This document shows, one piece after another, positions 1 through 38,116 of a stretch of DNA of 38,116 nucleotides (the stretch's first letter is position 1; every line of letters begins with the position of its first letter). The stretch is from a virus (taxonomy: Duplodnaviria > Heunggongvirae > Uroviricota > Caudoviricetes). The notes beneath the pieces are model-generated. The model did not search any database, was not told the DNA's origin, and saw nothing but the letters and a program-made list of their open reading frames with translations. The stretch is from the IMG/VR virus record IMGVR_UViG_2541047893_000008, one strand, 5' to 3'. The translations under genes were made by a program, and so were the position numbers.

Positions 1-1005
1 TTAATCCCCCGTGGACACTGCGTGGACACTTACGCCACCTTTCAGCGGATTAAGGGCCACCGCATCCTGCAGGTAATCCGGTGCAAAATGCGCATATGCC
101 ATTGTTTGCTGAATGGTTGCGTGACCAAGAATCTTCTGAAGCGCAATAATGTTTCCTCCGTTCATCACAAAATGGCTGGCGAACGTATGCCGCAGCACAT
201 GTGCAGCCTGGCCTTTTGGTAAATCGGGCTTAACTCTTTTCAGCGCCAGGCAGAATTCCCGGTACTTCACCTCAAACAAGCCGCCTGTTTCTCTGGTTTT
301 GATCGCCTCACAAACTGCCTGCGAAATTGGCACTGTTCTCTTCCGGCCATTTTTGGTTTCAAGAAACGTTACACGGTTATGAACTATCTGTTCACCACGA
401 AGCTTACAAGCTTCACTCCAGCGCGCCCCTGTGCTTAAACACAAAAGCGCAACACGCCAGTAGTCGCCCTCCAGTGTATCGAGCAATAGCGCCACTTCCT
501 TCTGTGACAGGAACGCCATTTCTCGTGGAGATACATAAAGAATAGAAATTCCCCTTACTGGATGTTCTGCATCCCAAAGACCTATTTTTTTCAGCACGGT
601 AAACATTCCGGATAACCGATTCATGTACCTGTTAGCAGATGACGGTTTCAATCCTTCAGCTATCTTTTGAGAACGCCACGCGATAATTTTCAGCTTATCA
701 AGATCCACAGCCTGCATATCAGCGCCAAGCTCATTGATTATGTTGCGCAGTTGTTTTCGGTCTTCTTCCGCCTTACGCCTGTGCTGGCCGTGATACATCC
801 ACCACAACTCAAGCAAATCATTTAGCGTTCGACGATCACGGTAGCCCTGTATATATTCCCGCTTTTCAGCGTTCGCCATGATGTAGCGTTCAGTGGCCAC
901 CGCTACCGATTTTTTGTCAAATACCTTACGCACGCGCTTTCCCTTGCGTCCGTTCGGCCTGATGTCCAGCAAATAACGACCATCTTCGAGCTTCTTAATC
1001 GACAT
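1..1005 (-). CDS. int: Tyrosine integrase (P2 Int family)
   Basis: ORF 1..1020 on the minus strand; likely start at the internal Met (MSIKKLEDGRY...), matching the P2 Int N-terminus from memory. C-terminal catalytic region has LRHTFA (H-x-x-R) and GHATIQQTMAYAHF (Tyr nucleophile) motifs. Confidence 0.9.
   Translation of the reverse strand: MSIKKLEDGRYLLDIRPNGRKGKRVRKVFDKKSVAVATERYIMANAEKREYIQGYRDRRTLNDLLELWWMYHGQHRRKAEEDRKQLRNIINELGADMQAVDLDKLKIIAWRSQKIAEGLKPSSANRYMNRLSGMFTVLKKIGLWDAEHPVRGISILYVSPREMAFLSQKEVALLLDTLEGDYWRVALLCLSTGARWSEACKLRGEQIVHNRVTFLETKNGRKRTVPISQAVCEAIKTRETGGLFEVKYREFCLALKRVKPDLPKGQAAHVLRHTFASHFVMNGGNIIALQKILGHATIQQTMAYAHFAPDYLQDAVALNPLKGGVSVHAVSTGD
11..29. repeat. attL core (direct repeat gtggacactgcgtggacac), overlaps 3-prime end of int
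   Basis: The 19-mer recurs at 36936-36954 with one mismatch (gtggtcactgcgtggacac), exactly bracketing the prophage gene set. It encodes the last residues (SVHAVS) of the integrase on the minus strand. Confidence 0.6.
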
Positions 1006-1101
1006 TACGAAGCCCTCCAATGAACCGCTCTACAATTTCTCCAGCCTCTTTCCAGCAATAATCAGACCAGACAAAAAGCAGGTCTAACCAGTTTTCTGGC
1101 C

Positions 1102-1422
1102 TCAGCGGGATAATTTTTGGATTGTTTCGGTTGAAACGCGATCTCCCTCCGAATTGCAGGAACCATCAAGAGAGAGAGCCGGAGAAATTTGCCCGACCTC
1201 CGGCATCGTTTCATCTGTTGATAACCAATAAGCATACTTCTTAAATTTAGGGTGTTTCGTAACCTTAAGTAAGGCACCCTCTGTTACTTGCTTCCCCCTC
1301 ACCTCATAGTTAGTTACCGTCCCATAAGGCAGCCCAACACAATCCGCAAACTCCTGGCGGGTCATACCTTCTGCTTCACGAATCAGGCGAAATTTTTCAC
1401 CCATGCTTGACAAAGATGCCAT
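1102..1422 (-). CDS. C: P2 C-type immunity repressor (HTH)
   Basis: Small leftward ORF downstream of int and divergent from cox. HTH segment MTRQEFADCVGLPYGTVTNYE and C-terminal WLSTDE...GQISPAL resemble P2 repressor C. Start chosen at the ATG giving MASLSS..., preceded by GGAGGA; the ORF could extend to 1476. Confidence 0.75.
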   Translation of the reverse strand: MASLSSMGEKFRLIREAEGMTRQEFADCVGLPYGTVTNYEVRGKQVTEGALLKVTKHPKFKKYAYWLSTDETMPEVGQISPALSLDGSCNSEGDRVSTETIQKLSR

Positions 1423-1480
1423 ATCGGGCATATCCTCCATCGCAACATGCCACATCGGGCACAAACATAAAAACACTCAA

Positions 1481-1510
1481 ATAAGCCGATATAAGCCATT
1501 TTGAGCCATT
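1481..1510. promoter_or_regulatory. Candidate early operator: three helically phased direct repeats (AAGCCGAT / AAGCCATT / GAGCCATT, 10-bp period) in the C-cox switch region
   Basis: Seen in the divergent intergenic region between C and cox. P2-type C repressors bind direct repeats overlapping the early promoter. Confidence 0.4.
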
Positions 1511-1535
1511 CGAACGAATTAGGGAGATTACCACA

Positions 1536-1823
1536 ATGAGCGAATCAGAGCTTGGGGGGTTCATTCAGGTAGCACCATATCCACTTGAAGCGGTGCCATA
1601 TCAACTATTCGCCAAGATGATCGGCCGCAAGGAATCCACAGTCAGAACCATGATTGACGCAGCAAAGCTACCGACAATTGACTTTGTGAAACCAGGTTCA
1701 GTAAAGACGCGTGCATCAGAAAACTGGGTATATCTGCCAGCATTTAACGAAGGCATGCGCAAAGCGTTTTTTGAGCAACCGAAAGAACGCCGCGACGCAT
1801 GGTTGTTGTGGCTGGGACTTTAG
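1536..1823 (+). CDS. cox: Cox-like excisionase / early-promoter regulator
   Basis: 95-aa ORF divergent from C with RBS AGGGAG. Sequence (PYQLFAKMIG...TVRTMID...KLPTIDF...ENWVYLPAFNEG...RRDAWLLWLGL) resembles P2 Cox. Confidence 0.85.
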   Translation: MSESELGGFIQVAPYPLEAVPYQLFAKMIGRKESTVRTMIDAAKLPTIDFVKPGSVKTRASENWVYLPAFNEGMRKAFFEQPKERRDAWLLWLGL

Positions 1824-1829
1824 TCATAA

Positions 1830-2036
1830 ATGACCAGCCATATCATCAGCGCCATTCTGACCCTTGTTTTTATTGAGATAGGCGTAATAGAGATCTATTT
1901 GTTTCGCAAGTTAACGGGACATGAAGAACGCTTTATTGAACTCAGCATTGAATATATCGCCACTTATACCAAAGGACTTTTCCCGGCAGCTATTGGGGCG
2001 ATGTTTATAGCGTTTGTTATCTGGTTTATCGGGTGA
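1830..2036 (+). CDS. Small hydrophobic early protein (two predicted TM helices)
   Basis: 68-aa ORF directly after cox in the early operon; strongly hydrophobic. No family recognised. Confidence 0.45.
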   Translation: MTSHIISAILTLVFIEIGVIEIYLFRKLTGHEERFIELSIEYIATYTKGLFPAAIGAMFIAFVIWFIG

Positions 2037-2076
2037 GAAACCTGACAACCCACAACTACTGCAATGAGGGTAATTA

Positions 2077-2184
2077 TGTGTGGCATGGACAAATTGGACC
2101 TTATGTTAATTGTAATACTATCAATTAACTTCGGTTACCTCTTAAGCGGCGCAATTCTCATGTGCGGAGGCAAACGAAAATGAA
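2077..2184 (+). CDS. Tiny putative membrane peptide (35 aa)
   Basis: ATG preceded by GAGGG; hydrophobic core LMLIVILSINFGYLLSGAIL; its stop overlaps the next ATG (ATGA). Below the ORF-track size cut-off; coordinates +/-2. Confidence 0.3.
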
Positions 2185-2288
2185 CCAGCAGTCCGCAAAA
2201 CGTGAAAACAATGCGATGCGATTTAATCGCAAATATTTTGAGTTCGGCCTCTATGCCGGAATAATTAAATCTGTACAGAGTCTTTAAC
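2181..2288 (+). CDS. Tiny basic peptide (35 aa), translationally coupled
   Basis: ATGA overlap with the preceding peptide and ends immediately before the ATG of the 2289 ORF. Speculative. Confidence 0.25.
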
Positions 2289-2630
2289 ATGAAACAGCAA
2301 CGTAATTCACGCTTTCGCAATGGTGCAGAACGCCACGCTAACCGTTTTGCTACCAGTGCATCACGCAGCAACATCCGCTACAGCCTGAGTGATACACACG
2401 CAACGCCGGATGGCTACCCAGTAAAACAAATCGGCGAGCATGCCTGGCTGATTGAGAAAGCTGGAATCGTGATCCACAAATGCCCACGCAATCCGTTTAC
2501 CGGAAACCGCATTTTTGCTCTAAGCAGTGGCAACAATCAGTTCGGGCAGGATTTCACATTATACGAAGCACTTCGCACGGTTGATCGTCTGCTTCGCGGG
2601 CAAAGTTTTATTAAACAGGCTGATTTATAA
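2289..2630 (+). CDS. Hypothetical early protein (113 aa)
   Basis: ORF in the early operon, same orientation, tightly packed with neighbours. No family recognised. Confidence 0.55.
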   Translation: MKQQRNSRFRNGAERHANRFATSASRSNIRYSLSDTHATPDGYPVKQIGEHAWLIEKAGIVIHKCPRNPFTGNRIFALSSGNNQFGQDFTLYEALRTVDRLLRGQSFIKQADL

Positions 2631-2640
2631 CAGGTGCTTT

Positions 2641-2928
2641 ATGACCAAAGACCATGCACAAGGTGTATTTATCCGTTTTATTGATTTTCGCGGTGAACTG
2701 TTATTACGTGCATCCGCTATTGACGGAGTAACTCCGGCGGGTAAAAACGGAGCCGACGAAGCCACTTACGTTTATCTGAACGGCACGCGACTGCTTGTGG
2801 AACTTCCGTACCAGACCGTACGAGAAATCATTAGCGAAGCTGAAAAGGCACGCCAGGTTAATGGCGATGAACCCTATATCGAAATTATTTGTATGGATTC
2901 AGAAGCTGAAATACAGAAAGCAGATTAA
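2641..2928 (+). CDS. Hypothetical early protein (95 aa)
   Basis: Internal ATG of track ORF 2527..2928 (MTKDHAQGVF...), chosen because it follows the stop of the upstream gene. Confidence 0.55.
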   Translation: MTKDHAQGVFIRFIDFRGELLLRASAIDGVTPAGKNGADEATYVYLNGTRLLVELPYQTVREIISEAEKARQVNGDEPYIEIICMDSEAEIQKAD

Positions 2929-2939
2929 AGGGCGTTGTG

Positions 2940-3182
2940 ATGGGCAAAGAATATAAAACTCTCATTAACAAAGCACTTGAGCGTTTTTATTTTCGCTTAA
3001 GTGCATCAGGCGCTCATGCTGAACGTGCGGCCCGTGACTCATTGACCAGAGCAATCCGAAGTCTGTATGACGTGGCTTTTTACGCTGATGATCTGGATGC
3101 ACTTAACGAACTTTCCGAGCTGATCTGTGCCGCAGAGTGCGGGGAACATATTGAACCGTATAAGCTGGGGAATATCGCATGA
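2940..3182 (+). CDS. Hypothetical early protein (80 aa)
   Basis: ATG at 2940 in track ORF 2937..3182; stop overlaps the next small ORF. Confidence 0.55.
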   Translation: MGKEYKTLINKALERFYFRLSASGAHAERAARDSLTRAIRSLYDVAFYADDLDALNELSELICAAECGEHIEPYKLGNIA

Positions 3183-3292
3183 GTATATTTATCTCATGGC
3201 TTGTTCTGATTATTTCGGTGGCCTGCGCTATTGGGATTATGCGAATTATTCATTCAATAAAAAAGATTGAACGCTTTTTCACTGGCGAATAA
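3179..3292 (+). CDS. Tiny putative membrane peptide (37 aa)
   Basis: ATGA overlap with the upstream gene; hydrophobic (SIFISWLVLIISVACAIGIM). Below the ORF-track cut-off. Confidence 0.3.
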   Translation: MSIFISWLVLIISVACAIGIMRIIHSIKKIERFFTGE

Positions 3293-3377
3293 CAGAGCAA
3301 ATAAAACCACAGATTAAATAAGAAAATGTAAAACAATCCGCATTCGCGGAGGTATTCGCACACGCCAAGGAGGCGTA

Positions 3378-3581
3378 ATGGCAATTAAGCATTTTCCTGT
3401 CGTTCGTTTTACCTCCAGAGGGCGTGAATACGAAGTCGACGAACGCCTGATTACCACAATCGACAAACACCGTTCAGAAAAGGATGCACATCACATCTAT
3501 CTCACTGACGGCACTTACTTCTGCGCCACGAATGTGGTGCGGGTGAACCTTATCCGACAGGTACAGGAGTCACGCAGATGA
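3378..3581 (+). CDS. Hypothetical early protein (67 aa)
   Basis: Strong RBS (AAGGAGG) 6-8 nt upstream of the ATG; stop overlaps the next start. Confidence 0.6.
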   Translation: MAIKHFPVVRFTSRGREYEVDERLITTIDKHRSEKDAHHIYLTDGTYFCATNVVRVNLIRQVQESRR

Positions 3582-3823
3582 CCATTCTGGACTATATCGC
3601 CGCCAATCCGGGGTGTAGCGGTGGAGAAATCGCCGCAGCACTGAATACCCCAACCACAGCCATTAATGCGGAGTTACGCCGACTCTGGCGCAGCGGTTCA
3701 GTCATAAGAAAAGAGCGCAAAACAGGCGGTCGCTTTTCTTACCAGATAAACCCGATGCCGTTCGGGTGCGGCAATCCACTTACCAACATGTTTAACCAGC
3801 TACTGAAGGAAGCCAGAGCATGA
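3578..3823 (+). CDS. Small putative winged-helix DNA-binding protein
   Basis: 81 aa, translationally coupled; pattern (DYIAANPGCSGGEIAAALN...ELRRLWRSGSV) is typical of small wHTH regulators. Inference only. Confidence 0.6.
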   Translation: MTILDYIAANPGCSGGEIAAALNTPTTAINAELRRLWRSGSVIRKERKTGGRFSYQINPMPFGCGNPLTNMFNQLLKEARA

Positions 3824-4119
3824 GCGCCATCAACCACCAGGAATTACGCGAACTGGCGACTGACCTGCAACGAATGGCAACGCCTCAAAAATTACTGGCG
3901 TTTCGCGCAATGCTCTCGCCGTCTGCTGTGCTGGCGCTGCTGGATGAGCTGGAGCACGCCAGAACCACACCTCTCGCCATTCGCCTGACGCTCCGTCATG
4001 AAATCGAGGATTTCTGCGCGACGTTGGAGGCGCCAGGCGAACCGGAAACGCCGGAAGCAATACAGCAAGAGCTGCTGCAACGCATTGACAAGGTTTTTGA
4101 TTTTTTTCTGAACCACTAA
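3820..4119 (+). CDS. Hypothetical early protein (99 aa, acidic)
   Basis: ATGA-coupled ORF continuing the early operon. Confidence 0.55.
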   Translation: MSAINHQELRELATDLQRMATPQKLLAFRAMLSPSAVLALLDELEHARTTPLAIRLTLRHEIEDFCATLEAPGEPETPEAIQQELLQRIDKVFDFFLNH

Positions 4120-4441
4120 GAAACCAGAACATGCACACACAAAAAAACCGCTTGCCATGCCGCAATCAGTCAGGTTACATTTCCGCTGCACCTCACAAAA
4201 CGGGTGCCGGGTTTCGCAGCCTGCTGACTACACAAGCGCACAACCGCGCCAGCGTTTTTTTTGTGCGTACTGTATTGCCACGTTTTTTTCGCGTCAGAAT
4301 TATGGCGGGGCGTACGGGGCCGACTTCGGTCGGGCCGGGTTCTTGTGTAGCCGGTACTGCGAACCTCGTACGTCTCGCCACCCACAGTTTCGCAGCTCTG
4401 GATGGTGAGTTTTCACAACTTACTACACAAGGGGCCACACC

Positions 4442-4672
4442 ATGGCAAACCGCAAACCACACCGCGCTATCGCGGAGCGTCGTCACATCCAGACTGAAAT
4501 CAACCGCAGACTTTCCCGCGCATCACGCGTCGCGCAAATCATGCACATCAATATGCTGCATGAGCGCAGCCACGCACTATCAAACATTTATTCCGCCTCT
4601 GTTTTCAGCTATCTGGCGGATGATCTGCACGAGCTTCAACAGCTCATCCAGCAGCAAAACAAACTCCATTAA
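4442..4672 (+). CDS. Hypothetical small basic protein (76 aa)
   Basis: ORF following the repeat-rich non-coding stretch 4120-4441; weak RBS (AAGGGG). Confidence 0.4.
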   Translation: MANRKPHRAIAERRHIQTEINRRLSRASRVAQIMHINMLHERSHALSNIYSASVFSYLADDLHELQQLIQQQNKLH

Positions 4673-4744
4673 CTCCTGTTCCGGGCCTTTCCTGCACCTT
4701 GCGGCGGGAGGCCTTCGCACATCTGTAACAAGAGGATTGCCGCA

Positions 4745-5110
4745 ATGATTCTCGCCAACGACTTTCTTGAATACCTGCTCAACACAGAACGTGATCTTGC
4801 CGCTCGCGTGCGTGATCGTTATGACATGTACCTGAAATCCCTGCCTGTACCGCAGCTCGCTGACGGAAAGATTGTTATTGATGGTCGCTACATGATTGAC
4901 AGCCACGAGGGAAATTACAGGCTTTACCGCATTGAAGGTGGCACCCCGTCCGTTATTGGCATTTACCAGCGCCCATCCTCTGCAATCGTCGATGTGATTG
5001 CCGACAGCATCCGCATCACACATCGCCATGCCGACACAGAAGACACCGTGCTGGAAATTCAGCGGCTGGCTACAGTCTGCCGCGACACCCTGAATGGCAT
5101 GACGAAGTAA
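4745..5110 (+). CDS. Hypothetical early protein (121 aa)
   Basis: RBS AAGAGGA upstream; immediately precedes the replication gene. Confidence 0.6.
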   Translation: MILANDFLEYLLNTERDLAARVRDRYDMYLKSLPVPQLADGKIVIDGRYMIDSHEGNYRLYRIEGGTPSVIGIYQRPSSAIVDVIADSIRITHRHADTEDTVLEIQRLATVCRDTLNGMTK

Positions 5111-5116
5111 ATCACT

Positions 5117-7939
5117 ATGACGGCAGAGTACATCAGGGACTGGCAACAACCGCGCCACGCAGTGGGGCGTGAAGGAACGGGGATCCCCGCTCCTGAATCC
5201 GCGCTTTCCTCCTGGCTGGATGCCTACCGGGTAGAGAACGAGCACCGCCAGGAAATGGCTGATGCGGCGTTCTCCGCAACGCCGCTGGGCAACCTGATTA
5301 ATAAAAGCCTGAACGCACAGGAAAAACAGGACAAAACCATCACACTGGCAGGAGATGCCAGAAAACAGGCACGCGGCGCGGTGGATGAAGCCATGGCCTC
5401 GCTGCGCCTGCTGCCGTCCTATCTGCGCGATCCGCTTATTCGCCACCTCTCCTTCCTGCGCAAAAAACAGGAAGCCGATCGTCAGAAAGGCAAAAAGAGC
5501 TGGCAGGCTGAACGCTACGCGCGCGGAAACCTGCGCAAAATATTCGAACGTCTGGATCGCACCGATCACCGCTGGCTGACACAGGGTTATCGCTCCCTTG
5601 CCGGACGCGAACGCCTGGACGATTTGCTTTACCTGCCGCAGCTCAACAAACACCAGATACAGACACTGGCCACCATGACGGCGGCGATGTTCAGCAGCAC
5701 CTTCGAAAAACTCTGCGATGGCTTTGGCGCGACCGATGGCGAACTGACCATGGATGTAACGCTGAAGGCGTATCAGATGCTGGCCCGCATGGCGTTACAC
5801 CTGCACGCCATGCCTCCACATTATGACGCACTGACAACAGACAAAGACCGGAGGAACGAACCGGACACGGAGCTGCTGCCGGGCGCAATCCTTCGCCTGA
5901 CCTGTGCAGAATGGTGGAAACGCAAACTGTGGCTGTTACGTTGCGAGTGGAGAGAAGAACAACTCCGCGCCGCCTGTCTGGTTTCCAGAAAAACATCGCC
6001 CTATCTGAGCCAGGACGCGTTAAGCGAGTTTCGCGCACAGCGCGAGAAAACACGCGATTTCCTGAAAAGTTTCATGCTGGAAAATGAAGACGGGTTCACG
6101 ATTGATCTCGAGACGGTGTATTACGCGGGAGTAAGTAACCCGGTTCACCGTAAGGCAGAAATGATGGCCACCATGAAGGGGCTGGAACTTCTGGCCGAAG
6201 CCCGTGGCGACAAAGCGGTGTTTCTGACTGTCACCTGCCCGTCAAAATACCACGCCACAACAGAGAACGGTCATCCGAATCCCAAATGGAACGGGGCCAC
6301 CATGCGCGACTCCAGCGATTACCTGGTTAACACGTTTTTTGCGGCGGTCCGCAAAAAACTGAACCGCGACGGTCTTCGCTGGTATGGCATCCGCACGGTG
6401 GAGCCTCACCATGACGGCACCGTGCACTGGCATATGATGGTCTTTGCGCATCCGGAAGAAATCGACAGCATCGTGGCCATCACCCGCGATATTGCCATTC
6501 AGGAAGACCGCCACGAGCTGGGCAATGATATTACTCCGCGCTTTAAGGCGGAGTATGTCGACGGCTCAAAAGGCACACCAACCAGCTATATCGCGACCTA
6601 CATCGGAAAGAACCTGGACAGCCGCGCCGTGGATGGCATCGACCCGAAAACGGGCAAGCCACGCGTTGACCACGAAACCGGAAAATCAATGGCCGAGAGT
6701 GTGGAGCGCGCCATCGGCTGGGCGCGCCTTCATCGGGTCCGCCAGTTCCAGTTCTTTGGCATCCCCTCCCGTCAGGTGTGGCGTGAACTGCGCCGCCTTG
6801 CCAGCCAGATGGCACGCAACCCGGAAGGCCCGCAACGACTGAAAGATGACGCAATGGATGCGGTACTCGCTGCCGCCGATGCCGGGTGTTTTGCCACCTA
6901 CATTGAAAAACAGGGCGGCGTACTTGTTCCACGCAAAGACTACCTGATTCGCACCGCCTACGACCTCGCAGATGAGCTGAATGATTACGGCGAACAGAGC
7001 GTACAGATTTACGGGATCTGGTCACCACTCATCGGGGAATCCTCCCGTGTGTGCACGCATCCGGATAACTGGAAACTGGTAAGACGTAAACCGGAAACGG
7101 AAGACAGCGCCCGCGAAAATGGTTTTGACCTTCAGGGCGGCCCTGCCGCCCCTTGGACTCGTGGCAATAACTGTCCCCGTGTACAGGAAACGGACAACAA
7201 CGGGACAGAACAGCCGGAAGAACGGCCAGCACCGTGGCCGCAGCTCCCTGACGGCGTTGAAGTGAACGAATGGATGCGCTCACTGAAACGACACGAACGC
7301 CGGGCGCTGATGCGTTCGCTTCGTGACAAACAGGCAAAAAACAGCAGCGATGAAATGCAGAGCTGGACACAGAGCCGCAAACAGCAGCGGCCTTTGCCTG
7401 ATAACCACGAATTACTCGCTAAAGAATGGCGGGAGTCTGCTGAATCTCTCGGCCTGCATATCGGTGAACAACAGATGCAGCACCTGTTACGGGGCGGCAG
7501 TCTGTACGTTGACGGCAGCATCATTGCACCGCAGGGATTTGAAATTGTACGCAAACCGGATACCCGCCCGGACAGCCGAATCACGCAGCTCTGGCAGCGC
7601 CTGAGCCGTAATCACGGCGTAAGCAGCACGGAGATCCGCCATAACCCGGTCTCCAGCTATCTGGCACAGCTCGGGGCATCAGACCCCGAAGCCGCCGCAC
7701 GCCTGGCATCCACACTTCAGCAGGTCCAGAACACCATGAAAACACCCGTTACCGTGCTTTCTGACATGCTGCGCGCCATTCGTGACGCAGAGCACGCACA
7801 GAGAATCAGAGAAACCACTGAACGCGCCCGCCGCAAAGCAAACCTGCTGAGGACTGGCCTGACCAGTGGAAACAAAAAACAGACAGAAACGGGATTCACA
7901 AATCCCGTAAATGAGCAAAAAACGCGCCGCGATATATGA
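5117..7939 (+). CDS. A: Rolling-circle replication initiation endonuclease (P2 gpA family)
   Basis: 940-aa ORF with HUH motif (HWHMMVF) and two-tyrosine motif (TSYIATYIGKN); conserved blocks (VFLTVTCPSKYH, GIRTVEPHHDGT) match P2 A. About 180 aa longer than P2 A at the C-terminus. Confidence 0.9.
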   Translation: MTAEYIRDWQQPRHAVGREGTGIPAPESALSSWLDAYRVENEHRQEMADAAFSATPLGNLINKSLNAQEKQDKTITLAGDARKQARGAVDEAMASLRLLPSYLRDPLIRHLSFLRKKQEADRQKGKKSWQAERYARGNLRKIFERLDRTDHRWLTQGYRSLAGRERLDDLLYLPQLNKHQIQTLATMTAAMFSSTFEKLCDGFGATDGELTMDVTLKAYQMLARMALHLHAMPPHYDALTTDKDRRNEPDTELLPGAILRLTCAEWWKRKLWLLRCEWREEQLRAACLVSRKTSPYLSQDALSEFRAQREKTRDFLKSFMLENEDGFTIDLETVYYAGVSNPVHRKAEMMATMKGLELLAEARGDKAVFLTVTCPSKYHATTENGHPNPKWNGATMRDSSDYLVNTFFAAVRKKLNRDGLRWYGIRTVEPHHDGTVHWHMMVFAHPEEIDSIVAITRDIAIQEDRHELGNDITPRFKAEYVDGSKGTPTSYIATYIGKNLDSRAVDGIDPKTGKPRVDHETGKSMAESVERAIGWARLHRVRQFQFFGIPSRQVWRELRRLASQMARNPEGPQRLKDDAMDAVLAAADAGCFATYIEKQGGVLVPRKDYLIRTAYDLADELNDYGEQSVQIYGIWSPLIGESSRVCTHPDNWKLVRRKPETEDSARENGFDLQGGPAAPWTRGNNCPRVQETDNNGTEQPEERPAPWPQLPDGVEVNEWMRSLKRHERRALMRSLRDKQAKNSSDEMQSWTQSRKQQRPLPDNHELLAKEWRESAESLGLHIGEQQMQHLLRGGSLYVDGSIIAPQGFEIVRKPDTRPDSRITQLWQRLSRNHGVSSTEIRHNPVSSYLAQLGASDPEAAARLASTLQQVQNTMKTPVTVLSDMLRAIRDAEHAQRIRETTERARRKANLLRTGLTSGNKKQTETGFTNPVNEQKTRRDI

Positions 7940-7980
7940 AGCGCGCACAAAACAGGCGAAAGCGGGATTTAAAAATCCCG
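7890..7980. repeat. Two near-identical 18-bp palindromes (cgggattCACAAatcccg at 7890-7907; cgggatttAAAAatcccg at 7963-7980) flanking the A stop codon, upstream of parM
   Basis: Seen in sequence: one copy inside the last codons of A, the other 36 bp upstream of the parM start. Candidate ParR operator/centromere-like site, terminator or ori-associated structure. Confidence 0.5.
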
Positions 7981-8015
7981 TAAACGGTTAATTAACCAAC
8001 ATAAGGAAAATCGAC

Positions 8016-8975
8016 ATGAAAATTTGTATCGACGACGGCTCCACCAACATCAAGCTGGCATGGACTGAGAATGGCGAACGCCGCAACGCCATCAGCCCGA
8101 ACAGCTTCAAGTCGGAATGGTCTGCGCCGTTCGGTGGCATGCAGCCCGCGAACTACATGCTTGATGGCGTGCGCTATGGTTTTGATCCGGTCAGCGATCG
8201 CTTTGTCCAGACGACCGACACGCAATACCAGTACAGCGATGTGAATGTAATCGCCATTCATCACGCGCTGGTCAAATCAGGCATCACGCCACAAGAGGTG
8301 GATGTGGTTGTCACCCTGCCACTGAGCGAGTATTTCGAGACAAACGCACAGCCGGACATGGCCAACATCAACCGCAAAAAAGCGAACGTTATGCGCTCGG
8401 TGGAGTACCAGAACGGCGAAGCATTCACTATCCGTAACGTGCGGGTTATGCCTGAATCCATTCCGGCTGGCTTTAAAGCACTGGCTGACATGAGTCCGTT
8501 TGAATCCCTGCTGATTGTGGATTTAGGCGGAACCACGCTGGATGTGGCAAAGGTTCAAGGGCAACTGGCAGGTATCAGCCAGGTGTTTTGCGATCCACAC
8601 GTAGGCGTTTCCCTGATGGCCGATGCCGTACTGTCGGTGATGGCCACTAACGGTATGCGCACCAGTCACCACATCGCCAATACCATTATCGAACATCGCC
8701 ATGATGAAGCCTGGCTGCGCCAGCACATCCACAATGACGCGCATTACGCCAGCCTGATGGCGGTTATTCGTGAAAAGGAAGAAACACTGAAACAACGCGT
8801 GATCCGCGCGCTGGCGGTTTTTTCGGGTTACGGGCGGGTGATGGTTGTCGGTGGAGGGGCGGAGATTGTGGCACCCGCTATCCGCGAAGTCTGCGGAGTT
8901 AATGCGACTTTCATCGCGGACGGGGTGCCACAGTTTGCTCTGGTTAATGGGCTGTACGCAATGGACAAGGAGTAA
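8016..8975 (+). CDS. parM: ParM/StbA-like actin-fold partition ATPase
   Basis: 319-aa ORF with actin-fold signatures: phosphate-1 (IDDGSTNIKL), phosphate-2 (IVDLGGTTLDV), adenosine motif (VVGGGAEIV). N-terminus resembles plasmid R1 ParM from memory (MLVFIDDGSTNIKLQW...). RBS AAGGA. Confidence 0.88.
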   Translation: MKICIDDGSTNIKLAWTENGERRNAISPNSFKSEWSAPFGGMQPANYMLDGVRYGFDPVSDRFVQTTDTQYQYSDVNVIAIHHALVKSGITPQEVDVVVTLPLSEYFETNAQPDMANINRKKANVMRSVEYQNGEAFTIRNVRVMPESIPAGFKALADMSPFESLLIVDLGGTTLDVAKVQGQLAGISQVFCDPHVGVSLMADAVLSVMATNGMRTSHHIANTIIEHRHDEAWLRQHIHNDAHYASLMAVIREKEETLKQRVIRALAVFSGYGRVMVVGGGAEIVAPAIREVCGVNATFIADGVPQFALVNGLYAMDKE

Positions 8976-8979
8976 ACCA

Positions 8980-9294
8980 ATGACGACACCAACCAGACGG
9001 ATAAGTTTCTATCTGAAGCCCGCCGCCGTCAAGAGTGAACAGGAGGCGTGCAATTACCTCGATAGCCTGCCAGCCTCCGAACGCAGCCGCGCGCAACGCG
9101 CGGCCTTTCTGGCTGGGCTAGCGCTCATAAAGCGCAACCCAGCATTTGCCTACTGGATGGCCGAATGGCCAGAGGACAACCTCCCCTTCAATACCGTTAG
9201 CATCAAGGAAACATACCAGGATAATCAGCCTAGCGGAGTTGAATGCAATTTTTATAAAATTGCAAAGAATATTCAGACCTTATTCCCAGAATAA
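8980..9294 (+). CDS. parR: ParR/StbB-like small DNA-binding partner (putative ribbon-helix-helix)
   Basis: Small ORF immediately downstream of parM (start 5 nt after the parM stop, RBS AAGGAG). N-terminus RRISFYLKP followed by two helices (EQEACNYLDSL; SERSRAQRAAFLAGLAL) fits the RHH pattern of type II partition adaptors. Assignment is inference from context and pattern. Confidence 0.65.
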   Translation: MTTPTRRISFYLKPAAVKSEQEACNYLDSLPASERSRAQRAAFLAGLALIKRNPAFAYWMAEWPEDNLPFNTVSIKETYQDNQPSGVECNFYKIAKNIQTLFPE

Positions 9295-9343
9295 TCTGAT
9301 AATTGTATGTGAACTAATAAAATACAGACCAACACATCATTCT

Positions 9344-9366
9344 GGCACCCTTGCTAACAGGGTGCC
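9344..9366. terminator. Hairpin between convergent parR and the AT-rich membrane module
   Basis: ggcaccc-ttgctaac-agggtgcc: 8-bp stem, 7-nt loop in the 83-bp convergent intergenic gap. Confidence 0.4.
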
Positions 9367-9377
9367 AATGTTTCAAA

Positions 9378-10214
9378 TCATGATGAAATTGCCGAAGTTT
9401 TTTTATCGTGCTGAAGTACCGCAAATGCCATTAAAACCTCAAGAGAATAGCGGCGATAATACTTAACAAAACCATAATAAAATACTCGGGATGCAGCAAT
9501 ACAAAACAAGAGAAGAAAACAAAAAGGTAACAGTCTGATATTTATATCTATTAAAAAGGATAGAAGGAGCAGGAACATAAGCAACCAGACTGAAGCGAGA
9601 AAAACAAATGTAATGTTTCTACAAAAACCATACAAAGCAACATAGTTTTGCATTTTCACCTGATGATTTTTAGAATGTTCATACACATAATGATAAGCAA
9701 GGCGAAAAAGATCGCCCCTCAAGCCCTTACGTCGATATAGCGTAGATAAAACATTTATATAACCATCTCGTATTTGCGGCCAAAAGACTTTAATAAGTAT
9801 AGAATGCAGTGTGGTTTTATGATGTTCTGCTTTATCAAAAGCTGATACAGGAAATAAAAAAACTCCACGAATAAAATTAACTATACTGAACTTAGTATTA
9901 TGTCGTTTTATTTTCAGGGAGCTTCTTTTAGAAAACAGATAAATTGAAGGATACCCAAGTTTACTGTTCATGTATTTTTCAATTAAACAGGATGATAGAA
10001 TAGATATGAAGTGACCTGAAATATATGATAGAACGATTAATACCACATATATAAATACACTTATTATTTCTTTATATTTCAGGATATGGTTAAGAATACC
10101 TTCTATATAAACAGGGTTAATTTCAATAGAAAACAAAAAAAGGATAAACAGGAATAACCCACCTGGAATTAGATAGCCCAAAAAGTCATAAAATGAAAAC
10201 GGATTCTGTGTCAC
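9378..10214 (-). CDS. Polytopic membrane protein of unknown function (278 aa), AT-rich cargo gene
   Basis: Several long hydrophobic segments; codon composition much more AT-rich than the phage backbone; second gene of a two-gene leftward operon; RBS GGGGGAAG. Confidence 0.7.
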   Translation of the reverse strand: MTQNPFSFYDFLGYLIPGGLFLFILFLFSIEINPVYIEGILNHILKYKEIISVFIYVVLIVLSYISGHFISILSSCLIEKYMNSKLGYPSIYLFSKRSSLKIKRHNTKFSIVNFIRGVFLFPVSAFDKAEHHKTTLHSILIKVFWPQIRDGYINVLSTLYRRKGLRGDLFRLAYHYVYEHSKNHQVKMQNYVALYGFCRNITFVFLASVWLLMFLLLLSFLIDINIRLLPFCFLLLFCIAASRVFYYGFVKYYRRYSLEVLMAFAVLQHDKKTSAISS

Positions 10215-10253
10215 ACTTCCCCCTGTGTTACTTGTAAATTAAAGGGTAAAACA

Positions 10254-10751
10254 TTATTTGTTTTTCCGTAAAGGATTAGCTTTCCATCTTCTTACTAACC
10301 ATTCGAATTCTTGATATGTAGTATCCGAATTAATGCTTTCTCTGATTGCTTTAATTAATGGCTCGGCAATATCATATGTCTCTACAACTGTTGTGTAAGA
10401 TGTTCTTTTTATCATTTTTTCATCATAAATACCTTCACGAATACTTACAGCAACTCGCTCGTAAAAATTTAAAATATATTGAAATTTTCGGCGCTCGGCC
10501 ATTTCTTCATCTGTTATTATGCAACCATCACAAGGAAAAACATAAGAACGAAATGATTTGCCTGAACGATGCACTTGTTTCAGGGTATGCAATGACTCTA
10601 TATATTGCATATCTTGCCGACTCTCAAAAAGAAAGTTGGCCGTTTGAGTTTTTTTTGCGGTACGCACATTGTAGATAATGGTTCCAATGGCAACCAAAAC
10701 GCCAAGCAGAACAATAGTATTGCTGATGATTTGTAGTGTTATTGGGTTCAT
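10254..10751 (-). CDS. N-terminally membrane-anchored protein of unknown function (165 aa), AT-rich cargo gene
   Basis: Single N-terminal TM helix (ITLQIISNTIVLLGVLVAIGTIIY) followed by a charged soluble domain; first gene of the two-gene module; no family recognised. Confidence 0.7.
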   Translation of the reverse strand: MNPITLQIISNTIVLLGVLVAIGTIIYNVRTAKKTQTANFLFESRQDMQYIESLHTLKQVHRSGKSFRSYVFPCDGCIITDEEMAERRKFQYILNFYERVAVSIREGIYDEKMIKRTSYTTVVETYDIAEPLIKAIRESINSDTTYQEFEWLVRRWKANPLRKNK

Positions 10752-10771
10752 CCTATTTCATCCATAAAAAA

Positions 10772-10792
10772 GGCGGGGAGCAAATCCCCGCC
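10772..10792 (-). terminator. Rho-independent terminator-like hairpin (ggcgggga-gcaaa-tccccgcc) with a U-run on the minus strand, 14 nt upstream of the cargo-module start codon
   Basis: GC-rich 8-bp stem, 5-nt loop, followed on the minus strand by a T7 run. Oriented to stop leftward transcription coming from the Q-P operon. Confidence 0.6.
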
Positions 10793-10948
10793 TCATTAGA
10801 GGTCAACGTAGCTTAGAAACCATCAAATTCATCATACATTTTATTCATATCAACCCCCTCATAGAAATCATAACCACGTTTTGTGGTTTTTGTGACGTAT
10901 AAACTACATCAAAGGCAAGCCACGGTCAAATATATAGGCATGCTTACC

Positions 10949-10975
10949 TGCACAAAAGTGCACAAATTTGCACAA
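10949..10975. repeat. Three helically phased direct repeats (TGCACAA every 10 bp) in the cos region
   Basis: TGCACAAAAG TGCACAAATT TGCACAATTT seen directly; resembles a phased protein-binding array (terminase or host-factor site). Confidence 0.4.
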
Positions 10976-11071
10976 TTTTTTTGAACGACTTTTTACCCTT
11001 CCGGCCCGCATGGCGGCTGGATCCGTCAAGGATCCGTGCGTGCACAAAAAAACGCGCTTTTTCTGCGCGCA

Positions 11072-11090
11072 GGTGACGGGGGAACAGCCC
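11072..11090. other. Candidate cos (cohesive-end) site
   Basis: GC-rich 19-mer ggtgacgggggaacagccc in the ORF-free gap between hotspot and portal gene, where P2 cos lies. About 13/19 match to my recollection of the P2 cos sequence. Tentative. Confidence 0.3.
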
Positions 11091-11399
11091 GCGTTTCAGG
11101 GGGTAAATAGTATTCCCTGAGCGATGTCGCAGCGACATAACAGAATGGCCATATTTCTCACGCTGAGCGTGAAAAAGATGTGAGGGCTTTTGATTTGATG
11201 GGGTGAAAGGTAAGGCCGTCAAAATCGCACTGAGGCGGTGAGAACATGCAGTCAGCGCGGTGGGATTGCGTAAGAGTCTGACCGTCGATGATGGTAATAA
11301 ACAGGAAAGCGTCGTGAAATTATCTGATTGATACAGGAGCTGGAGAGTCGGGGCATAAATTTTTTATGCCCCGCCGAAGCAGCAGACAAGCGAAGCGCG

Positions 11400-12446
11400 T
11401 CAGGATGTGGGCTGGGTGTCTAACAGTGCGTAAGGGTTAAAGCGAATCACCTCTTCGCCAAGCCAGTCATTGATGTGCTTCATGGCCTCCATGACGGGCA
11501 TCAGCTCGTTAATTGCGTAAACCCGCGCGGCCTTCTCCACATCACCAAACGCACTTTTTTCGCCTGGCATCGCCCCCATCAGTTGCGGCGGAACGCGGTG
11601 CGCAGCCAGCACATCATCACGGGATGCCACCTTAACATTCATGAACTCATCCTTTGCGGTGATCTGCTGGAACGGCAAAATTTGCACCCCCTCTTTGCCA
11701 CCGTTGGGCGCATGAATGAGCACGTTTTTAAACGCACCACCACCACGCGCACCCTGTAGCGTTTCTTTCAGGGAGTCCATGCTTTCGCGGTTTACCTGCG
11801 CTGCACCGATGTAGATGATGCACCCGGCGTGGGATCCGTTGTCGTAATACAGTTTTCTGAACATGTCCGCCGAATGAGACAGGCTGGCCGAGAGTAATGC
11901 GCCGAGATATTCCGGCATGCCGTAGATTTCCTGGTTAATGTCAGGATTCATCAGGTGGCACACTTTGCCAGGGCGAAACTGAAACGCGTCCTTGCCATCC
12001 TGCACATACCACCATGATTCAAGATCGCTTCCGCGTCGCATGTATTTCGCCAGGGCGTGCCGTAATTTAAGCGGTTCGCCGAGCATATTGCTTCGAAGCT
12101 CAAGGAATGCGTTACCGAACACAAACCAGTCCAGCGCCAGCGCCGAGAAATCCTGCCGGGAAAGCAACGGGTGCGGGATGTAGCAACCGAGTAATACATT
12201 GCGCTTAAAGTAAAGCGCAGACTGATGCCAGGACGTTTGCCGGGCAGCTCTTGCCAGACCGTACCAGTCCACCGGGGTTTCATACCACCGCCCGTTATCA
12301 GCACAGTACATATTGTCCAGCAGGTCATGCCCGGTCAGGCGATAAGGACCATCAAATGTGAATGCACTGAGCGATGATTCTTTCCTGAGCGCATCAGCGA
12401 GATCAATGCGTGAACTCATGCGCACTTTTTTATTTTTTCTGCTCAT
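11400..12446 (-). CDS. Q: Portal protein (P2 gpQ family)
   Basis: 348-aa leftward ORF immediately downstream of the large terminase gene (ATGA overlap); size and position match P2 Q. Confidence 0.88.
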   Translation of the reverse strand: MSRKNKKVRMSSRIDLADALRKESSLSAFTFDGPYRLTGHDLLDNMYCADNGRWYETPVDWYGLARAARQTSWHQSALYFKRNVLLGCYIPHPLLSRQDFSALALDWFVFGNAFLELRSNMLGEPLKLRHALAKYMRRGSDLESWWYVQDGKDAFQFRPGKVCHLMNPDINQEIYGMPEYLGALLSASLSHSADMFRKLYYDNGSHAGCIIYIGAAQVNRESMDSLKETLQGARGGGAFKNVLIHAPNGGKEGVQILPFQQITAKDEFMNVKVASRDDVLAAHRVPPQLMGAMPGEKSAFGDVEKAARVYAINELMPVMEAMKHINDWLGEEVIRFNPYALLDTQPTS

Positions 12447-14197
12447 CAGAACTCCATAACCGTGAAACGCTCGTTTTCTCCTTCGCCGCCAATTGGTTCG
12501 TTAATGACAGCAAGCATGGTTGCCCACGCAAGGTCGCCGTGGCTGATCCCCCTCGCGCGGTCCGTTTCGTAAGTGATAAAGCCGCCCGGTGTTTTCACCT
12601 TACGCACGGCGTTAAAGGCCGCGACCAGCTCGCGTTCGGCGCGATCGTATTCCCACCGCCCGGCACGCATTATTTGCAGCATTTTCAGTACCAGCGACCG
12701 TTTTGATGACAGCGTGAAGGTGTACGGAATAGCGGCAGGGAAAAACCGTTTCACTATCTGATAAACAGCCTCCCCGTTCCCGCCCGTCACATCAATGCCG
12801 ATGTGTTCCACGTTGTAGCGACACGTGAACTCTTCAATGACTCTGGCCTGTTCTTCAAACTCCAGCCCCTGAACGCGTCGCGTCTCTACCGTTCGAAAAC
12901 GGCCACCAGGAACAGACGGAGGAACCACCACGGACACAGCGCCGCTGTCGCCGTTGCCACTGCTGCCGTTTGCGTCATACCCAATCCATACCGGACGATT
13001 CCCCATCGGGCGGGGAGCAAAAGGTTTCCAGTCTTTCCAGTCGTCGTATCCGTCAACACCGCAGCCAATCAGGATATTCAGGTTAAATGCCGATTCCCCT
13101 TCGCGGACAAACTCACACATATAGAGATTGAGGAACTCGTCTTCGGTGTTTTCATCACGAATTTCGTCGATATCGGTGTGTTCCCAGCCGTGATTAACCA
13201 CATCTTCCAGCGTGACAATTTGCCGCCACGTCCGGTCAGGGCAGATAAGCCCGTTATGCAGCGCTTTCCAGTCCACAGAAAAACGCTGGCGTTTATGCGT
13301 GGCCTTTTTCTCGTTCCAGCGGTCGCCGTTCCAGTAGGCGTATGCCTCGTGCATTTCGGTGGATGGCGTGGAGAAGTAGGTGCGCCGCAGTCCGCTGAGG
13401 GTTGCCATAGCGCCAGCCACCTTGCGCAGTTCAGCAAAGCGACTGACCCAGAAAAATTCATCAAAATAAAAATTGCCCGTATAGGACTGTGCCGACGCAG
13501 CAGAAGTGCCGAGAAAATGCAGCTCTGCGCCGTTGGAGAGGATGATTTTATCGCCCCCTTTCAGCTCCACATCAACTTCAGCCGCGGCCTTCTGAATAAT
13601 GCTTTTAAACTGGAACGCCTGACGACGCGACGCAGACAAAAAAATCTGGTTACGCTGGTAAGGTTGCGCCACATCGTCACGCAGCGCCATCAGCAGCGCT
13701 TCCTGTGCAAAATACCAGGTCGCCCCAATCTGTCGGGATTTCAGGATCATCCTGTTACGTATCCCTGCTTCCCTGCAAAGGGTCAGGGAGTCAAACCAGC
13801 CCCGCTGATGCCACTCCAGCCTGCTGATGATTTTTTCCCGCAGTGCGGCAATCTGTTCCGGCGTGAAATGATTTTTAAGCTTTTTCGCCCGGCCTTTCTT
13901 TCCTGTGGCCGTCGCATCCGGCTGGCCATCATGCAGTTTTTTAAGCTGCCGGGTCAGCAGGTCTATTTCCTTGAAGTCACCACCTGTTTTATTCTGTTTT
14001 TCAGTGAGCTGGATGAGGCGCGCATCGATGGACTGCGTGACACGCTGCACGGGTGGCGTTTCATCCCACTGGTCGCGTTTTTTCCACGCATAAATCGTGT
14101 TCGGGTTTATTCCCATCAGACGTGATATTTCTGCGGGCGGATAACCCTGCCAGTAAAGTTGCCGCGCACGCTGGCGCACAAAAGCGTCCTGAATCAT
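12446..14197 (-). CDS. P: Terminase large (ATPase) subunit (P2 gpP family)
   Basis: 583-aa leftward ORF, divergent from scaffold O, with a terminase ATPase-like segment (KSRQIGATWYF); P2 P-Q arrangement. Confidence 0.9.
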   Translation of the reverse strand: MIQDAFVRQRARQLYWQGYPPAEISRLMGINPNTIYAWKKRDQWDETPPVQRVTQSIDARLIQLTEKQNKTGGDFKEIDLLTRQLKKLHDGQPDATATGKKGRAKKLKNHFTPEQIAALREKIISRLEWHQRGWFDSLTLCREAGIRNRMILKSRQIGATWYFAQEALLMALRDDVAQPYQRNQIFLSASRRQAFQFKSIIQKAAAEVDVELKGGDKIILSNGAELHFLGTSAASAQSYTGNFYFDEFFWVSRFAELRKVAGAMATLSGLRRTYFSTPSTEMHEAYAYWNGDRWNEKKATHKRQRFSVDWKALHNGLICPDRTWRQIVTLEDVVNHGWEHTDIDEIRDENTEDEFLNLYMCEFVREGESAFNLNILIGCGVDGYDDWKDWKPFAPRPMGNRPVWIGYDANGSSGNGDSGAVSVVVPPSVPGGRFRTVETRRVQGLEFEEQARVIEEFTCRYNVEHIGIDVTGGNGEAVYQIVKRFFPAAIPYTFTLSSKRSLVLKMLQIMRAGRWEYDRAERELVAAFNAVRKVKTPGGFITYETDRARGISHGDLAWATMLAVINEPIGGEGENERFTVMEF

Positions 14198-14351
14198 TGC
14201 TCCCCCTGAGTAATTACAGGAAGATTACCCGCGCGCGAAACTGTTCTCCTTAACCCCCTGTTCTGGCCGTTTTCTTACAACAAAAGCCCTTTGTATCAGC
14301 CTGTTACGCTTTGCCATCATGACTGAAGAACCAGTCAGAGGGGCAAAAACT

Positions 14352-15188
14352 ATGGCTAATGAAAAAAAGACATCCCGCAAAAAGTTTCGCGTGGCTGTCT
14401 CCGGTGTAACGGCAGACGGGCGCGAAATCAACGGCGACATGCTGAAAGCTGCCGCCACCAGTTATAACCCGTCCGTTTATGGTGCACGTGTGAATATTGA
14501 GCACATCCTGTCACCACTCCCCGGTAGCGAGTTTTCCGCTATGGGCGATGTTGTGGGGTTGAGCACCGAAGACATAACCGATGGCCCGCTGGCAGGCCGC
14601 ACGGCACTGTATGCCGAAATTGAGCCGACCGCTCGCATGATGTCCCTGCTTAACGATGGTAAAAAAATTTACTCCAGTATTGAGCTGGAACCACAGTCAA
14701 CCATCACGGGAGGCCCTTACCTGCGCGGGCTGGCAATGACCGACACCCCTGCCAGCCTGGGCACGGAACGTCTGGCCTTTGCGGCACAACAACGTATGCA
14801 ACTGATGACATTCAACTGTCAGCAGGGAGACGTGGCGATGTTTACCGCCGCTATGGAGTCAGAACTTATCGAACTCACCGAACAACGTCAGGAAGAAGGC
14901 ACCCAGTGGTTTAACCGCGTTATGGGGATTATTGGCCGTGGCCGCAAAGCGGATGACGCCAGTTTCTCCCGTATTCAGGAAGCGGTGGAAGGTGTCGCAA
15001 CGTCACAGGCCGACATTATCGACCGTTTTAATGCGCTGGAAACCCGCCATCAGCAGGACAGCCAGAAAATCACTTTACTGACCACAGAGCTGACAGCACT
15101 GAAGGAAAAACTGCGCACGCAGGACGGCGATCCGCAGAACCGGTTCACCGCAACGGGCGCAGCCTCCGATCAACTGGCTGACTTCTGA
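14352..15188 (+). CDS. O: Capsid scaffolding protein (P2 gpO family)
   Basis: Start at internal ATG (MANEKKTSRKKFRV...) preceded by a purine-rich RBS (AGAGGGG); N-terminal block FRVAVSGVTADGREI...VNIEH matches P2 O. Confidence 0.85.
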   Translation: MANEKKTSRKKFRVAVSGVTADGREINGDMLKAAATSYNPSVYGARVNIEHILSPLPGSEFSAMGDVVGLSTEDITDGPLAGRTALYAEIEPTARMMSLLNDGKKIYSSIELEPQSTITGGPYLRGLAMTDTPASLGTERLAFAAQQRMQLMTFNCQQGDVAMFTAAMESELIELTEQRQEEGTQWFNRVMGIIGRGRKADDASFSRIQEAVEGVATSQADIIDRFNALETRHQQDSQKITLLTTELTALKEKLRTQDGDPQNRFTATGAASDQLADF

Positions 15189-15211
15189 TAAGACAAAGGA
15201 GCAAATTTTTT

Positions 15212-16264
15212 ATGAATCTGGTGATGTCAGATATTACCCGCAACAAGCTGGGTTGCTATATGGCGCAGCAGGCGTCGCTTAACAACATCCCGGTATCTGC
15301 ACTGGTATCGCGATTTACCGTGGAACCCTCGGTGCAGCAGCGTTTTGAAAACGCAGTAAAGGAGAGCACTGAATTTACAAAAAAAATTAACGTGTTCGGT
15401 GTGACCGACCAGAAAGGCGAAAAAATCCTCCTGGACACCACCGGGCCGATTGCGCGCACGAATACCAGTTATGACGGCACAAAACGCCGTAACCCGAATA
15501 ACGTGGTTGATCTGAAAAACCGTAAATATCAGTGCGAACAGGTGAACTACGACACGTTTATTTCGTATCCGCAGCTTGATGCCTGGGCGGCACACCCTGA
15601 TTTTCAGTCACGCGTCAGCACACAGATTGCCCGGCAGGTGGCGCTTGACCGCATCATGATCGGTTTCAACGGCACGTCTCACGCAGATGAGTCCAACTTC
15701 AGCACCAACAAGCTGCTTCAGGACGTTAACGTGGGATGGCTGGAGCACATCAGAACCGACGCCAGCGAGCGCGTAATGAATGACGTGACGCTGACCTCCC
15801 GCAACATGGACAACACCGTGGCGCACGCGGGTAAGTATGCGAACGCTGATGCACTGGTACAGGACGCGCGCTCATCCCTGCTGGATGAATGGCACAAGGA
15901 AGCTGACGACCTCGTGGTGATTATGGGGCGCAACCTGTTTAACTCGCTGCGTCTGCCCGTGCTGAACAGCATCAGCGGCCAGAATCCCAATGCGGAATTA
16001 CTTGCCGGACAGCTCATCCTGTCATCGCGCGCCATTGGCGGACTGGATGTATTCCTTGCGCCGTTCTTCCCGGATTCAACGATGCTGATCACCTCGTTCA
16101 ACAACCTGTCGATTTACTGGCAGAAAGGAACAATGCGTCGCCTGATGAAAGACGAGCCGGAATACAACCGCATCGCCACCTACCAGTCCATCAATGACGC
16201 TTATGTCGTTGAAGACTATGGCAAGTGCGCGATGGTCACTGGCCTGAAGTTCGCCGACAGCTAA
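15212..16264 (+). CDS. N: Major capsid protein (P2 gpN family)
   Basis: 350-aa ORF with RBS GGAG; blocks (RFTVEPSV, IMIGFNGT, LQDVNVGWL, MLITSFNNLSIY, YVVEDYG) match P2 N. Confidence 0.9.
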   Translation: MNLVMSDITRNKLGCYMAQQASLNNIPVSALVSRFTVEPSVQQRFENAVKESTEFTKKINVFGVTDQKGEKILLDTTGPIARTNTSYDGTKRRNPNNVVDLKNRKYQCEQVNYDTFISYPQLDAWAAHPDFQSRVSTQIARQVALDRIMIGFNGTSHADESNFSTNKLLQDVNVGWLEHIRTDASERVMNDVTLTSRNMDNTVAHAGKYANADALVQDARSSLLDEWHKEADDLVVIMGRNLFNSLRLPVLNSISGQNPNAELLAGQLILSSRAIGGLDVFLAPFFPDSTMLITSFNNLSIYWQKGTMRRLMKDEPEYNRIATYQSINDAYVVEDYGKCAMVTGLKFADS

Positions 16265-16309
16265 TCAACTCACGGCGGGCATCATGCCCGCCTGTAACGG
16301 AGAGAAAAA

Positions 16310-17110
16310 ATGATTACTCCTGCACAGCAACACTGGCAGAACGTGATGGCACAGCGCGCAGGCCGGGCGAATGAAGGCGTGGACCACGCCGCGCGTACCG
16401 CGCATGAAGAGGTGCTGTATCGTCTGCGTCTGGCACAGGCCCGACTTAAGGGCGTACAGGCCAGAAGCGCGAAAGCCGCCATCAAAAAAGAGTTGTTACC
16501 GGACTTTTCCGGCTGGATTGAGGGAACGCTGGAGGCTGACGGCGGGCAGCAAGATGAAGTGATTGCCACGCTGATGGTGTGGGCAATTGACTGCGGCGAT
16601 CTTCCGCTGGCGCTGCGTATTGGTGCGTATGTGGTCCGTCACAACCTCATCATGCCGGATAACTTTGGCCGTACTGCTGCCACGGTACTGACCGAAGAAA
16701 TCTGTAATCCGGTACTGACGCAGGCCGGGACGGATGCCGACGCGGATTTGTCCGCCTTTATCGAACCACTGGACACCCTCCGGGAGATTGTCACCGACCA
16801 GGACATGCCGGACGAAGTGCGCGCCAAATTATGCAAGGCGTGCGCCTTTGCCCGTCGTGGCCTGACCGATGCGGACAGCATGGCCTCATCACTGAAGCTG
16901 CTGCGCGAAGCGATGCACCTGAACCCGAACGCAGGTGTGAAACGCGAGATTGCAACCCTTTCCCGCGCCCTGAAAAAAGCCGATTCCGCAGCCGCACCAG
17001 AAGATGCCAGCACACCGCAGGCGCAGGACGAAAGCAGCAAAAGTAAAAAGACAACGCGGAAGCCTGCAACACGAAAAACCACCGCGACGCAGAAGGCGAA
17101 GCGCGGTTAA
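16310..17110 (+). CDS. M: Terminase small (endonuclease) subunit (P2 gpM family)
   Basis: 266-aa ORF after N, RBS GGAGAG; position and size match P2 M. Confidence 0.85.
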   Translation: MITPAQQHWQNVMAQRAGRANEGVDHAARTAHEEVLYRLRLAQARLKGVQARSAKAAIKKELLPDFSGWIEGTLEADGGQQDEVIATLMVWAIDCGDLPLALRIGAYVVRHNLIMPDNFGRTAATVLTEEICNPVLTQAGTDADADLSAFIEPLDTLREIVTDQDMPDEVRAKLCKACAFARRGLTDADSMASSLKLLREAMHLNPNAGVKREIATLSRALKKADSAAAPEDASTPQAQDESSKSKKTTRKPATRKTTATQKAKRG

Positions 17111-17211
17111 CGACTGACCCCGTCAGCGGGCGGCGTGCGCGGTGTTCCGGTTTGACTCCGTGACCGTTTACACCGCACACCCACCGCCCGATTTTTTCAG
17201 GAGTGAACACC

Positions 17212-17706
17212 ATGAGTATGGTTGCCAGAACCAACCCCGGCCCCGCAGAGGACGACATCACCGATACCGATGATGGTGATACCCGTATTTCAGCGGGCGC
17301 ATTCTGGCCGGATATTGTGCTGCGTGAGCTGCGTCTGGCGATACGACTGCCGGGCCGTGTGACCACCTCCCGCCTGCTGCATACCGCCACCGGGGCCGTG
17401 GCACACGTTACCCGCGAGCTGGAAGCGTGGCAGCAGGAACAGCAGGCGGCTGGCCATCAGACGCTGGCCGATGTTCCGGCACCCGTAATTAACGGAGAAA
17501 GCGTCAATCTCTGGCACTGGCGCAATGCTGTTTATACCGCCACGCGCGCCCTGATTCTGGAGCGTTATCGTGATGCAGACACAACGGACAAGGGCGACCG
17601 CCGGGCGGACGCTCTGGATATACAGACATCGGATTTGTGGCGTGATGTGAGCTGGGCCATCTCTGACATTCTGTGCCGCCCGCGAATCTTTGCGGAGTTG
17701 TGCTGA
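17212..17706 (+). CDS. L: Head completion/stabilisation protein (P2 gpL family)
   Basis: ATG 9 nt after AGGAG; blocks (FWPDIVLRELR, LADVPA, NGESV, LWRDVSWAI) match P2 L. Confidence 0.85.
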   Translation: MSMVARTNPGPAEDDITDTDDGDTRISAGAFWPDIVLRELRLAIRLPGRVTTSRLLHTATGAVAHVTRELEAWQQEQQAAGHQTLADVPAPVINGESVNLWHWRNAVYTATRALILERYRDADTTDKGDRRADALDIQTSDLWRDVSWAISDILCRPRIFAELC

Positions 17707-17906
17707 TGAAAGTGAAGGCACTGGAAGGCGACACCGTGGATTCGCTCTGTTTCCGGCACTACGGCACGACGCAGGGCGTCACCGAAAAGGTGCTGGATGC
17801 CAACCCCGGACTCTGTCAGCAGGTATTTCTGGACGCCGGGCAGGAAGTGGAGATGCCGGAGCCGGAGAAGAAGAAACGAGAAATGATTCAGTTGTGGGGG
17901 GAGTAG
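17706..17906 (+). CDS. X: Tail protein X (P2 gpX family)
   Basis: 66-aa ORF starting at the ATG overlapping the L stop (TGATG); size and position as P2 X. Confidence 0.8.
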   Translation: MKVKALEGDTVDSLCFRHYGTTQGVTEKVLDANPGLCQQVFLDAGQEVEMPEPEKKKREMIQLWGE

Positions 17907-17908
17907 CA

Positions 17909-18232
17909 GTGAGCACCATTCAAACAGGGATCACAGAGCAGGTTATTGCATGGCTCTTTGACCACCTGCCAACGGTGTATGCAGTAGGCGCGGCGGTCAG
18001 CATTTCCGCGCTGATGAGTCTTTATGACGGACGAACACTGGTTCAGACCGTAACGGGATCGCTGGCGTGCGGCGTTCTTGCCATGGCTGTGGCCGGGTCG
18101 TTGCGCTTCTTCGGTTTTCCTGAAGATGCCGTGACGTTTATCGGCGCATCAATCGGTTTTATGGGGGCAGAGAAAGCACGCGATAAGGTTATTGCGGCCT
18201 TTAATCGCAGGGTGAAGGAGAAGGACGAATGA
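17909..18232 (+). CDS. Putative holin
   Basis: About 107 aa with two to three hydrophobic helices and a charged C-terminus (RRVKEKDE); probable GTG start just after the X stop; directly upstream of the endolysin. Start uncertain. Confidence 0.55.
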   Translation: MSTIQTGITEQVIAWLFDHLPTVYAVGAAVSISALMSLYDGRTLVQTVTGSLACGVLAMAVAGSLRFFGFPEDAVTFIGASIGFMGAEKARDKVIAAFNRRVKEKDE

Positions 18233-18621
18233 GCAACACATTTAAATTCAGCAGCCGGAGCGAAAAGAATTTGCAGGGCGTAAATCCTGATCTGGTGAAA
18301 GTGACCCGACGGGCACTGGAAATTTCGGAAGTGGATTTTGGTATCACCGAAGGGTTGCGCAGTCGTTACCGCCAGAAGCAACTTGTGGCCACAGGTAAGA
18401 GCCAGACCATGAACAGCCGCCACCTTACGGGACATGCCGTGGATGTTGTGGCTTATATCGGCAGCCAAGTGTCATGGGAATGGCCGCTGTACGAAAAAAT
18501 CGCAGCCGCATTCAAACAGGCCAGCCGGGAACTGAATATTCCGGTGGAATGGGGCGGCGACTGGAAGACCCTGAAAGACGGACCGCATTTTCAGTTACCA
18601 CACGGAGCCTATCCGGCATGA
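18229..18621 (+). CDS. Endolysin, peptidase M15 (L-alanyl-D-glutamate peptidase / VanY-like) family
   Basis: 130 aa with zinc-binding signature (HLTGHAVDV ... DGPHFQLPH) typical of M15 endolysins; ATGA overlap with holin. Confidence 0.85.
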   Translation: MSNTFKFSSRSEKNLQGVNPDLVKVTRRALEISEVDFGITEGLRSRYRQKQLVATGKSQTMNSRHLTGHAVDVVAYIGSQVSWEWPLYEKIAAAFKQASRELNIPVEWGGDWKTLKDGPHFQLPHGAYPA

Positions 18622-19025
18622 AGCTCTGGCCAACGCTTGGCGTTGCTTTCCTTCTGATTGCCGAATGGGGAACATCCATGCGTCTGTCATGGTCGCTGGG
18701 CCGGGAGAACGCCAGAAACGAAGCGCAGGCCAGCACCCTGAAACGTACCGCCGACACCCTGAATATCATCAGCGCCGGGGTACAGGATATGCAGCAGGTG
18801 CTGGCGCAACTCCGCGTGGAAAATCAGCAACGCAATCAGGACGGAGAGGCAAGACGTGAACAGCTACGCAACGATATTGCAAAAGATGAATGCGCCCACG
18901 CTTTGCCTGACGCTCGTTTTACTGACAGGCTGCGCAGGCACGCAGAACGCGCTACGGCCAGCGCCGTCAGTCCGGCTTATACCGCAGACGCTGACCATAC
19001 CGGTAACGCCTCCCCCTTTCCCTGA
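18618..19025 (+). CDS. Spanin inner-membrane subunit (Rz/LysB-like)
   Basis: Start overlaps the endolysin stop; N-terminal TM helix followed by a charged coiled-coil-like region; position after endolysin. Confidence 0.6.
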   Translation: MKLWPTLGVAFLLIAEWGTSMRLSWSLGRENARNEAQASTLKRTADTLNIISAGVQDMQQVLAQLRVENQQRNQDGEARREQLRNDIAKDECAHALPDARFTDRLRRHAERATASAVSPAYTADADHTGNASPFP

Positions 19026-19176
19026 CACTCCCACATGGGGAAATCTCGGTATATGGGGCGACCGCCTTCTGGATGCACTGGAAACCTGTAACGCGGATAA
19101 ACGGGCCATTGAATTACTGGAACAGCGCAGGCTGCAACGACTGAACAACGAGGACAACAACCATGCTGAAAACTGA
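18886..19176 (+). CDS. Spanin outer-membrane lipoprotein subunit (Rz1/LysC-like), overlapping Rz in another frame
   Basis: Signal peptide with lipobox (LTLVLLTGCAG), Pro-rich, in the +1 frame overlapping the end of the Rz-like gene, as in P2 lysB/lysC. Confidence 0.55.
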   Translation: MNAPTLCLTLVLLTGCAGTQNALRPAPSVRLIPQTLTIPVTPPPFPDTPTWGNLGIWGDRLLDALETCNADKRAIELLEQRRLQRLNNEDNNHAEN

Positions 19177-19630
19177 TTCCCTGCGTGAAGCCATGACCCG
19201 TTCATGCCGATGGTGTCAGGCCAACCCGGAAAAATTCACCATTTTCGTGGAGAGCGGCAACATTGAAACGACCGGAGAAACGCCCTCGTTTGTTTACCGC
19301 TATCAGATGGTGATGTTTGTCATGGATTACGCCGGGGAGCTGGACGACCTCACGCTGCCGCTACTGGCGTGGTTATCCGAAAATCAGCCACAGTTGTTGC
19401 TCAATCCGGAGCGTAATCAGGACATCAAATTCTCCGCCGTTATCAATGACGATGACAGCGCCGATCTCCTGTTTACGCTCCCCCTGCGGGAACGCGTTCG
19501 CATTACGCGCAGCAGTCAGGGGACACCGCAGGCAGAGCACCTGCCGGAGCCAAAACCCCGTCTGCCATCTTCCGAAGGCGACTGGTCGCATATATTCCAG
19601 GATGTGACGTGGGGTGAAAGCGATGGATAA
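19163..19630 (+). CDS. R: Tail completion protein (P2 gpR family)
   Basis: 155 aa; N-terminus MLKTDSLREAM and block LPLLAWLSENQP match P2 R. Confidence 0.85.
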   Translation: MLKTDSLREAMTRSCRWCQANPEKFTIFVESGNIETTGETPSFVYRYQMVMFVMDYAGELDDLTLPLLAWLSENQPQLLLNPERNQDIKFSAVINDDDSADLLFTLPLRERVRITRSSQGTPQAEHLPEPKPRLPSSEGDWSHIFQDVTWGESDG

Positions 19631-20258
19631 GGCATTCACCCGTGTGGATGAAACCTTTGAGGCCATCCGCGACAGCCTGAATCAGCAGGCCATCAATAAC
19701 ATCGCCAGAAAGCTGGCACAGGATTTACGCCGCGCCCAGCAGGCGCGCATCCGGTCACAGAAAGCGCCGGACGGGACCGCATGGACACCACGCAGACGCC
19801 GCGTAACCCGGATACAGGAGCGCATTCGCTTTATCTGGAATAACGAAGCACGCACGCTGAAAAACTGGCATCACGACACGGGGAAATACGGGCGAACCAT
19901 TACCGGGTGGGATGAGGATAAAAACAATATCCGCACGTTTTACCGGGATGACATCGACCGTTTTCTGGAAATACGCACCCGGCGCATCAACCAGGACAGC
20001 ACAAAGCGCGTCCCCATGTTCGTAAAACTGCGCACCGCCCGCTACCTGAAAGCCCGTGCAGATGCTTCCGGTGTGACGGTGGGTTACAGCGGCGTGGCCG
20101 CACGTATTGCACGCGTTCATCAGTTCGGTGAGCGCGATCAGGTTGCGCCGGGCATTTTCACCGATTACCCGGTACGTGAGCTGCTGGGTATCAGCCAGGC
20201 AGATGAGCGCCTGATTTATAACACGGTGCTGGGCCGGATTGCGGAGGCTGTACGGTGA
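19623..20258 (+). CDS. S: Tail completion / virion morphogenesis protein (P2 gpS family)
   Basis: ORF overlapping the R stop; synteny R-S-V. Confidence 0.75.
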   Translation: MDKAFTRVDETFEAIRDSLNQQAINNIARKLAQDLRRAQQARIRSQKAPDGTAWTPRRRRVTRIQERIRFIWNNEARTLKNWHHDTGKYGRTITGWDEDKNNIRTFYRDDIDRFLEIRTRRINQDSTKRVPMFVKLRTARYLKARADASGVTVGYSGVAARIARVHQFGERDQVAPGIFTDYPVRELLGISQADERLIYNTVLGRIAEAVR

Positions 20259-20836
20259 GCGCAGAACTCATGCGACTGCTGAGCAACATCATCCGTACCG
20301 GGATCATCTCTGAAGTTGATGAGGAATCCTGGTGCGTGCGCGTTCGCAGCGGCGAACTGGAAACAGGCTGGCTGCGCTGGAACACCACGCGCGCGGGAGC
20401 CTTCAATGTATGGCTGCCGCCATCACCAGGCGAACAGGTGGTAATTGCCTGCATTGGCGGCAACCCGGAAACCGCCATGATAATTGGCAGCCTGTGGAGT
20501 GATGCCAGTCCGGCCCCCGGCAAAAGCCTGAAAGAAATCGTGGTCAGCGCGCCGGATGGCGCGGTGTTCCGCTACGACGCGGAAGCAGGCGCACTGAGCG
20601 CCAGCGGCATGAAAACAGCCACCCTGCAGGCATCCGTCAGCGTGACACTGGACACGCCCGTCGTGGAATGCACAGACCTTCTGAGAACGGCGACGCTTGA
20701 CGTCACAAAAGGAGGAAAGATGAGCGGCAATATCACGCACAGCGGCGGCAACTTCACCTCAAACGGCATTACCGTGCATACGCATAAACACGGTGGCGTG
20801 AAAGGCGGCAGCGATTCGACAGGAGGCCCGCAGTGA
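20255..20836 (+). CDS. V: Baseplate spike / assembly protein V
   Basis: GTG start overlapping the S stop; blocks (IRTGIIS, GEQVVIACIGG, VHTHKHGGV) match P2 V. Confidence 0.85.
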   Translation: MSAELMRLLSNIIRTGIISEVDEESWCVRVRSGELETGWLRWNTTRAGAFNVWLPPSPGEQVVIACIGGNPETAMIIGSLWSDASPAPGKSLKEIVVSAPDGAVFRYDAEAGALSASGMKTATLQASVSVTLDTPVVECTDLLRTATLDVTKGGKMSGNITHSGGNFTSNGITVHTHKHGGVKGGSDSTGGPQ

Positions 20837-21183
20837 CAACCCGCTACACAGGAATGAATCCGGACGGGACGGGAAACCTGAACGATATGGAGCACCTGAA
20901 ACAGTCAGTCAGGGATATCCTGACCACCCCGCTGGCAAGCCGGGTTATGCGACGGGAATATGGCAGCCTTGTGCCTGATTTGATTGACGAACCCATGAAT
21001 AACACCACGCGTCTGCAATGCATGAGTGCTGCCGTGATTGCGCTGACACGATGGGAACCCCGCATTGCCCTGGATGCCATCGACGTTGTCTGGAAAGCGG
21101 GAGGCCGCGCCGGGGTGACGCTGTCGGGCACTGTCATGCAGACCATGCAGAATGTTGAATTAACCATCACGCTGAGGGAGTAA
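20833..21183 (+). CDS. W: Baseplate wedge protein W (gp25-like)
   Basis: 116 aa; MTTRYTGMN...RVMRREYGSL matches P2 W. Confidence 0.85.
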   Translation: MTTRYTGMNPDGTGNLNDMEHLKQSVRDILTTPLASRVMRREYGSLVPDLIDEPMNNTTRLQCMSAAVIALTRWEPRIALDAIDVVWKAGGRAGVTLSGTVMQTMQNVELTITLRE

Positions 21184-21186
21184 ATC

Positions 21187-22083
21187 ATGCCTGCCGTTGA
21201 CCTTTCCCAGTTACCGGAACCCGCCATCATCGCGGAGCCTGACTTTGAGGCAATTCTGGCTGACACAAAGGCCATGATGATTGCGGCTTATCACGCCGAA
21301 CAGCGTGAAGCCGTTTCCGCCGCGCTGGAGCTGGAATCGGAACCCCTGAACGTTATCGCCCAGACAACAGCGTTTCGTGAAATGCTGTTACGCCAGCGGG
21401 TCAATGAGGGGGCACGCGCCTGCATGTTAAGCCACAGCGCCGGGACAGACCTGGACAACCTCGCGGGCAATATGAACACAAAGCGCCTGACCATCACTCC
21501 GGCAACGGATACCACCGACGCAGTGATGGAAAGTGACACCTCGCTGAGACTGCGGGCGCAGCGGGCGTACGATGGCCTGAGTGTTGCTGGCCCGTCAGGT
21601 GCATACGAGTATTTTGCCCGCAGCGCCAGCGGTCTGGTGCGTGATGCGCGGGCTATCAGTCCGTCTCCGGCAAATGTGACGGTTTCCATTCTGTCCACTG
21701 AAGGCGACGGCACAGCAACGGAGGCGTTGCTTAATACCGTTCGCGCCGTTCTGAATGCAGAGGACACCCGCCCGGTGGCCGACCGCCTGACCGTACAGAG
21801 CGCCAGAATCGTGACATGGCGGCTGAATGCAAAACTGTACTTTTACCCCGGTCCGGAATCCGAACCTATTCTGGCTGCGGCGGAATCGTCGTTCAGGAAG
21901 TGGCTGGCTGAGCAGGGGCTTATCGGTCAGGACGTGGCGTTGTCCGCCATTGCTGCCGCACTGCATGTGCACGGTGTGCAACGCGTGGAGATAATCGAAC
22001 CCACACAGAATATGGCCATCAGCGACATACAGGCGGCGCGCTGTGAGTCATTCACCATCAGCGAAGGTGGGCGCAATGAGTAA
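21187..22083 (+). CDS. J: Baseplate assembly protein J
   Basis: 298-aa ORF in P2 position between W and I. Confidence 0.88.
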   Translation: MPAVDLSQLPEPAIIAEPDFEAILADTKAMMIAAYHAEQREAVSAALELESEPLNVIAQTTAFREMLLRQRVNEGARACMLSHSAGTDLDNLAGNMNTKRLTITPATDTTDAVMESDTSLRLRAQRAYDGLSVAGPSGAYEYFARSASGLVRDARAISPSPANVTVSILSTEGDGTATEALLNTVRAVLNAEDTRPVADRLTVQSARIVTWRLNAKLYFYPGPESEPILAAAESSFRKWLAEQGLIGQDVALSAIAAALHVHGVQRVEIIEPTQNMAISDIQAARCESFTISEGGRNE

Positions 22084-22606
22084 TTCGTTGTTACCACCAT
22101 CAGCCAGCAATTTCATGCGTTGTGCCGAAGCCGTCGGAACACGCATTACAGACATTCCGGTAGACCTCAACACACTGTGGTCGCCGGATACCTGCCCGGT
22201 GCATCTGCTGCCCTATCTCGCCTGGGCATTTTCCGTTGACCGCTGGGATCGCAACTGGCCGGAAGAGACAAAGCGACAGGTTATTCGTGATGCATGGCTG
22301 ATACACCGACACAAAGGGACCATCAGCGCACTGCGCAGGGCCATTGAGCCGCTGGGATACCTCATTCGCGTGTCTGAGTGGTGGGAGTTCGGCGGAGAAC
22401 CGGGAACATTTACCGTTGAAGTCGGCACACTGGACAGTGGCGTGACGGAGGAAATGTATCTGGAAATGGAGCGGTTGATTGCTGATGCCCGCCCGGTCAG
22501 CCGCCACATGACAGGGCTGAATATCATTCAGGAAATTCCGGGGGATATTTTCGCAGCGGCGGCAACTTATGACGGTGAAGTTATTACCATTTATCCGGAC
22601 GATTAA
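22076..22606 (+). CDS. I: Baseplate / tail fibre attachment protein I
   Basis: Start ATG overlaps the J 3-prime end (MSNSLLPPSASNF...); synteny J-I-H. Confidence 0.85.
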   Translation: MSNSLLPPSASNFMRCAEAVGTRITDIPVDLNTLWSPDTCPVHLLPYLAWAFSVDRWDRNWPEETKRQVIRDAWLIHRHKGTISALRRAIEPLGYLIRVSEWWEFGGEPGTFTVEVGTLDSGVTEEMYLEMERLIADARPVSRHMTGLNIIQEIPGDIFAAAATYDGEVITIYPDD

Positions 22607-22608
22607 GC

Positions 22609-24033
22609 ATGAGTACCACAACACGAAAATTTAAAACCGTTATCACCGATACAGGTGCAAAAAAATTAGCTCAGGCAGCCGCGCCAGATGGTAAGCCTGT
22701 CCGCCTGACTCATATGGCCGTGGGCGACGGTGGCGGCACGTTGCCCACACCAGACAGTAAGCAGACCCGTCTGGTGCATGAGGTGTGGCGACACACTGTT
22801 AATCGCGTCATCCTGGACGCAACACATCAGAACCGCATTATTGCGGAGCTGGTTATACCTCCTGAAACGGGCGGATTCTGGATCCGGGAAATTGGTGTAT
22901 TTGATGAGCACGGCGATTTAATCGCGGTGGGCAATACTGCCGAAAGTTACAAGCCAACCGTTGCCGAGGGGTCCGGACGTGCACAAACATTTCGCACCAT
23001 TCTGACCGTATCCAGCACTGCCAGCGTGGCGCTTACCGTGGATAACACCATGGTGATGGCCACAGTGGATTACGTGGATGACAAACTGAAAGAGCATGAA
23101 CAGTCACGACGTCACCCGGATGCCTCGCTGACCGCAAAAGGCTTTGTTCAACTCAGTAGCGCCACTAACAGCGATTCTGAAACGCTGGCCGCAACGCCGA
23201 AAGCGGTTAAGGCCGCGTATGACCTGGCTAACGGAAAATATACCGCTCAGGACGCCACGACGGCACGAAAAGGGATAGTCCAGCTCAGCAGTGCAACCAA
23301 CAGCACGTCTGAAACGCAGGCTGCAACGCCGAAAGCAGTAAAGGCGGCATATGACCTTGCTAACGCAAAATATACCGCTCAGGACGCAACGACGGCACGA
23401 AAAGGGATAGTTCAGCTCAGTAGCGCCACTAACAGCCCGTCTGAAACGCTGGCTGCGACACCAAAAGCGGTTAAGGCGGTAATGGATGAAACGAACAAGA
23501 AAGCGCCTTTAAACAGTCCTGCGCTGACCGGAACGCCAACAACGCCAACTGCGCGACAGGGAACGAATAATACCCAAATCGCAAGCACGGCTTTCGTTAT
23601 GGCTGCGATTGCCGCCCTTGTAGATTCGTCACCTGACGCACTGAATACGCTGAACAAGTTAGCGGCGGCGCTGGGAAACGACCCGAATTTTGCGACCACC
23701 ATGACTAACGCGCTTGCGGGTAAGCAACCGAAAGATGCCACCCTGACGGCGCTGGCCGGGCTTGCTACTGCGGCAGACAGGTTTCCGTATTTTACGGGGA
23801 ATGATGTCGCCAGCCTGGCAACCCTGACAAAAGTCGGGCGGGATATTCTTGCGAAATCGACCGTTGCTGCCGTTATCGAATACCTCGGTTTACAGGAAAC
23901 GGTAAATCAGGCTTCTGGCGCATTACAGAAAAACCAGAACGGCGCAGATATTCCGGGTAAAGATACCTTCACCAAAAACATTGGTGCCTGCCGCGCATGT
24001 GAGGCGGATCAGAATATTGGAGGGGAGCATTAG
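22609..24033 (+). CDS. H: Tail fibre protein H, constant N-terminal part plus a short segment after the gix crossover; apparently truncated
   Basis: 474-aa ORF with a conserved fibre N-terminus and internal 44-aa tandem repeats; crosses the left gix site at codon 423-431 and stops about 45 codons later. Fibre-like sequence continues out of frame downstream. Confidence 0.85.
   Translation: MSTTTRKFKTVITDTGAKKLAQAAAPDGKPVRLTHMAVGDGGGTLPTPDSKQTRLVHEVWRHTVNRVILDATHQNRIIAELVIPPETGGFWIREIGVFDEHGDLIAVGNTAESYKPTVAEGSGRAQTFRTILTVSSTASVALTVDNTMVMATVDYVDDKLKEHEQSRRHPDASLTAKGFVQLSSATNSDSETLAATPKAVKAAYDLANGKYTAQDATTARKGIVQLSSATNSTSETQAATPKAVKAAYDLANAKYTAQDATTARKGIVQLSSATNSPSETLAATPKAVKAVMDETNKKAPLNSPALTGTPTTPTARQGTNNTQIASTAFVMAAIAALVDSSPDALNTLNKLAAALGNDPNFATTMTNALAGKQPKDATLTALAGLATAADRFPYFTGNDVASLATLTKVGRDILAKSTVAAVIEYLGLQETVNQASGALQKNQNGADIPGKDTFTKNIGACRACEADQNIGGEH
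23137..23496 (+). repeat. About 2.7 tandem copies of a 132-bp (44-codon) repeat inside H
   Basis: Protein repeat KG(F/I)VQLSSATNS(D/T/P)SET(L/Q)AATPKAVKAAYDLAN(G/A)KYTAQDATTAR seen three times; nucleotide copies near-identical. Confidence 0.8.
23875..23900. other. gix/hix-like crossover site (left), inside H
   Basis: atcgaatACCTCGGTTTACAGGAAAC; inverted copy at 27174-27201. Matches the Mu gix consensus as I recall it; homology between the two copies continues about 100 bp. Confidence 0.75.
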
Positions 24034-24906
24034 GCATGTACAGCGCCGCATATTATTTTGGGGCTAGAGTGGTAGGCAGCAATTAACCATCCTTACTCGG
24101 GGAGCAAAGGCGAGTGGGCTTCTGCAAAGAATAAGGTCACTACAGATGCCGGTTGCGGTAACGCTTTTCTTGAAGGTGAAGTCAATGAAGTGATTGTGCC
24201 TGGCGGCTCGACTACCATTCGCGTAAATGCGCCGAGTTCTTTCAGCGGGGGTGAGATTACTGAGCCCGAAATCAATTCCATTATACATAGCGTTAATTAA
24301 GATCATGGATGGAGAGGTGATTACATTACGGGAAAGCAGCTTCCTGTATTTGTTTTAGCGCAAGCAGGGCGCACGGTCACAAATCATACTGATGTTGGCA
24401 CCGTCGGTCAAACCGCTGTTTAGGATGCAGCAACCAATCGCGCGACAAAATTCACGAACGCCCACAACATGCTGGCTTGTAACAGCGCGCGTGTACATTT
24501 TTGCGTGAATTCCATGTACGGCAGTATCTCCAATCTTTGCGGGAGTCTGGGTATTGGAATGGCTGATGCCTTGTGAGGAATTTACATCACATCAGGCAAA
24601 CACGATACTGGGTTTGAAGGAAAATATGCTCGGGCGCTAGATGCTTAAGGTAATGTTGCGCATGTACTCCTCTTTAGTAATTCATCTGTTCTATCATGAA
24701 AGGGTACTGGCTCTGCGGACAGGAAAGGTTTCGTCGTTACAGGTGCAATTACCGCTGACCGTGATGCATCATTTGATTCATGGCAAACTTGGTCAATTCC
24801 AAATTGTGTAAAGGGGGGTGGGGATTACGCGGGGAATTTCTATAGTCGACGCACTACAGAAACCTTAGTGATATTTACTGTAAACGATCAGATCCATACA
24901 AGCTAC
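24034..24906 (+). pseudogene. Remnants of the distal (receptor-binding) part of the tail fibre, broken by multiple frameshifts and stops
   Basis: Fibre-like peptide stretches in three different frames (SKGEWASAKNKVTTDAGCGNAFLEGEVNEVIVPGGSTTIRVNAP...; KGTGSADRKGFVVTGAITADRDASFDSWQTW...GDYAGNFY...), each ending in a stop; no ORF over 100 codons. Confidence 0.45.
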
Positions 24907-25387
24907 TGAGGTAACTTAAAATCCAGTTGTTTGAAACAGAGTATGCTTGACACAGATCTGAATAACGAAGTAATTAACTGCCAAACACTTAACATCTGGT
25001 GCACGTCCGGTCATGTGTTGTCTTTTATATATGTTCGGGAGACTCATTAAATCATCGCCAAGGATATTGCGTCGTTGTATTACATGATCGTTCAGAAGAT
25101 TATAGATCTGACATTTTATATTAATGCGAGCGCTTAATATGAGTAGTTGTAAGGACATCATAGCCGGTAACGCTGCAACGCCGGAAGACTGAAAATTAAC
25201 AAAGAAGCCTGCTGCCATCCGGCATTAATCAGAAGAAGGTAAAAACCTCACAGAGACAGCTAAGCATTTTCTCTCAGACGAATAAAAAAATGTTAACGAA
25301 GAAAATACTATTTTCGCCGCTATCAGAATATATGGTCAATTCCATACTGCCGAAAATGTTACCGGAATAAACGTAACGAGAGTAGGC

Positions 25388-25600
25388 TTGAAACCGGGCC
25401 TTAATTTTTACGGTAACTTTAGGTTTCATGCTGGCTCTGCCGTATCCACACGGTTGACGACAGATGAGCAGCGTCCACATGAAGCAACACATGAGGCTTC
25501 GTCACCCGTCGACGTAGAAAGCCTTATAGAGCCTCCGGAACGCGCTGTAAGGCTTAACGCGGCGGAGAATGAGGCAGGCGTACGACATGAGGCCTGGTGA
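25388..25600 (+). pseudogene. Remnant of a tail fibre assembly (chaperone) gene C-terminus
   Basis: Track ORF 25388..25600 ends ...IEPPERAVRLNAAENEAGVRHEAW, resembling the conserved C-terminus of P2 G / Mu U-type assembly proteins; upstream part not in frame. Confidence 0.35.
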
Positions 25601-26560
25601 TGCTATAGTTCTATCGTATACAGTCTGGTTACGACAGCGCCCTCCTTACACCACCAGCCTCATTAGTCATTAGCGCCTCGGATGAAGCCAACTTCCAGTC
25701 CCTTAGTTCCGCAAAAACTACTAGCAGTATGGAATTGTGCATAGATGCTACTAGCTGCGAAAAGATCATTTTCTCTGTTAACTTTCGTTAATTCTTCTCG
25801 GAGAAAGTGCTTAACCTCAGCATAGAAGTTTTTCCCTGCTTCTGATCACTGACAAGTTGCAGCATGCTTCTCTTTTAACTCTCAGCCTTCCGCTGCTTTT
25901 CTGCCTCGCGCTTAGTTCGCTTTTCAACGCATCATTCTAAGCACACGCTTTAATCCGCCATGTCACCTCTGTGTATTGCTGTAATGTCATGTAATTCAAC
26001 CCCGCTATCGTATTGCCGATTTAGGGATCTAACTCCCTTACCAATATAACTAATAATGCCTTACTTGAAGGGGACTGGTAGTACCATGTTTGGCAGTAAT
26101 TCCTATTGTTCCTTTGATGAGTTCTTAGCAGCACATCATTAACACCATTGGAATCTAAATTGTTTCAGTTGCTTGGTTGTATCTTTCCTTTTACAGTTAA
26201 CGGCACCGAGGTATTTGTATTTCGCCAACTATAAAAATTCCACCCGGAATCCTAACCCCGATCAGTGCCAGACGGTACTGGCGAATTCCCCCTCGTATTA
26301 AATGATTCATCACGGGCTCCGTTATCTGAACCTGAAAGTGCGAATAATGTACTTTCAGAAGCGTGAGGACCATTTAATGATTGAACAGAGCCCTGTCTAA
26401 CCCAGCATACATCTGCAATAAAAGCAGAATCATCCTCCGCCTCAGTACATGTACGAACAACCCCAGTAGAGGTTTTGCCTATAGCTGTGGAATACCCCCC
26501 CCGGTTAGCTGCAAAGCCATAACCATGACGCGCTGTAAAATAAAAAATAACGCCGTACCT

Positions 26561-27184
26561 TTAGTTAGAACGATAATATCCTGGCCGATAGCTACACGCC
26601 TTAATGGTGAAGGGGATGATGCTTTCCGTCGCGCCATTGATAGCTGCCCACTTAAAAGTTCTTTGACAGTCGGAGTCATCCGCATTAGGATTAACAACCC
26701 TTAGTCCTTCTTCCCCAAAAACTAGTGCAGGCAGCTGCCTGCCTTCAATGTAAAAACCTCTCCATACATGAGCATCAGCATCGCTAGGTTTAATGGAGGT
26801 GATTGGGGGCTCAGTAGTCCCGTACGCGGAGAACTTACTTGGCGCAGATAAGCCTCTATCAGTCCCGCCACGAGGGCTTACCACTCCAACCAATGCACAT
26901 TCATGACTTGCATAACCGCAACCGGTATATGTGATCACCTTATTCATTCTGGAAGCCAGTGAGCCTGTGCTGCCTCAGGAACGACGGAAAAAAACTCCAT
27001 GCCACTCTAGCCAAACTACATTAGACGGCGCATTAAATGCGTGACTATGCATACCATTTTTCTTACATGCCTCATATGCGCGGCAGGCACCAATGTTACT
27101 CAGGAAGCGATCCTTATCAGGAATATCCGCGCCGTTCTGTTTTTTTTGTAATGCGCCAGAAGCCAGATTTACCGTTTCCTGCAA
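26561..27184 (-). pseudogene. Alternative (inverted-orientation) tail fibre C-terminal segment, interrupted
   Basis: Minus-strand ORF 26975..27184 starts inside the right gix site and encodes QETVNLASGALQKKQNGADIP..., a paralogue of the H sequence at the left site, but stops after 69 codons; fibre-like sequence continues in another frame (ORF 26561..26947). Confidence 0.45.
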
Positions 27185-27201
27185 ACCGAGGTTTTAGATA
27201 A
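27174..27201. other. gix/hix-like crossover site (right), inverted relative to the left site
   Basis: Reverse complement reads ttatctaaAACCTCGGTTTGCAGGAAAC, near-identical to the left site and to my recollection of the Mu gix sequence; about 55 bp upstream of the invertase gene. Confidence 0.75.
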
Positions 27202-27255
27202 TGGCCGTTTCCGGCCTGCATGGCATGATTTGCGCTTTTGGACGGGAGATTCAGT

Positions 27256-27855
27256 GTGCTGATTGGTTATGTAAGGGTATCAACAAATGACCAGAATACA
27301 GGCCTGCAACGAAACGCTCTTGTTTGTGCAGGATGTGAACAAATATTTGAAGATAAATTAAGCGGGACAAAGACAGACCGACCGGGATTAAAACGCGCTT
27401 TAAAGCGGCTTCAAAAAGGTGACACGCTGGTTGTCTGGAAACTGGATCGCCTTGGGCGAAGCATGAAACATCTGATTTCTCTCGTCGGAGAACTACGGGA
27501 GCGAGGGATTAATTTTCGCAGTCTGACCGACAGCATAGATACATCTTCTCCAATGGGGCGTTTTTTCTTCCACGTGATGGGTGCCCTGGCTGAAATGGAA
27601 CGTGAATTAATTGTTGAACGTACACTGGCCGGACTGGCGGCAGCGCGCGCACGGGGGCGCACAGGCGGACGTCGCCCGAAGCTGACAAAAGAACAGCATG
27701 AGCAAATAGCAAGGCTGATCAAAAACGGTCATGACAGGAAACAACTGGCGATCATTTACGGCATCGGCATATCGACGATTTATCGTTATCACCCTGTAGG
27801 CGATATACAGGCTGAAGAAACAACCAGGCAGACTCAGGAAAATGAAAACCGCTAA
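27256..27855 (+). CDS. Serine recombinase, DNA invertase of the Gin/Pin/Cin/Hin family
   Basis: N-terminal catalytic motif LIGYVRVSTNDQ, resolvase core (VVWKLDRLGRS), C-terminal HTH (GISTIYRY); almost colinear with Gin/Pin from memory. Probable GTG start (track ORF begins 27238). Confidence 0.9.
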   Translation: MLIGYVRVSTNDQNTGLQRNALVCAGCEQIFEDKLSGTKTDRPGLKRALKRLQKGDTLVVWKLDRLGRSMKHLISLVGELRERGINFRSLTDSIDTSSPMGRFFFHVMGALAEMERELIVERTLAGLAAARARGRTGGRRPKLTKEQHEQIARLIKNGHDRKQLAIIYGIGISTIYRYHPVGDIQAEETTRQTQENENR

Positions 27856-27874
27856 TCTGACCATTAGCGGTTTT
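27845..27874. terminator. Bidirectional terminator-like palindrome between convergent invertase and gpU genes
   Basis: aaaaccgctaat-ctgacc-attagcggtttt: perfect 12-bp arms, 6-nt spacer, T-runs on both strands; overlaps the invertase stop codon. Confidence 0.55.
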
Positions 27875-27881
27875 GCGTTAA

Positions 27882-28376
27882 TCAAAACAGCCCTTTAACG
27901 GAGCTGGCCGCGCTGTTAAGGGATGATGTGACCTTATCTTTGAAGCCGGACAGCATATCACTGAACGATGAGGATTGCAGGCGCTCCCGCAAATCCTCAT
28001 CACAGCGTTCAAGGGTCAGTGAAAATTCTATCTTTTTCGCCTTACCGTAGCGATCAAACTCGGAACGGGTCGTATTCGTTCCGGTCAGGACATACATGCC
28101 GTAAATCTGCCCGACGCCATCAATCAAAGGCCAGGGTCGTCCTGTATACGCCTGCGTGGTCAGCAGCGACAGCGACACTTCGCCACCTGTAATTTCAGGA
28201 TAAAGCACACCAGAAAGAACGATGCGATCATCACCTGCACCGATATACTGCCAGCTTGCTGAACGGTTAACGCGTTCATTTTTCACATGCCGCCAGCTTT
28301 TGTTTTGCTGTAACTGCTGATGCGGCAGCGTGCGCAGCTCAAAAACAAACATGCCGTAGATCATCATCATGGCCAT
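27882..28376 (-). CDS. U: Tail protein U (P2 gpU family)
   Basis: 164-aa minus-strand ORF; MFVFELRTLPHQQ... and FSLTLERCDEDL match P2 U; follows tape measure T on the minus strand. True start may be one of the Met residues 3-5. Confidence 0.85.
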   Translation of the reverse strand: MAMMMIYGMFVFELRTLPHQQLQQNKSWRHVKNERVNRSASWQYIGAGDDRIVLSGVLYPEITGGEVSLSLLTTQAYTGRPWPLIDGVGQIYGMYVLTGTNTTRSEFDRYGKAKKIEFSLTLERCDEDLRERLQSSSFSDMLSGFKDKVTSSLNSAASSVKGLF

Positions 28377-28382
28377 GACTCC

Positions 28383-31226
28383 TCAATCTTTATCGTAAAA
28401 ACTGCCACGCCAGGCACGGGCGCGCCGTTCCATTTCTGCCCTGACCATTTCACCGACCAGTTTCGCCAGTTCGCGGGGATTCTGCGTAACAACGTTATGC
28501 AGATGAACATGAATTTCACCACCAAATCCGGAGGCAACAGGCTCCCGGTTACGGGAAGTTACAGGAACTGATGCCACTGGAGATCGTATAGCCTCCGCCA
28601 CCGGGCGGGAGCTGGCCGCAACAACAGGGACCAGCGCCGGAGGCAGCGGAGCCGGGAGCACGGGTGTGATATTAATTGCGGGGGCAGGCTTACTGGCCTG
28701 CGCAATCTTCCGCTCCTGCCACTCCCCACGAACAGCAAGTGCGCGGGGCAGGTTCTTAAAGACAATATCGCCGGGGCCAATGCGTTTTTTCGTCTCATCA
28801 ACCAGCTTACCTGTGTTATCAGCAATTTTGCTGAGTCTGCGTAGTGTACCGGTATTGCTGTCTGTGAGCGGTTTGTTGTCTTTGGGTTTATCACCTCCGG
28901 TGCCATTGCCATTTTCCACAGGCTTCGGCGGATTGATTTTCGCCAGGTCCCCCTGAAGCAAGGCAACCTTGTCCTGAAGAATGGCCGCACGCTGTGCGTC
29001 TTCGATTTTCTTTCTCGCCCTTTCCGCTTCATCCGGAAGAACACCGAGTTTTTCAAGTATCCACGCCAGCGTATCCAGCAACATTTTTGCAGGCGTCAGA
29101 ACAAGCTGTAACGCGCCACCAAGAACGTTACCGAATATCTCGCCAGCACTGGTACATTTATCCAGCGTTTCCTTGCTGGACTCCATCGGTGACAGCAGCG
29201 ATTTAAACCAGTTAAACACCTGGCTGATCCCGCTTCCGATTGCGTCAAAAACAGGACCAAACTGTTCAAAGGTTTCGCGCAACGGGATCAGCCTTTCCAT
29301 AATCCCGCTGAACACCCCGGCAAAAAATGCCCTGATGGGATCCCAGTATTTCCAGATAAGAACGGCAGCTCCGGCAAGCGCAGCCACGATAAGACCAACC
29401 GGACTGAACAGCGCCCCGATAGCACCTCCCAGCAAAGAAACGGAACCCGTCACCATTCCCCATAGTGCTGGCAGGACCCTGACAGCATTCATTGATCCGG
29501 TCAGGAGAGAAAAACCAAGACGCAGTTTTGCCAGCGGGCCAGCAAGCACACCAATAGCCAGCGACAACGAGCCAACCGTTGCAGTCATTGCCAGCAACGC
29601 ACCGCCTGCTATCAGTAGCTGGCGCGTCAGTGTCGGATGGGCCTGCGCCAGCGCCGTCACCCTTGATACCACCCGTGTGAGCCACTGCGTGACAGAACGC
29701 AGCGGACCGTCAATCAGATCTGCAATGCGGATGCGCAACCCTTCCCATGCACTGCCGAGTGATTTCAGATCGCCGTCAAGGTTGTTGGCCATAACCTTTG
29801 CTGTGCGTTCAGCCTCACCGCGTGCGCCTTCAAGTTCTTTTCTCAGTTTAGGTAAGGAACCGTCACCCGCTGCATCAACGAGCGCCATAAACGATGTGAA
29901 AGCCTCTTCTCCGGCAATGTCCTTAAAGAACGATACCCGGTCAACTTCCCCGTATTTGCGGGTGGCTTTATAAAGGTCGGCCAGCACATCCTCCATCGGG
30001 CGCATTTTGCCGTTCGCGTCAGAGACTGCCACACCAAGCTCTTTCAGCGCCTCTGCTGCCGCCTTTGGCGGTGATGCCAGACGAGCCAGGCTGGCACGCA
30101 TTGCCGTCCCGGCATCACTTCCCCTGATACCCATATTCGCCAGCACGCCTGCTATCGCTGCGGCCTGCTCCAGCGATATTCCCAGCTTACCCGCCACCGG
30201 ACCTGCATATTTCATGGTTTCGCCCAGTGCGCGAAGGTCAGTGTTGGTACGGGTAAACGCTGCGGTGAGCGTGTCACCGACCCGGTCCATCTGGTCGGCA
30301 GAAAGGCCGAACTGCGTCAGGATGTTTGAGCCAATATCCGCCGTCTCGCCGAGATCCATACCGCCAGCCGTTGCCATGCTCAGTACACCGGGAAGCGCAG
30401 CCTGAATGGCCTGTGGTGTGAAGCCAGCCATTGCAAGAAATGCCTGTCCACTGGCGGCATCTCCAGCGGTGAACTGCGTTTCAGAGCCAAGTTTTAACGC
30501 CTGCTCACGCAGCGCCTTAAACTGCGGGCTGTTTTTGTCGATTCGCGTCAGTGCCTGAACGCGGGACATCTCTTTGCCGAACCCGATCGCAGGCTGCAAA
30601 AAACGCCCGGCAGCATAGCCGCCAGCCGCTGCAGCACCAATTGCCAGCGCACCACCTGTTTTCAGTTTTCCCGCTGTTTCCTGCACGCGCGAATACCGCT
30701 CACGCGCCCGCGTTACACGCGCAAGCGCCTGCCGTTCGCGTTCAAGCTGGTTGTTGTACTGTTCGGTGCGTCTGATGGCCTGCTGGATGGTGTTATCGCT
30801 GCCTGTCAGGGAAATGCCGTGGCGTTTCAGCTCTCCGCCAAGTTCCCGCATTTTCTGAATTTCCCGTGTGCGCGATTCATTCAGGCGTTCAAGCCGGGTG
30901 CTTAACTGCTGCATCAGCTTTTGTTGTTTTTCGCTGAGCACTGTACCCGTGCGTTGTAACTGATTAAGGGCGTTAAGCTGGCGTCGTGCTTTCACGATAC
31001 CCGCATCCGCTTTACTGACAGCGTCGCGGGCGCGCTCAAATGAACGCGCCTGACGCTCGAGATTTTTGATCGCCCCCTGCGTTCGCTGGATGGAGTCACC
31101 AAACTGCCTCATCAGGCGGCGGGCGTTTTCGGCAGGCCGGGTCAGCCTGTCAACGGCGCTGAAAGCGACCCGGATATCAAGAGTCTTCATTGTCTGCATT
31201 CCCGCTGCGAAGTGCCGCCCGCTCAC
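28383..31226 (-). CDS. T: Tail tape measure protein (P2 gpT family)
   Basis: 947-aa minus-strand ORF; long helical N-terminal region, Gly/Ala-rich hydrophobic central segment, position between E/E' and U. Confidence 0.9.
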   Translation of the reverse strand: MSGRHFAAGMQTMKTLDIRVAFSAVDRLTRPAENARRLMRQFGDSIQRTQGAIKNLERQARSFERARDAVSKADAGIVKARRQLNALNQLQRTGTVLSEKQQKLMQQLSTRLERLNESRTREIQKMRELGGELKRHGISLTGSDNTIQQAIRRTEQYNNQLERERQALARVTRARERYSRVQETAGKLKTGGALAIGAAAAGGYAAGRFLQPAIGFGKEMSRVQALTRIDKNSPQFKALREQALKLGSETQFTAGDAASGQAFLAMAGFTPQAIQAALPGVLSMATAGGMDLGETADIGSNILTQFGLSADQMDRVGDTLTAAFTRTNTDLRALGETMKYAGPVAGKLGISLEQAAAIAGVLANMGIRGSDAGTAMRASLARLASPPKAAAEALKELGVAVSDANGKMRPMEDVLADLYKATRKYGEVDRVSFFKDIAGEEAFTSFMALVDAAGDGSLPKLRKELEGARGEAERTAKVMANNLDGDLKSLGSAWEGLRIRIADLIDGPLRSVTQWLTRVVSRVTALAQAHPTLTRQLLIAGGALLAMTATVGSLSLAIGVLAGPLAKLRLGFSLLTGSMNAVRVLPALWGMVTGSVSLLGGAIGALFSPVGLIVAALAGAAVLIWKYWDPIRAFFAGVFSGIMERLIPLRETFEQFGPVFDAIGSGISQVFNWFKSLLSPMESSKETLDKCTSAGEIFGNVLGGALQLVLTPAKMLLDTLAWILEKLGVLPDEAERARKKIEDAQRAAILQDKVALLQGDLAKINPPKPVENGNGTGGDKPKDNKPLTDSNTGTLRRLSKIADNTGKLVDETKKRIGPGDIVFKNLPRALAVRGEWQERKIAQASKPAPAINITPVLPAPLPPALVPVVAASSRPVAEAIRSPVASVPVTSRNREPVASGFGGEIHVHLHNVVTQNPRELAKLVGEMVRAEMERRARAWRGSFYDKD

Positions 31227-31706
31227 GCCAGCTAACCACTTCGCCGGGCGTCATCATGAAGATTTCGGCGGGCGACCAGTTAAAAATGGCGGCAATATCC
31301 GCCACAAAGTCTTCTATGTACTCAAAGCACACAACCGTGATCAGGCTTCCGTCGCCTGTTCGTTCTTCCCGCCAGAGTCCGCACCGCTCAAAAAATTTAC
31401 GGCAACCACACATAACTGAATAAAGTCACGGGATGCCATTTTTTTGATCGTCACTTCATCCAGTCGCGGTGATGTCACGCGTGACAGCAGCGTAAACATG
31501 GATTCCGCTTTCAGATTCAGCACATCAGACAGCGACAAATCTCGCAGAGATCCAGCCTGCTCAATAGCTCCGGTAATCTCCACATACGTGATTTTTTCGC
31601 CGCCTCGCTCAATTGGTTGGGTAAGTTTTACGCCACGCTCACTGGTTTCTTTCACAGTGTCAGCAACGACCGTGTTTTCGTTATCGATGTTTTTCGTCTC
31701 TTTCAT
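31177..31706 (-). CDS. Tail assembly chaperone E+E' (product of a programmed -1 ribosomal frameshift)
   Basis: E frame (31341..31706) and overlapping -1 frame (31177..31413) joined at a TTTTTTG slippery heptamer about 31389-31395 on the minus strand; same arrangement as P2 E/E'. Confidence 0.7.
31341..31706 (-). CDS. E: Tail assembly chaperone E (P2 gpE family)
   Basis: 121-aa minus-strand ORF between tail tube and tape measure genes; contains the slippery site near its 3-prime end. Confidence 0.85.
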   Translation of the reverse strand: MKETKNIDNENTVVADTVKETSERGVKLTQPIERGGEKITYVEITGAIEQAGSLRDLSLSDVLNLKAESMFTLLSRVTSPRLDEVTIKKMASRDFIQLCVVAVNFLSGADSGGKNEQATEA

Positions 31707-31760
31707 CAGGAAACTCCTTTCAATCAGAGGCGACGCACTGCGCCGCCTGCATATTACTTA

Positions 31761-32273
31761 TCAGCCAAGCCTAAGCGCGGAACGGATGCGATCGGGCACA
31801 ATGTCCTTGCCGTCCTTCCGGTAAATGAAGTTCAGCAGGTCAATCTCCCACAACGGGCGATCGTTAACACTCAGCTTGTAGTAGGTGTTTTTAATGGCGT
31901 AAGTGTGTGATGTGGCTTCGCCCTGTTTGGCTTCCCCCATATCAATTTCCGTCACACGTCCGCGCATTTCGACTTCATACAGGTCGCTTTCTGCATCGGT
32001 GTAGTATTCACCCGCAAAACGCAGCAGCGTGCCGTCAATCGTGCCGCCATACTTAAGGAACAGCTCACGAACTGCGCCCCCCATGACAAAGCTCGCATCA
32101 AGCGCGGAGTCGTCCAGACCGAGATCAATACTTACCGCACCCATCATGCCGCCCCCCCGGTAGCTGTCGGTTTTGCGCGTCAGTTTGGGCAGAGTGACGG
32201 ACGTCACCTTACCCACTTCGTTTTCACCATCCACAAACAGCGTAAAAAAGCGAAGATGTTTTGGCACAGCCAT
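31761..32273 (-). CDS. FII: Tail tube protein (P2 gpFII family)
   Basis: 170-aa minus-strand ORF immediately downstream of the sheath gene. Confidence 0.88.
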   Translation of the reverse strand: MAVPKHLRFFTLFVDGENEVGKVTSVTLPKLTRKTDSYRGGGMMGAVSIDLGLDDSALDASFVMGGAVRELFLKYGGTIDGTLLRFAGEYYTDAESDLYEVEMRGRVTEIDMGEAKQGEATSHTYAIKNTYYKLSVNDRPLWEIDLLNFIYRKDGKDIVPDRIRSALRLG

Positions 32274-33457
32274 CAGGCACCTCCCAGCACCGCAAATGCG
32301 GGTTCAAAGTATTCATCAGTAAACGTCTGGTAAAGCTCCATGTCTTCCAGTGGCGGAACGGGCGTATATTTGTAGCGAATACGCACACGTCCCTGACGTA
32401 AATCCGTGGTGCTGTTATCCACCACGTCATACCAGCACTCCGCGCCAATCAGTTTCCCGGCAGTAACCAGTGAATCCAGTTTTGCCCTGATGGCACTGAT
32501 AACATCCTTCACGTTCGCAGGCGTCAGTGGACTGTCGATGGTTTCAAACTGCGCTTCTGCAATTGAATCAGCCAGCACCTGTGCGGTTCGGGTATACACC
32601 TCAAAGATGTAGGCGTTCGTTTCCGGTGTGCGGTTGCCCCAGAAGCGGAACCCGTTGCGACGAATAATGGTCGTGATTTCTTTGTTGTTGAGGCTGTTGG
32701 CATCGCTGTCTTCGGCCTGCAACGACCAGAACACATGCCTCGACATCCCCAGCACATTTTTAACCGGAACGTTGGACAGTGATTTGTGCCATCCCTGCTC
32801 ATGGTCAATGTACGCACGAAGGCCGCACGCATAGGCAGGCGCGGGGAACGTTTCGTTTTTGCCACTTTTCGGGTTGTAGGCGATGAAGTCCGGCCATAAG
32901 AGCATCACCTCACGTTCGTTGAATTTCTGGCGGTAGGTAATCGCCTCAGCCATCGTGTTACAGCCGTGACATGAGGCATACACAAACGCGCGCAGTTTAC
33001 CCGCAATCACGCACAGGGATTTTGTTACCGCCTCCGTGTCCAGCTCCGGCGCGGCCAGAATACGCGGACGGTATCCGATGCTTTCATCCTGCTCTGCAAC
33101 AAGCAGCGCATACATCCCCGTATAGCTGCCGTCAGATTCAGAACCACCGATAACCAGTTGATCCTGCGTCTTTCCGTCTTCTTCTTTGTGTTCAGCCACG
33201 CGAACGACGATCACCTTTGTGCTCACCTGGTCTGCAATGGCCTTAAGCGCACGATAAAGCGTCCCCGTTGTCCCGCATTTTCCCAGCACGTCATTGACGC
33301 GGGTCAGCAGTGTGGGCTTGTTCAGCGGGAACAGCTTCGCGTCCGCATCATCCGCCGTTGCCACGATACCGATAACGCTGGAATCAACATCGTTAATCGC
33401 TGTTACCAGGTCGGTATTTTCCGTAACACGGGCACCATGAAAACGAGTTTCACTCAT
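32273..33457 (-). CDS. FI: Contractile tail sheath protein (P2 gpFI family)
   Basis: 394-aa minus-strand ORF; blocks (LRAFVYAS, WPDF, EQGWHK, IRRNGFRFWGNRT, YTRTAQV, YTPVPPLE) match P2 FI. RBS AAGGGG. Confidence 0.9.
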   Translation of the reverse strand: MSETRFHGARVTENTDLVTAINDVDSSVIGIVATADDADAKLFPLNKPTLLTRVNDVLGKCGTTGTLYRALKAIADQVSTKVIVVRVAEHKEEDGKTQDQLVIGGSESDGSYTGMYALLVAEQDESIGYRPRILAAPELDTEAVTKSLCVIAGKLRAFVYASCHGCNTMAEAITYRQKFNEREVMLLWPDFIAYNPKSGKNETFPAPAYACGLRAYIDHEQGWHKSLSNVPVKNVLGMSRHVFWSLQAEDSDANSLNNKEITTIIRRNGFRFWGNRTPETNAYIFEVYTRTAQVLADSIAEAQFETIDSPLTPANVKDVISAIRAKLDSLVTAGKLIGAECWYDVVDNSTTDLRQGRVRIRYKYTPVPPLEDMELYQTFTDEYFEPAFAVLGGA

Positions 33458-33614
33458 AGCTTCAGCCCCTTGTATCCGTTAAATGATTCGGCAACAATCA
33501 TCACCCACCACGCGCGTAATCTCACCCCTGCGCCGTTCTCCCGACCCGGCGACAACAAAAAGCAGTAACCCCCTCCGCACGCACATGCGACCATGCCGCA
33601 CAGGGAGGGAACAG

Positions 33615-34724
33615 ATGACCGACACCACCATGCAATTGCTCAGTCAGGGCACAGACCCCGTGAAAATGCCGGATTTTGATATTCTCGCGGAGGGTAAAAC
33701 GCTGTCAGGCGTGGCAGAGCGCCTGATGAGCCTGTCACTGACCGACAACCGGGGATTTGAGGCGGACCAGCTCACCATCATGCTGGATGATGCAGATGGT
33801 CAGTTGCAGCTACCGCCACGGGGCGCGCACCTGACGGTTCTCATTGGCTGGAAAGGAGAACCGCTGACAGAAAAAGGCACTTACATTGTTGATGAAATCG
33901 CTCACGAAGGACCGCCGGACAGGCTGACTGTTTCAGCCAGAAGCGCAGATTTTCGGGATGAATTTAACGTTAAACGTGAGGTGTCCTGGCATGATGTGAC
34001 CATTGAGCGTGTGGTATCCGCCATCGCTCATCGGTATGGTCTGAAACCGCAAATCAGCGAAATGCTGATGGATATCGAAATCGACCACGCCGACCAGACC
34101 GAAGAAAGCGACATGTCCTTCCTTACGCGCATGGCGGAAATGCTGGGCGCAATCACCACGGTAAAAAGCGGTAATCTGTTATTCATTATGCCAGGCGGTG
34201 GCGTGAACGCACAGGGCCAGCCGTTGCCATCGTTCGCCATCACGCGCAGCAGTGGCGATCGCCATCAGTTCCGCATTGCTGACCGCGAGGCGTATACGGG
34301 GGTACGCGCTTACTGGCTTGATCTTAATTACGGGAAAAAGAAAAAAGTCAGCGTGAAACGCCGCAAACCGCCAAAACCCAAAAAGGAGAAAAGCAGCAGC
34401 CGTGAAGGTGATTATATGGAAGGCGCGGAAGGCAATGTGTTTGTGTTACGCAAGACTTATCAGAACGAGCAGGCAGCAAGACGCGCAGCGGCGGCAAAGT
34501 GGCAGCAGCTACAACGCGAAGCCGCATCATTCTCCATCACGCTGGCACGTGGTCGTGCAGAACTCTACCCCGAAATGCATGGCACGGTAACAGGATTTAA
34601 AAGCGAGATTGATAATCAGGACTGGATTATTGCAAAAGCCGAGCACACCATCGATAACAGCGGCTTTACCACGCAGCTTGAGCTTGAGGCAAAAATCCCG
34701 GAATGGATAGCAGAAACAGAGTGA
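33615..34724 (+). CDS. D: Tail protein D (late gene D, gpD family)
   Basis: Start at internal ATG (MTDTTMQLL...) preceded by GGGAGGG; blocks (SLTDNRGFEAD, TIMLDDADG, TYIVDEIAHEGPPD, SWHD, FTTQLELE) match P2 D. On the opposite strand to FI-U. Confidence 0.88.
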   Translation: MTDTTMQLLSQGTDPVKMPDFDILAEGKTLSGVAERLMSLSLTDNRGFEADQLTIMLDDADGQLQLPPRGAHLTVLIGWKGEPLTEKGTYIVDEIAHEGPPDRLTVSARSADFRDEFNVKREVSWHDVTIERVVSAIAHRYGLKPQISEMLMDIEIDHADQTEESDMSFLTRMAEMLGAITTVKSGNLLFIMPGGGVNAQGQPLPSFAITRSSGDRHQFRIADREAYTGVRAYWLDLNYGKKKKVSVKRRKPPKPKKEKSSSREGDYMEGAEGNVFVLRKTYQNEQAARRAAAAKWQQLQREAASFSITLARGRAELYPEMHGTVTGFKSEIDNQDWIIAKAEHTIDNSGFTTQLELEAKIPEWIAETE

Positions 34725-34766
34725 GCAACTTAGAATAGCAGCAGCACCACGTTAAGGGAGGTCGCT

Positions 34767-35027
34767 ATGTTCCGTTGTCCGCTTTGTGGCGCATCTGCCC
34801 GTATCCGCACCAGTCGTCCGGAAAATGATTCAAACACCGTGCGGCAAAAGTATTACCAGTGTAACAACCTGGAATGCGGCGTATGCTTCTCAACACTGGA
34901 AGCTTTCCATAAATTCACATCAAAACACGCCTCCGGTGTTCACTCTTCAGAAGGTATCCCGTGGCATGAGCTGCCAGCTTCACACAGGGGAAACAATCAG
35001 ATGAGTTTGCCTTTATCTCAGAATTAA
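34767..35027 (+). CDS. ogr: Ogr/Delta-family zinc-finger late transcription activator
   Basis: 86 aa; N-terminal MFRCPLCGA...RTSR...YYQCNNLECG with four Cys spaced as in P2 Ogr; last canonical gene before the right end. Confidence 0.8.
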   Translation: MFRCPLCGASARIRTSRPENDSNTVRQKYYQCNNLECGVCFSTLEAFHKFTSKHASGVHSSEGIPWHELPASHRGNNQMSLPLSQN

Positions 35028-35218
35028 CAGGCAGAATTGCCGGAGTAACAAAAAAGCGATAGATTACGCGCGGGTGCCTTTCGGCTGATGGTCGGAGGGA
35101 ATACCCGAAGGCCAGATGTGGAAAGGCCCCGGAAAACATTTCTGTTTAACCGAGGCCCTAACATATCTACCTTAAGCAAGTGATAGGTTAGCGCCTCTCC
35201 AACAAAGGAGCAAGCGCT

Positions 35219-35359
35219 ATGTCGCAAAAATCGCTTACGGCCATCACGTTCTGCGTGACGGTAATCCTCATCATCTGGATGCTGCACGGTTCGCTGTGTG
35301 AAATACGGATGAGCTTTTGGGGAGCGGAGTTTGCGGCGTTCTTACAGTGTAAGCAGTAA
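35219..35359 (+). CDS. Hok/Gef-family-like small membrane toxin (candidate type I toxin)
   Basis: 46-aa ORF with RBS AGGAG 7 nt upstream: short N-terminus, one TM helix (AITFCVTVILIIWML), then the SLCEIR motif and EFAAF segment characteristic of Hok/Gef/PndA proteins. Followed by a 9-bp-stem hairpin. Confidence 0.55.
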   Translation: MSQKSLTAITFCVTVILIIWMLHGSLCEIRMSFWGAEFAAFLQCKQ

Positions 35360-35621
35360 GGAAACCGCGACGGGGGAGTAATCCCCCGTCAATCGGTTGC
35401 TAGGGTAAGGTCGATAAGGCACCCTATCTCACAGCTCTAAATGCAAAAATTCCATGAAACTGTGGGATTTTTGCATCACATACTGATACAGACCAGCCCT
35501 TCTATATGCCTCACTCTATACCAGCTAATCAATTGACACTTATCAATAAAAATAAATCTGATAAAATCAAAATGTTTTGTAACAAATATCAACTCGTATT
35601 AATCCAAAGGAGGCGGATTAC

Positions 35622-35954
35622 ATGGCATTAATCAAATGTCCTGAATGCCAGAAAGAGGTGAGCGATTCAGCATTGTATTGCCCTGCTTGTGGTAAACAAC
35701 TGCAAAAACTTAAGCGTTCATTTTTTGGACGGATCATTAAGTGGGTTTTTATATTATTTAATATTTTTATGATCTATACGCTTTTAGTTGGAATAGGAGG
35801 CACTAGTGAAATAATAAATAATGCCACATCCGATGCCGAAAAAGCCGGTGCAGTTATTGGTACAGGCTTAGGTTTAATTACCATTGGAAGCTTATGGGTT
35901 ATTGGCGATATCATTATCGGAATTTTAGTATTTCTTACTAAACCAAAGGGATAA
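35622..35954 (+). CDS. Zinc-ribbon membrane protein (CPxC...CPxCG plus two TM helices), AT-rich cargo
   Basis: 110 aa; N-terminal Cys4 ribbon (CPECQ...CPACG), two hydrophobic helices; strong RBS AAAGGAGG; TTGACA -35-like hexamer about 85 bp upstream; AT-rich. Confidence 0.65.
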   Translation: MALIKCPECQKEVSDSALYCPACGKQLQKLKRSFFGRIIKWVFILFNIFMIYTLLVGIGGTSEIINNATSDAEKAGAVIGTGLGLITIGSLWVIGDIIIGILVFLTKPKG

Positions 35955-35958
35955 TAAA

Positions 35959-36852
35959 ATGAAAAATATAATTTTTTCTATAGGTGCATCATTTATATCA
36001 ATTAGTGTACTGCCTGTTCACGCAGCAACTGAACATAAGAACTTCAATGCAGTACTTCAGTGCCGAGCAATAGAAAATAATAAAGACAGACTTTCTTGTT
36101 ACGATAAGTCAATACAACCGACTCGAACGAAAGTTGCTGAAAAATTCGAAAGCAGAGATCAATGCCCTGATGAGAAAGATGATGATAGACGTTTATCTTG
36201 TTATGATCGTTTCTTTTCTCCAACATTTACTCCATCTGTAAACTCAAAATCTAAAACGGAAAAGCCAGTAACAACAGAGGCTCAGCAACCAAATCTTTCT
36301 GAGATATCTAAATGTCGTGCAGAAAATGATAAAGAAGCCAGACTAAACTGCTACGATAAACTATTCCCACAGGATAAAATCGCTCAAGCTGAATCAAAAT
36401 TAGAGAAAGCCACAGATGTAGGAAAATGGCACACATCCATTACTACATCGCCAATTGATGATTCGAAAAATGTAATTTTATCGTTAGAAAGTGATGATTA
36501 TATCAGAACTCCATTTGGAGAAGCGGTTACTCCTACTCTTTTTATAGCTTGCCGAGAAAAGAAAACCGAAGTATTTCTTAGTTGGGATGTATATTTAGGC
36601 CTTGAACAAACCAGCATGCTTTATCGCCTTGATAAACAGAAAGCAGTTGAGCGAAACTGGCTAGTATCTACAGATACAAAGGCTGTTTTTTATAAAGGTA
36701 ATGACATTGATTTCATCCGAAAACTAGCCAACTCAAGCAAAATGTATACAAAAATAACGCCTTATAATGAGAGCCCCGTAAGTGCAACTTTCAATTTAAA
36801 CGGCCTGTCAAACGCGCTAAAACCGCTTCAAGCTGCTTGTAACTGGAAATAG
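35959..36852 (+). CDS. Secreted/periplasmic protein with three Cys-containing repeats, AT-rich cargo
   Basis: 297 aa; signal peptide (MKNIIFSIGASFISISVLPVHA); three copies of a roughly 35-aa motif C-x7-9-(D/E)xRL(S/N)CYD(K/R)-x-F; start 4 nt after the zinc-ribbon gene stop. Confidence 0.7.
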   Translation: MKNIIFSIGASFISISVLPVHAATEHKNFNAVLQCRAIENNKDRLSCYDKSIQPTRTKVAEKFESRDQCPDEKDDDRRLSCYDRFFSPTFTPSVNSKSKTEKPVTTEAQQPNLSEISKCRAENDKEARLNCYDKLFPQDKIAQAESKLEKATDVGKWHTSITTSPIDDSKNVILSLESDDYIRTPFGEAVTPTLFIACREKKTEVFLSWDVYLGLEQTSMLYRLDKQKAVERNWLVSTDTKAVFYKGNDIDFIRKLANSSKMYTKITPYNESPVSATFNLNGLSNALKPLQAACNWK

Positions 36853-36882
36853 TATTAAATCATGTGGCTTAGCCACAATCAC

Positions 36883-36922
36883 AGATAACACAAAGCCCGT
36901 GAAAACGGGCTTTGTGTTATCT
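36883..36922. terminator. Strong terminator-like palindrome (17-bp perfect stem) closing the right-end cargo operon
   Basis: agataacacaaagcccg-tgaaaa-cgggctttgtgttatct, 30 bp after the stop of the 297-aa gene and 14 bp before the attR core. Confidence 0.6.
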
Positions 36923-36935
36923 GTAACTCGAAAAT

Positions 36936-36954
36936 GTGGTCACTGCGTGGACAC
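36936..36954. repeat. attR core (direct repeat of attL core)
   Basis: 18/19 identity with 11-29, located after the last prophage cargo gene and a strong terminator hairpin, before the host flk-like gene. Confidence 0.6.
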
Positions 36955-37120
36955 GCGCTGACATAAATCCTTTTACATCAATAAATTAAGTCATCATTTT
37001 TTTCATCAACAAGGATTTTCACGTTTGTGTTACCTGTATGAGACGAGAGTTAACCAGACAAGTGTGCCATAATCTCGCGGCCAGGCATACTTGCGAAGAT
37101 TTCAGGTATAAGGATACGTA

Positions 37121-38116
37121 ATGATACAACCTATTTCCGGCCCTCCTCCTGGGCAACCACCAGGTCAGGGAGATAACCTGCCGTCTGGCGCGGGCAATCA
37201 GCCTTTATCCAGTCAGCAACGTACTTCGCTGGAAAGCTTAATGACGAAAGTGACCTCACTGACGCAACAACAAAGAGCAGAACTGTGGGCGGGTATCAGG
37301 CACGATATTGGTCTGTCGGGAGATTCACCGCTGCTTTCGCGTCACTTCCCTGCCGCTGAGCATAATCTGGCGCAACGTCTGTTGGCCGCGCAGAAAAGCC
37401 ATTCTGCCCGCCAGCTTTTAGCGCAATTAGGGGAGTATTTACGTCTGGGGAATAATCGTCAGGCGGTCACGGATTATATCCGTCATAACTTTGGTCAGAC
37501 GCCGCTGAATCAGCTCTCACCGGAGCAATTAAAAACCATTCTCACCCTGTTGCAGGAAGGGAAGATGGTTATTCCGCAACCACAGCAGCGCGAGGCGACC
37601 GACCGTCCTTTATTACCGGCGGAGCACAATGCGCTCAAACAGCTGGTGACCAAACTTGCGGCAGCAACGGGGGAACCCAGCAAACAGATCTGGCAATCGA
37701 TGCTGGAACTTTCCGGGGTGAAAGATGGCGAGTTAATTCCAGCGAAACTGTTTAACCATCTGGTGACCTGGCTACAGGCGCGTCAGACGCTAAGCCAGCA
37801 AAATACGCCGACGCTTGAATCACTACAGATGGCGCTGAAACAACCTTTAGATGCCAGTGAACTGGCGGCGTTATCGGCATATATCCAGCAAAAATATGGC
37901 CTTTCTGCGCAATCATCGCTTTCTTCTGCCCAGGCCGAGGATATTCTTAACCAGCTTTATCAACGGCGGGTTAAAGGGATTGAGCCGCGTGATATGCAAC
38001 CGCTGCTTAATCCTTTTCCACCGATGATGGACACGTTGCAAAATATGGCAACGCGTCCCGCGCTGTGGATACTGTTAGTCGCGATTATCCTGATGCTGGT
38101 CTGGCTGGTTCGTTAA
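37121..38116 (+). CDS. flk: Host gene: flagellar regulator Flk-like protein (C-terminally membrane-anchored)
   Basis: 331-aa ORF outside the prophage; Pro/Gln-rich N-terminus (PPPGQPPGQGDNLPSG) and single C-terminal TM anchor (ALWILLVAIILMLVWLVR), as I recall for enterobacterial Flk. Stop at the last base of the window. Confidence 0.75.
   Translation: MIQPISGPPPGQPPGQGDNLPSGAGNQPLSSQQRTSLESLMTKVTSLTQQQRAELWAGIRHDIGLSGDSPLLSRHFPAAEHNLAQRLLAAQKSHSARQLLAQLGEYLRLGNNRQAVTDYIRHNFGQTPLNQLSPEQLKTILTLLQEGKMVIPQPQQREATDRPLLPAEHNALKQLVTKLAAATGEPSKQIWQSMLELSGVKDGELIPAKLFNHLVTWLQARQTLSQQNTPTLESLQMALKQPLDASELAALSAYIQQKYGLSAQSSLSSAQAEDILNQLYQRRVKGIEPRDMQPLLNPFPPMMDTLQNMATRPALWILLVAIILMLVWLVR

Follow-up and report, generated by a model that had tools for sequence, protein, structure and literature searches.

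Organization of the tail gene region

The window, i.e., the whole stretch of DNA that was analyzed (38,116 nucleotides, IMG/VR record IMGVR_UViG_2541047893_000008), encodes a contractile tail module of the Peduoviridae type, with FI, FII, E/E', T, U, D and an Ogr/Delta-type activator all represented by Pfam matches. The genes and junction features of this region are:

27238-27855, plus strand: serine invertase of the Gin/Hin family (Resolvase PF00239 and HTH_7 PF02796), neighbor of the inverted block and outside the inversion
27845-27874, no strand assigned: bidirectional hairpin terminator common to the convergent invertase and U genes (terminator scan)
27882-28376, minus strand: gpU tail protein, last gene of the inverted block (PF06995, E-value 1.5e-38; 100% identity to P88 U)
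28383-31226, minus strand: gpT tape measure protein (PF10145, E-value 1.8e-58)
31177-31413 (frame, ending at 31177), minus strand: E', predicted -1 frameshift extension of gpE (PF06528)
31341-31706, minus strand: gpE, partner of E' in the E+E' frameshift
31761-32273, minus strand: gpFII tail tube (PF04985, E-value 5e-46)
32273-33457, minus strand: gpFI tail sheath, first gene of the inverted operon (PF04984, PF22671, PF17482)
33458-33614, no strand assigned: FI/D divergent control region (157 bp), its architecture conserved in 61 distinct relatives
33615-34724, plus strand: gpD baseplate hub / late control D protein, forming its own transcription unit here (PF05954; 98% identity to P88 D), preceded by a GGAGG Shine-Dalgarno sequence
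34767-35027, plus strand: ogr, zinc-finger late activator of the Ogr/Delta type (PF04606, E-value 5e-14)

Open reading frames and Pfam matches put U, T, E/E', FII and FI on the minus strand, with D and ogr on the opposite one; the orientations given in the first-pass annotation agree with these gene identities. The gap between the divergent FI and D genes is exactly 157 bp long (33458-33614), and the block converges with the invertase gene, whose stop codon is 26 bp from that of U; the gap length and the convergence had been stated before and were reproduced. The canonical operon, with all genes from FI to D in the same direction, is absent from the window, as FI to U are on the minus strand and D is on the plus strand.

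In P2, FI, FII, E, E', T, U and D form a single rightward operon (the F operon) transcribed from pF. This order is the one given in P2's own annotation, and the window order is therefore inverted relative to P2. The seven P2 products are homologous to those of the window (32-49% identity, tblastn). The inversion relative to the P2 order is real and measures about 5.6-5.7 kb: FI to U are inverted relative to D and ogr, and D is detached from the operon. U overlaps D in P2, whereas it ends at a convergent terminator in the window. The stem of this terminator is formed by AAAACCGCTAAT/ATTAGCGGTTTT and is flanked by an A-run and a T-run on opposite sides, and the hairpin overlaps the stop codon of the invertase. 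Its predicted RNA folding energies are -16.9 kcal/mol for the plus strand (z -5.0) and -15.6 kcal/mol for the minus strand (z -4.4).

Other details of gene structure are also P2-like. Upstream of T, the minus strand contains a slippery heptamer of the P2 type, TTTTTTG (31395->31389), which is common to P2 and the window, and P2 annotates E+E'. As judged from this motif, the window carries a predicted P2-like programmed -1 frameshift site for E+E'. The T open reading frame extends to 31226, although RefSeq relatives have the start at 31190 (AH21F008 annotation). An alternative ogr frame (34786-35004) lacks the Ogr domain and was rejected in favor of the real gene at 34767-35027.

Distribution of the inverted gene order

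Nucleotide identity to P88 and phiSM (Peduoviridae, genus Xuanwuvirus) was 95-96% in the tail region, over 62-77% of a 14-kb query. Both phages have the order of the window, namely H, tail-fiber inversion cassette, inv>, <U <T <E' <E <FII <FI, D>, ogr>, and also its 157-bp gap between FI and D. They differ from the window only in the variable tail-fiber segment, which is blended in the window, and in cargo genes. Membership in the genus Xuanwuvirus (P88-like) is supported by nucleotide identity and by the order shared with P88.

The inverted order is not confined to this genus. Collinear arrangements were found in the phages P88, phiSM, SEN5 and Kp4871-3, representing three ICTV genera; annotations of P88, phiSM, SEN5 (Senquatrovirus) and E. 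coli prophages show the order, and tblastn revealed it in the unannotated record of Kp4871-3 (Reginaelenavirus). Members of Senquatrovirus (Salmonella SEN4/SEN5) and Reginaelenavirus (Klebsiella Kp4871-3) share the inverted order and an FI/D gap centered on a dyad, and their D proteins are 62-70% identical to that of the window. They differ from the window in having no invertase cassette at the G/U junction and longer FI/D gaps (about 136-171 nt), and their dyad is a perfect or near-perfect GTTGT-N12-ACAAC/T.

Among complete E. coli genomes, about a quarter (1349/5426) contain the block and both junctions as one collinear match; E. coli matches total 1989, and exceptions to the orientation were looked for among the 40 matches listed. 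For a broader survey, we took the 80 best-scoring loci from genomes sampled once per species and added phage and prophage loci. Every classifiable locus with D at least 61% identical to the window D had the inverted order (57/57, many Enterobacterales genera), and all loci with D at most 53% identical had the P2 order, but because the loci are the best-scoring ones, P2-order phages are under-sampled and exceptions may exist outside the sample. As the relatives are not independent of each other, these counts overstate the statistical support. Neighbor-joining trees, built for D, FI and U, group the inverted-order loci in one clade without any P2-order member inside; the P2 order is also that of the outgroups Burkholderia AP3 and Pseudomonas Dobby.

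The first-pass annotation had itself named such a norm, with conserved promoters, as evidence against its proposal of a rearrangement, and the inverted orientation is indeed the norm in the related clade, with conserved promoter-like geometry. The gene order is ordinary in P88-like phages and their relatives, and the orientation of FI-U versus D is what sets the P88-like clade apart. Recognizing this stops a false lead: next to the textbook map of P2 the order looks rearranged, but it is the usual one for P88-like, SEN4-like and related phages, prophages of which abound in E. coli and other Enterobacterales. A D protein at least 61% identical to that of the window, or a divergent FI/D pair, can serve as a marker for the clade versus P2-order Peduoviridae. 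The literature searched, including the SEN4/SEN5 and phiSM papers, nowhere discusses the inversion.

Assembly of the region

An assembly artefact, one of three mechanisms that had been offered for the inversion, is not supported for the block. Positions 27238-34724 are 100% identical to, and collinear with, the complete chromosome of E. coli AH21F008, and the same collinear arrangement in 1349 complete genomes and in the independently sequenced phages P88 and phiSM, which are inducible and viable (PMC6456863), leaves next to no chance that the orientation is a mis-assembly of this record. The two junctions carry dedicated signals, a terminator and a promoter-like region conserved across genera, which also argue against it. 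What could be held in favor of a mis-assembly is that a consensus artefact does exist nearby, in the adjacent invertible tail-fiber segment (23999-27091). It is this segment, not the FI-U block, that is a sequence artefact rather than biological sequence.

In the tail-fiber segment, the two orientations are blended base by base. Its tail-fiber genes are riddled with stop codons, and decay to pseudogenes was considered and dismissed, as every base matches one of the two segment orientations of AH21F008.

The invertase and its sites

The invertase system of the window resembles the invertible segments of Gin (Mu), Cin (P1), Hin and Pin, with which the window shares an intact invertase and two inverted 26-bp sites. 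These sites, nearly identical to Mu gix, are found at 23873-23898 and 27176-27201 only. Both lie on the left side of the invertase gene, bracketing the tail-fiber segment with its alternative tail-fiber C-termini and assembly genes. The Gin-type system spans about 23873-27201 only, and the FI-U block has neither sites nor orientation polymorphism.

No gix-like sites had been seen at the two block junctions in the first pass, and a scan with the gix consensus bore this out: the best matches at the two junctions had 9 and 11 mismatches in 24 positions, the same as random windows. A search for inverted repeats between 22000 and 35500 found none bracketing the block. A 26-nt inverted pair of 77% identity (27568/33640) was discarded, since it falls within coding sequence and is no better than chance.

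Is it nevertheless conceivable that the resident Gin/Hin-type invertase once inverted the FI-U block, or still switches it, through secondary sites? The intact gene ends 26 bp from the block, and the blended tail-fiber segment suggests an active invertase in the source culture. This explanation is largely refuted, and we regard it as very improbable. In addition to the absence of gix-like sites above background at the junctions, an inversion through the real gix sites would flip the invertase gene too, because both are to its left, and this has not happened. An invertase at the junction is missing from most relatives that share the order (it is present in only about 10 of the classified loci). 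Among P2-order phages, SopEphi and two other loci carry invertases at the same spot. The block occurs in a single orientation throughout, as no polymorphism with both orientations was seen in the 1349 collinear E. coli genomes or the 57 loci, and it is free of base blending, unlike the tail-fiber segment. The target of the invertase is the tail-fiber segment on its left rather than FI-U. A link between the inversion and the invertase, as suggested earlier, is not supported, given the same-order relatives without an invertase there and the location of the gix sites elsewhere.

The control region between FI and D

The divergent gap contains three predicted regulatory elements:

33535-33556, no strand assigned: putative dyad for an Ogr-type activator, GTTCT-N12-ACAAC, centered at 33545.5
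33497-33502, minus strand: predicted -10 hexamer of the FI promoter, GATGAT, with a predicted start near 33490
33589-33594, plus strand: predicted -10 hexamer of the D promoter, GACCAT, with a predicted start near 33601

The exact Ogr pattern of P2, TGT-N12-ACA, has no match in the FI-D gap. This search missed the dyad because the left half-site of the window is TCT (TCT-N12-ACA, one mismatch to the P2 core). The dyad was recognized by comparison with the P/O gap of the window and with the relatives. The clade consensus, GTTGT-N12-ACAAC, contains the P2 core; it is perfect in 15/66 relatives, and the right half-site is present in most. Only two sites in the window match GTTST-N12-ACAAC without mismatch, one being the dyad itself (33535-33556) and the other lying in the divergent P/O gap (14260-14281). 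In nearly all relatives, the dyad is 64-78 nt from the FI ATG.

In 57/61 distinct gaps on the FI side and in 51/61 on the D side, the end of a -10-like hexamer lies exactly 38 nt outward from the dyad, and a conserved CGCGCG-rich box lies between the dyad and the -10 on the D side. The P2 promoter pF has its dyad at about -55 and the same spacing to the -10 as the FI side of the window; the offset is 39 in P2, with the mapped start 7-9 nt further, and 38 in the window. P2 also provides a precedent for the two-sided arrangement: according to its annotation, pP and pO share one symmetric Ogr site midway, with starts about 55 nt to each side. Both the P/O gap and the FI/D gap of the window show this geometry, although pP and pO were mapped experimentally, whereas the FI/D promoters are deduced from conservation, and P2 has no such promoter before D.

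The first-pass annotation had argued that D needs its own promoter. In view of the conserved promoter-like signals in the gap, D appears to have one. As far as these patterns go, the dyad centered at 33545.5 may drive both divergent late promoters, namely pF, which would start minus-strand transcription near 33490, and a new pD, which would start plus-strand transcription near 33601. Two features speak against this: the TCT in the left half-site, where P2 has TGT, and the weak D-side -10, GACCAT. The analysis thus predicts a shared bidirectional late promoter (dyad 33535-33556, starts near 33490 and 33601), for which no description was found in the literature searched.

Alternatively, D might have a promoter of its own that works without the shared dyad, either a constitutive sigma-70 promoter or one with a second, unrecognized activator site. 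The conserved CGCGCG box, which has no assigned role, would leave room for this. A scan with the sigma-70 consensus predicted no promoter in the FI-D gap, but such a scan is uninformative for activator-dependent promoters, so nothing is proven by the empty result. We consider an independent promoter unlikely, as the D-side -10 holds its exact 38-nt offset in 51/61 gaps while the leader length varies, the pattern expected of an activator-positioned promoter, and as P2 uses one site for two divergent promoters.

Origin of the inversion

Since most relatives lack a junction invertase and gix-like sites occur only around the tail-fiber segment, the inversion is best explained as a single ancient event. 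Of the three mechanisms offered earlier, ancient rearrangement is supported, and invertase-mediated inversion and assembly artefact are not. Very probably, the window is a P88-like (genus Xuanwuvirus) prophage whose order was fixed in the ancestor of its clade by one ancient inversion of the P2 order; the timing and mechanism of this event are what we infer from the comparisons above.

A different history would be that the clade ancestor took up a foreign FI-U module by recombination, in the opposite orientation and with no inversion in situ. P2-like phages are mosaic, and in neighbor-joining trees the stem branch is somewhat longer for FI (0.145) than for D (0.091). However, identity to P2 is similar for FI, FII, U and D (44-49%), with the same clean tree split, and the FI promoter retains a P2-like geometry (dyad-to-ATG distance 88.5 nt versus 83 nt in P2). 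A module swap seems improbable on these grounds, even though inversion in situ and an ancestral swap in opposite orientation cannot be formally separated.

The proposed inversion in situ would have had one breakpoint just upstream of the pF activator site and the other at the U/D junction, and would have left H, G, [cargo], <U <T <E' <E <FII <FI, D> ogr> as the fixed ancestral order of a deep Peduoviridae clade. The FI promoter would have been carried along, and the symmetric Ogr-type activator site thereby placed beside D. We lean towards the view that this created a second bidirectional late promoter and uncoupled D from the sheath/tube operon, in a layout kept across many Enterobacterales genera. 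At the other end, the U-side junction would have become a place where convergent transcripts stop at a bidirectional hairpin terminator, and would have stayed the usual spot for cargo insertion downstream of the tail-fiber genes, a spot that in this phage holds the Gin-type tail-fiber inversion cassette.

Gene order of the tail module

The window is a P2-family prophage, in which the tail block and its neighbours were assigned from Pfam matches as follows.

27238-27855, plus strand, serine invertase
27882-28376, minus strand, gpU
28383-31226, minus strand, tape measure protein T
31341-31706 and 31177-31413, minus strand, E and E'
31761-32273, minus strand, tube protein FII
32273-33457, minus strand, sheath protein FI
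33615-34724, plus strand, gpD
34767-35027, plus strand, Ogr/Delta zinc-finger activator

A P2-type slippery heptamer, TTTTTTG, is located inside the E/E' overlap. According to the P2 record, FI, FII, E, E', T, U and D form a single operon transcribed from pF, whereas FI to U are flipped in the window. The inversion reported in the first-pass annotation was thus confirmed by P2's own operon annotation and the Pfam gene calls. The starts of FI and D are divergent, with 157 bp between them. The stop codons of the invertase and U genes are convergent, 26 bp apart, and meet at a strong hairpin, a predicted intrinsic terminator readable in both directions.

RefSeq gpD of E. coli AH21F008 (L090 30025-30825, corresponding to window 33924-34724) is a shortened protein of 267 aa that overlaps a pseudogene fragment. 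The DNA behind it contains an intact D ORF of 369 aa, 98% identical to P88 gpD, so that the short form looks like an annotation quirk and not a mutation.

The inverted order in related phages and prophages

The inverted FI-U order is nothing unusual, and many annotated genomes in public databases already show it. A search of the available literature found no paper commenting on it. Escherichia phage P88, Citrobacter phage phiSM, Xuanwuvirus P884B11 and several E. coli prophage-derived phages matched a 14-kb query around the block with 95-96% identity, and their annotations show the gene order of the window. P88 and phiSM are viable, inducible phages (PMC6456863). Over the 7.5 kb that run from the invertase through D, the window and AH21F008 are 100% identical, and this stretch was found as a single collinear match (at least 80% of the query covered) in 1349 of the 5426 complete E. 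coli genomes, among them ST131 EC958 and O157:H7 strains. The invertase is absent from many relatives. In its place, E. coli 2013C-3252 carries a serine O-acetyltransferase gene and E. coli GF4 (75% identity) nothing; the arrangement <U...<FI D> is kept in both.

A tblastn search of a phage collection with the D protein gave a band of matches at 60-80% identity. The inverted order was found in Salmonella phage SEN5 (Senquatrovirus, D 62%) and Klebsiella phage Kp4871-3 (Reginaelenavirus, D 70%), and the P2 order in SopEphi (Felsduovirus) and a Klebsiella Kapieceevirus (D 52%). Bacteria were scanned using one genome per species and the D alignment as query, from which the 80 best-scoring loci were taken; these were classified by tblastn with FI, FII, T, U, D, ogr, H and invertase. 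Among these and the phage and prophage loci then in hand, all 57 classifiable loci with D identity of at least 61% had the inverted order, and every classified locus with D identity of 53% or less had the P2 order. Hosts of the inverted order included Salmonella, Edwardsiella, Symbiopectobacterium, Serratia, Kluyvera, Erwinia, Enterobacter, Mixta, Pantoea, Kosakonia, Citrobacter, Pectobacterium, Brenneria, Klebsiella, Yokenella, Xenorhabdus, Photorhabdus, Providencia, Morganella, Hafnia and Yersinia.

The P2 order is taken as ancestral, because it is also present in the outgroups Burkholderia AP3 and Pseudomonas Dobby. In neighbor-joining trees of D, which lies outside the block, and of the block genes FI and U, inverted-order loci formed one clade, with no P2-order member inside. 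Judged from these sequence comparisons, the simplest account would be one ancient inversion, passed down together with the remaining tail module. The first-pass annotation had left ancient rearrangement, secondary inversion by the invertase and assembly artefact as options. The first of these is supported by the clade-wide order and the trees and the other two were rejected (see below). The order is standard in a clade whose predicted promoters are conserved, an outcome that the first-pass annotation had named as refuting its reading.

The invertase and the cargo slot

Exactly two gix-like 26-bp sites are present in the window, at 23873-23898 (TTATCGAATACCTCGGTTTACAGGAA) and, inverted, at 27176-27201. 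They bracket the alternative tail-fibre C-termini and assembly genes, and both lie to the left of the invertase gene. At the two block junctions the gix consensus matched no better than in random windows, in line with the earlier failure to find convincing sites there. Inversion of the block by the invertase was rejected, since the actual gix sites would have flipped the invertase gene as well, but it is not flipped. Moreover, an invertase is present at the junction in only about 10 inverted-order loci, and some P2-order phages carry one in the corresponding position as well.

Cargo is generally inserted at the spot that follows the tail-fibre genes. The G/U junction (in P2, G/FI) serves repeatedly as such a slot: it is occupied by serine O-acetyltransferase in 2013C-3252 (L003 5279-5851), by fun(Z) in P2 (slot at P2 15675-17261), by sopE in SopEphi and, in P88-like phages, by invertase cassettes.

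A blended tail-fibre segment

Stop codons abound in the tail-fibre genes of the invertible segment. Outside the segment, window and AH21F008 are nearly the same, with 8 substitutions and a single 6-bp indel over about 31 kb, whereas 36% of positions differ in 23999-27091, without any indel. These differences are spread evenly over codon positions, with transversions as frequent as transitions. Each of the 3093 positions equals the forward or the rigidly flipped AH21F008 base (855 both, 1117 forward only, 1121 flipped only, 0 neither), with the choice alternating at single-base resolution; the segment therefore represents a blend of the two orientations. As a consequence, H is cut short at 474 aa; the two tail-fibre assembly genes, like the alternative C-terminus of H, contain 4-9 in-frame stops. 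As given, 23999-27091 is not a biological sequence. The blend may be a deliberate construction, but is most likely a consensus artefact of a culture with both invertase-made orientations at similar frequency, which would imply an active invertase. No such base-by-base blending was seen in the FI-U block. Mis-assembly of the block was rejected in view of its identity to AH21F008, its collinearity in the 1349 complete E. coli genomes and its presence in the viable phages P88 and phiSM.

A predicted shared promoter region between FI and D

The FI-D gap contains GTTCT-N12-ACAAC (33535-33556), a candidate Ogr-type activator dyad with only one other zero-mismatch occurrence in the 38-kb window, at 14260-14281 in the divergent gap between terminase (P) and scaffold (O). 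The usual form in relatives, GTTGT-N12-ACAAC, includes TGT-N12-ACA, the core of the P2 Ogr site, and lies 64-78 nt from the start codon of FI. The gap sequences compared, 61 distinct ones, are related and hence not statistically independent; a -10-like hexamer ends exactly 38 nt past the 22-bp site on the FI side of 57 and on the D side of 51, with near-zero counts for other offsets. A CGCGCG-rich box precedes each hexamer. The mapped P2 pF is similar (GTTGT-N12-CCAAC, -10 GAAAAT ending at offset 39, with transcription starts 7-9 nt beyond it), and the divergent P2 pP/pO have one annotated activator site, with starts 55-56 nt to either side. Because the dyad/-10 geometry is conserved and resembles that of P2 pF and pP/pO, we propose a shared pF/pD activator site with two promoters. 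The inversion would have taken pF along with the block, and its symmetric activator site would now also serve a divergent D promoter, with predicted transcription starts near 33490 (minus strand) and 33601 (plus strand). The proposed shared pF/pD promoter is the one mildly new element.

The P/O gap (14198-14351) has a geometry like that of P2 pP/pO on both sides, with -10-like TAATCT at offset 38 on the P side and CATCAT at offset 39 on the O side. As in RefSeq, O probably starts at 14352 and not at the first ATG (14319).

Other cargo genes

Two cargo genes (35622-36852) follow ogr and a hok/gef gene (about 35219-35359) and encode a zinc-ribbon protein and a VasI/TagO-like type VI secretion-associated protein; phiSM has both as well. 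The prophage ends before flk at 37121. A low-GC island (9000-11000, 34-38% versus about 54%) between ParM-like partition genes (8016-9288) and the portal gene is probably acquired cargo. It has two ORFs.

9378-10214, minus strand, ORF
10254-10751, minus strand, ORF annotated as DUF4760 in AH21F008

What the first reader, a model, noticed from the sequence alone, without database searches (positions are those of the whole stretch)
35028..35400. Hok/Gef-like type I toxin ORF between ogr and the right-end cargo
The 46-aa ORF has the architecture and signature (TM helix, then SLCEIR and an EFAAF-like segment) of Hok-family toxins, a strong RBS, a structured 190-nt leader with several hairpins, and a stable 3-prime hairpin (cgacggggga-gtaa-tcccccgtc), as expected for a hok/sok-type locus. 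Such loci stabilise mobile elements and have been reported to protect against phage. No antisense RNA can be assigned from sequence alone.
Basis: partly seen in the sequence, partly recalled or inferred. Interest (0 to 1): 0.55.

Follow-up and report, generated by a model that had tools for sequence, protein, structure and literature searches.

The report
Known Hok/Sok toxin–antitoxin module in prophage
The small ORF is a genuine, already catalogued Hok-family membrane toxin with its antisense-RNA antidote, carried near the right end of a P2-like E. coli prophage; it is an ordinary, widespread element.

Summary
ORF 35219-35359 (+) encodes a 46-aa Hok/Gef peptide (Pfam PF01848 above its threshold). 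It sits in a ~355-nt hok-type mRNA (35072 to ~35424) whose 5' end (tac) pairs with its 3' end (fbi). Compensatory changes in 13 homologues support this fold. By homology with sokW and sokC, a ~58-nt antisense Sok gene can be placed on the minus strand (about 35178 to 35121), with a promoter overlapping the hok ribosome-binding site. It lies inside a P88-like (P2-family) prophage inserted between pdxB and flk (attR 37000-37019), just before a variable cargo slot. The same DNA occurs in 1545 of 5426 complete E. coli genomes, annotated "Hok/Gef family protein", and in P88-like and Stx2a phages. The exact peptide appears in a 2025-26 Hok catalogue, whose text implies that a one-residue variant was toxic. 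The one departure from the plasmid R1 model is that no conserved mok leader ORF exists. Novelty is low.

The parts
35037..35065 (+). Putative hok promoter: -35 TTGCCG (35037-35042), 17-nt spacer, -10 TAGATT (35060-35065). The inferred transcription start is about 35072.
   Evidence: Read from the sequence. The -10 (TAGATT/TAGAAT/TAGAGT) is kept in 11 of 13 homologues, and conservation begins abruptly at GGGTGCC just downstream. It occupies the same position as the hokC and hokW promoters. It matches 8 of 12 consensus positions, so the generic scan, which needs 9, did not call it.
35072..35424 (+). hok mRNA body, from the tac element to the fbi element. The transcript probably continues to the hairpin at 35441-35476.
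   Evidence: Rfam RF01794 matches 35072-35229 on the + strand: 47.9 bits, E = 4.8e-9, below the gathering score of 59. That model is in the hok-mRNA sense orientation. Global fold -161.3 kcal/mol, z = -8.0. In 13 homologues, sequence conservation starts and stops at these two ends.
35072..35086 (+). tac element (5' GGGUGCCUUUCGGCU).
   Evidence: Pairs with 35409-35424 in the minimum-energy and centroid folds. The RNAalifold helix has 12 pairs, 3 of them with changes on both sides in 4 sequences. On its own, the 5' 64 nt forms a tac/ucb-like hairpin instead, with GGG(U)GCCUUU paired to AAAGGCCCC at 35121-35129; -35.1 kcal/mol, 94% of the ensemble.
35120..35178 (-). Predicted Sok antisense RNA, about 58 nt. 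The 5' end is near 35178. The hairpin is GGCCUCGG...CCGGGGCC (35157-35125) followed by UUU.
   Evidence: Homologous position and shape to sokC as annotated in K-12 (59 nt) and sokW as annotated in 933W. Folding gives -24.4 kcal/mol, z = -4.5. This is a placement by homology only: no expression data exist and the U-tract is short.
35185..35213 (-). Predicted Sok promoter: -35 TTGCTC (35213-35208), 17-nt spacer, -10 TAACCT (35190-35185).
   Evidence: The -10 is identical to the hexamer 7 nt upstream of the annotated sokW 5' end in 933W. Mutating the sokW -10 element released HokW toxicity (PMC8621323). AGGTTA/AGGATA is kept in all 13 homologues and the non-coding block 35185-35218 is almost invariant. 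The generic promoter scan did not call it.
35152..35197 (+). sokT-like target hairpin of the hok leader (GAGGC.CCUAAC ... GGUUAG.GCCUC).
   Evidence: RNAalifold consensus helix of 11 pairs, 96.5% of cells paired, variation on one side only. Local fold -17.6 kcal/mol, z = -3.8.
35191..35217 (+). Small hairpin that sequesters the hok Shine-Dalgarno. A GCGC/GCGC clamp closes it, and anti-SD CUCC (35197-35200) pairs with GGAG (35207-35210) of the SD AAGGAG (35205-35210).
   Evidence: The pairing is predicted in the full-length, 3'-truncated and Sok-blocked states alike.
35219..35359 (+). hok coding sequence, 46 aa.
   Evidence: Pfam PF01848, 30.1 bits against a gathering score of 22. PHROG 251, E = 2.5e-23. 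Median dN/dS 0.22 over 11 homologues. The identical peptide is listed in the catalogue of bioRxiv 10.1101/2025.08.07.668861.
35363..35398 (+). Inner stem 35369-35390.
   Evidence: -25.3 kcal/mol, z = -5.2. Five of its 9 pairs show compensatory changes among the homologues. The sequence CGGGGGAGTAATC(C/T)CCCG is shared with hokW.
35409..35424 (+). fbi element (GGUCGA-U-AAGGCACCC), complementary to tac.
   Evidence: It is the last block conserved among all homologues. Homology to phage P88 ends about 10 nt later, at roughly 35434.
35441..35476 (+). 15-bp A/U-rich hairpin, a candidate transcription terminator for hok in this prophage variant.
   Evidence: -19.8 kcal/mol, z = -5.1. P88 has a different, classical terminator hairpin at the same relative position. 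Function is inferred.

Best explanation
This is an intact hok/Sok-type type I toxin-antitoxin module. It belongs to the 46-aa Hok group that the 2025-26 Hok catalogue calls cluster 72. It is carried as an accessory gene between ogr and a variable cargo slot at the right end of a P88-like (P2-family) prophage inserted between pdxB and flk of E. coli.

Shown here: the peptide is a Hok/Gef family member under purifying selection. Its mRNA has the family's signature fold, with the 5' tac element paired to the 3' fbi element and an alternative 5' tac/ucb hairpin.

Inferred by homology with R1 hok/sok, hokC/sokC and hokW/sokW: a weak promoter (35037-35065) makes a stable mRNA that is translationally closed. 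Slow 3' trimming removes fbi and lets the RNA refold into a form that can both be translated and bind Sok. A short-lived ~58-nt Sok RNA, made from the opposite strand (35178 to about 35121), pairs with the leader, and the duplex is destroyed by RNase III. When Sok supply stops, Hok is made and depolarises the inner membrane. Sok supply could stop through loss of the prophage, shut-off of host transcription by an infecting phage, or prophage induction.

Unlike R1, hokC and hokW, this group has no conserved mok leader ORF. Sok therefore most likely acts through mRNA destruction or structure, not by blocking mok translation.
For: Protein level:
- Pfam HOK_GEF is above its gathering score and PHROG 251 'MokW-like host killing' gives E = 2.5e-23.
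- Six of the seven residues that the catalogue reports as conserved across Hok (M1, C16, L30, C31, E32, E41) are kept in most of the subfamily alignment; the T18-equivalent position varies (T, A, V, M) but is T in the window peptide.
- Median dN/dS is 0.22.

RNA level:
- The leader matches the hok-leader model RF01794 at E = 4.8e-9. Its orientation was checked on the K-12 hokC control.
- The global fold closes 5' on 3' with z = -8.0.
- In 13 homologues from Escherichia, Salmonella, Citrobacter and Klebsiella, 96.5% of pair cells form standard pairs, against about 40% when partners are slid. Twelve pairs have changes on both sides, three of them in tac/fbi.
- The -10 of sokW, the tac sequence, the ucb-like GAAA(A/G)GCCCC box and the 3' hairpin are shared with hokW of 933W.

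Distribution and literature:
- Present in 1545 of 5426 complete E. coli genomes and annotated Hok/Gef.
- Present after ogr in five P2-like phage genomes checked (P88, PhiR44_2, 500465-2 and two chromosomal prophages) and matched in further P2-like records.
- The exact peptide is catalogued. The variants 72_1621 (V16A relative to this peptide) and 72_1589 were cloned for toxicity tests and are not among the 3 of 45 reported as non-toxic.
- hokW-sokW was shown experimentally to be a type I TA system.
Against: - No expression data exist for this locus. Neither promoter reaches the generic sigma-70 scan threshold, and the predicted Sok terminator has only a UUU tract.
- The RF01794 score (47.9) is below Rfam's gathering score (59). 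The NCBIfam Hok/HokA models are far below their cut-offs.
- Folding predicts the hok SD paired in every state modelled. How Hok gets translated from the native mRNA is therefore not explained.
- The toxicity evidence comes from a preprint, uses an artificial SD, and tested a one-residue variant.
Confidence: 0.88

Rival explanations
1. The module is the same, but its main role is to assist lysis. On SOS induction of the prophage, Sok falls, Hok is made, and Hok helps release phage progeny, as reported for hokW-sokW of the Stx2 prophage Sp5. Stabilising the prophage or excluding other phages would not be its main job.
For: hokW-sokW is the closest prophage-borne relative that has been studied functionally. 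It shares leader and 3' elements with this locus. Deleting it halved Sp5 release after mitomycin C. In the window, hok lies directly after the late-gene activator ogr with no predicted terminator between them, so read-through during lytic growth is conceivable.
Against: The Sp5 effect was modest (two-fold) and was measured in a lambdoid phage. P2-type prophages are classically not SOS-inducible (background knowledge, not tested here). Nothing in the sequence links hok expression to induction.
Confidence: 0.25
2. The module is the same, but its main role is abortive infection. An incoming lytic phage shuts off host transcription, the unstable Sok decays, and Hok kills the cell before the phage completes its cycle, as reported for R1 hok/sok against T4.
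For: Phage defence by plasmid hok/sok is cited in the hokW paper. The prophage arm just downstream is a variable cargo slot, holding a RES-domain NAD+ phosphorylase in one relative. P2-like prophages are known carriers of defence cargo (background knowledge).
Against: PADLOC has no model that matches. The large Hok survey found hok not enriched near defence systems (section heading). No infection data exist for this group.
Confidence: 0.2
3. The locus is a translationally silent relic. Having lost mok, Hok is never made from the native mRNA, and the locus persists only by hitch-hiking on a successful prophage.
For: There is no mok start codon, and an in-frame TAG sits at 35189. In R1, mok translation up to the hok SD is mandatory. 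The SD is predicted to be paired in all modelled conformers. Several chromosomal hok loci of K-12 are known to be inactivated; the hokC locus fetched here, for example, abuts IS186.
Against: The peptide is under purifying selection, with median dN/dS 0.22. The RNA structure keeps compensatory changes across four genera. The promoters, tac, fbi and SD are all intact. The mok-less layout is shared by all 13 diverged homologues, so it is not a recent lesion.
Confidence: 0.08

Closest known systems
Hok 'cluster 72' of Escalera-Maurer et al., bioRxiv 10.1101/2025.08.07.668861
   Same: The identical 46-aa peptide is in their supplementary alignment (id 1628). The cluster is labelled HAC in their table, which I read as 'high-abundance cluster'. 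Two members were cloned for toxicity tests: 72_1621, which differs from the window peptide by V16A, and 72_1589, the Stx2a-phage form. Neither is among the three non-toxic constructs named in the text.
   Different: No difference at the peptide level. That study deliberately did not analyse Mok, Sok or mRNA ends, and it does not describe the P2-like ogr-attR location.
hokW-sokW of Stx2 prophages Sp5 / 933W (PMC8621323; GenBank AF125520)
   Same: It is prophage-borne. It shares the tac GGGTGC, the GAAA(A/G)GCCCC box, the AGGTTAG block that holds the sok -10 (TAACCT), and the 3' hairpin CGGGGGAGTAATC(C/T)CCCG. It has been shown experimentally to be a type I TA system that partly depends on RNase III and Hfq.
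   Different: HokW is 51 aa; no direct HokW comparison was run, but the related HokC is only 27% identical to this peptide over 33 residues. hokW has an in-frame mokW leader ORF, which the window locus lacks. hokW sits in a lambdoid phage, not after ogr of a P2-like phage. A separate copy 83% identical to the window locus is also found in Stx2a phage records.
hok/sok (parB) of plasmid R1
   Same: Same logic and the same named RNA elements: tac/fbi closure, a tac/ucb alternative, an antisense RNA whose promoter overlaps the hok translation-initiation region, and a small membrane toxin with the LCE motif.
   Different: R1 needs translation of the 70-codon mok up to the hok SD, and no mok exists here. 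The toxin is 46 aa instead of 52. The locus is chromosomal and prophage-borne and is rare on plasmids, occurring in 35 of 72,556 records. There is no detectable nucleotide similarity to R1-type loci in that search.
Chromosomal hokC(gef)/mokC/sokC of E. coli K-12
   Same: The leader is homologous. Both hit RF01794 in the same orientation and over the full model length. The annotated 59-nt sokC has the same position and hairpin shape as the predicted Sok.
   Different: hokC scores 118 bits against RF01794, this locus 47.9. hokC has mokC in frame. The K-12 locus abuts an IS186 copy at its 3' side, whereas the window locus is complete.

Membership tests
Hok/Gef toxin family (Pfam PF01848) | Match to the family HMM above the curated gathering score | tested here: met
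   30.1 bits against a gathering score of 22, residues 7-44 on profile positions 5-42 of 42. PHROG 251 E = 2.5e-23.
Hok/Gef toxin family (Pfam PF01848) | A peptide of about 50 aa with an N-terminal hydrophobic helix and the conserved residues M1, C16, T18, L30-C31-E32 and E41 (R1 numbering) | tested here: met
   The window peptide has M1, C12, T14, L26-C27-E28 and E37 at the aligned positions. The conserved set is as reported.
Hok/Gef toxin family (Pfam PF01848) | NCBIfam Hok subfamily (NF007279) or HokA equivalog (NF007290) above the curated cut-off | tested here: not met
   23.6 bits against 73, and 35.8 against 89. This is a divergent subgroup and not an orthologue of HokA-E.
Hok/Gef toxin family (Pfam PF01848) | Toxic to the cell when expressed | not testable with these tools
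   Literature only. A one-residue variant (72_1621) and the Stx2a-phage variant (72_1589) are not among the 3 non-toxic constructs of 45 tested.
hok/sok type I TA locus (R1 parB paradigm) | Leader homologous to known hok mRNA leaders (Rfam RF01794) at the gathering score | tested here: inconclusive
   47.9 bits is below the gathering score of 59, but E = 4.8e-9, the match covers the full model 1-157, and strand and position are correct. The K-12 hokC control scores 118 bits.
hok/sok type I TA locus (R1 parB paradigm) | Long-range pairing of the mRNA 5' end (tac) with the 3' end (fbi) | tested here: met
   15 pairs in the minimum-energy fold. The consensus helix of 12 pairs has 3 compensatory pairs.
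hok/sok type I TA locus (R1 parB paradigm) | Alternative pairing of tac with an upstream complementary box, giving a metastable or active fold | tested here: met
   The 5' 64 nt folds as GGG(U)GCCUUU paired with AAAGGCCCC; -35.1 kcal/mol, 94% of the ensemble, z = -4.8. This is the same helix as in the RF01794 consensus. It is a prediction only.
hok/sok type I TA locus (R1 parB paradigm) | A cis-encoded antisense Sok RNA with its own promoter and terminator hairpin, complementary to the leader | tested here: inconclusive
   The homologous -10 TAACCT and a plausible -35 are conserved in 13 homologues, and a Sok-like hairpin is predicted. The generic promoter scan is negative, the U-tract is short, and there are no transcript data.
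hok/sok type I TA locus (R1 parB paradigm) | A mok leader ORF that overlaps the hok start and is translationally coupled to it | tested here: not met
   No ATG/GTG/TTG ORF reaches the hok SD in the window. An in-frame TAG sits at 35189. Upstream ORFs differ in start, frame and end among the 13 homologues.
hok/sok type I TA locus (R1 parB paradigm) | 3' processing of the mRNA and RNase III cleavage of the Sok-hok duplex | not testable with these tools
   Known for R1 and partly for hokW. Not assessable from sequence.

The most novel reading that the evidence does not exclude
The 46-aa Hok group (cluster 72) would be a natural mok-less branch of hok/sok. Hok would be translated from its own SD without a coupled leader ORF. 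Sok would control it purely through duplex-triggered decay or a structural effect, not by blocking mok. The module would also be a recurrent unit sitting just inside the attR side of unrelated prophages: P2-like prophages next to at least two different host flanks, a lambdoid prophage, and others. In P88-like phages it travels with a ParM/ParR partition pair, so these phages carry the equivalents of both stability loci of plasmid R1.
Probability: 0.45. Interest if true: 0.3.

Novelty: already known. Interest (0 to 1): 0.15.

Why it matters
It matters little as a discovery. The gene is routinely annotated, the exact peptide is catalogued, and near-identical variants have been reported as toxic. 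The practical value lies in annotation. The locus boundaries, the tac/fbi pairing and a concrete Sok prediction are now given. The module also marks the edge between the conserved P2-type backbone and a variable cargo slot before attR. The absence of mok across this whole subgroup is a modest, testable point about how type I toxins are held in check. If confirmed, it would show that the R1 model of mok-coupled translation does not apply to the whole family.

Tried and rejected
I used an alignment of homologues instead. That returned only 7 loci, three of them from assemblies of unrelated taxa and probably contamination.

2. The generic sigma-70 and terminator scan called neither the hok nor the Sok promoter, and found no plus-strand terminator. 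The promoters are therefore placed by homology only.

3. A search for attL/attR repeats inside the window found nothing, because attL lies about 200 nt left of the window. The junctions were resolved using a complete genome and the K-12 empty site.

4. Candidate mok equivalents were rejected. These were the 31-aa ORF 35088-35183 and the 19-aa ORF 35116-35175. Both end 35 nt or more before the hok ATG, and neither is conserved outside the closest relatives.

5. My idea that Sok binding frees an anti-SD, which then closes the hok SD, was not supported. The SD is predicted to pair with 35197-35200 in the full-length, truncated and Sok-blocked states, and its unpaired probability stays at 0.33.

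6. The CsrC hit at 35279-35400 is noise: 14 bits against a gathering score of 61.

7. PADLOC gave no hit for Hok or for the two cargo proteins.

8. A literature search for statements that some hok loci lack mok found nothing. Searches combining hok with P2-like, ogr or Fels-2 found no description of this location.

Full report
**What is in the sequence**

It has an ATG start and encodes 46 aa, MSQKSLTAITFCVTVILIIWMLHGSLCEIRMSFWGAEFAAFLQCKQ. AAGGAG lies at 35205-35210, 8 nt before the ATG. The hairpin cgacggggga-gtaa-tcccccgtc is at 35368-35390. With its outer stem it folds at -25.3 kcal/mol, z = -5.2. Upstream are gpD (33483-34724) and an Ogr/Delta zinc-finger gene (34767-35027). Downstream are a zinc-ribbon membrane protein (35622-35954), a VasI/TagO-like protein (35959-36852) and flk (37121 onward).

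**Identity of the peptide**

- It passes Pfam HOK_GEF with 30.1 bits against a gathering score of 22.
- It matches PHROG 251 'MokW-like host killing' at E = 2.5e-23.
- It falls well below the NCBIfam HokA and Hok cut-offs. It is only 27% identical to K-12 HokC over 33 residues. It is therefore a divergent Hok subgroup.
- A database search found a tight family of 46-aa proteins in Escherichia, Shigella, Salmonella and Klebsiella, all named Hok/Gef.
- Across 11 diverged homologues the median dN/dS is 0.22, so the peptide is under purifying selection.

**The mRNA**

- Rfam's RF01794 matches 35072-35229 on the plus strand over the full model (47.9 bits, E = 4.8e-9), below the gathering score of 59.
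- The family is named 'sok', but a control on K-12 hokC shows that the model lies in the sense orientation of the hok mRNA leader. There the hit is on the hokC strand, at 118 bits, while the annotated sokC is on the opposite strand.
- The RNA 35072-35428 folds at -161.3 kcal/mol, against -115.3 +/- 5.7 for shuffles (z = -8.0). The whole molecule is closed by pairing of GGGUGCCUUUCGGCU (35072-35086) with GGUCGA-U-AAGGCACCC (35409-35424). This is the tac/fbi arrangement that defines hok mRNAs.
- I aligned 13 homologous loci: the window, a Stx2a phage, E. albertii, S. enterica (several loci), S. diarizonae, C. braakii and K. oxytoca. Conservation begins exactly at GGGTGCC and ends exactly at GGCACCC.
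- RNAalifold recovers the tac/fbi helix, the target hairpin 35152-35197, a helix between the start-codon region and the AEFAAF-coding region, and the 3' hairpin.
- On that structure 96.5% of pair cells form standard pairs, against 38-44% when partners are slid by 1-3 columns. Twelve pairs show changes on both sides, three in tac/fbi and five in the 3' hairpin.
- The 5' 64 nt alone form a tac/ucb-like hairpin at -35.1 kcal/mol, 94% of the ensemble. This corresponds to the alternative fold of the R1 model.
- A promoter fits upstream: TTGCCG, 17 nt, TAGATT at 35037-35065, with the start at about 35072. The -10 is conserved in 11 of 13 homologues and aligns with the hokC and hokW promoters. It is too weak for the generic scan to call.
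- A 15-bp hairpin at 35441-35476 may terminate the transcript. P88 has a classical terminator at the same place.

**The antisense RNA**

By homology it can be placed.

- Phage 933W (hokW/mokW/sokW; the locus studied experimentally in Sp5, PMC8621323) shares with the window the block TAGGTTAGC. Its reverse complement contains TAACCT, which lies 7 nt upstream of the annotated sokW 5' end.
- Mutating the sokW -10 element released HokW toxicity.
- In the window, TAACCT is at 35190-35185 on the minus strand. TTGCTC lies 17 nt upstream (35213-35208) and overlaps the hok SD, as the sok promoter does in R1.
- Transcription from about 35178 would give a 58-nt RNA with an unpaired 5' tail and the hairpin GGCCUCGG...CCGGGGCC followed by UUU (-24.4 kcal/mol, z = -4.5). 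This is very like the 59-nt sokC.
- The plus-strand block 35185-35218 is non-coding yet nearly invariant in all 13 homologues. That fits a double constraint, from the Sok promoter on one strand and the hok SD on the other.
- This remains a prediction. There are no transcript data and the U-tract is short.

**What is missing: mok**

In R1, hokC and hokW, a leader ORF (mok) starts in the Sok target and reads into hok. In R1 its translation up to the hok SD is mandatory. The window differs.

- There is no ATG/GTG/TTG where mokC and mokW start.
- The hok frame is closed by a TAG at 35189. The other two frames have no start codon before hok.
- The two upstream ORFs (35088-35183 and 35116-35175) stop at least 35 nt before the hok ATG.
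- Upstream ORFs differ in start, frame and end across the 13 homologues.

The whole subgroup therefore lacks a conserved mok. I tested one possible substitute mechanism, in which Sok binding would free an anti-SD that closes the SD. Folding does not support it. How translation is licensed is open. Sok-triggered RNase III decay needs no mok and is the most economical inference.

**Genomic setting**

- The window is a P88-like (Xuanwuvirus, P2-family) prophage. It begins inside the integrase gene.
- In the complete genome of strain AH21F008, which matches the tested stretches around this locus (window 35028-36000) at 100% identity, the prophage lies between pdxB and flk.
- Comparison with the K-12 empty site gives a 20-bp att core, TTTTCATCAACAAGGATTTT. 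This is attR at window 37000-37019, and it overlaps the pdxB start codon.
- The zinc-ribbon and TagO-like genes are therefore inside the prophage.
- Homology to P88 stops at about 35434, about 10 nt after fbi. Relatives carry other genes in this slot: a RES-domain NAD+ phosphorylase in strain Eco889, and a different small ORF in P88.

**Distribution and prior knowledge**

- The 423-nt region matches 1545 of 5426 complete E. coli genomes, with 1 to 7 copies per genome, and is annotated 'Hok/Gef family protein'.
- It is 95-97% identical in P88, Chuche, P884B11, PhiR44_2, 500465-2 and Citrobacter phage Shae_phiSM, and 83% identical in many Stx2a phages.
- It is rare on plasmids, occurring in 35 of 72,556 records.
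- A 2025-26 preprint (10.1101/2025.08.07.668861) catalogues 32,532 hok loci and reports enrichment in prophages. It lists this exact peptide.
- That study cloned a V16A variant and the Stx2a-phage variant for toxicity tests. Only three other constructs of the 45 were reported as non-toxic. The study explicitly left Mok and Sok unanalysed.

**Verdict**

The element is an ordinary member of a well-known family that is already annotated and catalogued. The increments from this analysis are the true extent of the locus (35037 to at least 35424), a concrete Sok prediction, covariation support for the hok mRNA fold in this subgroup, the absence of mok, and the placement of attR. The biological role (prophage addiction, abortive infection, or lysis aid as for hokW) cannot be decided from sequence.

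Noticed in passing
window 8016-9294 (+): The prophage carries a ParM (StbA_N plus ParM C-terminal domain, E = 1e-81) and ParR/StbB-like (Plasmid_stab_B, E = 7e-29) partition pair between the replication gene and the portal gene. With hok/sok, the prophage therefore holds equivalents of both stability loci of plasmid R1 (parA, which is parMRC, and parB, which is hok/sok). The pair is also present in P88, PhiR44_2, P884B11, Chuche and Shae_phiSM, which also carry this hok.
   Followed up: partly
window 4188-4385 (+): There are two Rfam hits above their gathering scores in the early region of the prophage: isrK Hfq-binding RNA (57.5 bits) and C4 antisense RNA (83.2 bits). They lie next to an 'ash family' pseudogene in the RefSeq annotation of the strain AH21F008 prophage, which lies at the same site.
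   Followed up: no
window 35435-37019: This is a variable cargo slot between the end of hok/sok and attR (core TTTTCATCAACAAGGATTTT at 37000-37019, overlapping the pdxB start). Here it holds a zinc-ribbon membrane protein and a VasI/TagO-like protein with three cysteine-containing repeats. Strain Eco889 has an extra RES-family NAD+ phosphorylase, and P88 has a different small ORF. None of them hits PADLOC.
   Followed up: partly
L017, L018/L019, L020/L021, L022/L023 (hok at about 3001-3141 in each): In other genomes the same hok group is the last gene before host flanking genes, in quite different elements. These are a P2-like prophage next to ihfA/pheT, a lambdoid tail-fibre end next to fieF/pfkA, and a Phd/Fic island next to ppiD/hupB/lon. 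In Salmonella it also occurs as two tandem copies about 490 nt apart.
   Followed up: partly
L020:2837-3000: One Salmonella copy, at the lambdoid prophage end near fieF, lacks the GGGTGCCTT tac element and the -10 box but keeps the ORF, the fbi element and the Sok region. It may be a 5'-truncated, deregulated or dead copy.
   Followed up: no
window 9378-10751 (-): A DUF4760 protein and a 278-aa protein with no Pfam hit lie on the opposite strand between parR and the portal gene. This is roughly the position where P2 carries old/tin, so they could be defence cargo.
   Followed up: no
L010, L011, L014: Hok loci that are identical or near-identical at the protein level to the E. coli one turn up in assemblies labelled Planococcaceae MAG, Vagococcus sp. 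and Xanthomonas pisi. These are most likely enterobacterial contamination of those assemblies.
   Followed up: no
L001:52-2936: In strain 2014C-3011 the hok/sok region is 100% identical to the window, but in that copy of the prophage the gpD gene is broken by nested IS30 and IS3 insertions. The hok/sok module thus persists in a crippled prophage.
   Followed up: no

What the first reader, a model, noticed from the sequence alone, without database searches (positions are those of the whole stretch)
35401..36922. AT-rich right-end cargo pair: zinc-ribbon membrane protein plus secreted protein with three Cys-containing repeats
The two genes sit between ogr and attR, where P2-like phages carry lysogenic-conversion genes. 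They are AT-rich, tightly coupled, have a strong RBS and a 17-bp-stem terminator, and are preceded by a 10-bp perfect inverted repeat (atgcaaaaat ... atttttgcat, about 35441-35476) that could be an operator. The secreted protein repeats a C-x8-(D/E)xRL(S/N)CYD motif three times, which I cannot assign to a family. Candidate envelope-acting exclusion or conversion module.
Basis: partly seen in the sequence, partly recalled or inferred. Interest (0 to 1): 0.65.

Follow-up and report, generated by a model that had tools for sequence, protein, structure and literature searches.

The report
Prophage VasI-like envelope gene pair
The last two genes of this P2-like E. coli prophage encode an inner-membrane zinc-ribbon protein and an exported relative of the poorly understood type VI secretion accessory protein VasI/TagO; the pair recurs in many temperate phages away from any secretion system, and what it does has not been tested.

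Summary
Two AT-rich (35% vs 52% GC), 4-nt-spaced genes (35622-35954 and 35959-36852) lie inside a P2-like prophage. They sit between ogr/hok and a 20-bp att core (37000-37019) in the 5' end of pdxB.

Both proteins can be assigned to families.
- Gene 1 is a C4 zinc ribbon plus a two-helix membrane hairpin remotely related to the division/Rcs-activating protein DrpB.

The pairing is functional. It is conserved at the ogr-att end in several genera, and elsewhere the two parts are fused into single proteins.

No type VI secretion core gene lies near any of 120 related loci. In other phages the VasI gene sits in repressor/integrase operons.

The phiSM phage paper already lists this gene as "VasI family" cargo, and function is unknown for the whole family.

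My best reading is a lysogen-expressed envelope module that works independently of type VI secretion, probably protective. This is inferred, not shown. Interest is moderate.

The parts
35441..35476 (.). 14-nt-arm inverted repeat at the left edge of the AT-rich cassette; role unknown
   Evidence: arms 93% complementary, 8-nt gap. (fold z -5.4). (1 of 2000 shuffles matches it); it stays next to the Zn-ribbon gene when a 1.7-kb insertion separates the cassette from hok (L073/L074), and it is absent in more distant relatives.
35540..35567 (+). Sigma-70-type promoter-like site: TTATCA, 16 nt, TG-n-TAAAAT (extended -10)
   Evidence: 9/12 consensus match with TG; the same TT(G/A)TCA-16-TAAAA(T/A) arrangement is conserved upstream of the orthologous gene in Pectobacterium, Klebsiella and Dickeya prophages, where an ogr terminator directly precedes it. 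Activity was not tested.
35606..35613 (+). Ribosome-binding site AAAGGAGG, 8 nt before the ATG
   Evidence: Read directly from the sequence.
35622..35954 (+). Gene 1: 110-aa inner-membrane protein. An N-terminal C4 zinc ribbon (C6, C9, C20, C23; predicted cytoplasmic) is followed by a DrpB-like two-helix hairpin (about aa 34-67 and 71-105) ending in the invariant T106-x-P108.
   Evidence: PF13240 31.8 bits, above its cut-off of 25. NF038392 DrpB E 2.6e-4, below cut-off. Precomputed PF28000 DrpB 'weak' hits on orthologues. hhalign to E. coli DrpB E 1e-3. BLASTP of DrpB to family members down to E 8e-6. AF2 model with two long helices, pLDDT 73. Charge distribution. phrog_6586.
35959..36852 (+). 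Gene 2: 297-aa exported VasI/TagO-family protein
   Evidence: PF11319 E 4.6e-25. TIGR03360 75.9 bits, below its equivalog cut-off of 124.2. 26% identity to the E. coli T6SS-2 TagO, E 3e-11. phrog_1848. AF2 mean pLDDT 78, above 90 in the C-terminal domain.
35959..36024 (+). Predicted Sec signal peptide (MKNIIFSIGASFISISVLPVHA / AT). There is no lipobox.
   Evidence: Read from the translation. The cleavage site is my inference from the A-x-A rule; no predictor was available.
36061..36105 (+). Cys motif copy 1 (aa 35-49, CRAIENNKDRLSCYD)
   Evidence: Modelled as a helix-turn-helix hairpin, pLDDT about 86-88.
36163..36207 (+). Cys motif copy 2 (aa 69-83, CPDEKDDDRRLSCYD)
36313..36357 (+). Cys motif copy 3 (aa 119-133, CRAENDKEARLNCYD). 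This is the copy that matches the start of the Pfam VasI model and is invariant in all relatives.
   Evidence: profile positions 1-184 aligned to aa 118-296. (C119, R128, L129, C131 and D133 invariant).
36406..36849 (+). IalB/VasI-type beta-sandwich domain (aa ~150-297), with conserved C198 and C294
36881..36924 (.). 20-bp-stem hairpin between the stop codon and the att arm. Probable transcription stop or insulator; it has no U-tract.
   Evidence: Not called by the terminator scan. Only chance-level Rfam matches.
36936..36954 (+). Probable integrase arm-type site GTGGTCACTGCGTGGACAC; its partner lies at 11-29, next to int
   Evidence: The assignment as an arm site is inference.
37000..37019 (.). 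attR core, 20-bp direct repeat with attL; marks the right end of the prophage
35072..35359 (+). Neighbouring hok/sok type I toxin-antitoxin locus. A separate unit, not part of the pair.
   Evidence: PF01848 30.1 bits. Rfam sok 47.9 bits, below the gathering score of 59. Relatives in other genera have the pair without hok.

Best explanation
The two genes form a self-contained accessory cassette ('moron') of a P2-like temperate phage. The cassette builds a two-part module in the host envelope, and this module does not belong to a type VI secretion system.

Gene 1 probably inserts into the inner membrane as a helical hairpin, with a small C4 zinc ribbon and the conserved T-K-P-K tail in the cytoplasm.

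Gene 2 is probably exported by Sec. It would be oxidised into three disulfide-locked helical hairpins strung on flexible linkers, followed by an IalB/VasI beta-sandwich. It would work at the periplasmic face of the inner membrane together with gene 1.

The cassette is probably transcribed in the lysogen from its own sigma-70 promoter and changes an envelope property of the host to the prophage's benefit. The effect I think most likely is protection against things that must cross the envelope: superinfecting phages, and possibly contractile injection devices. The periplasmic protein, held near the membrane by its partner, would bind or block an envelope component that incoming particles need.

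Shown here: the cassette's position, composition and domain families, the conserved pairing and fusions, and the absence of type VI secretion genes nearby.

Inferred: topology, disulfides, physical interaction, expression in lysogens and the protective phenotype.
For: Inside the prophage and packaged:
- Empty-site genomes align only from window 37000, and the 20-bp att core is repeated at attL.
- The genes are present in deposited phage genomes, including the experimentally active phiSM.

A cassette with foreign features:
- 35% GC against 52%.
- A promoter-like site conserved across four genera.
- A strong terminal hairpin.

The two proteins act as one unit:
- The order ogr, Zn-ribbon gene, VasI gene is conserved in Escherichia, Klebsiella, Enterobacter, Raoultella, Pectobacterium, Dickeya, Brenneria and Salmonella prophages, in most of 80 viral contigs.
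- Single-polypeptide fusions exist. Zn ribbon + TM + VasI is found in L057, L037 and L050.
- DrpB-like hairpin + third TM + VasI is found in P0276 and P0295.
- A different zinc-ribbon two-helix protein (TM2 family) accompanies VasI in another E. coli prophage.

Independence from type VI secretion:
- tblastn with 12 E. coli T6SS core proteins found nothing within about 6 kb of 120 related loci.
- Neighbours of distant relatives are mostly HTH regulators and integrases.
- The score falls below the NCBIfam equivalog cut-off.
- Homologues occur in phages of Brucella and Pasteurella.
- phiSM lysogenises E. coli K-12 without harm.

Lysogenic expression, from context:
- In other P2-like contigs the VasI gene sits in a repressor (HTH_3), VasI, integrase operon with 10-13-nt gaps.
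- In Brucella phage BiPBO1 and Klebsiella phage ST11-VIM1phi8.1 it directly follows the repressor gene.

Envelope location:
- Signal peptide and conserved Cys pairs.
- Two-helix membrane model and positive-inside charge pattern.
Against: - No experiment bears on function. The whole VasI/TagO family is listed as 'unknown' in a 2026 review (PMC13584744).
- There is no PADLOC hit and no similarity to any known exclusion protein.
- Some phages carry the VasI gene without a membrane partner (L025/L110, L111, L132), so the partner is not always needed.
- The membrane protein has close stand-alone chromosomal homologues in Pantoea and Haemophilus. That fits a general physiological role as well as it fits a defensive one.
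- The fold also occurs in virulent T4-like phages, which do not make lysogens.
- The promoter is only a consensus match. The hairpin lacks a U-tract.
- The phiSM paper reports immunity of lysogens only to phiSM itself, and phiNP still infects phiSM lysogens. Any exclusion is therefore not universal.
Confidence: 0.38

Rival explanations
1. Envelope-signalling or division modulator. The DrpB-like membrane protein, with the VasI-like protein as its periplasmic partner, acts on host envelope physiology. One route would be triggering the Rcs (capsule) or Psp stress pathways, as overproduced E. coli DrpB does. Another would be acting at the divisome. Any phage or T6SS resistance would then be an indirect result of capsule or stress induction.
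For: - DrpB homology: NF038392 E 2.6e-4; precomputed PF28000 DrpB hits on orthologues; hhalign E 1e-3; BLASTP of E. coli DrpB to family members down to E 8e-6; and a profile of Zn-less ~98-aa members scores DrpB with p 1e-5.
- The invariant T106 and P108 align with DrpB T89 and P91. T89A abolishes Rcs activation by DrpB (PMC11709261).
- Multicopy DrpB activates Rcs through the RcsC periplasmic domain and also induces Psp.
- Stand-alone chromosomal homologues exist in Pantoea and Haemophilus.
- The family is very large, 7279 cluster representatives, which fits a general membrane function.
Against: - The homology is remote and below every curated cut-off (21.3 bits against 50).
- The DrpB effects on Rcs are multicopy phenotypes with no known single-copy role.
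- phiSM lysogens of K-12 grew normally, and the passages read of that paper do not describe mucoid colonies.
- This reading gives no role to the VasI domain, which is the more widely phage-borne of the two parts.
Confidence: 0.2
2. True type VI secretion accessory supplied in trans, as the RefSeq name 'TagO' and the phiSM paper imply. The phage-borne VasI would join the host's T6SS and raise its killing efficiency, giving lysogens a competitive edge.
For: - The protein matches PF11319 over the whole domain and is 26% identical to the TagO of the E. coli T6SS-2 cluster.
- V. cholerae VasI (VCA0118) is exported. It is dispensable for Hcp secretion but needed for full killing of amoebae and E. 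coli (PMC3166118).
- C. rodentium, the natural phiSM host, has T6SSs (PMC6456863).
- P2 tails and T6SSs are evolutionarily related machines.
Against: - The score is below the NCBIfam equivalog cut-off.
- No T6SS core gene lies near any of 120 related loci.
- The conserved partner is a membrane protein that was not seen among the products annotated in the one T6SS cluster inspected, Sakai T6SS-2.
- Relatives are carried by phages of Brucella and Pasteurella. To my knowledge these genera have no T6SS; this was not tested here.
- The gene is embedded in repressor/integrase operons.
- The phage lysogenises T6SS-free K-12.
Confidence: 0.12
3. Host-interaction (virulence) factor of the IalB type. 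The exported protein would reach the cell surface or medium and promote adhesion to, or invasion of, eukaryotic cells, a classical lysogenic conversion.
For: - IalB mutants invade erythrocytes about 10-fold less well (PMC6299047).
- The V. cholerae authors proposed VasI as a possible adhesin or effector.
- The cassette is found in human and animal E. coli isolates.
Against: - The mechanism and even the location of IalB are unresolved.
- The Pfam IalB score is below its cut-off.
- There is no lipobox or other outer-membrane-targeting feature.
- Fused versions tether the domain to the inner membrane.
- Relatives occur in plant-associated and marine bacteria and in virulent phages.
Confidence: 0.07
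4. Passenger DNA with no current function for phage or host. The cassette would have been acquired by imprecise excision or recombination and would be kept only by linkage to the prophage end and the hok/sok addiction locus.
For: - AT-rich foreign composition.
- Position next to att, where imprecise excision picks up host DNA.
- A Pantoea chromosomal homologue of gene 1 lies directly beside a P2-like integrase (L006).
Against: - Both ORFs are intact, and the pair is kept across many genera at 40-70% protein identity with invariant Cys, Trp and Gly positions.
- The promoter-like site is conserved.
- The two parts are independently fused elsewhere.
- These are signs of purifying selection on a working unit.
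Confidence: 0.04

Closest known systems
T6SS-associated VasI / TagO (V. cholerae VCA0118; E. coli T6SS-2 TagO; Pfam PF11319, TIGR03360)
   Same: Same Pfam domain over its full length. Both have an N-terminal export signal, the C-x8-RLxCYD motif directly before the beta domain, and a conserved C-terminal Cys-x-Trp. 26% identity to E. coli TagO.
   Different: Encoded in a prophage, not in a T6SS cluster. Scores below the equivalog cut-off. The motif is triplicated. It is paired with a zinc-ribbon membrane protein. Relatives sit in lysogeny operons. The T6SS protein's own function is unknown.
IalB, invasion-associated locus B protein of Bartonella (PDB 3dtd; PF06776)
   Different: 17% identity and a Pfam score below cut-off (20.4 against 22.1). 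IalB lacks the triplicated Cys hairpins and has no zinc-ribbon partner gene known to me (that last point was not tested here).
DrpB (YedR), E. coli divisome-associated two-helix membrane protein and multicopy Rcs/Psp activator
   Same: Roughly 80-residue two-helix hairpin. It shares an R/K-x-S-x-x-G-K...W-x-F entry motif and a C-terminal T-(R/K)-P motif. The residue equivalent to DrpB T89 is invariant.
   Different: The similarity is remote and below curated cut-offs. The phage protein adds an N-terminal C4 zinc ribbon and is coupled to a periplasmic partner. No division or Rcs data exist for it.
Phage morons and superinfection-exclusion pairs (for example T4 Imm + Sp, HK97 gp15, P22 SieA; P2's own tin, old and Z/fun)
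   Same: Non-essential cassette at a prophage end, with foreign composition and its own promoter-like and terminator-like signals. The products are membrane and periplasmic. Relatives sit next to repressor genes.
   Different: No sequence or profile similarity to any of these, and no PADLOC model. No exclusion phenotype has been tested. The resemblance is organisational only and rests on general knowledge of these systems.

Membership tests
T6SS-associated VasI/TagO | Pfam PF11319 domain above the gathering score | tested here: met
   88.8 bits against a cut-off of 26.5; profile positions 1-184 aligned to aa 118-296.
T6SS-associated VasI/TagO | Meets the NCBIfam equivalog model TIGR03360 (same function as the T6SS protein) | tested here: not met
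   75.9 bits against a cut-off of 124.2. The genuine E. coli T6SS-2 TagO scores 179 bits on Pfam.
T6SS-associated VasI/TagO | Encoded within or beside a T6SS gene cluster | tested here: not met
   The window is a P2-like prophage. tblastn with 12 T6SS core proteins found nothing in 120 related loci. No T6SS family appears among the top 25 Pfam families of 145 neighbouring proteins.
T6SS-associated VasI/TagO | Contributes to T6SS-dependent killing without being needed for Hcp secretion | not testable with these tools
   Defined experimentally for VCA0118 (PMC3166118).
IalB family (PF06776) | Sequence match above the Pfam gathering score | tested here: not met
   20.4 bits against 22.1, E 5.8e-4.
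IalB family (PF06776) | IalB beta-sandwich fold | tested here: met
DrpB family (NF038392 / PF28000) | Profile match above the curated cut-off | tested here: not met
   NF038392 21.3 bits against 50, E 2.6e-4. Precomputed PF28000 hits on orthologues are marked weak.
DrpB family (NF038392 / PF28000) | Two-helix membrane hairpin of about 80 residues with the conserved entry motif and C-terminal T-(R/K)-P | tested here: met
   AF2 helices 34-67 and 71-105. Alignment to DrpB residues 11-93 with T106/P108 opposite T89/P91. These positions are invariant in 32 relatives. BLASTP and profile links to DrpB.
DrpB family (NF038392 / PF28000) | Septal localisation, ftsEX suppression, Rcs activation | not testable with these tools
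   Experimental properties of E. coli DrpB (PMC7648144, listed but not read; PMC11709261).
Phage moron / lysogenic-conversion cassette | Lies inside the prophage, outside the conserved phage gene set, next to att | tested here: met
   (att core at 37000-37019). Related P2-like prophages have the slot filled differently or shortened.
Phage moron / lysogenic-conversion cassette | Own promoter and terminator, and deviating base composition | tested here: inconclusive
   Composition is clearly deviant. A promoter-like site is conserved in four genera. The hairpin is strong but has no U-tract. No transcript data are available.
Phage moron / lysogenic-conversion cassette | Expressed from the prophage in the lysogen | not testable with these tools
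   Only contextual support: the VasI gene sits in repressor-VasI-integrase operons and directly after repressor genes in other phages.
Known anti-phage defence or exclusion systems | Match to a PADLOC model or to a characterised exclusion protein | tested here: not met
   No PADLOC family for either protein at E <= 1. The PHROG families 6586 and 1848 are of 'unknown function'.

The most novel reading that the evidence does not exclude
The zinc-ribbon/DrpB-like membrane protein and the VasI/IalB-fold periplasmic protein together would constitute a widespread envelope system that has not been recognised as a unit. Temperate phages would express it from lysogeny operons to protect the lysogen against envelope-piercing machines (phage tails, T6SS spikes). 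The T6SS-linked VasI/TagO and Bartonella IalB would then be specialised offshoots of the same periplasmic binding module. Solving the phage version in E. coli K-12 would reveal what VasI/TagO does.
Probability: 0.12. Interest if true: 0.8.

Novelty: new variant of a known kind. Interest (0 to 1): 0.45.

Why it matters
VasI/TagO has been an unexplained T6SS accessory protein since 2011, and IalB an unexplained virulence factor since the 1990s.

This work shows three things:
- A sister group of the same domain is common cargo of temperate phages.
- That group is linked, by conserved gene order and by fusion, to a zinc-ribbon/DrpB-like membrane protein.
- It occurs away from any T6SS.

Together these points suggest the domain has a general periplasmic role that is not specific to T6SS.

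The version found here is easy to study. phiSM, which carries this gene at 99.7% amino-acid identity, and PhiR44_2 (99.0%) grow on laboratory E. coli, and phiSM forms K-12 lysogens. Simple deletion, plaque, competition and reporter assays could therefore assign a function. They could also correct a database name ('TagO') that currently implies T6SS involvement.

Tried and rejected
- PADLOC scan of both proteins and hok: no hit.
- Sequence search of the PDB: only chance-level matches, E 0.088 and above.
- Foldseek against AFDB50: library unavailable.
- BFVD fold search: only uncharacterised phage proteins.
- Terminator scan: did not call the 3' hairpin because it has no U-tract.
- Rfam on 34700-37200: only a sub-threshold sok match and chance hits on the hairpin.
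- attL: not in the window, which starts inside int. It was recovered from a public lysogen genome instead.
The wider distribution of the motif remains untested.
- VasI remnants next to the stand-alone Pantoea and Haemophilus Zn-ribbon genes: none found.
- Inverted repeat as part of hok/sok: rejected, because it stays with the cassette when an insertion separates hok.
- Inverted repeat as an operator: neither supported nor excluded.
Full report
**1. What is in the sequence**

The window is a P2-like prophage. It has an integrase at 1-1020 on the minus strand, cox and a C-like repressor, a gene-A replication region, structural genes, gpD at 33483-34724 and ogr at 34767-35027.

After ogr comes a hok/sok-type toxin locus: hok at 35219-35359 (PF01848) and a sok-like RNA match at 35072-35229.

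The two ORFs of the finding follow, at 35622-35954 (110 aa) and 35959-36852 (297 aa), 4 nt apart on the + strand.
- They are 35.7% and 36.6% GC, against 52.3% for the rest of the prophage.
- AGGAGG lies 8 nt before the first ATG.
- The 3' hairpin has a 20-bp stem (36881-36924; z -11) but no U-tract.
- The inverted repeat has 14-nt arms (35441-35476). Only 1 of 2000 shuffles gives a repeat as good.

**2. The pair lies inside the prophage**

- Prophage-free E. coli genomes, including K-12, align with the window only from position 37000 onwards.
- In a complete genome that matches window 34700-37200 at 100%, the 20-mer TTTTCATCAACAAGGATTTT at 37000-37019 is repeated next to the integrase at the other prophage end.
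- A 19-mer next to int (11-29) recurs with one mismatch at 36936-36954. This looks like a pair of integrase arm sites.
- The same two genes are present in deposited phage genomes: Citrobacter phage phiSM (99.7% amino-acid identity), PhiR44_2, 500465-2 and Xuanwuvirus P884B11, and at 64% identity in Klebsiella phages.
- About 236 of 5426 complete E. coli genomes carry the region.

**3. What the secreted protein is**

It belongs to the VasI/TagO family: PF11319, E 4.6e-25, with the profile aligned end to end on aa 118-296.

The 'unassignable' C-x8-RLxCYD unit is the start of that family's model. It occurs three times here (aa 35-49, 69-83 and 119-133). In 92 relatives it occurs once (43), twice (19) or three times (29), and the domain-proximal copy is invariant.

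The AlphaFold model is confident (pLDDT above 90) for a C-terminal beta-sandwich at aa ~150-297. It shows each Cys unit as a helix-turn-helix hairpin, with disordered linkers between them.

The N-terminus reads as a Sec signal peptide with a VHA/A cleavage site and no lipobox. The conserved Cys pairs fit a periplasmic, oxidised protein. Both points are inference.

**4. What the membrane protein is**

It has a C4 zinc ribbon (PF13240, above cut-off) followed by two long helices. Positive charges flank the hairpin and the loop is acidic, which suggests that both ends are cytoplasmic.

The hairpin is remotely related to the E. coli division protein DrpB:
- NF038392 gives E 2.6e-4, below its cut-off.
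- Precomputed PF28000 'DrpB' hits occur on several orthologues.
- hhalign gives E 1e-3.
- E. coli DrpB hits family members by BLASTP down to E 8e-6.

The invariant T106 and P108 align with DrpB T89 and P91. T89 is required for Rcs activation by multicopy DrpB (PMC11709261).

An exhaustive profile search shows that this is a large family, with 7279 cluster representatives at E <= 1e-3. Members occur with or without the zinc ribbon.

**5. The two genes are a functional unit**

The order ogr, Zn-ribbon gene, VasI gene, prophage end is conserved in prophages of many Enterobacterales. It is seen in most of 80 viral contigs and in several reference genomes.

Elsewhere the parts are fused into one protein:
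- Zinc ribbon + TM + VasI domain in Spectribacter (L057), a Desulfobulbaceae MAG (L037) and another MAG (L050).
- DrpB-like hairpin + third TM + VasI domain in P0276 and P0295.

The fusions keep the expected topology, with the VasI domain outside the cytoplasmic membrane.

A second E. coli prophage type pairs VasI with a different zinc-ribbon two-helix protein of the TM2 family.

The partner is not obligatory. Some phages carry VasI alone. The membrane protein also exists as a stand-alone chromosomal gene in Pantoea (between cueR and copA) and in Haemophilus.

**6. It is not part of a type VI secretion system**

- The protein scores below the NCBIfam equivalog cut-off (75.9 against 124.2).
- It is only 26% identical to the TagO of the E. 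coli T6SS-2 cluster.
- No T6SS core gene was found near any of 120 related loci.
- Neighbours of the more distant relatives are enriched in HTH regulators and integrases.
- Homologues occur in phages of Brucella, Pasteurella, Labrenzia and Klebsiella.
- phiSM lysogenises K-12 strains with no growth cost (PMC6456863).

**7. Evidence on when it is expressed**

A sigma-70-like site (TTATCA, 16 nt, TG-n-TAAAAT; 35540-35567) is conserved upstream of the Zn-ribbon gene in four genera. In three of them a terminator after ogr directly precedes it.

In other P2-like contigs the VasI gene lies between the repressor (HTH_3) and the integrase, with gaps of 10-13 nt to the integrase gene (L132, L133, L138).

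In Brucella phage BiPBO1 and Klebsiella phage ST11-VIM1phi8.1 it directly follows the repressor gene.

These are positions typical of genes made in the lysogen. No transcript data were available.

**8. What it does**

No experiment addresses this.
- T6SS VasI (VCA0118) is exported. It is dispensable for Hcp secretion but needed for full killing (PMC3166118).
- A 2026 review still lists TagO/VasI as unknown.
- The mechanism and location of IalB are unresolved.

I therefore commit only to a layered statement.
- Well supported: a lysogen-type, T6SS-independent, two-part envelope module.
- Inferred, and favoured at about 0.4 together with the first layer: it protects the lysogen at the envelope, by superinfection exclusion or resistance to piercing devices.
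- Main rival (0.2): the DrpB-like protein modulates envelope stress signalling or division.
- Other rivals: the database-implied T6SS accessory role (0.12), an IalB-like virulence role (0.07) and functionless passenger DNA (0.04).

**9. Novelty**

The gene is already named TagO in RefSeq and is listed as 'T6SS VasI family protein' cargo of phiSM.

New here:
- The conserved partnership with a zinc-ribbon/DrpB-like protein, including the fusions.
- The lack of any T6SS linkage.
- The lysogeny-operon contexts.
- The variable 1-3 copy number of the Cys hairpin.
- The exact att structure.

I rate it a new variant of a known kind, of moderate interest.

Noticed in passing
window 37000-37022; L142 1032-1240: The prophage att core lies in the first codons of pdxB (native GTG start at 37022-37020, minus strand). 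In the lysogen, the pdxB copy at attL has lost its start codon and upstream region and is annotated 8 aa shorter. Its expression must therefore depend on phage-side sequence.
   Followed up: partly
window 35072-35359: A hok/sok-type type I toxin-antitoxin locus sits between ogr and the cassette (Hok PF01848; sok RF01794 at 47.9 bits, below gathering). It is absent from the orthologous prophages of other genera.
   Followed up: partly
window 9378-10751 (minus strand): A second AT-rich island (about 31% GC) holds a 278-aa ORF with no Pfam match and a 165-aa DUF4760 protein. It sits where P2 carries old/tin-type accessory genes and is a possible defence cargo.
   Followed up: partly
window 8016-8975: A ParM/StbA-type actin-like segregation protein is encoded in the early region of the prophage.
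   Followed up: no
window 11-29 and 36936-36954: A 19-mer GTGGACACTGCGTGGACAC next to int recurs with one mismatch just left of the att core. These are probably integrase arm-type binding sites.
   Followed up: no
L006 8001-9846 (Pantoea chromosome): A stand-alone chromosomal homologue of the Zn-ribbon/DrpB-like gene (69% identity) lies between cueR and copA. In one genome a P2-like integrase sits about 500 nt downstream, in the orientation expected if imprecise excision once moved such a gene to the ogr-att end of a phage.
   Followed up: partly
P0243, P0266: Other members of the DrpB-like hairpin family carry a third TM and different C-terminal periplasmic domains. By eye these have LprI/DUF1311-like Cys motifs. 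The hairpin may therefore be a general membrane platform for periplasmic domains.
   Followed up: no
L012 8001-9126 (E. coli prophage next to ytfP): A different P2-like prophage has ogr, hok and a Zn-ribbon + TM2-domain protein, followed by a two-motif VasI gene on the opposite strand. This is a second, non-orthologous pairing of a zinc-ribbon membrane protein with VasI.
   Followed up: partly
L073/L074 3905-5484: In some E. coli relatives a ~1.6-1.7-kb insertion separates hok from the cassette. Its content was not examined.
   Followed up: no
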